In this document: positions 1-64,000 of the stretch, in pieces
How the letters are laid out: each line of letters opens with the position of its first letter
Numbering within the stretch: the stretch's first letter is position 1
Origin: Basidiobolus meristosporus CBS 931.73
Taxonomy: Eukaryota > Fungi > Basidiobolomycota
Direction: 5' to 3'
Length of the DNA: 64,000 nt
NCBI GenBank assembly: GCA_002104905.1
Contig: MCFE01000108.1
Coordinates: forward strand, 104,835 to 168,834
Program-made: the position numbers and the translations under genes
Notes under the pieces: model-generated
Seen by the model: the letters and a program-made list of their open reading frames with translations, nothing else
The model's database searches: none
What the model was told of the DNA's origin: nothing

Positions 1-2860
1 TAATTACTTCTTTGAAGTTGATTGAATGTACATTTTCTTCTTGATTGATCAATACAGTATCAGATAATACCATAGGTTGTTTGGTGGCTACTGTTAGAGT
101 GCCTGTACTGACTTGGATAGATGCTGCTTCAGCTTCATAGACAGCCAATTACAAGTTTCAACAATGGAAGCACTGCTGCATATATACTGCTATGTCTGAC
201 AGTTGAGCTAAGGTTTCATGACTCCTCTGAGCTTGCTGGCCTGGAAGCTTCATACAAGTGGCTCCATGGAGCATATATGCATTGCCAGATAGTCCAAATA
301 TAGCCTACATTAATTTTGGCTCCATTAAGAAGTATCCTAATTTGCAGTAGTAGTATTTTGTCAATTTTTTCTTCTTTTTCTTTTTTGGCTGGTGACTCAG
401 GGAAAACTCCTTTGATGGGATGACTCTGGACTTCCTTGCTTGTAGGACTATGTTGTATCCAAGTAGAGAAATACTCCTGACATTATTGGTACAGAATATT
501 TGACTACCTGTGAGTGAGCTAATCAAAACTTGTATATGCTTAGATCAACCATTACCTCTTGAAGAGCTGACCAGATTTGATCAAATAAGCTCCATTTGAG
601 ATCTAGTTTCATCAGTACAATAATATTGTACTTCAGCTGGGCAGTATTCTCAGTAGTAGAGCTTGATGGTGATGTGATCAATTGCGATGTTTCAGAACTG
701 ACCCAAAGAAACTGCATATCCCCAATTTTAATCTCCTACAGCATTAAATGATATATATAATAACACATATAGAGTACTGTGGTAATGGAAAGTATTCCAT
801 TACTACAATATCTCAAAACCAATAGTGCACTCATTTCTTTATTTTGCTTTTGCTGTTGTAACACACAGGTGAAAGATCAAGAATTTGCCGCTTTGAAGGG
901 CAAGTACTCCAGACCCTGACAAGCAATTCACCCAGGAGTATTATGTCATACAGAACACAAAGTAGCCAGCACATGATTCAAATTGCTGCTCATTTGGAGC
1001 AGTATTTGAGGAGTTATGTCCAAAAGAGTCCAATTATTATATATACTAGGTCTCTATTGCTAAGATTACTATAATGACTTTGATTGCGTGTAACTTTTGA
1101 ACCAGCCAATCAAATCACATGAAATCTTGACAGGCCCTGCGCCTATGTCCAATCTACGCTACTGCAAAAGTTTAGCTTTGTATCACATGTATTGCTTGCA
1201 CAATTGCTCAAAAACTTTGATCCTTCAGAAATTTCATATATATGACTTCCCCAGCTGAAAAATAAAGGAGAGCCTCTCTTTCCAGAATCTCCACACTACA
1301 ATTACCAGTTTAAAGGTTATAAGACTTCCCCTGCATCACTTGCACCGTTGAGTATTCTGACTTTGATTGGTACTACTTCAGTAAAGAGACTGCAAAGCTC
1401 ACAAGAATCCAATCTAGGTTCTACAAGAAACTACTACTTCTCTGTTGGAAAAGTCTCCTCTAAGAAGCCCCTTTACCCTAAAGACACCCCTTTATGCACC
1501 CCTTTAGACACCTCCTTAGGTCTAAAGACCCCTCTAGAGACTTCTTCAACACACCCCTTTAGGTTAAAGGGGAGCTCATAATTTCCATATTAGGAAATAT
1601 TTTCTCACAAGGGAAAGCGCCTTCCAAATCAGGAAAATTTATTATAAAAGTAAATAAGCCCATTAGCCAACAGAAGGTCAGAACACTGCTGTTGAAGTGA
1701 GAAACACTGCTTATAGTATATTTTGAGCCTAAGATTGAGGATATTAGTGAAAGTTATATCTTCTATTGGTGTATCAAACTCCCAATAAACTTTTTCAGTA
1801 TTAGCATACTGGAAGTTGTTGTGTATTGTTGATTAGCCTCTACATTGTTGAACAAGCCCTAAACTAATCATAATACAACACAACAGTACCTTCTATCTTC
1901 TGAGTGCTCTTGGGTGTGTGCAGGCCAGCTTTTGATTAGTTGTGTACTCTTTTCAGCCTTGCTGTTAGTTGCTTTGCTCTTTTTGACTGTAGGTAGAGCT
2001 CACTTGCATTGATTTTGTTAAATTTGTATAAAACTCTCTCACACTGTTTGGATTCTAGAATAGAGTGATAGCATGTCTAAAAGCTCCTTTTTATCTCCTG
2101 ATATACTAGCTTCTGTATCAACACACTTGATATTTATTCCATTTTTCCAATCAATCATGCTTTACATATCCATGCTCAAGAAGGATATCTTATGGACTGT
2201 ATACTGGTAGGATTGTTATAATTCTGGAGATTTATTTGGGAGATCTTCTTCCATCATTAGCTAGTCCAAGATGGCAGCTAACAGCTCCAGTGCTTGCCTT
2301 CTCAGTCTTATTCTCAGTGGCAACAGATTTTGGTAGAATTCTACTCTGGCAATCACTGAATAGTGTTCTATTTTTCTGTATTTCAGGACAGTATCCTATC
2401 AAAAAGCTTACTTAACAGTCTATTAGGGTCATATGAATAGATGTATAAATGTTTTGCATTGAATTTCTAGACCTCATTTGCAGAAGTTACTCTGTTTTAC
2501 TCAGTCAGAGTAAAGTACTAACATTCCACACCCTATGAGGAATTACTGAGATGATCCTGTCCAAAGGCCATCCCAAAGTTAAAGTCCCATGACTAAGAGG
2601 TACTGATCATGTTGGGACACCATCCAGAGACCATTGAAAAATAATTGCACCCCATATTTCACAACAAACTTGGTCAAAACTTTTCATCACAACAATGTAC
2701 AAGTGGCTTTTGATTGGTTCCCTGCCAATTTGCTCACTTTCTGATCCTGGACACTCTATTGCCTCCTACAATTGTGTGAATTGATTGGCTATTGCCTCTT
2801 TCTCACACTCCTTACTTTCTGACTCAACTGTTTGTCTTACTTTTCATGCATATGAATTGA
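1..2860. repeat. Unclassified, CpG-depleted decayed repeat DNA
   Basis: Near absence of CpG, no recognisable intact ORF, and a short tandem motif (ACACCCCTTTAG-like) at about 1470-1575. Family not identifiable. Confidence 0.45.
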
Positions 2861-2861
2861 T

Positions 2862-4938
2862 TTATTGCTGTTGAAGCTTTAGTTGTACCACAATTGCCAA
2901 TTGTATTGATCTATACAGGTCTCCATACCCTACACTAACATTATGCCCAACCCCATACTCAACAAGTAATTCCATTAAAATCCACCACTCAATAAGTATT
3001 TCTGCTGTAACGCTCTGGTTCCACAACTTTGGCAGGAACTCAATGGCTTTATGCCACTGTTCATTCACCGGTTCCCACACATCCTGGTTTTCAGCCAGCA
3101 CTGCAAGGTCTAACTCCTCATCTGCCAGATTTTGCAATAAATCCGTGCAATATTCCAGTGCATTTTCTTGAGCACTGCTCTTGAAGATGTGCTGCAACAT
3201 CTGGTTGTGCCTATCAATGTTCCAAGCTCCACTGAAGGCATTGTGATAGTCTTTTGAGCTCTTGATGTTGTAGCCTTGTCTGTCAGTGGGACCTCCACCT
3301 TGTCAACAATGGAGGCTGTGGAAGCTGCGGAGGCTGTGGTAGATAAATTGCCTTTTTCAGTAAACTCATCTACCATGCTGGAATGTAGCTCAACTGGCTG
3401 TGCTTCCGATTCTTGTGAAAACAGCATATTTCTTGTTGGTAATTCTTCTTGGCTATGATGGGTTTCAGTCTGTTCCTTGCTTGCCACGTAAATTGGCCAG
3501 AACTGCAGTCTTTTTTGCACGCCTCCCTGTTTCAGGCTTGGGTAGACATTTTTCCCTTTACCTTTTCCTTTATCACTACTGAGTGTCTCACTGCTACTTT
3601 GTCTGAGTGCTACTTGTAAAAAACTACACTTTCTCCTGGATAAATTCTGCTTTGATGCATCTGTTTTGGCCTGCCTGTCCCTTGCAGGCACTCTTCTGGC
3701 AACCTGATGTTTCTTTTCTGCTTGTTTTGAGCTCTCAACTGTAGTTGTGACAGGCTCCTGTAAAAGAGGCTGGTTTCTATCACTGCAAGGTCCTTCACTG
3801 CTACTTTGACTGGGTGCTTCTTGAGTGGCACTATGCTTTTTCCTTGATAAATGTTGTGCTGGTGCATCCATGTCTGCCTGCTTGTCCCTAATTGGCACTC
3901 TCCCAGCTGTCTGATGTCTCTTTGACACTTGTCTGGAGCTTTTGGCCCTGCTTGTAACAAGCTCTTGAGGAAGCAGCTGGTTTTTAGCCATGGCACCCAT
4001 GCTCTTCTGCCTTTGATAGCTACTGCTATTCTCAAGATACTTTCTTTGCATACCAAGGCTGGCCCAAAATCTGTTTGCCTGTTTGAAACCAGGATAATGC
4101 TCATGGAAAAAGTCAGTGCATTCTACTTGGCCTTGAGTTCCTAATGTTACCATGGTATGCTGGCCTTAAGGTGATGGCGTGCTAGACTTCTGACAGCCTC
4201 TTGTATATTAGCCCACTCTTCATTATTGCACTAAACAGCTTCATGGATCTTCAATGTTTTTTGATCTTTATGCTTTGGTGTAAACACCACATTGTCTCCC
4301 TCCCATGCTATGCTAGATTTTTCTGTGGGCTTTATCTTTGGGCACTGTGGTTGCGCTTCAAAGACTGTATGTTGTTCCTCTGCTGCTACATTGGGAAATG
4401 GCTCAATTCTTGGCTGTGACATTGACCTACTGGAGTACCCTCTTTGCAGCAAAGATACTGCTTTCTCTACCTGGGATATTGATTGCTCTACATGTATTAT
4501 CTGCTCATCCTGTTTCTGGACTATTTTCTGATTTCTCTGGGCCATTGCATCTATCCTATCTGCCACTGCACCTAATTGCTTCATTAATGCTTTGGTATGA
4601 GCTGACAACAGACTTGCTAATATGGGAGGTGGTGATGTTATCATGGCCACTTGCTGATCTTCAACTGAGGGTACTATGCTTGCTACATTCCCATCTGCCT
4701 GAGCATAATGGTCAGCTTGTGGCTTCACAGAGGTTCTCAATTGCCTACTTGACTGAGAGCCTGAGGAGTCTGCATTGTTACCTTCAATGGGCACACTGTC
4801 CACAGGGCCTGTTTTGGATGTAGCCCTGCTTGTTGCACTGAATGTCAAAGCAAGCTGTTGTCCAACCATTCTTCTGTTGCCATCAGCAGCAGGGTTTGGT
4901 TGAGAACCAGACAACTTTGCTTTATTTTTTGGTTGCAT
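2862..4938 (-). pseudogene. Disrupted accessory ORF of the CACTA-like element (Ser/Gln-rich, no recognised domain)
   Basis: Consecutive long minus-strand ORFs of 235, 347 and 112 aa in CpG-depleted DNA, next to a transposase. The 5' part is homologous to 42390-42830. Confidence 0.5.
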
Positions 4939-5559
4939 ATAAATGGAAGTGAGTCATGCCAAAGTGGAAATAGTGCTACATACACATATGTATGGGGTAC
5001 CACAACTTTATTTTTAATGCTTACTATGGCAGGTCTGCATTAAATCTTACATTCATGTAGGTGCAATGTCTCAAATACAAGACTGTCTTAAGTTCACATG
5101 AGTACTGACCAAAAATGATATAATAGTGTTACATTGCTGAAGGTCAAACTGTTTGCCCCATGAACAAGACTACTTTGGCTCAACACTGTAAGAGAAGAGA
5201 AAAAACACAATGTGGCTATTGTGGCAAGCCTCTCAGCCATGAAGCATGCAGACAGCATAGGAAGTATTACAAGGATCATGGCCAGTGTTTTGCCACCTAA
5301 GTCATATTTGACCATTCATTGGTCACTACTGTACCAACATTATCTTGCCAGCCAGTTGATACTTTTATATTGGAACCTGGCTGTCTTTGTCACCTTGCAC
5401 AAACTGAGTCAGGTGAGTGTGTGACGCCTTTAGGCTTACCTCAGCCTTCTGAGCATGGCCGGCAGAGTGATAGCTCTGACAAAGAAGGTTCACTGATGGA
5501 TTTTGTGCCTATCTCCACTTACAACAGTACCATATATGAGCCCAGTCAAGTCCCATATG

Positions 5560-7095
5560 CAATGTGACAACACCCATTGAATCAAATGCCAAGGATACTA
5601 TATGGTGCCAAGTGAGTCCAGTAGTTCATCTACTGGTGAATGATATATTGTTGTGGCAGGAGAAGTGGCATATTTCCACTAATATCAGTAATGGGGCTTT
5701 GAGAATTTATTACTGTTTCTTGCCAAAATCATACCAGGATGCAACTCACCATGTACATGGTACAAGAGGACAACCATCATGTGGCTGGCAACACATGATC
5801 CAGAGACTGCCCTGATTCCAGCATGTGTCAACAGCTGCATGGCACTCACATCCAAAAATGCTACCATTGGAACATGTCCAAATTGTCAGGAATCCATCAC
5901 CATTGTGGGAAAACATTGTTAACACTCCAGATATATTCCCATCATTTCCTGTCTGAGGAAGCTGATGCGGTCCAACAAATATTGCAAAGCTATACAGTAC
6001 TGCACTCAGTATCAATCAAGTGCAAACATATCTGATATATTCAGTGGCAAACATTACAAACAGCTAAGAAGCAAGGGCTACTTTGAAGGTATATATGACA
6101 TGCCTTTGCTTTAGAACTTGATGGATTCTCATTAAACAAGTACTCTACCAGCAAATCCTGCTGGCCACTGGTTCTCATCAATCTGAGTCTGCTGCCCATC
6201 TTATGGTATCAGAGCAATAAACCAATGGTAGTATAACTGGTATCTGGGCCTAAATCACCGTCCAATCAGGATAGCTACCTGTATCCATTGCTGGATAAAT
6301 TTTGTATGCTTTCCAGAGGGAAAATGGTAAGTGGCCATCATGTAAAAGTGCATATTACTATCTGCACTGGAGATACCCCAGCCATCAGCAAGATAGCAGG
6401 TTTTTCTGGGTACAATGGACGGTATTGCTGCTGAATGTGTGAGATCCAGGGGATATACTCCATAGCTCACACACATTAACATTACCCAAACACCAGCACT
6501 AAGAACACCATCTTTCCACAGAGTGAATGTGCAGAAGTAAGCATGCAATTGCAGCAAAATTGGCACGCTATAAGCCATTGGCCAGAATATGGAATCAATT
6601 GGAAGTTGGAGATACTCAAGATTGAGGGTATCAGTGGGAGCAAAAGCTTTCTACTGGGAGCAATGCATTTGCTTTTCAACAATATCCCTATACTGATGGC
6701 TAAGTTGGTCATGGGGCATTTCAAGCTTAATGAGCCCTTTGAGATACCAGAGAAATTTGGAAGAATTGGCAAGATATTACAGAGTATCCACTACCCTAAG
6801 TACTTCTCATGGGCTCCAATTAATATCCATATGCATATGTGACAATACAAATGCAAAGACTGGATGAGCTGGATATGTATTTATTCAGGAGGTGTTCTGA
6901 AGCCATTCCTACCAAGAGTACATTGTAAGCATTGGGCAAGCTTGGGGCTCATAGCCTGTTGCAATACTCTGAGGAGTATTGGTAGTGATGTGGAGAACTA
7001 GAGGCTTCACATGATATTCACTTATGGATTTATTGAGCACAAATATTGTGTTTATGGTTTTAATAGAATATACTAGAAGATACATCAAATCTGTT
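5560..7095 (+). mobile_element. CACTA/En-Spm (Transposase_21-like) transposase remnant with stops and frameshifts
   Basis: Manual translation gives ACVNSCMALTSKNATIGTCPNCQE, ELDGFSLNK..SCWPLVLINLSLLP, GPKSPSNQDSYLYPLLDKF, TGDTPAISKIAGFSGYNGRYCC*MCEIQG and GAMHLLFNNI, matching conserved CACTA transposase blocks. Confidence 0.8.
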
Positions 7096-7099
7096 AAGG

Positions 7100-8683
7100 A
7101 GGCTCCCAAGAATACATGTGCAAGGTTGGGGTTCTCTTAGACAACTTTGGGAAAGGTCATAATCCAGGTACCAGATAACTTGGTGAAAGTATTCTATGCA
7201 AATCCTGGCAAGAAATTTGGTCAGGACAGAATGCTAATCACTGAATAAGACTTCAGTGACTAATTGGTATGGATATATAGGTGACAGACTAATAAATACT
7301 ACAATTTGGACTATTTATGGAAATTTCATGATATTGGTACTTAATATGTTGGTAAGAATACTCAACTATCTGCCATCAAGGAATTTGATCAGATTCTCCA
7401 ATATTTGTAGGTAATGAAGTGACTAAGTTAGGTGATTTTTTATGCTCAATTACAAATGTTAGTATGATCTCAATTAACCAAATACCCATATTGACTAATC
7501 GTAATCTTGATCCAAGGTATTCAAATTGTATCTAGCTAATGATATGGCTAATATATCTGCAAGCATCTCATTTGCAGGATAGTAGACCAAGTTGACTAAG
7601 TCTTTCTATACAGCTTCTCATAGGAAATGAAATACTTTATATATGTGCAGAGCTCTAGTATGCAAAGCTCACTTTCTACCAATTTGCTTGCATCCTTAAT
7701 ATCATGATATAAAGTAGCCAGAGCATCTTGCCATACCCCCAAGTCTTTAAACAGCTTTCATAACCTCATTGCTTCTTTTTTAGCCTCTTAGACTGCCATA
7801 TACTCTGTCTGACAGGTGGTAAATACCAGAGTTGACTACTCTCTTGAGTTCCATGATATTGCATCTTTACAATGCCTAGAGAAAAAGAATAACAAATGGA
7901 CAGAACAAAATCTTGATATTTTCAGTTGAATTTCAAGTTTCTCAATCCTTACAGCTCTCAATAACTCAAGTACTAGCATTTGAGAAGACAAACAGACATA
8001 TTCTCAAGGAAGAATTTAGCAAAACTAGCCTTTGTGCATGACTTGGCAATTAGCCAACCATTAATTCAATCAAAATCAGCAATTGAATATTTGAACAAGA
8101 AGAATCAGCTGAATACCAACAGAATATCACCAGAATACAAGCTGAAAATCACATTTTTCTCATGCTTGAGATTTTTCATAGTGAGTAAACCAGAGTGTAT
8201 CCTGTGGTGGAACTTTTATTTTTAGATTACATCACAAATCAGCAGCAAAGTATTCCACAAGAAAATGTTTTGAGACCTCTTTGGCAATCATTAAGCAGAT
8301 ATTAGCAGTTCCATTTTAATATCTGAGACTCTGCTTAACAGCTGCAATATCATTAGATCCATAGCTACAATTATGCTGACTGACAACTTATGCTCAATAT
8401 GAGATATTTAAGTGTGTTCCAAGTGTGGCTCACATTGATCTGCTGAATGTAGATTGGAGGGGACTATGGGCATTCAGATGGCACTAAACTCTCTTGATTT
8501 GGTAGAATTTTGAGCAAGCTGAGGCTTGTCTCCACTTGGGTAGCTGCTAGCTTAGATTCCTCCATTTAGCACTTCTGATATATATCTTAAATAAGCATAG
8601 ACTGGGATAGGGTATTTATCTAGGTACTTCTGGCTCTGGAGATCCGTATCCCAAAGTAATGAGTATCTTACAAGTCTTGATAC
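7100..8683 (-). mobile_element. Older Ty1/Copia remnant (degenerate LTR plus RNase H/RT 3' part), cut off by the younger copy
   Basis: 7100-7460 resembles the LTR at 8684-9032. 8400-8683 is homologous to the RT region at about 9650-9940. Confidence 0.75.
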
Positions 8684-9032
8684 TGTTGTAAGAGTCTTGG
8701 AGATATTGGAAGTGATTGGGAGGACAAGTAGATTATGTGGTTTTCACTTCAAGATTTATTGAATGTAAAAGTAGTATTTATACTTTTACATGGTTTTGGC
8801 ATAACAAACATGTAGAATAGATTAAGGAAGATCCCAAGAGCATGTGTGCTAAGTTTGGGGCTGTTTGGATTGCATTGAGAATTCTCATGTTCTGGGTACC
8901 GGGTATTATGGTGAAAATATTTTAACTAAATCCCAACAAGGAACTTGGTCAGTACTCTCTAGGATTAGAAGGTAATGATCTAAGTGACTAAGTTAGAAGA
9001 ATATTTTGGTGGGATTACAAACTTTTACAACA
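8684..9032 (-). repeat. 3' LTR of the Copia element
   Basis: TGTTGTA...TACAACA ends, adjacent to the polypurine tract; direct repeat of 12784-13129. Confidence 0.9.
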
Positions 9033-12000
9033 CTCCCACTCAGCTAAATGTTCATACTGACTAGTCCTAATTTTGACCCAAGATATTCAAGCTTATCTCT
9101 AGCTAATGGTTTGGTAAATATGTCTGCAATCATTTCATCTGTAGGACAATAAACTAAGCTAACTAAGCTCTTCTCTATAGCTTCATTTATGAAATGATGT
9201 CTAATATCTGTGTGCATAGTTCTAGCATGAAAAGTTGGATTTCTACCTCATTGTAAACATCTGTGATTATCTTGAAACAAAGTAATAGGCATATTTTGAC
9301 ATAGGCCTGAACCGGTAAAAAGCTTTCTTAAGCACATTTTTCTGTTGTAGCCTGACAGGCTGCCATGTACTCTGCCTCTGTGGCAGAAAGTGCTATGGTT
9401 GGCTGCTTTCTTGAATCTCATGAAATTGCTCCTTTACAGTAATGAAAGGTGGATCCTGTGGTGGATCTTCTGTCTTCTATATTTTGCCCACAATCAGCAT
9501 CAGAGTATCCCACAAGATCCTGTTCTGAATCCTTGTAGGTGTATCTTAAGCAAATATCAGCGGTTCCTTGTAGATATCTAAAAATCCACTTAACTGCTGC
9601 AATATGATCATATCCATAGTTCTAATTATGCTGGCTAACAACTCTCACGGGATATGAGATATCTGGACATGTTCCAAGCATAATATACATCACACTGCTG
9701 ATCCTAGATTGATAGGGAAAGTCAGTGCTTTCAGATGGCACCAAGCTCTCTTGATTTAGTTGAGTTTTGACCAAGTTAAGGTTTGTCTCCATTGGGGTAG
9801 CAGCTAGTTTACAGTCTTCTATTTGGTACTTCTTTAGTATATCTTGAATATACTTGGATTGGCTTAGGGTAATAGTCTGGGTACATCTGTCTATGGGGAA
9901 CTTAATCCCTAAGTAGTAACTGAGTTCTCCTAGATTGGACATCTTGAACACATTATATAGGCTGTATTTAGCCTCTTCCAATGTTACTAGGTTATTGGTG
10001 GCTATAATAAGATCATCCACATATAGAGCAAATAGAACTGGATTTGCTCTATCTGGCATATAATATATACTATGGTCAGCATTACTTCTTTTGAAACTTA
10101 AAGATTCAAATAAGAATATATCTTGCAATTCCAGGCTCTTGGTGATTGTTTGAGACCATATAGTGACTTTTTAAGCTTGCAGCCCCAATGGGAGTTATCT
10201 TGGTCAACAAGTCCATCAGGCTGGTCCATATACATGTCCTCATCAAGTTCTTTGTTTAAAAATGCAGTTTTTACATCCATTTGATGAATAAATGACTTGT
10301 ATTTGGCTGCAATAGCCAATATTAATCTGATGGAATTAAACTTGGCTACCAGTGCAAAGGTCTCAGTATATGTAAGTTCTTTTGTTTGAGAGTATCCATT
10401 GGCCACAAGTCTTGCTTTGTATCTTTCAACTTTACCATCAGCCTTGTATCTTGTCTTGAAGACCCATCTGCATCCAATTAATTTTTGGTTTATTGGTAAT
10501 TTGACCAAGTCCCAAGTTTGATTTTTCATCAGGGCCTAATGTTCCTCAGCCATTGCAGATCTCCAAAACTTTGTCTGAGGGCTATTTAGGGCCTCTTTTA
10601 CGGTCTGGGGTTAATCAATATGGACTGAATAGGCATAGGCTAAGTTTGTACCCTCATTGATATAATAATCTGGGCTATTTCTTGTCCAATTGGATATCCT
10701 GGCATTTGATACTGGAATGATCACTTTTGAAATATTCCTGGGCACTGATTCTGGCTGAACCATGGCTTTAGAGTCTGCAGGAGTGAAAGAACCTTCATTG
10801 TTTTGCTCCAAGTCAATCCTGACAATTGGTGGACTTGAAATCAGATTTTTGTCATCATCTGATATCATTTTTTGTGAAAATTCTAAATTTTCATCATACA
10901 ACACATCCCTGCATGCATTTTACCCTTTTTGGTTCAAATTTTGACTTATTTCTGGGCAGTTTCTTGCCATATGCTGTACACCTGAATATTCTTAGATGTT
11001 CTGCACTTAGTCTGTATCTATACCATACTTCAAATGGAGTAGAACCACAAAGTATTCTGATATAACTCCTACTTTTAAGATATACAGCAGTGGCAACTGA
11101 TTCTGCCCAAAAATCATAGGATAATATTTGATCATGGATCAGATATCATGCCATATCAATTATTGATCTGTTAGCACATTCTGCTACTCCAGTTTACTGA
11201 GCTTCTTCCTTTCTCTCCATGAAGTAGACCCATGTGTATCTTGTATAATAATCAATAAGTGTGACTAAAAACTTCATCCTGCCTAAGGATAAATTTTGCA
11301 TAAGTTCATACAGATCTGAGTGAATTAGATCTAATTTTTTCTTGGTTTTGATCAGCCCAGAGCTCTTGAACGGTTGTCTGGCTTGTTTCCCATATATGCA
11401 GGCTTCACAGTGCTCCAAATTAGCTGGAGGACCAATTTTTACTCTAGAAATTAGCTGATCTTTGCTCATCTTGCACAAATAATCAAAATTGATGTGCCCA
11501 AATCTCCTGTGCCAAAGCATTGGTGTTTCTTCATTTAAGTTACTTTTATTGGCTTCCAGATATGATGGAATATAAGTCAGCTTGTATAGATTCTGATCTC
11601 TGATACCCAAAGCAATATGGGCACCATTTTGATCAGTGCTCTTGCATCCAGAATTGTCAAAGCTGAAACTGAGTCCTTCTGCAGTGGCCTTGCTTACAGA
11701 TAGTAGGTTCTTGGCTATTTCAGGTACATAGAGTACTTCTTTAAAGGTCAGTGTATGGCTTCCTTCACTGCTCTGAAGGTTTACTTGGATAGTTCCTTTT
11801 CCCACTTCATCAAGTGATCTATCATCACCCATGAAAACCTTATTAATTGGAATTTCTTGATATTGAGTAAAAAGCTCTTTTTGGTGTGTAAAGTGTTGAG
11901 ATGCTCCAGAATTAATGTACCACATCTGAGAATCCCTATTTGTGGTCATATTTAGTGCAGATATGAATAGTCTATCATCAGTTGTTGCAGCATTTCCATA

Positions 12001-12783
12001 TTCAGGCTTCTTTTACTGATTATCTCTGTTTTTGAGACACCAGTCTGATGTGTGTCCTTTCCTTTTGCAATAGTTGCAAAACAGGTTTCTGTTGCCTTTG
12101 CAGGGTCTTGGGTACCTCCTTTGTTGGTTATCATTGCTTATTAAAGCATTTTCTTCTTCCTTCTTATGGGCGCTTGATTTTCTTAATTCTTTATCCAAGA
12201 GCCTTCCATATACATAATTTAAGGTCAAATCTTCAGTTCTGGACTCTAAAGCTGATACAAGGCCCTGAAACCTGTCTGTCAGACTGTTTATGATGGTAAC
12301 TATCACTTCCTCATCAGTAGTTGGTATGCCCACAGATTTCATTTCATCTACCAGCAGAGTAATTCTGCTAATTAGATTTTTCATTTCTTCTCCTGGCTGC
12401 ATCTTTCTAGTAAATAATTTTTGTCTCAGATACATTTTCTTAGCAGCTGAGCATGACTGGTAGGTGTCTTCTAATGCCTTGCAGCATTCTTTGCCTTTTT
12501 TGCTTTTGAGCATTGAATTAGCAATTTGTCTTCAACATTAAGGTAAATGCAGTTAAAGGCACTTTGTTCTTTCTTCCAGTACTTCAAGGCTTCCTCTCCC
12601 ACGTTTTTAGGAGGGCATTCTTCTCCCATGAAAATATCCCAAAGGCCTCTTTCTTGTAGCAGCATCTTCATCTTCACCCTCCGCACCTGGTAGTTAGATC
12701 CATCCAACTTTTCAGCAGAGGGAAAAATTCCAGTAATAGCAGTAGTAGACATTGCAGAGAGTGACAGCTCAGAGCTCATAACC

Positions 12784-13129
12784 TGTTGTAAGAGTCTTGC
12801 AGATATTAGAAGTGACTGGGAGGATAAGTAGATTATGTGGTTTTCACTTAGTGATTTATTGAATGTAAAAGTAATACTTATACTTTTACATGGTCTTGGC
12901 ATAACAAAGATGTAGAATAGATTAAGAAAGATCCCAAGAACATGTGTGCAAGGTTTGGGGCTTTTTGGACAACTCTGAGAATTTTCATGTTCTGGGTACC
13001 TGGTATTTTGGTGAAAATATTCTAAGTATATCCCATAAAGGAATTTGGTCAGTATTCCCTAGGATTTGAAGGTAATTATCTAAGTGACTAAGTTAGGGGA
13101 ATATTTAGGTGGAAATACAAATTTTAACA
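12784..13129 (-). repeat. 5' LTR of the Copia element
   Basis: Direct repeat of 8684-9032, followed on the minus strand by GGTTATGAGCTC (PBS) and gag. Confidence 0.9.
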
Positions 13130-13229
13130 ATGATCCAACTTAGAAATTCAAGCATCGGATCATAAGATTTTTCCTACTAAAGCTGAGTGGGTTGTCCTAC
13201 ATCTTTTTCTTGTGGTACCAGTATCTTTA

Positions 13230-14800
13230 TGGTTCAGCATTGTCAGTAAGTCATGCAAGTTCAAGTCTGTCTCTATGAACCAGTTCTTCTCAGATATTTG
13301 CTTGTTTGTCTACTGGTTGGTAAGTTGCAAATAGACATTCTCTAATGATCTTTAATGGTCCTGTCCACTGTGGCTCAAACTTCTTCCAAGTGTTATTTCT
13401 TAACATCACAAAGTTCCTAACTGTCAAAGCCTCTGGTGATGTAGTCTTTTAAAATCTCTACTGCATTATTCTGCACTTTTAGAGACTTTGGTCTGTGCCT
13501 CTTGATGTTCTTATTCCAATTGTTGGCATCTACTAGGCTGACTGAATTCATCCTTCAAGTTGTCAGTGAGTTTTGGCTGTGTGAGAGCTCCTGGAATTCT
13601 TGGTTCACATCCATACACTAAGTAAAATGAGGGTTGTTGGGTAGTGTTGCGCACCCTGACTCTGCAGGCAAACAATGCTTGGTCAATATACTTGTCACCA
13701 CTACTTACAGCTCCATTTGCATACTTGGTCAGCATTTTTCCAAATAATCCATTAAACCACTCAGTGACTCCATTAGTTCTAAGGTGCTATGCCAAAATTT
13801 TCAGATGTTTGATCTGCTGCATTTCCAGGTAGGCTTCCAATGTTTTTGCCATAAAGTTTGCTCCTCTATCAGATATGATTCCCACAGGACATCCCAACTT
13901 CATCAGGATCTCCTGGTAGAGGAAACTTGCAACTTCTTGTTCACAAGCTACAGATACAGCTTTAGCAACTGGCCATTTGTGGCATGGTCAATTGCTACTA
14001 GGATCCAACAGTTGCATTTCCTGGTGGTTGGCAGTCTTCCAATAAAGTCAATTCCCCATCTCTCAAGTGGTCTTACAGGCTGCAAGGGAATGAGTTTGGC
14101 AATTTTCTGTGGTTGGCCTTGATTGACTTGGCAACCTGGGCATGTTTTCCCTAGCTTCTCAATATCTTATTTCATTCTGGACCACTGTGCTCTAGCTTTT
14201 ACAAGGCTATAAGTTCCTTCAGCTCCAAGGTGCCAATATTCATTGTGTAGCTTGTGTACTAAGTCCAGAAAAGCAATATAAGGGCAATAGGCAATAAGGC
14301 TTCCATCAAGAATTTGGTAGAGTGTTTCATCCAGTACTGCATATTTGCTAGCGTCATCCCAGACAATCTTCTTAATATCTTCATCCACCTCATTAGCAAT
14401 GGCTTGGACTACCAAGTACTTTGGTAATAGGCTGGCACAATCCATGGTTGCAAAGAATGATTGGGTGCAATATTGTAGCTACCAGTAGGCAGGATTGCTC
14501 TTGGACAATTTTGCACTATATGGCACAATCTTGCACACTATGGCACCATCTGACACAATGAGGTTGGCACAGATGATCTTGCCAACTTGTAATGTTTGCA
14601 TCACATACGCAATTGGATACCACTATTGCAGTAGGTAAAGTCTGGTATTTGGATATGTTTCTTTAATGTAAGTGGAGATAAATGTGTTTCACACTATAAA
14701 CTATGCTGATACTTACCATTTTGGATATTATCACCGCAATTGGACAGTACATCAATGGTTGATTGGTCCTAAAGTATCCTGAAGCTGTTAGCCCCTAATT
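13230..14800 (-). mobile_element. Ty3/Gypsy pol remnant (integrase; weak RNase H/RT traces)
   Basis: Frameshifted integrase: PLERWGIDFIGRLPTT, WILVAIDHATN, GCPVGIISDRGANF, LRTNGVTE and QALFACRVR..SFYLVYGCEPR. CpG-depleted DNA continues to about 16600 and may be its gag, but this is not recognisable. Confidence 0.8.
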
Positions 14801-17800
14801 GGCTCATTGACCAATAAAAAAGCTACCTGATTTGCCCTCAAATATCCCACCCTGCCCATTGAGCAAGTAGATCCCTGATCTTAGTGATTGGACAAGGTAT
14901 TATAGCAAGCATGCAACCAATTGTGTAGGTGCAAATCAGAGCAAATAGCTGCGCTGGTGCTACAGATGATATATATATATGCAGGGTGTATATTATAAGG
15001 GCTCTGTCTCAAATGTGAGATGACCTTGACATTACTTATATCAAAAATTTAGTGAATGCTGATTTTCAATGGCTCATTGGATTATCAAAAATATGCACTG
15101 TTTGGAACATGACAAATGGTAACAATTCAATGCAATTGCATCATCTTCTCCTAGGTTTTTTCTCACAGGGATTACTACTGAAGCATTTGGTAGTGATTCA
15201 CTTTGCACACCTGAACTACTTCCTTGTAGATTATCATCTTGGCTACTTGTGTACTTGTAGTCAGTATTTTGCCTCCTAGTTGATACGTGCAATGCTGGAG
15301 CTTGGCCATGCTGAATTGCTCCAGATGATAAAACAGAATTAGCCTGTAGTGCAATGTGCTGATGCATTCTTTTGCTTGCCCCAGGCTCTAGTGGTGGAGG
15401 CAGTTCATGTGGGTCATTGTTGGCCAGTTCATCAGAAGTAACTTGCTGGTGGTCAGGTGTAACAGTATGTGCAGGCACAACTCAATGCATTTATATAGCC
15501 CTTGGTTGAGTTTGATGTGATGTTACATGATGATACAACTTGGCCCACTCCAATGGACTTGTGTCTAAATGAGCAGTTTAGCAAGTTCTGGAAGTTTTGC
15601 TCTGAAGCACATGCATTGATCTGATGCATACTGACTCAATGCAGGGGGCTCTTGTGAAGGGTGTTGGCATGGATTGGACTGATATGCACCAGCACACCAG
15701 CATTGCAGGTGATGGTAAGGAGTCCAGCAAGGCATGCTGGTGCAATCTAGATGTAGTTGCTTGCGGTCTGTATTCTTCCTCTTGAAGCTCACATTCTGAT
15801 TCCTCAAGGTATTCACTTACCCGCAATCTGATACTTGGGAACTGTTACCTTGATGAGTCCTGTGTATACTGCTCTTGGAAGCCACTTAGCTCTACTAATA
15901 TATCATATAGTACATTAGTCATTTGAGGCAAAAACTCATTCAAAATCTCTTTGTTTCCCAAAGTTAAGGCACAAACAGACATGTCCCAGCCCATACTGTG
16001 CAAATTGTGCATGGAATTGGTTGCGCATGGCTTCCTCATCAAATCCCCTCTCACTAAGCTCATTCTAGGTTTCAATACCTGTCTTATTATATATCTTCTT
16101 ACATACATATGCTGGCATCTTAATGTAGAACTCATGCCATAGCTTTCTACTCTGATTCTTCCATCTCTGCTGACTCTCTGAGGTATACAATTCTGCTAGA
16201 TTAATGAGTAGTGTCCAAATATCTGTATTAAGGCTCATCATTGACACTTGGGCCATACTAAAATCTTTTGGCAACAACTTGAATGGATCCAACATTGACT
16301 TTTTTGGTCCAGACCATGCTTGTAAGCTGGGGGATGGGTTTTGTCTGGGTTGTACTAAATATGAGTTGAGACTTGGTATAAGGACCACAGTGATGGATTT
16401 GGATACTTATACAGTAGTATATTGTCATCAACCTGGTCTTACATGAAATATATATGAAAACAAATGGGATTGTTGAATTTTTCATATATTACGCATGATG
16501 CATCTTGGATTGCATTGACACAGATCAGATCACATCAATTACAGATTTCCTATTTGATTATAGACTTGTGAGTAAATCATCAATAAAATCACCAAGTCAT
16601 TGTTTGAGGATGATTTAGTTTTAGAACTTTATCCCCGCCCCGGTAGCAATACAGAAAGCGCGTACTGGCTTCGGTGGAAAAGAAGCGCTCACCACAATAC
16701 TGAATGTTCCCCACCACGTTTGTACCCAATGCAGGATAGAGCCGCTTGGTTATTGAGGTGATTAAATATGGGCATGTTATACTGCTTTTCCAACCATGAA
16801 TATCAATGGTCAATCTGTGTAGACATTTATAGGCTAGCTAATACGATTAAGAGCGAAGACAATGAGTAAATGTTACACATAGAGCTGGTATGCAACCCGA
16901 TCATTCAGACAGCCGGATTTCAAACCTGGGCCAAGATTTCATGAGATAAACATCGAACTAACGATCCTATTCTTGGCACACAGTGTAAATTCAGGGGGAT
17001 TCGAAACTGGTCAACACAATAACGAATGGTTTGCATAAAATCTTAGGGCCATCATCGACTTATTCCCACCGCAGATAGGGTAATTCCCTGCCGGAAGATG
17101 ATAAGCTTTCATCTCCACCGAAGCGTATCACCCTTTCGGTTACATCAACCAGTGGCAAATAGTGGTATGCGTACCACAGGTGAGTCAAACTTGATCAATT
17201 GAATCCTTCGAGAATGGGCCCATCGAAGGTTGCAACGCCGGTGTTTGCAAACCAGAGGATGGCAGACAGCTCTCGGAGATTTGGGTTCACCACAGCCTGA
17301 AAGCAAGGTATGTAGAGTTTCATTTGGTCATCTATTTTCCGTAGTCATTTGATGAATACAGAAGATCTACTATTCTAAGCCTGCTCCTACAAACTAACTG
17401 ATAGCAGCATATCCTGCTAAAAATAGAACAGCGTTGTGTGACAAGAGGTCAATCCACGGTGGCACATACGAGATGAAGTTTGCGGAATGCATTGGGCGAT
17501 GTGTCTGTGGTGGGAGGATGTGGAAATGATAGAGATGTCAACATCCACTGCTATCCAAAGCCCATCGCTTCAAATCGATCATAGTGCAGCCGTGTAAATT
17601 GGTTTGGAAATTCCCAACCTTGTGGGAGCTTGTACAATCTCCCCTGATTGCTAGCTCCATGAGGCAATGTATCATCTGGGGATCCCACCACTCCAGTTAT
17701 GTTTCCTTCGACAATGGAGTTCTCGGATCGCTACGAGTCCTGAGAGCTTTCTTCGGTTGAATACTTTCCAATATGGAGAGTGCAGCATGGGCAGTTGAGG

Positions 17801-20800
17801 ATTTGGAAATGTTGGGTTGATCATTAGAGAGAGTTCATCTCCTGAATTCTCCGCCTATAGAGAGTGATTCTAGCTGGTTGGACTAAGAAGCCCCCATTCA
17901 GCCACGCTCCATCATGCAACCCTCATCCAGAAGGGGGAACACTCATCAAATCCCGCTGTTGATTTTCTTGTTAGACGAAGGTAGGAAAGTCAAATGAAGT
18001 CTATGGTTGCCCACGAGAAATCGGAATTCTGTGCACCTACATCGTGGGGCTTGGCAAGCTAGAAAATGCAGGTAAAAACTTTGTCGCAATGATCAGCTTG
18101 GGCTCCGGTTCCTCTCGCAGCCATTGGGTCCGATTCATATCCAGGACGTATACCATAGAAGGAACTTGCCAACGGGGTAGAACGTGGTGCCAAGGCTGCA
18201 TTAGGGATCTAGGTGGATATAGGACAGCAGTAATGATTTCAGTTTGCTCTGTCATGTAGACCGGCTCGGATCAATCTATCTAGGAGATTTGGATCTGAAA
18301 TAACTCCAATGCACTGCCAAACATGGGTGGAGTTGTTAGTATCAGGTTGTCCCTATAAGGCGTTTATTTTCAATTCGGGAAAGCGCTGGTCCTGCATTTC
18401 GCCGGTGCCAGAAGCAACCAAACGACCTCCATATCTACCTTATCCATCGCCTTATCACGGATGAACTTTCGAAACGCCATTCTCCCCAGGTTGCATACTA
18501 TGATACAGCTAGTACACACTCTCAACCCAACCATATGGTGCAAAAAGCGCCCCTACACCAAACCCCAATACGACGGAACAAAAGCAACCGGAGAGACACC
18601 GTGCAGGTCGACCACACTATCGATGCGTCTCAAAGTTATTATATAGACAGGCTACAGGCTATTAGAATGTGGTCACTCGAGCAACCATCATGATTGGGCA
18701 AGCCATTATGACCTGATCTTCCCAATTACGCCACGAAGTGGATCTCAACTTTGCATTCAATTTCCAGTCAATCATCATATCAGGGAGGTGTGTTACATAC
18801 AATGCTCAGTAACCATCAATGAACATGAAAAGCAACATCCAGGGGATGAGGCACTGTGCGGCCCACCCTACTCAATCCGCCCTTTGCTCTTCGATTTACT
18901 CTGCCAAGCTCCCAAATGCAAGAAGGTACTGAGGGCAAACTCCCTGGGCTGGATCGAGCATATACACCACCATGATCATTTGCCCAGACGCTACACTAGA
19001 ACTGATGCTACATGTGCGCCAATATCACCACTCAGATAAGATAGCCTCTGTACTCATACAGCCTCATTGTGACGATAGATTGAGGCAACATCAACATCAA
19101 TGCAGAAGACAGTCACCTCACGTGCCAACTGGAAAAACGGCCATGGATGGCGTGTATTGCATAGGAGTTTACGAGACCAAACTCAACGATACCGTTCAGG
19201 GCGCTAGCCAGTTTCCGCGTAGACCCAATTGAGCCCTATGATCCATGCAGGTAGAGACCAAAGTGTTTTCTCCTGGCCTGAACGCGCAGCCAGGGATTTG
19301 GTCTGAGACATAGCTTGGGCAGGAAAACCATTGCGCAAGGGGATGCTGTTTGTCCTGACGAGGTTTCTGGTTGGAAATTGAGGCGACCGCGGGCAATAGG
19401 TTTCGGAGCCATCGCAAGCATACGTGTGCCGAGAATGCAGCCAAACCTCCCATATTGTTCGAGAATGCACCAAGTGAAACATAACCCTAACCCTATATGG
19501 GATTGATGGGTAGATTGGTGTCATGCCAATTAACTAAACGCACACATCCGGTCTATTTAGGGATCAAACGTAGCAAATGAGTGCTAGTCTCGAAGCTTGA
19601 TTCAATCAAACCCCCGATTGACCAATTCCTCCCAAGAATCAACCCATCATCTAACCGTCAAACAGCGACTAATGAAGTCGCATCCACTTCATGTGGAATC
19701 ATATGAAATTGAGGGACGTAAGGGAACTTAGAGAGTCTGGGTCCTTCTGAAAATGGGAAGCCATGGCTGCACAGGGGGTTTTCGACCTTCCAGAGGCTGA
19801 TCATCTCCAACCGATCTGCACCAGAGGATTTGTAGCTTGTTTGGGACTGGTGAGTTGGGCATAGAATGGCATATGAACGGAACATCTTCGCCCTTCAACT
19901 GGGTCGGTGCAAAGCTAATGATAGCGAACCTGGAATCTACGCGGCCGTTGCTTCCCGATGTCTAACTTGGCTTCCTTGTTGAACCTTCGAAAAGCTGAGG
20001 CTTTCATGGGTTCAACAAAAGATAAGCAGGCCCAAGTGGCACCGGAACGCAGAAAACGTCGGGCTAATGGGACAGCAGAGGATGCAAAGTAAGGCTAGGA
20101 ATAGCAGTGGCATTGGCAAACCGATCAGCACTACTAAACCGCAGATTCCTTGCAAGCGCCTTCGACGGAGATCAACTGGCTGACGTATGAACGGACGATC
20201 ACGCTAGCCGAAGCTCACGTCAATGACGAATGTCACTTGCATCAGCGCTTACCAGCCCCATGATTGGCCGACGCCTTGGAAAGAATAGCAACCTGTCCCC
20301 AACTACGTTGCGCTAGTCCCACTTCTAAAGCGAAGATGGGCGAATGGGTACGTCGGAATGACATCGTGAAGTCCCCTGGCTGTTTATCTGAACGAAAAGA
20401 ATTCCCAAGAAACTCCAATGGATCTCACGATCCGAATAAATCTATTTATGAGGGATTGGGCAACATACGTAAGCCAGGCAAATATCCTTGGCATCACCAC
20501 ACATAATGACCTACATTGACGAATTCCGATCATTTCAGTGGAATCCGCTCCAAATGCCCATCTGCCTGGTGGATGACTGCAAATCGCAGTTACTCCCTCC
20601 CCATCGGACCAATAAGGGAGCAGCTGCAACAATCACTTCCTAGTCATGTTGTTCGGTTTGCTCGTTAGGCATAATGGAGCCAACAAGCCATTATCAATGC
20701 GCACCAGGCTTGGGTGGTTCAATAGGAAGCTACAGGCTTGACGTCCGAAACCAACCACTGGTAGCTGGGCAGACGGTCTCAGAAAACCCACTAGCAGCTT

Positions 20801-22614
20801 CGACAATCAGTAACTCGTCTCTGCTCAATACCTTGCCGAGGGTCCCATTGGTTTCCTTAGCCGTGATCCACCTACCCCTAGAATTGACATATGCTAAAAA
20901 GGCCATAGTGAGGTAAGCAACCCGATCATACCCCATTAGGCTGGACTCTTTGTTACCTATTCCTTTAGAGAGCATTTGGTTCACCGATTTGGGGAACGTG
21001 TAACCAGAAGACGGAGCCTCACAGGCCACTGAAAATAGGCAGCAACGGATGGATTCAATGGAAATAATGCAACCAATTTGGATTCCTGCTTCTGTACCGG
21101 GTTGAGCATTTGTTGAGGTTAGATACATGGCGCTTACAGGCTGGTGGGTTGTGCGGCTCCAAGCCCCAGCAAACACGCCATCGTGGTCCAGGTATTCTAC
21201 ATCGTCTCCAAGCGAAGCTGCTTTTCGTCAGAAAAGCGAAGCAGCCAATCATCAGCCACGGATCACTCTCACCACGCAGGGCTTCGTCGCTGATGCCCAG
21301 AAATGACGAATCTAATTAAACGGTGCCTCTGATAAGGACGCTCCCAAGGGCTAAAGCAGCCACGCATCCGCTCGTATGGACATCCGTTGGCAAGCCCTTC
21401 CGCACCCGCCGAAACGGGGGCCAAGGTGATGCATGCAATATCAAATTGGCAAGAGGCCAGGGTTAGCTTGATGAGGAAAGCATGGCGAATGGGCGACTAG
21501 ATAGGCCGCTCACCCTCCTGGAAGCCATGGTGCAAGGGTGATTGATTGAATTCATTTAGATATGGCTGGTAGTGTCATGTGCTATTTGTAATGTATGTAT
21601 GCTGGCATTAATTGGCTGAGCGGTTGATGTAATGGTCACAAAACCGTCGATGAAGCCAGACTGGCAGGCACGAGATTAGTGGTGAATGTCCCGGGATGGC
21701 AGCCTGTGGCAATCATAAGCGCACTCGGTAGAGCGCTGAGCTGCTCGACGCACCAGCGAGCGCTTGTCTCTAAACAGATGAGCTCAGGGGAATTGGAACG
21801 GTGTCTTCCCCTGGGATGCGAAGCGCAAAGCGGCCTCCAATATAGAGTGGAGAAATGAAGCCGAGGCGGCGCCCCATTGGCTCCTGTTTCATCGGGGAAT
21901 ACTTCGAGAGAGAGAATGCTATGCGCTAGTGATGAATGTCTGGATGGCGGTGGGCGATGAGTCGTCGCACTCCCAGATAAATATCGAGAAGCGCATCAAT
22001 CGGAGCCTCATCTGGCATCTGGAATGGAATACAGAGGATAAATCCCCCTCGACCGCATGTTTCACACAAATGACTATAATTCACATTGATTGATATTGGC
22101 AACGCATGCAATCCCCAAGTTGGTATGAGTATAAAATATTTGTAACCAAGTTTTGAGACAATATTTCTCTGCTCTCCATCTCACTATGGCAATCAGTGGC
22201 CATGGTTTGATGAGACTGCTGCAAGCCAATGCTTGATTGTAGGTAGACAATGTGTGCGTCGACTGGCCACTCAAGTGGGCCCGCCGGCTGAGGCACCAAT
22301 TGCGATCTCGCAAGAGATACAGAAATATTGGGAGAGTAGGGAGGGCGCGATGTGCTGGACGGATGGAGTGGGAGGTGGGCTCGCAGACGAGGAAACCAGC
22401 CAGAAGATGGATTCCTATTCTCACCATACCGGTTTGAGTGTGACATGGAATCTTTTCCAAACCGTCAGTTCCGACTGAATTTTAGCCATGCCATTGGCCA
22501 TGTATCACCAGCCCAAGAAATTTTTGGAACGACTTGAGTTGTGATGCTATCAATTCTACTATATCTCGTTGATGCTGAACTTTTTTGAAAAAATAAGCAC
22601 AACAACGTCCCTGC

Positions 22615-22721
22615 CGGCCAATCAGAGCGGCCTACTTTGAGTTTCAATCAAACCTCACCAATCGCACACCGCTCTAAATTATTCTTAAAATTTCTGGTGA
22701 GCAGCAAGGAGGGGTATATAA
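22615..22721 (+). promoter_or_regulatory. Core promoter of the C2H2 gene: two CCAAT boxes and a TATA box
   Basis: CCAAT at 22618 (GGCCAATCAG) and 22658; TATATAA at 22715-22721, about 110 nt upstream of the ATG. Confidence 0.55.
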
Positions 22722-22830
22722 GCAGCGTTGGGCAGTCCCATGGGAAACCCAAAATTCTCCACTGCTCCTCTACCTGATATACCCAGCGCAACGCATCCCA
22801 TTTTGCTCTCGCTCATCTGCACAGACATCC

Positions 22831-23325
22831 ATGACAATCTCTAGTGAGTTCCACCCCCAGCCCAGCTTTCTGTTCTCCAAGAATGACAAGTTCAAGGTGA
22901 ACCTGAAGGCGGCCCGGGAAAACCTACAGAACAAAAGTGAGCTACGTCTACAAAACAATTCCACAAACTTTCGCACCATTCACACCTGCAGCGTCTGTGG
23001 AAAGAAATACAAACACAAGAACTGCTTGTATAAGGTACGCTTGGCCAACGCTTACCCACCCCGATTGCCCCTAACCTTGGCTTCGATGTAGCATTTCTGG
23101 GAGCACCATGAATCATGGGAAACCTGTCTCAAGTTCAATCTGACAAAGCACCAGCAGGTGCAGATGATGGAGGCCGCCCAGATATTGGTCGACATGGTGG
23201 CGCTTCCCACTCCGCAACAGCCGAGGCGCTTCTCTGCAGACGCAGAGGCAGAGGCATTTGTTAGCTGCGAGGTGCCGAATGTGCAACGCCGCCAGAGCGT
23301 CCCCGCCAAGTGGCTGTCCATGTGA
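22831..23325 (+). CDS. Small single C2H2 zinc-finger protein (145 aa), join(22831..23034,23092..23325)
   Basis: A 57-nt intron (GTACGC...CTAAC...TAG) restores C-x2-C-x12-H-x3-H (CSVCGKKYKHKNCLYKHFWEH). It is followed by ESWETCLKFNLTKHQQVQMMEAAQILVDM, a motif I recognise from fungal C2H2 proteins. Confidence 0.88.
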
Positions 23326-24564
23326 AGAGTCATGTATTGAGGCCGAGGCGCCACTGCCTATCCTGCATCCTCTCCACAAGTATCGAGACCACTCCGTCCC
23401 TGGCTGTTTGATCGAATTTAGATAGTTGATATGTAAATATTCTCTGCCAAACCTAATAAGCATCAGTATCCATCTCATCGGCTCATGCTTGCGTGAACCG
23501 GCCCCGCTTATATCATTCATGTCACATACACAGTCCCCCTCCCTGATCTATCCTTACTTGTTCGACTTGATTCCATCCTTATCGACTCCCGTAAACCTCT
23601 TATGTACAGTAATGATAATTTCCGACTTGTGTGTGAGTGAAATATAAACATTCATGTTGACCAGACCAGACCATTCTATTATTAGGAACCAGTCTCCAAG
23701 GCAGGCTATATATACATCACATGATAACCAACAAAGACACCCGTGAAATTAGGAATTTCCAATATTGTCTGGCTCATGAGATCCAACAAATGCCATCCAC
23801 TCACATGCACATTGGCCCATCCAAAATCAATTGCCAATATGCCACCAGTAATCAATGCAACGGAGACGAATTCCTACACGGCCTTCCTGAATGAATGGTT
23901 GACGTGAAGAGCGCTGATTCGCGGGCGGAGTCGTCATGCGGAATGTTAATTTAGCAATGTTCATCAAGATTGAGCAGAGCCTGAATTTGAGACGGCTGGA
24001 TAACTAAATGCTCGTTCACATTCGCACTCGGCAGTTCATTGGTGCTATTGGTGAGCAAAATTAAATTGGTTTGTGACTGCCCGCTCAGTACACACTATCA
24101 ATGGTTGTCAGTGATAATGCTACCAGCATGGATAAGCCGTATTAGGATCTCTGCATAATACATTGGCGAGCGAGCTGGATTTGCCCTCTCTGTGGCTTAT
24201 CACACCACCACTCATCCCACAAGGTTGATTGCATCAAGGGTGTGTCGTTGGTGCTTCTAAATTCAAGGCGGTTTCCCATGATTCACGGAGCGTTGTTTTC
24301 AGAGGGTGAAGAATGGATTCGACCAGAGATGTATCCTGCGTGATTCTTTCGAGTGGCAGGGCCGCCTATGGCCTCTAATGCTCGTCGGCACAGACATGGT
24401 ACGCAACAGACTAGGTTTTTGGACAACCACCGTCGTCAGCTGATTTGGTAATTCATCGGAACGCGAATCCATCCCTCAAGCTGTCCATCCATCATGAATC
24501 GTGTTGGTGCACTGCGATTTGGTCCATTTCGAAGAGTATTTATTTAAATTGCAAATGCTGAGTC

Positions 24565-25103
<539 letters not shown>

Positions 25104-26058
25104 TCAAGCCGCCACAGCGAGAGGAAGAGTGCTTCGAATTCCGCCACTTGCCTTTATTGCTCTCCGCTGAATTGGATTGAAAAAAAAACCCTGGATCACG
25201 TGAGGAGACATCGACCTGCTAATCACCGTAAATATGATTTGTGGTTAGTAAGCTTTTGAGAGTAAATTTTGCATCGGAAAATATGATCCGGCATTGATGT
25301 TATCTCTTTACACAATACAGGCTTGGCGGCAACGACGAACACGCACTGGCATGGCCCTACGCATGGACGGATCGACGCTGCTTAGGCCTAGAACTCTCCG
25401 GAACTCTTTCGAACTATTTGGAATACGTTGGTGGATGTTTCAAGACTGCCTCACGCTACGCGGGGTGTCAAGCTCTCACAGATGCTTCTGAGCTCGCATG
25501 CTACAGATGTGTATAAGGCATAGTTGCCAACTCGATCGGCTAGTGAGCCTAGAATAAGGCCAAGTATGTAATATTTATTAGGTTTGGACTTGGGAGTAAC
25601 ATTTCGAGTACTGCTTGACAATACGGTCGGTTATATGCATCATATCCAGCTTCCAGCTCCTTGAGATACCTCCACCTGAAATATCACCACTTCAGATAAT
25701 GCACTCTTCAAGAAGCCAATAGGCTGCTAAGGATTCTACGAAAAAGTTGCCGAATCAGCGCATGAAACATCCGGCAAGCACTTTCTTATTTGTGCCTCCT
25801 TCTGAGTGCGGTTGGAGGAGAGAAACAGTCGGGATGGGTTGCCTTGAAGTCATGTTCGCGCACTGCGTAGAGATCCTTTCTTTGAAAGTGTACGGGAAAA
25901 TGGCAATGCTTGCAATTACTATAGTATATTAGGTTATTGACTAAGATTGGTAAATAATTTACATCTGATGGCAGCAGTGGGTAGCAAATATGAATATGTT
26001 GGTTATGTACATGATAGAGATGAAGCAGAACGGTTTGAGCAAGAGAAGCAAGGAACAT

Positions 26059-27186
26059 CTACGAAACTCCCAATGGGAGGATTTTGGGCCATTGTGCGGT
26101 AAGCCAAGTATCCACTTTGCCGATCATGCTTTCAAACAACTCTAGCAAACCGGTTAGCTCACCCAGCAGCTGGCAGAGCTGGTTGTTTGCAACTTTCCCA
26201 TCGGTAACTGCGGAGCCCAACTTCACCGGGATATTGATGAATACTCTGCTAAGCTTGATGCTAAGGCGAAGTCTTCCAAAAACGTTGAGATACGAGAGAG
26301 ATCGAAGCTCCCCTTGGATTTCGTACAATCGCATGACCTCAAACTTCACCTGAGTCAAATATTTTCCTACCACTTGAGAAAACTTGGTGTTGGTGCGATA
26401 AAGGGGTGAGGACGTGCAGGGTTCACTTACCTATAAACTTCTCCCGAACCTGAACGAAAAGCTGGTTGGCTTTTTCTTTGTCGATGTTTAGCTCGGGGTT
26501 CTGTGTATTCAAAAGCTCTATTGTGTGCGGAAGATGGGTTATTGAGATGGCTCTATTTGGAGCGCGAGGTACACAAGCCACATACCAACGATAGAAAGCA
26601 GATGTTCAAAGTCTCCATCCATGAACTCCTTGAATATCTGAGACAGTGCCTCTGATAGGGTTTCTTCCCCGCTGAATCCATCAGCGCTAGCGCCGCTGCA
26701 ATCGTAGAGTTTACGACTGTTTTTGTTGGACAGCGTCTCGTATGCTACAGAGATTTCTAAATTGCGTCAACTCGATAAATACATGGCTGTGAAGTGGAGT
26801 GGGTAAAAGCAAGAAATACTTTGGAAAGCTTCAGTAGCTTGGTTGTTGTCGGGCAGTTTGTCTGGATGGCAGATTCTACTTCTAGAAATGTACGCTCGAC
26901 GGATGTCCTCGGGGGCTGCAGTGGGAGGAATGCCCAAGGTGTCGTACAAGTTACTTGCAGCTAGAATGTCCTCTACCAACTGTAAAGCAACCTTCCTATC
27001 AGGTCTGCTGTGGGTCGAAACACTTGAGCCTAGAGTCATGACAACGCGTGTTGGGGCCGATGTACGGGGTACGTATCTATGTGCTTCAACTGGATGGTGA
27101 TATTTAGCAGCAGCAGAATTCCGCCCGAGTTGTGAATATATAGGGATTGGCAAGTGATGAAAAAATAAACTCCAACCAATTTTCAT
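26059..27186 (-). CDS. J-domain (DnaJ/Hsp40 class C) protein, four exons; start at 27186 or 27039
   Basis: NLYDTLGIPPTAAPEDIRRAYISRSRICHPDK...TEAFQ/KISVAYETLSN..RKLYD. Three GT-AG introns keep the frame through EETLSEALSQIFKEFMDGDFEHLL, ELLNTQNPELNIDKEK and KYLTQVKFEVMRLYEIQ to the stop at 26059. Confidence 0.88.
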
Positions 27187-30100
27187 GTGAAAGAAGGATG
27201 ATGATTTGCTATGAGCACATTAATGATAAAACAGGAAGAGCCTGGAAAATCTAATCGAATTTTCACGTGGATTTACCATTGGAACCTCATCAACATAATA
27301 GAGGAATTGGTCTCAAACGGCAGATGCTCTCTGCAGTCTCAAATGATATCAAATGGAGCCGCTTAATTGCAGCAGAAAGACACCATATTCCAAGAACTCG
27401 GGCACTTGCGCCGATACAGGCCCAGATTCACCATTCAAAGGATTTCTCGAGACATCGATAGCGAGATATCTTGACGATGTTGGTGATAGGCTTTTCACAG
27501 CGCAGGCGTACAGCGCAGTGAGGGTACAGATTTAATTTGCCACCGGAGTCGAGGGGACAGCACCGAGGTGACTTCCTTCCCGCAGTAGCCAACTCATTGG
27601 TGGACAGCCAACTCGCGCGGGCAATCAAACCTTCAGATCTTTGATACAGATAGGAATTGGGAGATAAGCTAGCCTGCTGGAGAGCAGTTAGCATTGCTGG
27701 TTCGCTCGGAGGTTAGCAGACGCTGTCAAGCAATCAATCTCATCTTGTTTATTTCTGTGCAACCTATCCTTAGTTACAAAGTTATTTTACCACGGCGGGA
27801 ATAATATCCGATAAGTAACTGCAACCGGATTGCATCGTAATGATCAATAGATAGGAAAATGAAGCACATTTGAGGAGCGAAGATAGGGTGACTTTTGTAT
27901 GAACCCTAACCGAAACCGTCGATTACATGCATATCGCGAGGTCTGGGGGTCGGCTAATCAAGACACGCAAGCCATGGTTCCATCGCTGCTATCCTCCATC
28001 AAGACACACCTGGTGCTCATATCATCAAAGCTGCGCCGGAATACCTACTGCCTCCGGCACAGACTTAGTGTGATGTCAATAGATTGGCCCGCAGTAGCAA
28101 GTCGAACTCGTGTACCACACCTGCGCCCAAAGAAACCTGGCCAAGGCAGTGGCATCCATTGGCTACCCAGTTTCAACCGAGCCAAGCATCAATTTCATAT
28201 ATGGGTAATGGCTTTATTACAAGCGGGTGAGCAGATGTGGCATCTGATGTCTGTAACAAAGCTAAATCGCATGCCCATGGTACAAGGCATATTATTAAGC
28301 ATTTTCATCTTTCGAAGAACGTTCCGGTTGTATAATGAAGTCATACCACCCATTTTTGGCAAAATGCGAGCAAAAGGTTCAACACAATGACAGGTATTCC
28401 CTAGATTTTTGGAAACCAGTATTCGCCCCTACGCCGGATTAATGTCTGTGATCCAGCCACCAGTTACCAATCACTACTCACTGGCGACTCGCTAGTCACT
28501 ACATTGCCATGTTTATACTGGCTGTCCTTGGGCTGAGTGCTGGATTATGAGGTGGGGCGATTGATTGGCTGGCTGGCGCATTGAATGCCTTTTTCCGTAT
28601 ATGTATATATATAGGTATGCCCAGATAATTCAACTTGGCCAGCTGGTTCCCGTTACTACTGGTAGGTGATTTGCGAAGGCCATCCAGAATATCTGTTGCC
28701 TTTTTTAGATTAAGCAGCTCACATCAGTACGGAGGCAATGTAAAGACATCGTATATTAAACATTATGCACTGGGAATTAACTGTAATATTACTGTTGCAG
28801 TAGACTTGTATGTTTGGGGTAGGTTCTGGTTCACATCAACACGCTGAGACTGTGTTCATTGTTGTGGATATACCAAAAGAAATCAGGTTTCCCTCAATTG
28901 TTGAGCACTGACATCAAACCTTGGTTTGTTTTTTTCGGTTTGCTTTCGCCATAAGGGCTTCATTTGCCCAACGCTCGTTTGAGTAGCTGTACCATTATGC
29001 CAGTTCACGCGATAACAGCTGGTGAATTACCCGAATAATCCATTAAAAACCTGTGGTCTGCGATACTGTGACTGACAAGCTTGGTCCCTTCCAACAGGGC
29101 TTCATGGTCAAACCTGTAGATATTCCCAAGTATCACTTTGTCCGTGTGGTGTGAATGCTCAAATAGCAAAAATTACACCGAGGTGACTCTTATCAAAGGG
29201 CACAGAAGCGAACTGTCCTTCAGAAAACTTGCCTTGATTCCCGTAGACATCTCTTCGCTGCCACAGCATCTTGACAAAAGCCAATGCATGGTTAAGTTTG
29301 ATGCATCAACTACTCCCATCCTACCAAAAGGGGCAGGTATTGGATTTGGCTAATAACAAATGTGTTTCATTGAGAAGGCTCTCCACTTGCATCAATACTA
29401 CTGAGCTTGTGCATGAGCATATAAGGCACTATGACTAGAGAGATGTCCTTTATTTACATACTATCAGGCAACTATCTGCTACTAGGAGAGGTTTGTTGTA
29501 TTATTGTTAGCTTTCCAAGGCACCAACTACTCTGGTTTCCAAGTATTCACAATTGGGACGCCATGATATCACACTGACTGCTGATGAATATGTAGTATGA
29601 ACATTCAGAGGGGTGCTACCCCAAACTTGACCAGGGCCCATCAAAAGAATCATGTTCAATATATATATGTTTGTGAATCAAGTGCAGTGACATGACTGAA
29701 TTAGCTCACCTAGCCATCAACTTCCATTAGAAACTACAATCGCTCAATGGCATTTGGGATAATATTTAGTCACTCTGTCTATACTTAACACGTCTGCTCC
29801 GCAGCATCCTGAAGCGTAACCATTGCTTATACAAACTCGTGGAAATTTACAAATCAGTCAGGATCAGATGATTTACGACCAATAGGCCTGCCAAGCAATC
29901 AATGAATACAGGCCCTTCTTTGTAACGGATGCGGCAAGGAAGCTCAATATTGTGAAGGATGTAACAATGCAACGATGATCTTGACAGCACCTGAGGTGTG
30001 GAAAACCTTAATATTAACCCCCTTGGTGTGTTGGAATCCGATAAATGAGAAGTGCTTGCATAACATCCAACCTGCAAGCGAGTCTGAAGACACTGAATGC

Positions 30101-32212
30101 CGATTGGGCAGCCATCATGTGAGCCAACAGATCCACTGATTCACTTGGGGCAATATTTGTCAACCATGAACTACTGCCAGTCAGTGTGGTCAAGGCTTCG
30201 ATGAGTCGAAAATGGAGGGAATGTAGAAGTTTTGCATGAATATATATAAAACGGTCGCCTGCAAGTCTCCATGTAAATATGTGGCAAGCACGCCAAATGG
30301 AGGATTTAGATCCGAAAAAGCCAGGCTTTTCGAGGCGACATTTGAGGATACACAGCTCTATAGTCAGACATACAAATGATCCTGTGCCCCACGAATGCCA
30401 AATGTGCGCCGATTTTGGACTCATCGAAATCCCATGATTTTGCTAATGAGCAATGCGATCATTAGTTGCAATCATGGAACAATGTCAGGAGAATGAAAGC
30501 TTGGTCTCACATCCTGATTCACCAGTCCAGAGCAACCCCAATCCTCCTCAACGCTTTTGGGTTTTATCTGGTAATTGCTCGTCATACCACATATATATAT
30601 ATATGTATGTAGGCTTAGTTGACACAGGTATTCAATCTGGTGCCGAGTTAAACAGGACAAGCAGTGGCTGTATTGTTGCGTGTCTGTCAGCTTCGTGACC
30701 TTGACCCGAGAAAGACGGCTCCTCTGTGATCCATGTTGCAGGTCCCTGATACAATCTAGTGAGCTCTATTGCATTGGCCTGGGGTCGTAGCTCGCAACTG
30801 ACCTACAGGTAATGCTGGGTGATCGCAATGAAAGAGGGTGAGTCAGACGATTACCAACCATCCCAATTGCCCAATGTCACCGCGGTATCCATTCACGTTG
30901 GAATTGGCAGGTGGCTTATTCTCGCTCACCTCTATCGATGGGGATAAGCCCAAGCAGCCAACGTGCTTCTTGTCACACACAATGGACCATGAAAATCTAG
31001 AAGATAGATATGGAAGCGTTGCGAAACCAAGCACTACACGGATCAAATCCACACTGAATACCCACTCGAAGCACTAGACTTGGATTCTTCAGTATCCAAC
31101 TGATTTGGAACTTCGAGTCGGCCCGATCCAGCGAACATGCCTTTCCTTGGTTACTTATTGGTGATTGCGCCTCAGCTCGAGAATTGTGACCACACCAAGA
31201 AGCTAGAGGGATCTCCTCGCTTATTTAGAATCAGATCATATTGCTCGGCCATGTATGCCAATTGGCTGGAGGCCAGGAAAGGACCGCCGAGTTTCCACCC
31301 CAAACACTCGTTGAGAGCTGTGTTCTGACTCATTGCCTTGGTGCCTAATTTGGTCCGAAACTCTAACTATTATGGGAATATTGGTCTCGTATTGACCCAG
31401 GCATTTTGGTCGATGCTGGTTAGAAACGGGGGGATGCGGGTGATTTGAGATTGGATATAATCGCAAATGCCAGGAGAGCAAAAGCGATCATTGCAGCTGA
31501 TCAATGGTGTTCGATGATTTTCGGTTCAAGTGACAGAGGATGGTCAAATGAGATAAGGATGATGAAAATGATGCTCACTTTGAGGGTCTAGTCTTCCTGA
31601 TTCTGGTTAAAGCACCATAATTCTTGAGCAAACCATTGGCACCGCTCCCGTCAGTGATCATTTGGTACCTTTTTTTGAGTAAGCGTATATACAGCCATGA
31701 ATGAATCGGTGGCCTATTCTATACCCAGCACCGCTGGAGTCCCACTTCCGGCAGATGCTCGACATCGTGTTTCACGCCGAACTTGAATCCCTTCTGCCTC
31801 TTGTCACTATTTATACTTCTGGAGTGCGAGGAGTCTCTAGGGTATCGGCTTGAGGCAACCTTGATTGATGAAGGTTTGGCTAACAAATTCCTAGCAAAAC
31901 GGACGGTTGGGAGCCTAACAAATTATCAGTAAGCAGTGGCCTGTATATTTGTATTGGCGCTCATTGTTGCAATGCATCATCGACAGGATAGTACTAATAC
32001 AATTGGGGCTCTTATTGGCCTACCATCAGGTTTAATACTTCGGATCTATACTGGAATATTGAGTTCACGGGCACCCCAAATTCTGACTAAAATATCAGTT
32101 ATCCAATAATCTATGAATCAATAGATCAGGTATTTTATGCCGTATAGTGGTGGCTTCTCAAATCACATTTAGGGTTCGCTGGGATCAAGCACTTATTTTG
32201 TCCAGATGGCTG

Positions 32213-32219
32213 TATAAAA
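32213..32219 (+). promoter_or_regulatory. Candidate TATA box of the cyclin gene
   Basis: TATAAAA about 180 nt upstream of the likely ATG at 32398. Confidence 0.4.
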
Positions 32220-32397
32220 GTCCATTGTGTTCCCTTCACTGCAAAGCTCGTCAGTTCGTCTCGAGCTTGTCAGCAGACCTGATCCCTCTTTTAGCGATTC
32301 CTTGAAGATTGTCTTTACGTTTTCCTTGTCATTTAATTCACTTGCCTTGGCAGCAACTTCTCTTCCTTCTAATTGCTCCCCCCTCATCGAATCAAGT

Positions 32398-33291
32398 ATG
32401 TTGACATACCAGGCTTCCCAACATATGCAGCCCCATCTCTTGGCCTCGCAACTGGCGTACTACGGGCAAGCTCCCATTCAGTATTTCCCTGCCTCATACT
32501 ACTCCTATCAATCCTACCAGAAGAGCCAGGAAAATTCTTTGAACAATCGTTCTGCTGCTGATTTTGCGGACTTTGTTTCCCAAGCTGCTGTGCAAATTTG
32601 GATTGGGGAAACCGAAGCTTCATTCCCAGCCCCTGTCACCTTGGCCAAAGTCCCAGAAACCTTTAAACACTACACCAGACACACTCTAAAAGCCATTCAA
32701 CTCTCTAATTCTGTCTCACTGATCGCTCTGAAGTATGTGGAACGTCTACGGAGATCGTGCGTGACCTTAAAGACTTCGCTCTCCTCTAAACCTCAAAACA
32801 TCCTTGCTATTGCCCTGATACTGGCTGCGAAGTATCTTGATGACTCGACCTATACGAGTAAGACATGGTCGGATCTGCTATCAATTCCATTATCAGAATT
32901 GAACGCCATGGAGTTCGAGTTTCTTGATGCCATCAGTTACAACATACACGTTTCGGACAAGGAGTATTTGGATTGGCTCCAGAGTCTCATCCGGTTACAC
33001 GTACAGCAGCCAAGCAGCCTTGGGCAATATTCCGGCTTTCACCCAGACCAGAACCCTATCGCAAGCGAGAAACGTAAGCTTGAGGTGTCTATCAGTTCGA
33101 TAGCGAACTGGGAGTACATGTACAGTTGCTACCATTACCAGCCCCTTATGGTCCAATGGTATCATCATCCATCGAAGCCCAGGGCCGCCTACAGCCCCGA
33201 GTATTACATGTACGAGAGCGGTGGGTCCTATCCATACCATGGAAATGCCCACAACTACTCAATGCATGCCTGTAGTTACGGCTACGTCTAG
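32398..33291 (+). CDS. Pho85-type (Pcl/Clg1-like) cyclin, about 297 aa; the ORF is open from 32227
   Basis: Cyclin box SVSLIALKYVERLR...ILAIALILAAKYLDDSTYTSKTWSDLLSIPLSELNAMEFEFLDAISYNIHVS, with Tyr/Ser/Gln-rich flanks. Intronless. Confidence 0.9.
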   Translation: MLTYQASQHMQPHLLASQLAYYGQAPIQYFPASYYSYQSYQKSQENSLNNRSAADFADFVSQAAVQIWIGETEASFPAPVTLAKVPETFKHYTRHTLKAIQLSNSVSLIALKYVERLRRSCVTLKTSLSSKPQNILAIALILAAKYLDDSTYTSKTWSDLLSIPLSELNAMEFEFLDAISYNIHVSDKEYLDWLQSLIRLHVQQPSSLGQYSGFHPDQNPIASEKRKLEVSISSIANWEYMYSCYHYQPLMVQWYHHPSKPRAAYSPEYYMYESGGSYPYHGNAHNYSMHACSYGYV

Positions 33292-36200
33292 CCTGCTACG
33301 CCTCTTGCCAACCATTGCTTTCGACCATCTCTCCTTATTATGTGCCATTCCAGATCTGCTTTATGCATAGTATACATACATCTAGTCCGCCCATTATTTT
33401 TATATTTACCTTCTTGACCTCTTGTTTCTCTGGCCATCATCCCGCCGATATGTGCATTACATTTTGCACGTTATTCATATATTTCCTATCATGAGTTGTA
33501 TAATTCCTTCCAATATTATTAGATTAGATTCGTCTTTAGTTTCTTCACCATTAGTTAGCCTCCAGGCTCGTATAAATCCATTTTCTGCATTTTTGAATTC
33601 CATCTCTATGATCATTCCCTCCACTTATTGCATATTTAAATTCCTTTTCTACGCTCATATATGTTATCACTCCTACGCAGGGTTGCTGGCTATCTTTACC
33701 TATTAGTGAAATGAATTCCCCCGAAATCGACTTAACGTCTATGACAAGCGACCGAATCTCGCTGGCCTACACCGTATGAGCGTAGATCAGAAGCGAGCCT
33801 CGGTCGCTCTGTAAATAGAAAAAAAAAGGAAATAAAGCAGTTTACGAAACCACTTTGGAAGCACCTTCCACCCGCTTGTACATCTCGCCGCTCGCCTGGT
33901 GCATTCGCATGAATCCGCGCACATGATCCAGCACCCTTCACGCCATCCGCCAGGCGACCATATTGGATGAAGAGGGGGGGGGGATTTCCGGATCCCTGAC
34001 AAATCCCGCGACTTCGGAGGTCGCGCCTTACGGGTTTTCCAATTGCTGGGATGGACATCCGTTCTGTAGCAGATCCATTTTACCGAAACCGCCGGGAAAA
34101 CAAGAGCTAGTCACCACCAACCCATGGTGGACGATTCTGTGGCAGTGCACCGAGTGGAGTGAGACCAATGTAGGACCGATGTAACATGAGGGCCAGCATC
34201 CAGCTGGGAATCGAGCGATGCATATGGCAAGCGCATTGGATGCAGCAGCAGCGTTGGAACCAACCTGTTTGTTGTCCGTTACCTGAGAACGGTGTACAGC
34301 CCACGATGAGTGGATTAGGCTCCTTTTCGATGGTTGAGAAGTGTTTCATCACAAACAGCAGAATGTTCGGAGCATGATGATTCGATCTTGACTGGAATTA
34401 TGTTGATCGCTGGGGGGGGGATCGTGTATGTCATGAGTAAGGGGCCCGGATGACTGCTCATATTCTGAGATGGGGATGGGTCATCCTTATGAACCATATA
34501 TACGTATTAGACATGCATCTGTCGTGCGTTGACTGATGGAGTATTCATTACTCTGATGCATGGCAGATATTTGATCATGGCCACTTTGTGCTACACGTTT
34601 GGTAACTGTAGCCGCAATCATCGCCATTGCAATCACCGTTGCTGTGCCAGTTGCTGGATGGTTTGACACGGAGGCGGTTCTGATAGGCGGCCAGGCGCCT
34701 CATGATGCATGCGTCTATGCCTGGTGACATTGGGTTTGATCCATTAGCGAGACAAACGATTGATTTCGATGTCTATCGTGTATGGGGTGGGCTCCCAGTT
34801 GCTTCGACAGCCAAGTCGGACCACGTTGGCGGTATTCGGGTATCCGTTACCATGGGTGCATGGCGAGCTGGCTATATAGGTTCCCGTTGCACAACTGGTA
34901 TCTCGCTCAAGGTATATAAGCACAGGCACAGGCACAGACACAGGTACCGGCACACCTCACCAAATACATTATGGTTTGCTTCCAACCATACGCCCAGTTT
35001 CGAATATTCCAGATCCGCAACATTCACTGCATCCTGTCTGTGGATAGGGAGTATACATGCTGGTGGTTGACGACATTGGCCCCATATGGATGGGTATCGC
35101 CGTTCCTAGGTCTGAGGCAACCCATTTGGTAATCCATCGTACCATCGGGCCGCTGTTAGTACCGCTTCTGGGTCACTGATGAGTTCCCGTCGTTTGGCCT
35201 TGGAGGCAAACCAACTGCATACCAAATCCACTGTCCAAGTCAAGTTGCCATTCAGGCCATTTTCCAGACTGCTGCATGATGTATGCAGTGGTGTGACTCC
35301 ATCCAGATGGTGTTTTACTGGATGATCTTGGCCCCATTCGAGTCCTGGCGAGTTTTATCCTGCCTCTGGTATCCACCGAAGTTTCTGCTAAGGTTGCTGA
35401 CTGAGGTCTGGAGCAAATTCCCATGTGATGCAGTGGTGATAGTGAGTTTACTCCCCGAGACTTCCATGGACAAGTCATGCTTCATTTAGGCTGGCTCGCT
35501 TGTAAATACCGAATACGAATGGTGTGCGAGGATGCCTCCATTGATGCTGGGTAGGTACCCTGTTAATACTTCGATTGACCCACATCTCTTTGAACATCCA
35601 GACTCCACAAGAGCCGTTCAGATAACCAGCTCTGCTAGATGAACGAGCGGCTACTGTAAATAGGACGGACTTGCCATTACCGGAAGATTTGGTGTTGGTG
35701 GTAGTGGCACTTCAACATCCAAACTTATCCCCACTCTCCAGAGAAATGAGGTTCGGTTGAAATCTATCATGAGCGCATGTTCCCTTACAGTTATCACTCA
35801 GCCCATGATAGCTAGTCTTTTCATATATGCTACCTGCCCATTGAGGGAACTCTCCAGAAGACGAAGTGGACTATCAGGCACATCAGTATTAGCTCAGGCA
35901 TAGACGCTGCTACTGTTCTCACCAATTCCTAATACCAGGGCTGGGTAAGTATCCCAGAATGGAATATGGGATTTGTATCAATGGTTTTCAAAGTCTCGAT
36001 ACATGTCAAAATAAGGGAACTCCACTGAATAGTCAAAAAGTCTCTCCCATTTGGAATCTAGAATCATCAGCTATTCTCAAGGAGTCAGTGAAATAATACC
36101 CAACAACATAAAATTAGAGACCTACAGGCCAGTCAGTGTTTATGGGAATCCAATTTTATAGATTATCCTTTATGGGAGAATGAAAACTCCTTTGCAAAAC

Positions 36201-37309
36201 TGGCATCAAAGTATTAGAGAAAGCCTTTCTGCAACATTATCATCTAACTTTTGCAAAGTTTGTGTAAAGCATTATCAGAAACTTTGAACTTGATTTCTTG
36301 ACATATAATCACCCCTACTCCCTATCTTAGATGGCCCTAGGCTGGACCTAGGTCTAATCTCTGCTGATTTGCACAAGCCTTTCTAGTAGTACTTGTTGAT
36401 ATATTGATTTGTAGCCTGGAAGTTATCTCTCTGGCTCAGTGTAGTATTCCTGCCTCATACAAAGCACCCAAAGAAAGCAAAATGTGTTGTTACATCCATC
36501 TGCACAAATGTCAGAGAAAAGCTGCTAATTCCATGCGCATATGTTAAAACAATATAGAATGCTAGGTAGGCCTTCAAGGAAATGCAGCGGTCATGTTCAG
36601 CTGCAAAGAAGATGTTCTTGATTCTCTGCATGTTCTGTGAGATGAAATGAAGAACTTATTCAGCAGGTAAATCATATCTGGTCATGATAAGAAAAATGCT
36701 GGAGTGCAAGCTACCAGTAATATTTTTGAGTAGCTTCAGAGCCTTATATCAACTCTAGAGTCTAGTGCTGAGGATCTAGCTCATGATTATTTTTATGGAG
36801 ATCTCATTGATAAGGGATTAGCAACATCAAGTCCTTGTTATCTGTAAGAAAAAAATCAAGAAAAGGCTAGCTGCATAATATCTTAATATCAACTGAATTC
36901 TAATTTTTCAAAATTGACAACTCTAACCATGTCACATGCTAACTATTTGGCAGACAAGGCACCATATTTGCCAGCAGGAGGGTAGGCCCACTAGTGCTCA
37001 TAGCAACTTTGGTAATCAGCTGCTCATTGCCTCTGCTAAAAATTATAACTGAAAATTTTAAGGAAAAGCACCAGCTTAATACCAGCAAAGCACTGTTAGA
37101 ATACCCACAAAATGCTCACTGAGAATCTGATGAGCTCCCAGTTTGAGATAATTTGTAGGGAGGGTTGGAGACTGAGATATAGCCTAGTTTCACAATGGTG
37201 GATTCTTAGATTTATGCCCAAATCCATAAACCAAAAGTAAACTTGAATAGCTTTGATCACAATTATGTCTAGTTCCTATGGGCATTGAGTTCAGTGGCAG
37301 TATTGTAAG

Positions 37310-37640
37310 TATTTGTAGTTATACCTTAATACTCACCTAACATAGCTACCTGGATCATTGTCTAAAGATTATAGGGATTTTGGGCAAAGCTCCTTTTTGG
37401 GATTTACCTAGAGTATTTTCACCTAAATGTCAGATTTGCAGACCATCAAGTATCCCAAAGTTGTCCAAACCGCTCTAAGCTTTGCCTGCATGTACCTGGG
37501 ACTGTTCTCAGCATACTCCATAGGCTTACTTTGCCAAGACTATATAAAATTATAAATACTGTATAAATGCCACTTGTACATGCTCCTAGCAAAATAAACA
37601 TGTAGACTATATTTAAGAAGGTCTTAGAACCCCTAAAAGT
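37310..37640 (+). repeat. Degenerate solo LTR of the Copia family, opposite orientation
   Basis: Aligns by eye to the reverse complement of 8684-9032 (e.g. GGGATTT..AGTATTTTCACC and TGCCAAGACTATATAAAATTATAAATAC). Confidence 0.65.
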
Positions 37641-37899
37641 AAAATAAACAAAAGTCAAGCAGAATTCCATGACAATCTCAGCAGAGTTCTAGCTTTCCCA
37701 AAAGTAAAAACTCTCAATATCTCAGGTACTAGCTTCATGGAAGAGAAGCACACATCCTTTTCAGAGGGAAGCTGAATCAACTAGCACTCATATGTAAATT
37801 GGTAATCTGCAGCTCATTGCTTCCACCAAAGTTGCAGGTGAAAGTTTGAAGCAGAAGTACTAGCAGGTACCAGCTAAGAATCTAATGAGTTTCAATGCT

Positions 37900-38070
37900 G
37901 AGACTTTTCATAGGGTTCAAGTGTGCAAAGTTTGGGGCTGTTTCAGCAACTTTAGGAAATCTCATGTTTTAACAAGGAATTTGGTCAGAATTCTCTTAGA
38001 TTGGTAGATAATGATCAAAATGCTCAGGTTAAGTAATGTTTAGGTATAGTTACAAAGTTTACAGTAGTAC
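37900..38070 (-). repeat. Partial Copia-family LTR
   Basis: GTGTGCAAAGTTTTGGGGCTGTTT...AAGGAATTTGGTCAG matches the middle of the LTR. Confidence 0.6.
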
Positions 38071-38199
38071 ATACTCTGTTTACACCTAAGCCAATCAATT
38101 AATATGGGAGTTATCTTGACTTACTGCTAAGTAACAAAATATCTAATCTCAATTTAGTTTATACAACATTAGACTTGTTACATTGGATAGTGCTACATT

Positions 38200-38600
38200 G
38201 AGTCATGAGTGCCCAATAGTGCCATAGTAAGCCAGAGAGGCATAGCAGAAGTATAATTGGCCATACAATGTGGAAGATAATTCTACATGTTCATGCAGAG
38301 AAGCTCCTGTGTTTCACCCATTGTGCTGAAGACACTTCATATTTTGACCTTTAGTTTGGGATCAGTGTTGTGCATGCTGTGCAAGAGCACAGAAGAATGG
38401 AAGACATGCATTGAATACTTAATACACATGGCACTCTGAATCTGGCTGCAGAGGTGTGTAACTTATCACAAAAATGCATGGCATTAGCTTGGTCCACAGG
38501 TACTGTCTGGTGCATACTTAAATATTAGCCCTTAAGTAAGTCCTACACAAAGCACTTACAGTGCCAGATAGTACCAGTGGACTAATGTGGTGCCATAGGT
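38200..38600. repeat. TGGCAC/GTGCCA-rich fold-back repeat (copy 1)
   Basis: Imperfect inverted arms at 38478-38513 and 38561-38596; homologous to about 40400-40790. Confidence 0.55.
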
Positions 38601-39476
38601 ATTGAGTACCAAATGCTTGTCTTCTGTTCTTCTCTGCCCTTACAGATCATGCACAACATTGATGCCAAAATAAAGGTTAAAAAATGGATTTCCTTCACCA
38701 CAGTGGATGAGAGACAGCAGCTGCTTTACAAGAGGTTGTAGAACTACATTTTGTGGGTTATTACTGACTGTACTTGGTGAGTGGGAGAGCTTGTAGGTCA
38801 AGTCAGTACCACTTGGTTCAGAATAGCTTCCGATAGAAGGTAGCAAGGTAATAAAGACTTCTGTTTATTTCGTCCAAATCTCGTTGTTCTTCCTGGTTCA
38901 TTTGGGTAGATATATATATCACTTGGGGGGGGGCTTAGACAATAGACAATGTGTTATAAAATAGGGGTGTGAACACCTTCCTGTTATGGTAAGTGTTCTA
39001 ACTAGATAAGGGCAGGGATAGGAGGGGAGGACACGTGGGGGAATCATAGGGAGGGTACTGGAGGACTTTGGGTAGGACTCTGGAGGGAACTCTTGGGAGA
39101 ACTCTTGGGCAAAGAGTGGGTACTACATTGAGTACTCACACATTTCACACTCTTCAATCAAGTGTAGGTCCACTTGGTCTCTCCTGCTCACTTTGGCACT
39201 CTTTGGCATTTGTGGATTGATATGACACTATCCAGCAGAGCCAGTCTATTAGCTAATATGAACATGCAATAAAGCACTGGAAGCTGTCAGGGCATTTAGA
39301 CTTGTGCAATAGACCCCAATATTTGCATATCATGCTCTATACCTTTCTTGAGGTAACTATAATATTGGCCTACAGTAGTATAAATAAACCTGGGTACTCA
39401 ATATTGATACAATTAAGTATCAGAAACTTACTGTAGTTCTCTAACTGAATTTCAATACTTCCTAGAATCCAGCAGT

Positions 39477-40086
39477 ACAGACCATCCACCAGTATCTGCA
39501 GAAGAATAATCTCCAGCTTTCCCTTGCAAAGACAGTATCTGTGGGTTCTCCTATCAACCTGGAGCACTCTACTCTACCTGCTCAAGTCTCTGCTACATAT
39601 CTTGGCTTTCCTTTCCTTGCCACTGGACTAGACTCAGGAGCACACTTGAAGACAAGAGTCATCCTGACAAGACAGGCTCTCCACAAGCTACTGGCTGTTA
39701 CTCCTCCTACAACTTTAGCTCCCAGCTGCCTTCTTCTACTCAGGTGGTTTGTCTTTCCTGTCATGGAATTTGGCTTACCACTTCTCTCTCTTGCTTCTAG
39801 AGACTGGATTAAACTTGACAGGTTTGCAGTCCAGTGCATTACCTCCCTGGTCCCTCATCTGCCTGAATGCCTCTACAAACATGCAATTTCTGGTGCTTTT
39901 GGGTTTATGCCCTATAAGATCAGACTTCTCTACCTTAGAACCAAAATTTACCTCAAACTTCAGTACTGTAACAATTTATCAGTCAAGGCCTAGAAGAGCA
40001 CTTACTACACTATCCCTGGCTCCTGCGGCAGTACCATACTTGGAGATTCAGATTTAAAAAGCTTGCTATTTATGTCATGCAGTCAT
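39477..40086 (+). mobile_element. Decayed internal fragment of the same LINE family as 61575-64000
   Basis: GSPINLEHSTLPAQVSATYLGFPFLATGLDSGAHLK...GAFGFMPYKIRLLYLRT is near-collinear with the post-RT region of the 61629 ORF. Both ends are missing. Confidence 0.92.
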
Positions 40087-40399
40087 CCTGGAGGAATGGC
40101 ATACTGCATGTCACAAAAAGAATAGTATTTGGGCACCTGGCACCCCATGGAACTTCTTAACACCATTTGTACTCTATGGTGCAGCCCAATGGGGCAAATC
40201 AAATGACTGCCTAGATGGGATTTTGTTAAATCTTAACTTCACATAGGTAAACTATTTAATAAGCAAGACTGTAGCAAGCCAGCATGAAGATCACAAGCCA
40301 GGTAACATACCTGCATTACATCAATCAACATTATATATATGCCCTATGGACAAGAATACTGTGATCAAGTAGCTCAGGAGAAGGCAAAAGAAGCCATGT

Positions 40400-40790
40400 G
40401 GTTATTGTAACAAGTTTATTAGCAACATAGTAGACTTGTTCTGTTAGGTAGTGCCACATTAAGCCATGAGTGCCAAATGGTGCCTTGGTGTGCCAGAGAG
40501 GCATAACAGCTCCATTCTTGGCCACAAACTGTGAAACAAAGTCTTAATGCACAAAACAACTGAAGACATGCATTTGGTGCTTCACACCCATTGCACTCTA
40601 AACTTAGCTGCAGGGGCTTGTAACATGTCACAAAAATGTATGGCACTATCTTGGCCCACTGGTACTATTTGGCACTCTAAGTACTAGGTATGGGCTTTAA
40701 AGGTTAATGTTTGTATATAGTGCCACTTAGCACCAGTAAATCAAAATATTGCCATACATTTTTGTGACAAGTTGTAAACATCTGCAGTTA
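40400..40790. repeat. TGGCAC/GTGCCA-rich fold-back repeat (copy 2)
   Basis: CACAAAAATGTATGGCA (about 40630) and TGCCATACATTTTTGTG (about 40751) are exact inverted repeats within longer imperfect arms. Confidence 0.6.
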
Positions 40791-41499
40791 AACAGGAGCT
40801 ATGTCATATGAAGATGTAGGACTATGCTTTACAGTCTGTTGTTGGGTATAGGTATACTCTATCTCTTTTGCACACTATGGCACTAGTAGGTACTTTTGAC
40901 TTAATTTGGCAATTTTCAATGTAACAGTTCTAATGGATAAACAGCTTAGCAAATATTTTGAATAAAATAACCAATGCACTTTCACACAAGTGCAGCTTTA
41001 GCTGCACAGCACAATTTTGTAGGTACTGTAGTTACTGGTGTTAGTTTATCCCTATAAGAACTTCAAGCTTGGAATTTATCTGATATATAGCTAGTACCCC
41101 TATGCAAGCTAATTTGGTCCTGCAGGTGGATCCAATTCAGACCAGCTGTCAAGATCCTACAATGAGGCCATCATAATGCCAGCAGCTTGGAATTATTGAC
41201 CCTATTTATAATATTATGTCAGGATTGTGATGGTGTTGTGCTGATTATACTGCTGAATAGATAGGTAAACTTGACAGTGTTTAGGCAGTCATTTAATGGG
41301 ATTTAAATGGCATTGTGATATTCTTTTGAGGCATACATGTATCTGAGCAGACCCAACTAGCCAGTGCATGCTAATGCTGTGTATGGAAAAAAACTTGACA
41401 GTATTTTGACAATTTTTTAACAGCCTTGATCCAGACATCTATTGGCATTATAATGGCAGTATGGCAGCCTACAGCTACTACTGTATATTGCTACCATAT

Positions 41500-42830
41500 C
41501 AATTTACCAAATGGTAATTCCATTTGCTACCACCCCTTGTACCATTTGTATATTCCATAATAGAATTATCCCAATATGTTTGCTAGCCCACTACAACTAT
41601 AGGTATTCCACCTATAGTTTGAATCAAAATAACTATGGCCTCCTGCATACTAACCTCTACATATATGCACACTCACTGCAATTGACACTCTTCTGTCACC
41701 TCAACTTTACATCTTCAAAGTGTGATGCTTGCAAAGTTGCCATATACCTTGTATGGCTGGTAAAATATATATCTTGCAAACAAATGCTGGGTTGCTGCCA
41801 CTTTTGCCATGAATACCTCCTGAATATCTGCTAAATACTTTTTGATAATTAGCCAATATATTCCTTCTCCCTGCTGGATACTAGTCCCCCCTATAGGTGT
41901 GCTCTGGCACCTGTTTATATGAATTTCATACTGATAGGTGTAGAAACTGGCTTTTACCTGCAAGAAACTTGGCATACTTTGGTAAATATGTCCTAATAAC
42001 TAGTTGCTTGTTGTGGCCAACCCAACTTTGCTTTACTTAACTGATTACCCATGCATTGGGGCTGCTTAACCTCTTAATACCTAAGAAATAGGTGTCTCCA
42101 TGTGCACATCAGTCCTCAATATTTTCCAGCTCTTCCTGGCTGCCCTCCATGTGCCATCTTATCACATCCATGAGAGACTTGAGTGTAATATGCCGGATGA
42201 GATTAAGATATGGTAGTGCCTGCAACTTGACTTGTTGTCCTATCTCCCCACACATCTGCACCATAGGAAGCTGCCAAAAGGTGAAGCAAGGCCCAATATT
42301 TTCCACAGACCAAGCAAGACAGAGTAGAGAATGCATACCATCACGGCAGAGATCTACGCATTCAGCTTTATGTTAGTAGCATAGCTGCTCAAATAGAATA
42401 AATCTGTGGTACCACATACTAACATATATGTAACACTATTTCCCATCAGGTTTGACTTGCTTTCATATATATGCTGCCAGAAAATAAAGCAAAGTTGTCT
42501 GTTTCCCAACCAAACTGCACTGCTGACAGCAACAGAAGAATGGTTGGACAACAGCTTGCTCTTACAATCTGTGCAACAAGCCTGGATACATCCAAAAAAG
42601 GCCATGTTGATTGTGTGTCCATTGAAGGTAAGAATGTGGACTTCTTATGCTCTCTGTCAATTAGGCAACTGCATATCTCTGCAGAGCTGCAAGCTGATCC
42701 TGATGTTCAGCCAGATGAAACTGTGGCATATGCATTACCTTGGGTGGAAGACCAGCAAATGATTGCCATAACATCACCACCACCAGTATTAGCAAGTATG
42801 TGGTCAGCTCTGTTGTGCATCAACATTTAA
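41500..42830. mobile_element. Internally deleted CACTA copy: transposase C-terminus (minus) plus accessory ORF 5' part (plus)
   Basis: The minus strand gives TFWQLPMVQMCGEIGQQVKLQALPYLNL, resembling the CACTA W-x-x-P-x-ER..PY.NL block. The plus-strand 42471 ORF is homologous to the 4938 ORF (NKAKLS.SQPN..AD.NRRMVGQQLALT). Confidence 0.7.
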
Positions 42831-43799
42831 ACTTGGCCAGCTTTACTCTGTCAGAAAATCTTGTGCACTAGCTGATTTTCCCTAACCCAAACATAACTAA
42901 TACCTGTTATGGCTTATTGTATTACTTCTTAGAATCAATTTTTAGCAGCTACACCTGATCAATTTTCATGTGGTTTATATGTCTTCATCTGCTAAGCCTT
43001 TCCAAGTGATTAGTCATCTGAGATCTATCCAACCACTTAGCAGTTGCCAAGACATCAGCTGATTGATGATGCAACTTTCCATTATCATATGTGCCTATCA
43101 ACATCCAAGCTGATTTCAATTAGTCCAGCCTCTTGGTGCTTACTAATTCAACTTAATCAGAAAGCTTAAATAAAGCTTACTGTATTGTTTAGTTTACTGG
43201 GTGTCTCAACAGAGGTAAGAACTCAACAACTACATTCTAGTTTCTACCCAAGCCTAGCATATCTAGCACTCCTAAGAACACAAAGCCTAGCCTGCATAGC
43301 AAACCAGCTCTGTTGCCTTTATAGCCAAACCCAGCTTTATACAAGACCAACATAATACCAGAACCTCACTGTTAATATTTCTGCCACTCTCTACAATTCT
43401 AAGACTCTGCACTTAGTTGTCATTAATGTACCGTTAAGCCATTCAAGGAGCTTTATTACACTTTTCTCTTAGATACAATATTTTTTTGGTTGAATTCCAT
43501 TACATTCAACCACTTTACAATATGTCCTCAGCAGCAAGAAATCTAAATCTTTCCATGTTGGAAGAAGCCCAAAGAAATCAGGGAGAACTGACTGACAGCT
43601 TGAAAACATCATGCATGAAAGAAACACCTTGATGCTTGAGCACTCAAAGCTTACCAAGACATGATCTGACAATCATTGTAGAGATGAACTCCTTGAAGTT
43701 ATATCTGGATATCAATAGAAATTGGAATTATCAAAGAAGCTCTACAGAATGTTGCCTTAGTAATTGACAGCATTGAAAATCTGACAAGCCTTGCACTGC

Positions 43800-46250
43800 A
43801 TTTGCAATCAAGAAGTCATGCCTTTGGATTCTCCAGATCTACATCTCCCTCTAGACCTGACCTCATGGTTGTCATAAGATCCTTACCTCTTCATGCTGAA
43901 GGAGCCAATGCCATAAAGAATCCTACTGAGTTTCTTTTCAAGTTTAGCCATGTCTTAGATTCACACCAGCTAAATCCTGCCACCAATTGGGATAGACTTC
44001 TGCCTCTCTGTTTCACCATGCAAGATGCTTACTGGGCTGAAGTGAACATTCCCTCCAGCAGTATGTGGAATATTGCCCAAAGCCTCTTTTGCAGCCATTT
44101 TGAAGTTCCTCTCAAGAAAGCACATCTGAACTGCAACTTATGGAAAACTAAAATGCAAATCAGTGAATCTGAGCAACATTTCTGTGATAGATTTTAGCAA
44201 CAATTGAGATTAGCAGGAGTTGGCAATGATAATCCGTTGCTTACTTCTCATTTTCTTTCAAAATTTTCACACCAGCTACAGAGCAATATTGCTATTTTCA
44301 GAGCATGCAACCCTGCACATACTTATGACAAGATCTCAGAGACATGTACTCTTGTAATTACCATGACTGCAGCTGTTGGCCAGACTTCAGGCAACTCCAC
44401 TCAAGATCAAGCAATAACCAGAAAAGTGGCCAGTCATGTGACCAAGAAGAAGTCAACCTCTACCAAGCATTGTGAGCTTCATGGAAATTCTACCATTCTA
44501 TCAGTGAATGCAAAGGTATTACCAAGCAGTCAAACAAGTCAGTAAGCACTTCAGAGAAGCAGCAAAAACACCAAAACTGATAATACATATATGGATGACA
44601 AATGTTCTAAGTGTGGAAAGATTGGACATTGAACACCTGCCTGTCCTGAAAAGAATTCTACACCATTTGCAAGAATTACTCAGATCCTAGATGAAAATTC
44701 AACCAATGATATGACAGGGTATGTGGAAGCATATGAAGAGCTTACAATTCAAGATTACCACAATCTCTATGAATTTTGGGCTAAAATTACCACTGTTCAA
44801 GAAAAGAAGCAACCAATCACACAGCTAAAAGCCATAGAGGTGCCACTCAAACTCAACAGCCTGTCATCTGCAGCAATACTGGATTCTGGATCATCCAACT
44901 CTATTGCATCACCTAATGTAGTCAAAGAACTCAAATTGGAAATAGAAAAGCAACACAAAAAAATCATACTTGTAGCTAAAGGCCTCTCATCCCCAAGAAT
45001 TGGTATCACCAACCCAATCAGCATATGTTGTGGCTCAATAACTATAATCCATCAAATGGAAGCTATTGACATTCCAGGTGGACCTCAGGTAGTTATTGGT
45101 CTAGACACCTTCACCAAACTTAGCATTTGCATAGGCAGACTACCAATTTCCTATCCTGGAATCACTAAATCTCAGCCACCCATAATGAATCAGATTCCAG
45201 AAATTATCTCACCCCATCCAGAAGAAGAGGAGTCAACCCCAACTTTTCAAGCATATACCCAATCTGTCAAATTAGATACTCAGCCAGCCATAGACAGAAA
45301 CTAAGCCAATCCAAAAAATAGTTTCTGCACTATGCCAGAATCCATTGCTTCACTAGAAACCCAACCTGGTGAGTCAACAAGGAGGAGACAATACCCAATT
45401 TGGCATTCATGTCAGCACTAAGTTGATGAACAAGTCCAAAGTGGGCTGGAAATGGAATTATCACTCAAGCCCCTGTCAACACAATATTAAACAGCCCATT
45501 GACACTTGCACCCAAGAAAGAAGCTGATGGAAATCTAACACTGAAGAGACCATGTTTGGACCCTAGACCTCTGAGCAAACTCCTCCAAGATGATAAATAT
45601 CCAATTCCAAGAATCCAGGATATCTTTTCCTCACTATCTGGGGCCAAAGTATTCTTCCAAGTTGGACTTGAAGGATGCATATCACCAATTTGGCCAAATA
45701 TCTAAGCTGACTGCCTAGAATTTGTCCAGTCTTGCATAGAATGTCAACTTTACAATATCAGCTGCCATGGATTTCACCCTTTGAGTCCCATCTGTGCAAG
45801 CCCTCCTATGGGTCATATTGCAATTGATCTAGCAGGATTTTTCACCACTAGGGTTGATAGTAGTCACTACCTCTTTGTAATTATAGATGTCTGCACACAT
45901 TTTGTCTTCCTCAAAGCTATCCTAGACAAGTATGCTGCCACTATTACACAAGTACTATTCAAGCTCTTCTGCCTCTTTGGTTTCCCTATGGTCATTCAAT
46001 TTGTTAATGGAGCAGAATTTGTGAATCATGGGGTCAAAGCCCTTTGCGATAATAGTGCCATTGATCACCATCTGATCACTCCATATCATCCCAAGGCTAA
46101 TGGACCTGCTGAAAGACATGATTAGACCTCAGTGAGCATCATCAGGAAATCTATCAAAGGTATCAAGAAGAGTTGGGACAAGTATGTTCCAACTGTAAAA
46201 TATGCTATCAGCACCAAAATTGCTGCTCTAAATGCTGGTATTCACATGTT
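43800..46250 (+). mobile_element. Ty3/Gypsy retrotransposon remnant with an internal deletion of most of RT/RNase H
   Basis: Gag (NPTEFLFKF; knuckle CSKCGKIGH*TPAC), protease (ILDSGSSNS), RT start (RPCLDPRPL..DDKYPIPRI..LSGAKVF..LDLKDAYHQ), then integrase (HIAIDLAG..LFVIIDVCTHF..FGFP..TPYHPKANGPAER). Confidence 0.9.
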
Positions 46251-46899
46251 ATTTTGCTAGTGTTTTTCCTTCATTATGCAGTTGCAATTTTTGGTGGAAG
46301 TAGTGCACAACTAAAGACCAAAGTTAGTGTGTATGTTGGTTGGCATAGTCTTCTCCTGGAAATTAACAATACATTTCCACCCAACTGCTGGTACCTGAGA
46401 TATTGAGAATTATCAGTTTTGAGAAGCATGAGATTTAGCTGATATTGTAATAGTATTCTGCTGATCTTCTCCTAAATTTCTTTCTTGGGGTATGATTCCA
46501 TTATGCCACATAGCTATCACTCTCAGTTTGTTCCAACAAAGATTGGTAGGTAAAAGGCACTTCATGATTAACCTTGATGTTCCAAACATGTACTGTATGA
46601 TAATAGGAGTGAGGATGAAGGTGTTCATATGGACTGTGAGCTTATTTCTTTTTATAGTAGGAGCATAAGAAAGAAAAATAACAACATGTGTAGCAGTTAC
46701 TATTACAAGACCTGCCACTTTTTATACTTAATTAGACTAAACACTCCCATTATTACAAGTGTTAGCTATCTTGCAGCCAAGCAGAAATATTCTGTAGGAG
46801 GAAGCTAGGCCAACTGGCACTTATACTTAACCTGCTCATCAGTTATTCACCACTTCCACCAGAAATTACTACCAAAATACAAAGGAAAAATCTGCTGAA

Positions 46900-47340
46900 T
46901 ACCAGCAAAATATCATGAGAGTATCAACAGACTATTGTATAAATTCCAAGTTTGAGACTGTTTATAAAGATTACTTCACTTCAGTGGACAACAATTCAAC
47001 AACGGATAACAAAATGGCTGAGAAAATTAGTGCTGGGGATACTTTCAGGGAACAAGTCAGCCAAGCAATTGGTTTTCTGGTGAATGATGTGATGTTGTGG
47101 CTAGAGAAGTGGTGCACTTCCACAAACATCAATAATGGGGGCTTGGAGGATTTACTGCTACTTCTTGCCAAAGTCATTCTGGGAAGCAATTTAACCTGTG
47201 CTTGGTATAAGAAGAAGCCATTGTGTAGCTGGCAACATATGGCCCTGAGACCATCCTGAAACCAGCAAGTGTTATCAATCAGTTTACTGGTCAGTGGCAT
47301 CATGTACAGGCTACTGAAGTAGCATACTTTCACAAATACT
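46900..47340 (+). mobile_element. CACTA transposase N-terminal fragment
   Basis: LVNDVMLWLEKWCTSTNINNGGL is homologous to LVNDILLWQEKWHISTNISNGAL at about 5630. Confidence 0.7.
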
Positions 47341-47357
47341 GGTAATGGAGTATTTAT

Positions 47358-47612
47358 ATTGTAAGAGTTTTGGAGACATTAGAAGTGATTGGGAGAATAA
47401 GTGAATTATGCAGTTTTCACTTAATGATTTATTGAATGTAAAAGCAGTTTTTATACTTTTACATGGTCTTGGCATAACAGACACACAGAATATGTTTAGG
47501 AAGGTTTCAAGAACCTGTGTGCAGATTTTGGGGCTGTTTAGACAACTTTGAGAATTTTCATGTTCTGGGTACTTGATATTTGAGTAAAAATATTACATAG
47601 AAACAAGGAATT
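47358..47612 (-). repeat. Partial solo LTR of the Copia family
   Basis: TTGTAAGAGTTTTGGAGACATTAGAAGTGATTGGGAG...TTGAATGTAAAAG...CATGTTCTGGGTAC matches 8684-8920. Confidence 0.85.
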
Positions 47613-50600
47613 GGCTTGCAGAGCGGAAACTCGGGACAGAGAACCACCACAATATTCCGGGATAGAAGCCGCCAACCACTGCACCGTTCTTCCGCAACCC
47701 TTTCCCCTTTGCACCTTCTTGGCAGTGCCTCATCAATCACCACCTCCGGTGGTATGCATGGACCCAGAACAATCAAAATGCATTGGCCTCAGAGTATCCC
47801 ATCCACTTCCAAAATCTCTGCACTATCCTGAGCCAAGTTTTCACCATCATCACCTAACCCAGAATGTTGACCGTGATCTTGGGAAACAGGTATGCTCCAA
47901 AGCGGTCGATGCCATCGAACGTAATCGAAAACTGAGCATCGACAAGTGGGAAAAATGAGAATTTCGATTGTCAACATCACCGATGACCCCAGGATTCAGA
48001 AGATATCCAACCTGATTGTAGCTCAGGTTTGGAACGACATGCTGGTGATAAAACCTCTCGCTGCCACTGCAAATACAAACCCGATGAAGTGATGGCGGAA
48101 AGCTGCACAGTTTCAGGTAGAATCCCAGATATGGAGTTGGGAGTGGCTAGCTCCAATTGTGTAGCACCCCAATACGCTGCTAAAACCACTCTGCGATCTT
48201 GCGTTGGCCAAGCAACCCTAAGAACACCAGCCGCAGAGGTCGACAGCCCATGTACTGCCGCCGACCAGGTGAATACCAGGGAGCGTCCCGCGTACAAATA
48301 TGCGGCGACCATACCGCCCACCAAATTCGATTCCGTGTCAAGACTTCCATGGGATGAGGTGATTCAAGCCTTCCCGCAACAGCGGCATGCTAGGGAGAAC
48401 TGGGGTAAAATTTGATATGCAGGCGCATCCTCGTTTGCCGGATTCAACACAATGAAGCACCACCAGAGCCGCCTGGCCAATAGATTCCAGCAGAGGAATC
48501 AAAATTTGAACAGCTCATAACGCACCGGCAAAATAGATTCCGCAGTGGGTCAGCATCAGTGAGGCAGCTATTCGTCAGCAACCGGTTGGAATAAAAAAAG
48601 TTAGCTACCTGCAGTTAGCATATGAAATAGGATAGTCCATCCGCCTAATTTGTTAGCCCCATCTCCTTTTTCGTCCTGAGGAATATTGGCCAGAAGCCCT
48701 CGAAAGCCTATGTATATTGTGGGGCCATCGCCCTCGCCCATTGTCAATATCATGGGATTCTCCCTCGGCCAGCACCCAAAACAATCCAGCATTACGAGTC
48801 CATTAGTCATTCCAAAATACAGAGGTTACCTACGATTTTCAAGTGCTTCAGACACACGGTTGCACCACGGATTTGTGTTCCCTTTGGTCAACGTTGCAGT
48901 AAAGTGACACGCATTGTAATGAGCCATCCAAATTAGGCAGGTGATTTCGCTAATCCCCGGTCACGCGGATATCGGTGGTGGAGCATCGCTAACGAGGAAT
49001 ATGTCAATGGCTCGCAGAAACCAGCGAGGCTGCCGATTCACTTGGTCGTGTCAAGTGTCGGCGATGAAACGGCACCGCTTGTCCCTCGGTATCCTGAAGG
49101 GCAGAGTCAGTACAATGTTTGTTGAGGGCCGATTTGCTCATCAACCGGAAATCTCTCTAGTGCTTGCACATGCAACGAGCCAGGCGAGATTTTCCCAAGC
49201 ACATGCTGCATAATGTACGCCTATGCACTATGATTTTGGGTGGTCAGTCACTTGGTAGCAAATGAAGCATCCATACCGTGCATGCGCCATGCCTCTGAGT
49301 TGGAAATGCATCTGCGGCCGCCCTGGTCCCGAAGTGCTGACCATCTCGAAGAAATCGACCCTGCCCCTACTAGTCCAGTATTGGAGTGAGGAATTCTCCG
49401 ATCTTGATCTGTGGCAGTTCAAAACCTCGGTCATGCAGCGAACTCTAAAGATCACTTGAATCAACCTGCCTTCTGGATGCCATTTAGAGCAGTGACCTTC
49501 ATCTTGGTCTTCCCTTGGTTGATCTGTTATCTTGAGATCTGGTGGGTATTCCGCTATCGCCTCCGTGTCAAATCAACCTGCACCGTATGCGAAACGCAAA
49601 CTAGTTATAAACTAGAAACCGCACGAAATAGCCCATCCATTGGAAAGCACACCAAGTGCACTGAGGAGGCGTTTGCTATAGTGATGCAAATGCAGTCATC
49701 TGAAATATAGTCTGTGTGAGATTTGGGTTGCTTCCAATCAACCACAATCTCCAGTGGCCACCAATCTGATGCTGAGGACCTACCAGATATCCATGTTCCA
49801 CGTTGCTAATTTGGCGACTGCCTCTTTACCGCGTAGTGGTGTGGAGACATCATCGTACAATCTGGTTTATCATGAAGTGGGCAAAGTGCACCGCATATAT
49901 CTCATGACATGAATCCACTCTTGTGACCAATGGGTGCTGTTGTATGTGAATTGAATTTTCCGATGGTCCATTCTGTTGACATGCTGAAAAACGGCCTGCA
50001 GTGTTACTGGATACAGACACTATGATCTGCATGCTTCTAAATATAAGAGAAACGATACAATTGAGATTTGATGAGATTCGGGCCAGTCTAGACCATACCA
50101 CACCATCCTAAAAAGGCACATGACATGGATTGTTTTGTGCGCTTGCGACGGCTTAATATCACAATGATCAACGAGGTCTCCTTGGCGTATTGCGGACAGA
50201 TAATGTGCAAATCGACGCTATCATTCAACCCTTTACCAGGGTCAAACGGTCCTGGGCAGATAACCCGGTTGAACATGATGCCGGACAAGTCCCAACCTGG
50301 AGAAGAAATGACTTAGAACGACGAGTCTCAGTTAGTCGACTTCACCACCTGCAAATCAGAGAGGCATCAGCGTGGTATATGTCTGAGCACAAACAAGCTT
50401 TGATATGGGCTCGGAGATTATCCATCCTACCTCTGTCTAATGGGTGATGTCTGTCTCGGAGTATTCAAGACATTTGGTGTGTCTCCAAGTCGAATGGCCA
50501 GTATCCCATAGCCTTCGTTTGACAAACTACAGCACACAGCACGTATAATAGATGAATGTACCATCAATGATACAATAGTAACCTAATTGAGGATCACTTC

Positions 50601-53600
50601 CTTGAAAGTTTCGAGGGCCTCTGGGCTCATTGGATCCTGCATATGCAAGTATGGCTTTCCTGAACAATGGCAGTGTATATCCTTCGGTGAATTGGGTCAA
50701 ATCCAGTTTTCCGTGTGTGATGATTCTTAACGCGAGCCGGTTGGGATTGCCAGCAACTGGCTTATGCATGGTTGTTTAATTTAATTAAATGGGGGATCAC
50801 TAACTTCTAAAATTAGTCAAGTGAGTTGTTCAGGCTGTGTATCGAAGTGCTGCAGTGTTGCTGAGCCTGACTAGGATCTGTTCACGGCCTTTAAGCATAG
50901 GATCCCATCTGCCTTCCTGAATAGGAAGCCTCGCTTTACCATCACTCATCAGGTTTCTGCTGGAGAGTGATCTAAGACTCCCCTCAGTGTGCACTCCGAA
51001 TTAGCTTGATTCTGACTTCCAAGAACTGTTTAAACTAGCTCTGACATATCTCAGAGCACTGGTGGTGTTTCACACTTGAGGTTTCGCTCCGGCCAATTAA
51101 GCCATGTTTTGGATGATGTTCTATGGACGCAATCTAACTTAAGACCAATAGCTGAGGGTTCATATGTCTCAAACTCTGGACTTTTTTGGAGATCATTTAA
51201 CTCCAAGCTGAACCAGTTATTTGACAGGAGTCGTGAGTTCACTGGTATTTGCATGAGTGATCTCGCACCAGGTAATACTGTTGGACGCCAAACTAGGTGC
51301 ACTGAGAGGTGGACACGTAATGGAAGGCCTTGCCACAAGAAATTCTCCTACACCATCGTCCCACAAGGCTTTAGGTGTTGTGGGCTTGCTATGGCTTTTC
51401 GCAACCGCCGTCCGGCGTCCGTCAGCGTATCAGGCCACTCAGGAATCTGATAATTTAATTCATCGAATAGGCCACAGTAGGAAACCCGAGTACTCCCCTT
51501 GTCACTATTGACAGATTCGCTGCCCAACCAGATGCCAAAATGAGTAACCCAAATCAGACCAGTAAAGATAATCAACCACGAATACCAACAGGGTGTCATG
51601 AAGGCCACTGCCATTCCGGTAGATCATTGTTACCATGATACATTTACCAGTGACCAAAGGTAAAAACATTCCCTTTAGTCATAGACGTCAGGCCGGCCCT
51701 GATTGGCCGCATGGCTGCCATACAGGATTGGTAACTAAAATAATCGAAGGGGGTATTACAAACGACATAAGCCAAAGTTCTTAGTCACCGTGCAATTGTA
51801 CTTAATCACCCATGACTTTGTGACATGCACCTGATCAGCTCACGAGTTGCCTCTACAGCAGATTGAGTCAACAAGGGCTTATCAACAACTCCCCTGAATC
51901 AAGCGTAATCGCGACTAAGAGAGAAGTGGTAGTCTTACAGAAAATGCCCGAGACTAAACAAGTCGAACGTTCACACGCATCGCATGGAACGCAACTTCAG
52001 TCTCTCTCGAGTGGGTTGTGCTGATCCATCAATAACACAGACGGGCCTAATTCCTGGTCAAGAAAATCATGGCCTGCCGTCGGATTTTCTCCAACGCCAC
52101 AGTTTTTACACGTAATAAGCAGCGCAGAGTTCACTGGTGATGATGGCGCATCTGTTCGGCGGTATTGAGGAATGCAGATAGGAGCCAAGATTAAGAGGTA
52201 GCCTGAATGGGCTCCATATTGCTTTGGTTTGCGTTACCTTGTGTGGCTTCCACTTTTGATAGGCACAGTCGATTTATTGGTCATCCGGTTTTAGAATGGC
52301 CATTAGTTACACTTATATCCGCGATTATTAAGCTCTGCTATGTGGCTTGATGGAAGCAACCACTGATTTCTGCTGCTCTTAATTAAGTGTGTTTAATATG
52401 ATATCTTGAGTCAGCAATTCTTACTAAATCTGTAATTAATCTACACCCTGATCACAGAAATCCGAGTATTCTTAATTATCCATGTTCTCTCATATTGTTC
52501 GAACAAGAATCAGATCCACGTTGATTTAAGATTTCGGATGCAACCGGGTTTTTTTTACTGTCTCTTCCTCCATTTTAGGGCCGAATGTATCACCGTTTCC
52601 GCCTAAGGCAGTTCCCCTTTCGATAGCGTCTGGTAATGGGCCATCACTGCTGTCGCGTTTTGTTGGATATATACCATGCCGATTAGTGTCGTAGCGGATG
52701 GACTGTTCTGTGCCTGCAAGTCCGAGTATATCCCTCAGCCATCCAGTGGTCCCCAGTCTGTAAAGTCCTCTGTATATTTGAGGCTTACTCTTGTGCCAAG
52801 TAACTAGAGTACCAGTTACAGCAGGTTTCTCCAACCGCTGACTCATAGCCAGATCCCCAAGCTCATTTGATGCTGTTGGAATGGGCTTAAGCTCTTTTTG
52901 AGCATGCTCAGCTTATGCACGAACAGTACAGCTCCTGGTAACCATAGTTTTAGCTACAGGTTATCAAACTACTTTCGAATTGGACAGTCTCTCCACAAAT
53001 ACGCTTGATAAGAAATCGATTGCTTCGGTTTCCAATGTACGGTCAATTCCGTGTGGTGTATTCTCGTTGTAGGCTGAGATGTGGGGTTACAGTACAAAAG
53101 GTAAACCGCACGAATCCAAACACTTACGCATCATTTCAATTGCCATTTACGCTAAATTGGTGAACAATTATCGAGAATCAGGCCGTCTCCCAATTGAGCT
53201 ACTCGGATCACAAGGGGATGTCAAAATGCCAGTAAAGGGCAGCTGGTTGTGATCATGTATTCAAGTGCTATGCTTATTTTAGACTTATCACGGTAAACCA
53301 CCTAAAACCGCCGTACAAATATATACTATGCTTCACACACTTGTTGAGCTCATGGAGACAACAAATAGAGTAGCAAGGGATTATTGGTAGTTTTATTTAT
53401 GGTAGCGTTTAGCTTTCGCCCTGCTGGTTACCTTGGACAATGGCACACGGGTAGCCCAGCGAAGAATTGCAACCTAGGCACCGATCTGGCAGGTCCTCCT
53501 TTGTCTCTAGAGTGGTAGGAAGCTGCAGCTGGTATGAGATGCTCTGTCCGAATATACACACCAGGGTTGGAGGTGTGGCAAGCTACGGAGTCTCATAGTA

Positions 53601-54604
53601 AGGTTGACGGGCTTACGTGTTCCAACACGCTACCTTTCTGGATTTGCTTGGTGTCGGTTACTTTGCGGCCGGTGCTCTCGCCGTACCTCAAGAGTAACTG
53701 GGCGCCCCAGATGCAAGAGCTCAGAAGAATTCAATTGATGCCTACATGGTTGTCCATCACAGTGTTTCATTGAACAGCTCGTTTGATTCCAGTTTTCTAC
53801 AGCGCATCCAAGCCTGGTTGTGCTCTCCACCGGGTATCAATGTCACTGGTAAGATACCAACTCACTCGGAGTTGCAGGTTGTGATTGGGCTGGGAGAGGC
53901 GTACAAAATTGGGGCTAATAAGTGGTTGCAAAGTGGATAGAATACGATCGACTTAATCCCGTCAGTAGCTCAAAACGAATCTCCAACATGATGGTGACTA
54001 GGAATGCGATGTTTCAAACAAAATTTAACTTGGAATATTGACCAACGATATGCGTACAACTCCATTGGCTGGAGAAGTCTCCTGTTTTACAACTTTTATT
54101 GAAATTGATGGAATTTCAATGGGCCCGAAATGGATATCCTCTGGATTTGTTGGCTCTTCGTTTTTCCCCAACGAAATTCATGGTTTATGATATATCGGGT
54201 GACCTTTCATGGAGGCCGTGGATTTTGTTATATAAGAGCGCCAGCGCGGCCCTTACTGGCCATTTGATAATACTCGGCTCTACAAGAGTTGCCTTGATCC
54301 TCACGTTCCAACATTACCTCAATCATCCTTGAATAGGATACCGTGTTCATTGTTCCCCATTGAAGTATTCATCCTTTGTGTCGTTGTTCTCTCCTTGGCG
54401 TCAACTTCACAAGTTCTTGCTGAATACTGCTGCATACAACCTTCTTTCCTTTCACCACTCTCGAACTAGTATTGTTGGAAGCATATTTGGCTGGTTCCCT
54501 GCTGTGTTTGGTCGATTATTAAGGTCTAACTAATTCCAGAGTCAAGATAGTTTATCAACCCCACCTCCCTTGCTTTTCCCACTCGCTCCCAGTTGTACCT
54601 AATC

Positions 54605-57600
54605 ATGGGCTACTCCTCCTACTCGTCTTCATACTTCCAACCAATTCCTGAAAATTCCAACCCAAACGTGAAGAAGCGCAGTTTCGACATGATTCCGCAA
54701 GTCTCCTCGATCCCTGTTTATCATCGCCACAACTCTCACAACGATCCCCTATTGTCCTCGGAATCCAACTGGATAACCGAGCTAAGCAGCGGCGATCTGT
54801 CCTATTCCGAGCCTGCTACCCCTAGCCTCATGAACTCCGGCAGTTTGTGGACGTACGGCTCCGATGTCCCAACACCATTGCAAGAGATGAAGCTGGAAGG
54901 CTTTGAGCCCACGTTGGACATGGCATCGTTAGTCCCTGGCACACTTCCCAAACAGGAAAGCTTCGGGCTCGTCTTTCCATTTGATGATTTTGAGTGCAGA
55001 GCTGGATCGTTCGATGACCATAGCAACATGCACCTGCAATCACATTCTCTGATTCGCTCACATCCCTCCACATCTCCAAGTGAGTGTTCTCAATCATTTT
55101 CGTCGATTCATGACTCGTCACTTGCCATGCACGATGGCATGCTATCGAATGCCATGGACCAGCGGCAATTGAGAAACATCCAGTTCAACCGTGTGCGGAT
55201 GGCGTCGGAGAATCACTCCGAGTTCAGCAGTTCTATGACCAGCCCCGTGGACTCCGGTTTCTGCACTCCTATCGATAGCTACACATCAAGCCCTGTTCTT
55301 CACCATTCAACCGTAAATACAAGAAGCTATTTCCCTTCGGAATACATTGACACCCATCGACGCCCTAGCATCTCTACCGGCCTCCAGTCGCTCCACATGG
55401 CAGACGAGATGTCCTTAAACTCTGCACTTTCCATGACACAAGCATCATCATCATTGTCTGCCCCACTTTCCATCAACTCTTTCCTAGATGCAAACCATGA
55501 TATACCTGGTGCACTGCTGCATTCCTCCGATCCTCTGGGTGTGGTTAATGGCCACTTCTATAATAACAAGCTTCATTTAGACCAACATTCGGCCTTCATG
55601 AATCCGACGCACGAAGATATTATGAGTGGAGGCGGTGGGCACAATTCAACTTACGGGTTCCATGACGGCGCCCCTCCACCCCCCACATTGTCGCCACCTT
55701 CCTCGCCAAACACTGAAAATAGATGCACTCCTGTCTCACCTGCCAACGGCTTAAATTATTCTCTGGGAAACAAGATCGAACTGAGTCAAAACACTCACCT
55801 ATCACTGAAGCCTCTCGTTCATAGCTACGTGTCACCGACCACCAACCCACTCCTCAATGGGGAGAAGACTGTTGTTATTCTGACGTCTAAAGTCGCCCAG
55901 AAGTCATACGGCACTGAGAAAAGATTTCTATGCCCTCCTCCTACTGTCCTGCTTCTGGGTCAAAATTGGCGTGTTAACACCTTCCCCAAAAGCGGATCTC
56001 CCAATGAGGGTTCCACTTTGGTAAGCCCAAAGCTTACCATCGGCATCCCTGGAGAGTCTGGGCAGCAGCAAGGGGTGTTGGAGTGGTCCGGACCATCTAG
56101 TCCCACCGTCGATTCCAATGCACCAGAATCAACCTCTGTCGGGAGGTGTGTGGCCAAGCATCTGTTCATCAATGACGCTGATGAGAAGCGCAAACGGGTG
56201 GAAGTGATGGTGAACGTCCAGTCTTCCTCAGGCCAACCGGTGGGTACTTTCGTCTCCAAGCCTATCAAAGTGATTTCCAAGCCTTCCAAAAAGCGGCAGA
56301 GCGTCAAAAATATGGAGCTCTGCATACACCATGGCACGACCATTTCTCTTTTCAATCGGATCCGATCGCAAACCGTATCCACCAAATATCTTGGGGTTTC
56401 CTCTCCATCCGCATCCACGTTTGGCAATGCCAAGTGGCCAGCCAACATGAATCACATTGGGTCTCCGAGTGATTCAGCTTGCTTTGTTGCTAGGACTGGG
56501 CGCTGGGACCCGTTTGTTATATGGCTGGTGGACTTGAACAAGAGAAACCTGCCGCCTTCCGAACAGACATCAACCCTTCCTCCTCCTGGCTTCCCGGCTC
56601 CTCCAACCATTGCCGTGCAACCTCAGGAATATGCGATGTCCTTTTCACCTGGCTCCGATTCGAGAGTTAACTCTGATGGCAAATCTCCAATCCCCATCCA
56701 TTACAACCAGCCCGTTGTGCTGCAGTGCCTTTCAACAGGTTTGATCAGCCCGGTAATGATCATCCGTAAGGTTGACAAAGGTAGTCTCGTGGTTGGGACT
56801 GGAACTGGAACAGGCCGTGAGGAGATGCTTGGAGACCCAGTTTCGCAGTTGCACAAAGTCGCGTTTCAAATCGTGGAGGACATGGTAGAGGAAGAGACCC
56901 CGTTCCCAATTCGGCCTACAGCTGGCTCGTATCTTGTTTGCTTGGGCGACGTTGTTGGTGTGCAGCGCTCGAACGAGGGTCGCAAATTTGACACACCGTC
57001 CGCCAAAAAGGTACCATCCCGTTCTGAATCCCTACCCAATGTCTTGGAGCATTCTTACGAAAACTTGCCTAATGGGACCGCTGCCAATGAGGGTGATAAT
57101 GGCACACGCAAAAGACGTGCGCCCACGTCCGCTGCTAGTGGGCCACCCATGAAAGCCTCCAAGGCTGGTAGAAGGAATTCTATTAGAGAAGACCTTCTGT
57201 CAGGTAATGACTCTGCCCTGCAGAACATGTGGTCTGAGGATGTGTCAGACACAGCCGTTTGGACAATCGTTGGTACTGATTGTGTGCAATACTCATTCTA
57301 CACGCCCAACTCCAACACGCACGGTGATGAATCCAGTATAAATCCCATTACTCCCATTCCTTATATCACACACATTATTCCTTCTACACAAAGTGGCGGA
57401 TCCAGCATCCTCAGCATTTACGGTGAAAACCTTACTGCTGATCTTTCGGTTTGGTTTGGGGAGACGCAGAGCAAAGTCACCGAATTCAAAAGCCGGGAAA
57501 GTATAGTTTGTGCCCCACCCGCCCCTGGACAAAACGGAGCCGCAGAAGAAACCTCATTCCCAATCTTGCTGGTCAGAAGCGACGGAGTTGTATTTAAAAC

Positions 57601-57622
57601 CGGTAAATTCTACACGGTTTAA
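54605..57622 (+). CDS. Fungal CSL (LAG-1/RBP-J family) transcription factor, probably class F2 (Cbf12-like), about 1005 aa, intronless
   Basis: LAG1 DNA-binding block VVILTSKVAQKSYGTEKRFLCPPP, KVISKPSKKRQS, beta-trefoil LCIHHGTTISLFNRIRSQTVSTKYL, and C-terminal Ig-like IYGENLTADLSVWFG..PILLVRSDGVVF. It has a ~400 aa Ser/Pro/His-rich N-terminus. Confidence 0.96.
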   Translation: MGYSSYSSSYFQPIPENSNPNVKKRSFDMIPQVSSIPVYHRHNSHNDPLLSSESNWITELSSGDLSYSEPATPSLMNSGSLWTYGSDVPTPLQEMKLEGFEPTLDMASLVPGTLPKQESFGLVFPFDDFECRAGSFDDHSNMHLQSHSLIRSHPSTSPSECSQSFSSIHDSSLAMHDGMLSNAMDQRQLRNIQFNRVRMASENHSEFSSSMTSPVDSGFCTPIDSYTSSPVLHHSTVNTRSYFPSEYIDTHRRPSISTGLQSLHMADEMSLNSALSMTQASSSLSAPLSINSFLDANHDIPGALLHSSDPLGVVNGHFYNNKLHLDQHSAFMNPTHEDIMSGGGGHNSTYGFHDGAPPPPTLSPPSSPNTENRCTPVSPANGLNYSLGNKIELSQNTHLSLKPLVHSYVSPTTNPLLNGEKTVVILTSKVAQKSYGTEKRFLCPPPTVLLLGQNWRVNTFPKSGSPNEGSTLVSPKLTIGIPGESGQQQGVLEWSGPSSPTVDSNAPESTSVGRCVAKHLFINDADEKRKRVEVMVNVQSSSGQPVGTFVSKPIKVISKPSKKRQSVKNMELCIHHGTTISLFNRIRSQTVSTKYLGVSSPSASTFGNAKWPANMNHIGSPSDSACFVARTGRWDPFVIWLVDLNKRNLPPSEQTSTLPPPGFPAPPTIAVQPQEYAMSFSPGSDSRVNSDGKSPIPIHYNQPVVLQCLSTGLISPVMIIRKVDKGSLVVGTGTGTGREEMLGDPVSQLHKVAFQIVEDMVEEETPFPIRPTAGSYLVCLGDVVGVQRSNEGRKFDTPSAKKVPSRSESLPNVLEHSYENLPNGTAANEGDNGTRKRRAPTSAASGPPMKASKAGRRNSIREDLLSGNDSALQNMWSEDVSDTAVWTIVGTDCVQYSFYTPNSNTHGDESSINPITPIPYITHIIPSTQSGGSSILSIYGENLTADLSVWFGETQSKVTEFKSRESIVCAPPAPGQNGAAEETSFPILLVRSDGVVFKTGKFYTV

Positions 57623-58649
57623 TCCTTTCACCGTGCAGTAAGCTAGTAGACCTTGATGTGCAGTTTCGGCATTCCATCACATCACTCCTACTTGATATCA
57701 GCCTTTGTAATTTCTTGATGCATTTACCATCTTCCTTGAAGCAAGGATTTCAGTACAGTATTTTGATTCATCGACTTTGTTTTAATATTTTTGTATAAAA
57801 TCCTCATTTCCTCCAGCTCACTATAAACATCAACTTTACCAACCCTTCCAAACATCCTTTCAATGCCATATAAAGAATGTCCATTTAGAGTATATTTTGT
57901 AAACCGGGGGCGCATCTGGCAATGTAAACAGAGGGCCTGATGCCATCTATCATGTACGTACGGTCTACCGCGTGATGTTCCATAGACCCTCATATCGTTT
58001 GTCGTGAACTAGCGTTTAGAGAAGGATAAGGCAGAAGATTGGCTCAACTAAAGCTTCAGTCAGGTGGGGTCCTGAAGAGTGGCTGACCCAACAGGGCTAA
58101 TAAAGCCTAATGCTAACAAGTCAACGAAAGTCGTGTAACCATGTATCATTTCTCTGTCAACTATTCGCAGGCCAGCATTTACTAGGCCTAATGAGAGGAA
58201 GTGTGAATCAGGGGTTTGGGCTTGATCGAACTGACAACGAAGGTGTGATAGCTCTTGGGCCAATGATAGGCATCTATACGGTTCCCCTGAATACCCCAAG
58301 GTAGTTGATTGGTGTTGGTTTACATTCATTAAGCCAAATTCTTACCAGCAGCTAACTAATCCTCTATTTGCTATTTACTAGCGGTTCATCAAGAGTAGAT
58401 GAAATATACGCAAATCATCCTGCGACCATTCAGAAATTGGCCAGCAAAATGCATTTCTATAGGCGTGTGATAATAGATGTTACCAATACCTACCAAAGAT
58501 ACGTTAGTGCAGCTATTGTTGCTAACCCATCCACCCAAATGATGATTCTTGGCATGAGTCGTATGCCAGCTTTAGTGACTGCGCCAAATCGTTCTGGGCC
58601 ATTATTGAGAATTCGATCTATACCAGTTCTCTATAGTTCACGCATTTGA

Positions 58650-59150
58650 GTATCTCTACTTGCAATGGTTCATTCGATCCGGGATCGAATGCGTGGATAG
58701 CATCAAGCATGCTGTACACTTGACTAGAAATGGAGTAATGAAAGTATCCCTGATGCCAAAATCCTTGGACCTCGTGTACATCCAAGGTTTCGCCGAAGCG
58801 CCATAGTGAATGCATATTGGCTCAATACGTGCGCTTGAAACATTCCATCAATCAAGATTCTTGATACATAATTCGTAGTAGCGGTGTAATGTTCAGCCAT
58901 TCCCGGAAAAAATGGTAATAGCAGCTGGAGGCTTTGATACTTTCGGAATGCGTCAACATTAATTTTGCTGTGGCTTAATTCTCCTGAAGTACCAACACCA
59001 ATAAGTGTCATAGGGAATCCCTTCAAATGCCATGTTTTCGCATTCAGCAATAATAGGGTGTTCAGTCATGAAAATGATTATAGAGGATTGTGGGGGACAG
59101 TGGCCAATTGGTGAAGAGAAGCGTAGCTCTGGAGATCAATCACTGCGAAT
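58650..59150 (-). pseudogene. Possible decayed GT8-like glycosyltransferase fragment
   Basis: Across frames and stops: INVDAFRK...TLHRYYEL...PICIHYGASAKPW, reminiscent of the GT8 INLxxWR and IHYxGxxKPW motifs. No clean DxD motif seen. Confidence 0.25.
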
Positions 59151-60019
59151 CCAGTTGACAATAATCTAAATTGAGTGATCAACATGTGGGGTAACTGGTC
59201 CCGAAATTCAATCAGATGCTGCTCATAAGGGTTAACATTCTTCCATATCGCCTTAAATCCCCAACAGACAAATCGAAGTTTTACTACTTGGCCATACTAA
59301 GCTCATCCACAAACGCTGACGCAACTGTGACGTTAGCAAAATATCAAATTCCCCATTATAACGATACGCATATATCACGAGGTATTTCACAAATCCTCCT
59401 GATACCTAATGTAGAAGGTTGCTTTCTGCACACCCGTCATTAGTCGTCTCACACTTGGTGAATCTAAGTGGCTGATGCTCTCGTTATCCTCGTACTGGTT
59501 AATTCTGAAATTGCTTGGCTATTTTCGGTGATGAATCTGAGACCATTCTTAGTGTGTAGAAAAATAATCACCCGTGGAGCTTTAGCAATTAGTGGCAATA
59601 ATAATGTATACATATGTGGATTGTTGGATCAAGTACTGATGTGCATTGACAGAAATTAGATTTTTGTTTTACTGTACTCTATTCAAGTCCCACTTACAAT
59701 GATTTCATCTGTTCATAGTTTGTTCAGTACTTTGTTTAAATGTATTTACTGCTGTTTCTGGTCTATTTCATTAAAATAATTGGTTACGCTCACATATACA
59801 TGCTTATTTCGAAGTAGAGCACAAATTCAGGTCATATCCATCATTGAGTTAGAATTAAAAGTTGCTATTGGCATAGCATTCAGAATTAAATTAATTTAAA
59901 AAATCTAAATAATACAAAGATATATTTAACTCAACACTTTGTTACTCATAACCTTTACTGCAAGTATAGGTGCTCACTCTTAGACTTTTCTGATGATAGC
60001 ACATAAAATACATAGGGTT

Positions 60020-60540
60020 GGGGGAGGAAAGTGACCAAGTGGTGAAGTCTTTATTTACTTATGACAAGCATCTAAAGAAGCCAAGTTAATCTGAAGTTAA
60101 TCCTAGAAAGCTAGGCCTGATAGATATCTTCCTGGTAAGCCAGGTCTGAGAGTTGAGAAGCTGAGTTGTACTATATTTCCTAGTTAGCTAGGTCTGAGAG
60201 AGGTTTCCTGGAAAGCCAGGCCTGAGAAGTGAGAATCTGAATATATCTGAGGGGAGTTGTGCTGGTTTGCGGAAGCTGATTTTTGGTTTAAATGGCCAGC
60301 AGACTGGTGGAACTGAGGACACCTTTTAGGCAATCACCAGCCAAGTTTACCAGGCAAATCTAACCAATTAGCATTTCAAGGATTTCAGCCAATCAGAGAA
60401 TTTACTTTGCCTGATGGTTGATCAGGCCATCTCTCAATGAGCACACATCAATTTATTAATCAAATTTTGTTGGATCCAGGATTTGAACCCACAACCATGG
60501 GTATGGAAGGGTTAGGGATAACCACAAGGCTAAGTGTTCT
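60020..60540 (-). mobile_element. tRNA-headed SINE-like element, copy 1 (full length)
   Basis: Minus-strand A box TAGCCTTGTGG (60532-60522) and B box GGTTCAAATCC (60489-60479). No long ORF, a 3' end shared with the LINE, and telomere-like G-rich flanks. Confidence 0.85.
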
Positions 60541-60546
60541 TGGTTA

Positions 60547-61070
60547 GGGGGAGGAAAGTCACCAAGTGGTGAAATCTTTATTTACTTATGACAAGTATCT
60601 AAAGAAGCCAGCTAATCTGAAGTTATTCCTAGAAAGCTAAGTCTGAGAGATATCTTCCTGGTAAGCCAGGTCTGAGAGTTGAGAAGCTGAGTGGTACTAT
60701 ATTTCCTAGTTAGCTAGGTCTGAGAGTGGTTTCCTGGAAAGCCAGGCCTGAGAAGTGAGAATCTGAATATATCTGAGCTAAGTTATACTGGTTTGCGGTA
60801 GCTGAATTGTGGCCGGAATGGCCAGTAGACTGGGGGAACTGAGATGTATTTCTGGGCAATCACTGGCCAAATTTACTAGGCAAATCTGGCCAAGTAGCAT
60901 TTCAAGGATCTCAGCCAATCAGAGCCTTTACTTTGCCCGATGGTTGATCAAGTCATCTCCCAATGAGCACACATCAATTTATTAATCAAATTTTGCTGGA
61001 TCCAGGATTTGAACCCACAACCATGGGTATGGAAGGGTTAGGGATAACCACAAGGCTAAATGTTATTGGT
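60547..61070 (-). mobile_element. tRNA-headed SINE-like element, copy 2 (full length)
   Basis: Tandem copy of 60020-60540 (offset 527 nt). A box at 61058-61048, B box at 61015-61005. Confidence 0.87.
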
Positions 61071-61071
61071 T

Positions 61072-61097
61072 GGGTTAGGGGAGGGAGGGTTAGGGGG
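61072..61097 (+). repeat. Telomere-like linker GGGTTAGGGGAGGGAGGGTTAGGGGG
   Basis: Read directly from the sequence; lies between SINE copy 2 and the truncated LINE. Confidence 0.85.
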
Positions 61098-61221
61098 AGA
61101 CAGTCACCAACAGGTGAAATCTTTATTTCAGTTGAAACAAAGAAGCCAGCGCTACTGTTGTAGCTTTGATACAAGAGTGTGTAGCTGAGGGGAATTTGTA
61201 GGTAAGTTAATAAGAAGTGAT
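61098..61221 (-). mobile_element. 5'-truncated LINE copy (3' terminal ~124 nt)
   Basis: Identical by eye to 61575-61698. Confidence 0.95.
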
Positions 61222-61245
61222 GGGTTAGGGTTAGGGTTAGGGGGG
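61222..61245 (+). repeat. Canonical telomeric tract GGG(TTAGGG)3GGG
   Basis: Read directly from the sequence; begins exactly at the LINE truncation point. Confidence 0.95.
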
Positions 61246-61558
61246 AGGAAAGTCACCAAGTGGTGAAATCTTTATTTACTTATGACAAGTATCTAAAGAA
61301 GCCAAGTTAATCTGAAGTTATTCCTAGAAAGCTAGGTCTGAGAGATATCTTCCTGGTAAGCCAGGTCTGAGAGTTGAGAGGCTGAGTTGTACTATATTTC
61401 CTAGTTAGCTAGGTCTGAGAGAGGTTTCCTGGAAAGCCAGGCCTGAGAAGTGAGAATCTGAATATATCTGAGCTAAGTTATACTGGTTTGCGGTAGCTGA
61501 ATTGTGGCCGGAATGGCCAGTAGACTGGGGGAACTGAGATATATTTCTGGGTGATCAC
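61241..61558 (-). mobile_element. SINE-like element, copy 3 (5'-truncated)
   Basis: Nearly identical to the 3' ~315 nt of copy 2. It stops at ..GATCAC and is followed directly by TTAGGGTTTAGGG. Confidence 0.9.
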
Positions 61559-61574
61559 TTAGGGTTTAGGGGGG

Positions 61575-64000
61575 AGACAGTCACCAACAGGTGAAATCTT
61601 TATTTCAGTTGAAACAAAGAAGCCAGCGCTACTGTTGTAGCTTTGATACAAGAGTGTGTAGCTGAGGGGAATTTGTAGGTAAGTTAATAAGAAGTGATGA
61701 TAGTTCTTCAGTGCTCAAGACACTGTTCAGTGGGAAGGGGGGTAGCAAGAGAGGTAAGAATGACTTGTGAACAACATCAATGAGGGGAATGTGATAAGGA
61801 TTGATATTCATCATAAAGGGAGTGTGCTGCTGCAGATATTGCTGCCAAAGGTCTGTCAAGTACTTCATGTAGGCCAGCTTGGGTTTTTCTGACTGCAGAA
61901 TATAGTGTGCAAACTTCTTGACTTCAGGATCTCCAAGTATAGTTCTCCAGCAGGAGCCAGGTGTTGTGTGGTGTGTTCTCTTCCAGGCCTTAATCAGTGG
62001 GTTGCTGCAGTTGTGAAGTCTGAGGTATAATCTGGTTCTAAGGTAGAGAAGTCTGATCTTATAGGGCATAAACCCAAAAGCACCAAGAATAGCATGTCTG
62101 TAGGGGCATTCAGGCAAATGAGGCACCAAGGAGGTAATGCACCATACTGCAAACTTGTCAAGCTTAGTGCAGTCACTAGAAGTAAGAGAGAGAAGTGGTA
62201 AGCCAAATTCCAGGACAGGGAAGACAAACTGCTTGAGTAGAAGGAGGCAGCTGGGAGCTGAAGTTGTAGGAGGAGTAACAGCCAGTAGCTTGTGGAGTGC
62301 CTGTCTTGCCAGGATAATTCTCTTCTTCAGGTGTGCTCCAGAGTCTAGTCCAGTAGGAAGGAAAGGAAAGCCAAGATATGTAGCAGAAACCTGAGCAGGT
62401 AGAGTGGAGTTCTCCAAGTTGATGGGAGAGCCCAAAGGTACTGTCTTTGCAATGGAAAGCTGGAGATTATTCTTCTGCAGATACTGGTGGATGGTCTGGG
62501 AGTCTTGTTGCACATTGGAGGAGGATATTCTGATGTCATCAGCAAAGAGAGTAACCAGGCAGTCAGCTGAGAGTCTTGGGAAATCATTCAGGAAGATGGC
62601 AAACAGTATAGGACCAAGCACAGAGCCTTGAACCACTCCATTAGGAACTGAGAACACAGCTGATTGCTCACTTGGGTGCAGAATTCTTGCTTGTGGATCC
62701 AGAAACAGAGACCTGACAAGGAGGGTGAGAGAGGTACTGGAGAAGCATTGCAACTTGGACCAAAGCAGATTTCTGTCAACTGAATCAAAGGCCTTAGTAA
62801 TATCAAACAGAACTGAGGGATACTTGCACTGGAGAGAGTGATCTTGGCTAAGTATGACTGCATATTCCAAGGAGAGGCCAGGAACAAAGCCAAACTGTGC
62901 AGGATGAAACTTGAGGGAGTCAGAGTAGAGCTCCTGAGCAAGCAGAAGCTCAAACACCTTTCTGCAGGTGGGCAGCAGAGATATTGGCCTGTAGGAGCTA
63001 GGATCCAGGTGCTTTCCTTTACCCTTGTACAGTGGCAGAACATTTGCAAAGGACCATTCCTCAGGAGTAGAAAGCTGGGCTGAGCATTGTTGAAACAGTG
63101 GAAGCAGAAGTGCAGACATGGCCTTGGTACTAGTCTTCAGAAGCTCATAAGAGATTGTGTCCACACCTGGAGCAGTAGAGTTGGGAAGCCTCTTGAGCAC
63201 ATTATGGATTCTCCTTTGATCAAGTGCAAGTGGGATGGGCAGAGTCTTGAAGTCAGGATGAAAGCCAGGAGTTGAGTACTGCTTTGTAGAGAAGAAGATG
63301 TTAGCCAGCTGTTCTGTTGAAGGTAACTTCCTGGAAGAGGGCCTCATTGCCCTGTAGAGTCTCGATACTGTTCTTGTTATAGAGTTGGAAGATTGCAGAG
63401 GCAAAGAACTCATAATATGATCCCAGAGCTGAGTATGCAGAGTGTGGTGAATTGCCTTGGAGTGATGTATTGCTGTCAGGAGGAGTTTCTCTGTTTTTGG
63501 GTTAGGGAAACTCAGGTAGCTTTGTTGCAGGGCTGAAACAATGGATTCCCATTTTCTTGAGGTAACAGCAGTAGTCTTGCATGGCAGTGAGAGGGAGGCA
63601 GACACCAGAATCAGATGCTTCACAAAGAGCCAGGCATAGTTGAGATCATCTGGCAGAGAAAGTAGCAAACTGGCAAGCTTCAAGTAGTTCCCAAAGTCTT
63701 TCTTCTGATTCTTGGTAGCTTTGTGGGTGAGCACAGTAAGCTTTGGCAGCTTCTTCTTCACAACTGGTTGCATAGAAAGGGACCAGGCTGGGTGGTCAGA
63801 GGCTCTCAAGGATCCTAGCTCAGCTCCAGAGAATTGCCTAACTTCATTCACAAAGTAGAGGGCAGCAGCAGAAGGGCAGATCCAGTCAACACATCTTTTC
63901 TCAGATTGAGCACCTAGTGCTAGCAGATGGCTTTCTCTCAGGAAGTTCAGTAGGAATGTAGACCTTGGCTTCATTTTTGCAGTCAGAGTAGTCTTGTTCT
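61575..64000 (-). mobile_element. APE-type non-LTR retrotransposon (LINE), apparently intact, 5' end outside the window
   Basis: Uninterrupted ORF with a ~55-nt 3' UTR, no poly(A), ending in CCCCCCTAAACCCTAA on the sense strand. Confidence 0.95.
61629..64000 (-). CDS. LINE endonuclease/reverse transcriptase (more than 781 aa; frame stays open to the window edge)
   Basis: RT motifs APGVDTI, YRPISLL, QFGFVPG, FDITKAFDSV, GVVQGSVLGPILF, LFADD and LSIAKT. The N-terminal RCVDWI...SDH fits the end of an APE endonuclease domain. Confidence 0.95.
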   Translation of the reverse strand, partial: NKTTLTAKMKPRSTFLLNFLRESHLLALGAQSEKRCVDWICPSAAALYFVNEVRQFSGAELGSLRASDHPAWSLSMQPVVKKKLPKLTVLTHKATKNQKKDFGNYLKLASLLLSLPDDLNYAWLFVKHLILVSASLSLPCKTTAVTSRKWESIVSALQQSYLSFPNPKTEKLLLTAIHHSKAIHHTLHTQLWDHIMSSLPLQSSNSITRTVSRLYRAMRPSSRKLPSTEQLANIFFSTKQYSTPGFHPDFKTLPIPLALDQRRIHNVLKRLPNSTAPGVDTISYELLKTSTKAMSALLLPLFQQCSAQLSTPEEWSFANVLPLYKGKGKHLDPSSYRPISLLPTCRKVFELLLAQELYSDSLKFHPAQFGFVPGLSLEYAVILSQDHSLQCKYPSVLFDITKAFDSVDRNLLWSKLQCFSSTSLTLLVRSLFLDPQARILHPSEQSAVFSVPNGVVQGSVLGPILFAIFLNDFPRLSADCLVTLFADDIRISSSNVQQDSQTIHQYLQKNNLQLSIAKTVPLGSPINLENSTLPAQVSATYLGFPFLPTGLDSGAHLKKRIILARQALHKLLAVTPPTTSAPSCLLLLKQFVFPVLEFGLPLLSLTSSDCTKLDKFAVWCITSLVPHLPECPYRHAILGAFGFMPYKIRLLYLRTRLYLRLHNCSNPLIKAWKRTHHTTPGSCWRTILGDPEVKKFAHYILQSEKPKLAYMKYLTDLWQQYLQQHTPFMMNINPYHIPLIDVVHKSFLPLLLPPFPLNSVLSTEELSSLLINLPTNSPQLHTLVSKLQQ

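Follow-up and report, generated by a model that had tools for sequence, protein, structure and literature searches.

Telomere-confined arrays of a LINE and its SINE partner in the fungus Basidiobolus meristosporus

The right end of the DNA analysed here (the window: 64,000 nt of Basidiobolus meristosporus CBS 931.73, contig MCFE01000108.1, positions 104,835 to 168,834) is, on balance, the inner portion of an array built up at a chromosome end of this early-diverging fungus by many independent retrotranspositions, with priming at a free chromosome end as the favoured route. In the same joint reading, a non-LTR retrotransposon specific to telomeres would have built it together with non-autonomous passengers sharing its 3′ recognition module. 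The reading starts from the directly observed anatomy of the array, the exclusively terminal location and uniform orientation of its elements, the 3′ module they have in common, the brevity of the junctions and truncation at independent points, and adds tail pairing, free-end priming and alternation with telomerase as proposed steps.

The array occupies 60013–64000 and contains, all on the minus strand, two SINEs, a 125-nt LINE 3′ stub, a 5′-truncated SINE and 2.43 kb of a LINE. Borders and identities were set by BLAST against one full SINE copy and one full LINE copy, and the junctions were read from the sequence with script-checked coordinates. The innermost junction, J1 (60013–60024, plus strand, TAGGGTTGGGGG), lies between unique DNA and the 3′ end of SINE1 (60025–60543), a full-length, older copy that is 90.5% identical to SINE2. 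J2 (60544–60551, plus strand, TTAGGGGG) separates the 5′ end of SINE1 from the 3′ end of SINE2 (60552–61069), which is full-length (~520 nt) and non-coding. J3 (61070–61097, plus strand, TTGGGTTAGGGGAGGGAGGGTTAGGGGG) is followed by the LINE stub (61098–61222), the last ~125–128 nt of the element, 100% identical to the reference copy and an extreme case of 5′ truncation. J4 (61223–61245, plus strand) reads GG(TTAGGG)3GGG and is the sole perfect multi-unit tract in the window. SINE3 (61246–61558) retains the 3′ 312 nt at 97% identity, and J5 (61559–61574, plus strand, TTAGGGTTTAGGGGGG) leads into the last LINE (61575–64000), the 3′ 2,429 nt of the element at 99.3% identity to the reference copy.

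This anatomy bears out most of the original prediction: the order of the elements, their minus-strand orientation with 5′ ends toward the right edge, the five TTAGGG-type junctions (with GGTTAGGGGG, assigned to J2, at 60542–60551) and the lack of poly(A) and of a visible target-site duplication at the array elements in the window. Within the window the perfect TTAGGGTTAGGG occurs only in the array, and one-mismatch matches number 5 against 0.14 expected. The inner GGGGAGGGA of J3 may be a few-nucleotide abortive start of a third family, one with a GGGAGGGAAAGTCACC tag. At a depth of ~105, a 12,310-nt Illumina unitig of this sample links the unique flank to SINE1 across J1, which excludes a long-read assembly artefact at the innermost junction; here the array rests on unique DNA, with only 1–2 degenerate telomere units at its base. 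The right edge of the window is the end of the contig (C91, 168,834 bases). It cuts the last LINE, which had been taken for a full copy, leaving 2.43 kb of ~4.56 kb, and the terminal TTAGGG tract expected to the right is not reached on this contig, whereas 19 other arrays do reach one. An old inverted LINE fragment (86.6% identity) lies at 39478–40085, about 24 kb inward of the right edge.

The full LINE, ~4.56 kb long, has two ORFs separated by a conserved in-frame UGA-CUA stop: ORF1 and ORF2, the latter encoding an APE endonuclease and a reverse transcriptase (RT). The window holds the C-terminal 789 codons of ORF2 (61629–64000, minus strand; amino acids ~134–922 of 922), with the RT domain at about 62364–63002 and the final portion of the APE domain at about 63789–64000, both on the minus strand. 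The element lacks LTRs and its copies are variably 5′-truncated, as is characteristic of non-LTR retrotransposons. Its RT domain is likewise of non-LTR type (RVT_1, E 2e-25; active site FADD); among solved structures it is closest to human L1 ORF2p (E 6e-13, against 0.09 for R2), and in HMMER searches the LINE RTs of arthropods and Mucorales share only ~30–37% identity with it. The endonuclease region scores 22.6 bits with Pfam Exo_endo_phos_2, under that model's cut-off. The APE catalytic motifs N, D, Y, GDLN, D and SDH are nevertheless kept in four lineages that are 44–55% identical, although the metal-binding Glu is replaced by Asp in all four, and an AlphaFold model of the domain (pLDDT 79.5) matches APE-fold nucleases at a probability of 1.00. 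Foldseek ranks 1WDU, the telomere-specific endonuclease of TRAS1, first (E 5e-10), with APE1 and L1 EN scoring nearly equally. Given the conserved motifs and the structural model we assign the LINE to the APE type, as predicted. In the C-terminal part of ORF2, Pfam finds nothing across 281 amino acids and the REL motif RHD...E...KPD is not seen.

LINE and SINE share a 3′ end of about 60 nt made up of TGGCTTCTTT, hairpin 1, AAATAAAGATTTCACC, hairpin 2 and a C-run. In SINE2 the module lies at 60552–60612 (minus strand; hairpin 1, hairpin 2 with TCACC/GGTGA, CTTTCCT and the C-run) and is homologous to the LINE 3′ end, where the two hairpins occupy 61597–61620 and 61581–61594 (minus strand; module 61581–61620). 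The LINE, the SINE and two further families all carry the two hairpins, then a C-run and TAACCC; the module is present in six lineages with 2 compensatory pairs, and the LINE 3′ 89 nt fold with z = −2.8. The sense 3′ end, a C-run then TAACCC(TAA), extends to outside relatives, and relatives from other sequencing runs (48–80% amino-acid identity) likewise end in CCCCCTAACCC. The presence of the LINE stem-loop module and terminal repeat on the SINE implies 3′-end recognition by the LINE RT, and judged by this shared end the SINE is a probable LINE-dependent partner. The 520-nt SINE is the commonest passenger of the LINE. Its predicted tRNA origin was not confirmed: ARAGORN finds no tRNA in the SINE head, Rfam returns no tRNA, 5S or 7SL match at E ≤ 10, and the head folds no better than shuffled sequences (z −0.26). 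What the head of SINE2 does contain, all on the minus strand, is a perfect candidate B box (61005–61015, sense GGTTCAAATCC) and, 32 nt upstream, a putative A-box-like motif (61048–61058, sense TAGCCTTGTGG) that resembles the Pol III type-2 promoter consensus, with a telomere-type motif between them (61034–61043, sense CCCTAACCCT).

Both families are confined to contig ends and face outward. Genome-wide, a LINE 3′-end word has 929 matches (842 forward, 87 reverse) and a SINE 3′-end word 510 (471 forward, 39 reverse), a bias in the same strand sense as that of (TTAGGG)8 (5,967 forward, 62 reverse) and consistent with the predicted right-chromosome-end geometry, with the G strand on plus. On the 23 contigs longer than 100 kb (4.29 Mb in total), distances were taken from the end that the 5′ end of a tag faces: the 38 LINE tags all lie no more than 18.2 kb away (median 4.1 kb) and the 19 SINE tags no more than 18.3 kb; none of these 57 tags falls in the inner ~93% of the sequence. 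Contig ends that lack a TTAGGG tract are not proven chromosome ends, and 19 of the 62 own-genome loci analysed continue into 18–39 terminal TTAGGG units. SINE2 has at least 78 scored copies elsewhere at 94–98% identity. LINE copies are ~99% identical to one another and their 922-amino-acid ORF is intact at most loci, a near-identity that we count as a probable sign of recent activity. The genome also encodes a Telomerase_RBD domain (40.5 and 34.7 bits; above the cut-off on contig C935), which answers the original prediction's question about TERT. End-confined copies in a single orientation are what defines a telomere-specific retrotransposon, and the mapping supports the predicted telomere-directed LINE and SINE pair; because they are found only at chromosome ends, the elements look like a retroelement pair copied onto the tips alongside telomerase.

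The junctions suggest how this may happen. TTA stands immediately ahead of the G-run in 122 of 140 distinct 3′ junctions, and no A-run was found at any 3′ end examined; this TTA and G-run portion of the telomere-type sequence behaves as an element-encoded tail. Over the 140 junctions internal telomere tracts have a median of about 1–2 units; a lenient count gives a median of 2, with 79% having no more than 2 and a maximum of 8, compared with 18–39 in terminal tracts. LINE 5′ truncation points lie at about 50 different positions (62 to 4069 of the 4404 nt aligned), no two alike. Where telomere repeats follow a truncated element, they begin in register with its last 1–3 nt; between telomere units there are abortive copies only 8–30 nt long, and some junctions form directly on arbitrary truncated ends without any TTA. 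A gradient with the youngest copies outermost was not significant (Spearman −0.17, p 0.23, n 52).

We propose that a predicted C-rich tail of the element RNA (...CCCCCC-UAA-CC) would pair with the G-rich 3′ end of a chromosome, preferably a telomere eroded to 0–2 repeats or a broken end, and that the LINE RT would extend the chromosomal 3′-OH, so that the antisense copy would continue the G strand with its 5′ end outward. The RT could stop at full length, at a truncated position or after just 8–30 nt. The new 3′ end might then be reused through 1–4 nt of microhomology, either by telomerase, which would add TTAGGG in register, or by pairing with the tail of another element RNA, and the outermost element would finally be capped by 18–39 TTAGGG units.

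The main competitor to free-end priming, a live possibility to which we give clearly less weight, is sequence-specific target-primed reverse transcription that depends on the endonuclease and takes place within duplex telomere repeats, as in TRAS and SART. Here the APE domain would nick the G strand at TTA^GGG, the UAA in the RNA tail would pair with the resulting ...TTA-3′OH, and integration would take place within the tract. TTA followed by a G-run at 122 of 140 junctions is what a fixed nick site should leave, the endonuclease model has an APE fold with a TRAS1 enzyme as its top match, and retention of the catalytic motifs across four diverged lineages argues that nicking matters. Drosophila TART, however, retains an APE domain yet adds to chromosome ends. 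Random nicks in a tract of 18–39 units also predict proximal tracts of every length rather than the short ones seen, and this route fits poorly with junctions on truncated ends that lack TTA and with an array base on unique DNA bearing 1–2 degenerate units. That the internal tracts became short by later shrinkage is an alternative that could count against free-end priming.

Spread and enlargement of the arrays mainly by subtelomere recombination (unequal exchange or break-induced replication), with the elements as passive subtelomeric repeats, is improbable. It would account for the recurrence of some identical junction types (such as SINE 5′ end, TTA, LINE 3′ end) on several contigs and for one inverted array ~10 kb inside the telomere on contig C781, but the recurrent junctions involve full-length ends that independent events would also produce, truncation point and junction are almost always unique to the individual truncated LINE, and the LINE copies are nearly identical with mostly intact ORFs. 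The reading that this is an ordinary dispersed family with a CCCTAA-like microsatellite tail, placed at contig ends by assembly breakage at high-copy repeats, has next to no probability left and is refuted for the sample examined: the tail-like TTA and G-run beside each 3′ end, the tendency of repeats to break assemblies and the inverted fragment inside the contig speak for it, but breakage predicts both orientations whereas 91–92% of tags lie on the telomere strand and every long-contig tag faces outward, the contig interiors are empty of tags and genuine terminal tracts follow arrays, so that this scenario, named in advance as the one that would overturn the prediction, is half right about the tail and wrong about dispersal.

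The closest known systems each share some features with the Basidiobolus pair, and we found no paper that describes the pair itself. MoTeR of Magnaporthe, FoTeR of Fusarium and Cnl1 of Cryptococcus (CRE clade) have one ORF with a C-terminal REL endonuclease (PMC12857005). Like the Basidiobolus LINE they are fungal non-LTR elements found solely at chromosome ends, and their 5′ tandem-repeat variation is paralleled by a ~95-nt 5′ UTR monomer that is duplicated in some LINE copies; the Basidiobolus LINE differs in its N-terminal APE domain, two ORFs and SINE partner, and shows no C-terminal REL (PD-(D/E)XK) motif. In the subtelomeric 'family 4' of Zymoseptoria tritici all full-length copies carry 1–3 TTAGGG at the 3′ end (PMC4522978). 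This family and the endonuclease-deficient Penelope-like elements Athena and Coprina share with the Basidiobolus LINE short reverse-complement telomere repeats at a 3′ end that points away from the telomere, as well as a terminal position and truncated copies in tandem, and pairing of the RNA tail with the G overhang has been proposed for them. Their RT is of Penelope type without an endonuclease, whereas the Basidiobolus LINE has a conserved APE domain and a non-LTR RT.

TRAS1 and SART1 of Bombyx mori (R1 clade) have two ORFs, an RT and an APE endonuclease in common with the LINE; like it, they are restricted to telomeric repeats, always in one orientation, and coexist with repeats of the telomerase type. 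TRAS and SART have poly(A) 3′ ends and insert at a defined site within long (TTAGG)n tracts; the Basidiobolus LINE instead has a telomere-complementary tail without poly(A), internal tracts of 0–2 units and a SINE partner, and is only ~30% identical to arthropod LINEs over the RT. With HeT-A, TART and TAHRE of Drosophila it shares head-to-tail arrays with 5′ ends outward, variable 5′ truncation and the pairing of a non-autonomous partner with an RT-encoding element. In Drosophila the elements take the place of telomerase and oligo(A) joins them, whereas Basidiobolus encodes the TERT RNA-binding domain, its junctions are telomere units and its arrays are capped by telomerase-type tracts (seen at 19 of 62 loci; the array in the window lacks an assembled one). 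In stringent LINE/SINE pairs such as UnaL2 and UnaSINE1 of eel, the SINE carries the 3′ stem-loop of the LINE together with its short terminal repeat; this tail repeat is arbitrary in sequence and the copies are dispersed. The Basidiobolus SINE likewise has the stem-loop module and terminal repeat of its LINE, but here the tail is complementary to the telomere repeat of the host, and LINE and SINE alike are confined to chromosome ends.

Direct reading of window positions 59000–64000, with alignment to one full SINE copy and one full LINE copy and a script check of motifs and coordinates, defines an array that begins where unique AT-rich DNA ends at position 60012. The LINE is a ~4.56-kb non-LTR retrotransposon of telomere ends and the SINE its ~520-nt passenger. 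In + strand order, junction J1 (TAGGGTTGGGGG, 60013–60024) is followed by SINE1 (60025–60543), J2 (TTAGGGGG, 60544–60551), SINE2 (60552–61069), J3 (61070–61097), a stub of the last ~125 nt of the LINE (61098–61222), J4 (GG(TTAGGG)3GGG, 61223–61245), SINE3, represented only by its 3′ 312 nt (61246–61558), J5 (TTAGGGTTTAGGGGGG, 61559–61574) and a LINE piece (61575–64000). Every element is antisense on the + strand, which agrees with the SINE–SINE–LINE–SINE–LINE order and minus-strand orientation of the original prediction, and the sequence of the array elements contains neither poly(A) nor a target-site duplication, also as predicted. The outermost LINE had been taken as full-length but is only a 2.43-kb piece, because the right edge of the window is the end of contig C91 (168,834 bases), which stops within the LINE before any terminal TTAGGG tract is reached. 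Telomere-type dodecamers occur five times in the window, far above the chance expectation of 0.14, and J1 is spanned by an Illumina unitig of the same sample. A search of RNA sequencing runs found none that contains this stretch. The innermost SINE is clearly older (90.5% identity to SINE2).

This end lacks a long subtelomeric repeat zone, and a gene for a CSL/Su(H)-type transcription factor with LAG1 DNA-binding, BTD and TIG domains (54593–57622) lies 2.4 kb from the array base. Its product shares 83% and 80% identity with Basidiobolus ranarum proteins and 75% with a B. meristosporus paralogue, its next relatives belonging to Glomeromycotina, Zoopagomycota and Mucoromycota; these matches place the genome in the genus Basidiobolus. 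Further into the window are LTR-retrotransposon gene fragments (11194–11949 and 44711–45304) encoding a Pol β-barrel with a GAG-pre-integrase domain and an aspartyl protease. An old LINE fragment (86.6% identity, element positions ~319–927) lies at 39478–40085 in the opposite orientation, ~24 kb inside the contig end and without a 3′ tag. A terminus starting TGTTGTGCATCAACATTTAAA at 42800–42900 also interrupts LINE copies at two other ends (L054:552 and L022:554); it probably belongs to an LTR or transposon with insertions in the arrays.

Searches of the whole genome (89.49 Mb, 1,366 contigs) returned 421 candidate SINE copies, the scored ones mostly 94–98% identical, and 763 candidate copies of the LINE 3′ half, the scored ones ~99% identical. 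In exact-word counts with ≤2 mismatches, the SINE 3′ tag matched 471 times forward and 39 times reverse, and the LINE 3′ tag 842 and 87 times, respectively, the same strand bias as that of (TTAGGG)8 (5967 forward and 62 reverse matches). Distances from contig ends were calculated from word matches and contig sizes for the first 100 LINE tag matches in contig order, which fall on 60 contigs. Of these, 23 exceed 100 kb (4.29 Mb in total) and carry 38 LINE tags, none of which is more than 18.2 kb (median distance 4.1 kb) from the end faced by its 5′ end; the remaining ~93% of their sequence is free of LINE tags. The 19 SINE tags on the same contigs are all within 18.3 kb of the end (median 5.1 kb), and 19 fetched loci leave the contig in a tract of 18–39 TTAGGG units (median 32) immediately after the outermost element. 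Mapping relative to ends therefore confines both elements to the outer ≤18.3 kb of these long contigs, and this tag distribution, together with the terminal tracts, rejects the alternative raised in the original prediction, that copies are dispersed without enrichment at ends. An assembly-break artefact is also rejected, as it cannot account for the one-way orientation.

Judging from the (TTAGGG)8 counts, ~240 or more contig ends carry a telomere cap, almost always on the right; this one-sidedness looks like a habit of the assembler. There are either very many chromosome ends or many uncollapsed terminal contigs. Telomere repeats are absent from the left ends in the ten contig ends checked, so chromosome sizes cannot be inferred from these contigs and their reading as complete small chromosomes is not supported. 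One oppositely oriented LINE/SINE array (L054, C781:55353–60778) lies ~10 kb inside a right-end telomere, and could reflect an end-to-end rearrangement or a palindromic long-read artefact.

A full LINE copy of ~4.56 kb is present on contig C573 (L036 and L062). The 5′ UTR carries an internal CCCTAACCCTAA ~150 nt from the 5′ end (L062:590–760, L019:1214–1450 and L042:467–700), and a ~95-nt monomer within it is tandemly duplicated in some copies, which resembles a 5′ VNTR or an array of promoter monomers. ORF1 (502 amino acids from the first Met) has a CX2C…CXC zinc-ribbon-like motif and a coiled coil, and a Pfam search assigned it to no family. ORF1 and ORF2 share one frame and are separated by a single stop (L036:4321–4329), directly after which the APE domain begins without a Met. 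The stop and following codon read TGA CTA in 30/30 copies from this genome, and TGA CTA or TGA CTC in three diverged relatives (48–63% amino-acid identity; outside loci L123, L124 and L125). UGA-CUA is a known readthrough-prone context, which makes an ORF1–ORF2 fusion by stop readthrough plausible.

The first 210 residues of ORF2 (922 amino acids) contain the APE motifs LLLNCNS, LIDV, YLPP, GDLN, VDW and SDH, in which LIDV has an Asp where other LINEs carry Glu; they are kept across four lineages whose mutual identity is only 44–55%. An AlphaFold model of this region (pLDDT 79.5) matches APE-fold nucleases with probability 1.00, and its best structural match is the TRAS1 telomere-specific endonuclease (1WDU, E = 5e-10), by a slight margin over APE1 and L1 EN. 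Motifs and model together uphold the proposed assignment to the APE type. The reverse transcriptase (RVT_1, E = 2.6e-25) has an FADD active site, and its nearest solved relative is human L1 ORF2p (E = 6e-13), in a PDB sequence search that separates only L1 from R2. Neither a REL domain nor an RNase H was found in the LINE. ESM Atlas matches were confined to generic APE+RT clusters. An exhaustive HMMER search found five close clusters (49–97% identity), including contigs from other sequencing runs in which the element tails end as in this LINE; beyond these, similarity falls to ~30–37%, in the RT only, to arthropod, Mucorales and unnamed proteins, the named clusters among ten matches looked up being Tribolium, a pseudoscorpion and Parasitella. 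Together these comparisons assign the RT to no particular clade. The FPNPK codons of ORF2 read TTTCCCTAACCCAAA in four diverged lineages (window 63493–63507, minus strand), and in an outside contig (L125:5636–5665) an element tail is joined to a 5′-truncated copy exactly at this internal motif, which can thus serve as junction microhomology. The near-identity of LINE copies (~99%) and their intact ORFs make the system look active.

The ~520-nt SINE has no ORF, and its last ~60 nt show homology to the LINE 3′ end. Their common layout is TGGCTTCTTT, a variable apical part, AAATAAAGATTTCACC, a loop of 4–6 nt, GGTGA, ~7 nt, a C-run and TAACCC. In an RNAalifold analysis of six lineages, comprising the LINE, the SINE, two outside relatives and two more tagged families, the module is predicted to form one hairpin of 11 bp and another of 5 bp, with compensatory changes in 2 pairs and the other pairs invariant or changed on one side only; taken by itself, the LINE 3′ end has a better predicted fold than shuffled sequences (z = −2.8). 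This shared 3′ module is the expected signature of a passenger recognised by the RT of the LINE. In the SINE head, a perfect B box lies 32 nt downstream of an A-box-like motif, with CCCTAACCCT in the interval. A tRNA origin had been proposed, but ARAGORN (on the region and the whole window), Rfam (E ≤ 10) and folding yield no tRNA, so we treat it as unconfirmed. Two further families have the same 3′ module and tail (L062:1295–2130 and L062:3427–4001) and carry the tags GGGAGGGAAAGTCACC, seen at 24 junctions in the loci examined, and GGGATGATAATCACC. They have no tblastn similarity to ORF2 or its relatives and are probably further non-autonomous passengers.

The manner of addition was assessed from 140 distinct 3′ junctions (52 LINE, 53 SINE and 35 from other tagged families). 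TTA directly precedes the G-run in 122/140 and TA in 133/140, and a lenient count finds a median of 2 telomere-like units upstream (≤2 in 79%, maximum 8). LINE copies are truncated at ~50 distinct 5′ positions, which marks the array members as products of independent events. Telomere sequence following truncated ends is in register with the last 1–3 nt of the element (T then TAGGG, TT then AGGG, A then GGGTTAGGG, C then TTAGGG), and at some junctions the truncated end is joined directly to the next G-run without TTA. Copies of merely 8–30 nt occur between telomere units. The outermost element of an array, beside the terminal tract, is either a full SINE or a truncated LINE (84 to 3650 nt), and identity shows no significant relation to distance from the telomere (rho −0.17, P = 0.23), that is, no gradient with the youngest copies outermost.

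The G strand continues into each antisense copy, so each cDNA would have been primed from a G-strand 3′-OH, to which the element tail (C-run, UAA, CC…) is complementary. We lean towards priming on natural, eroded or broken chromosome ends, where this complementary tail would pair with the exposed G-strand 3′-OH. Priming at ends is favoured because internal tracts are very short, junctions form on arbitrary ends, abortive copies occur and the array base sits on unique DNA. Endonuclease-dependent insertion, in which an APE nick at TTA^GGG inside the telomere tract supplies the primer, is the less likely route: its chief support is the conservation of the APE domain, but nicks placed at random among ~30 units would leave behind tracts of every length rather than the very short ones seen. 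Several junctions could also arise in a single event if the RT jumped between templates, from the 5′ end of one RNA to the tail of the next.

Telomerase, a check suggested by the original prediction, is present (Telomerase_RBD matches on C935, 40.5 and 34.7 bits) and caps the arrays. In a more speculative reading, which we think rather unlikely, the LINE, the SINE and the tagged passengers may constitute a second RNA-templated system of end extension and healing that acts on telomerase's own 3′ ends. The tails of all three would mimic the telomerase template, and the CCCTAACCCT(AA) motifs near 5′ ends (SINE head and LINE 5′ UTR) would bring telomere repeats near the new terminus, where they would help re-capping. 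Healing of eroded or broken ends would then permit the numerous capped contig ends. The seemingly active system gives access to how a LINE RT and telomerase share a 3′ end, whether end addition needs the APE and how retroelements heal broken ends.

Full-text literature searches found nothing on a telomere-specialised SINE or on any Basidiobolus telomere element. Known telomere-specific retroelements comprise APE-type elements of insects, which carry a poly(A) tail, the elements that replace telomerase in Drosophila, REL-type elements of ascomycetes and Cryptococcus, and Penelope-like elements without an endonuclease. The TRAS and SART elements have the APE type in common with this LINE, but end in poly(A) rather than a telomere-complementary tail, and HeT-A and TART replace telomerase, whereas here the LINE coexists with it. 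Stringent LINE/SINE pairs of the UnaL2/UnaSINE1 type are alike in their stem-loop and short-repeat tail; the UnaL2/UnaSINE1 tail is not telomeric, and its copies are dispersed. Endonuclease-deficient Penelope-like elements and a Zymoseptoria subtelomeric family (PMC4522978) have the same geometry and a telomere-complementary 3′ end but lack an endonuclease, unlike this LINE with its APE domain. The published fungal telomeric LINEs MoTeR, FoTeR and Cnl1 are REL-type elements of the CRE clade (PMC12857005), in contrast to the APE type here. What sets the Basidiobolus system apart is a combination of features previously seen only separately: the LINE is of APE type and has a telomere-complementary tail in place of poly(A), it coexists with telomerase, and it is accompanied by at least one abundant SINE-like passenger likewise restricted to chromosome ends.
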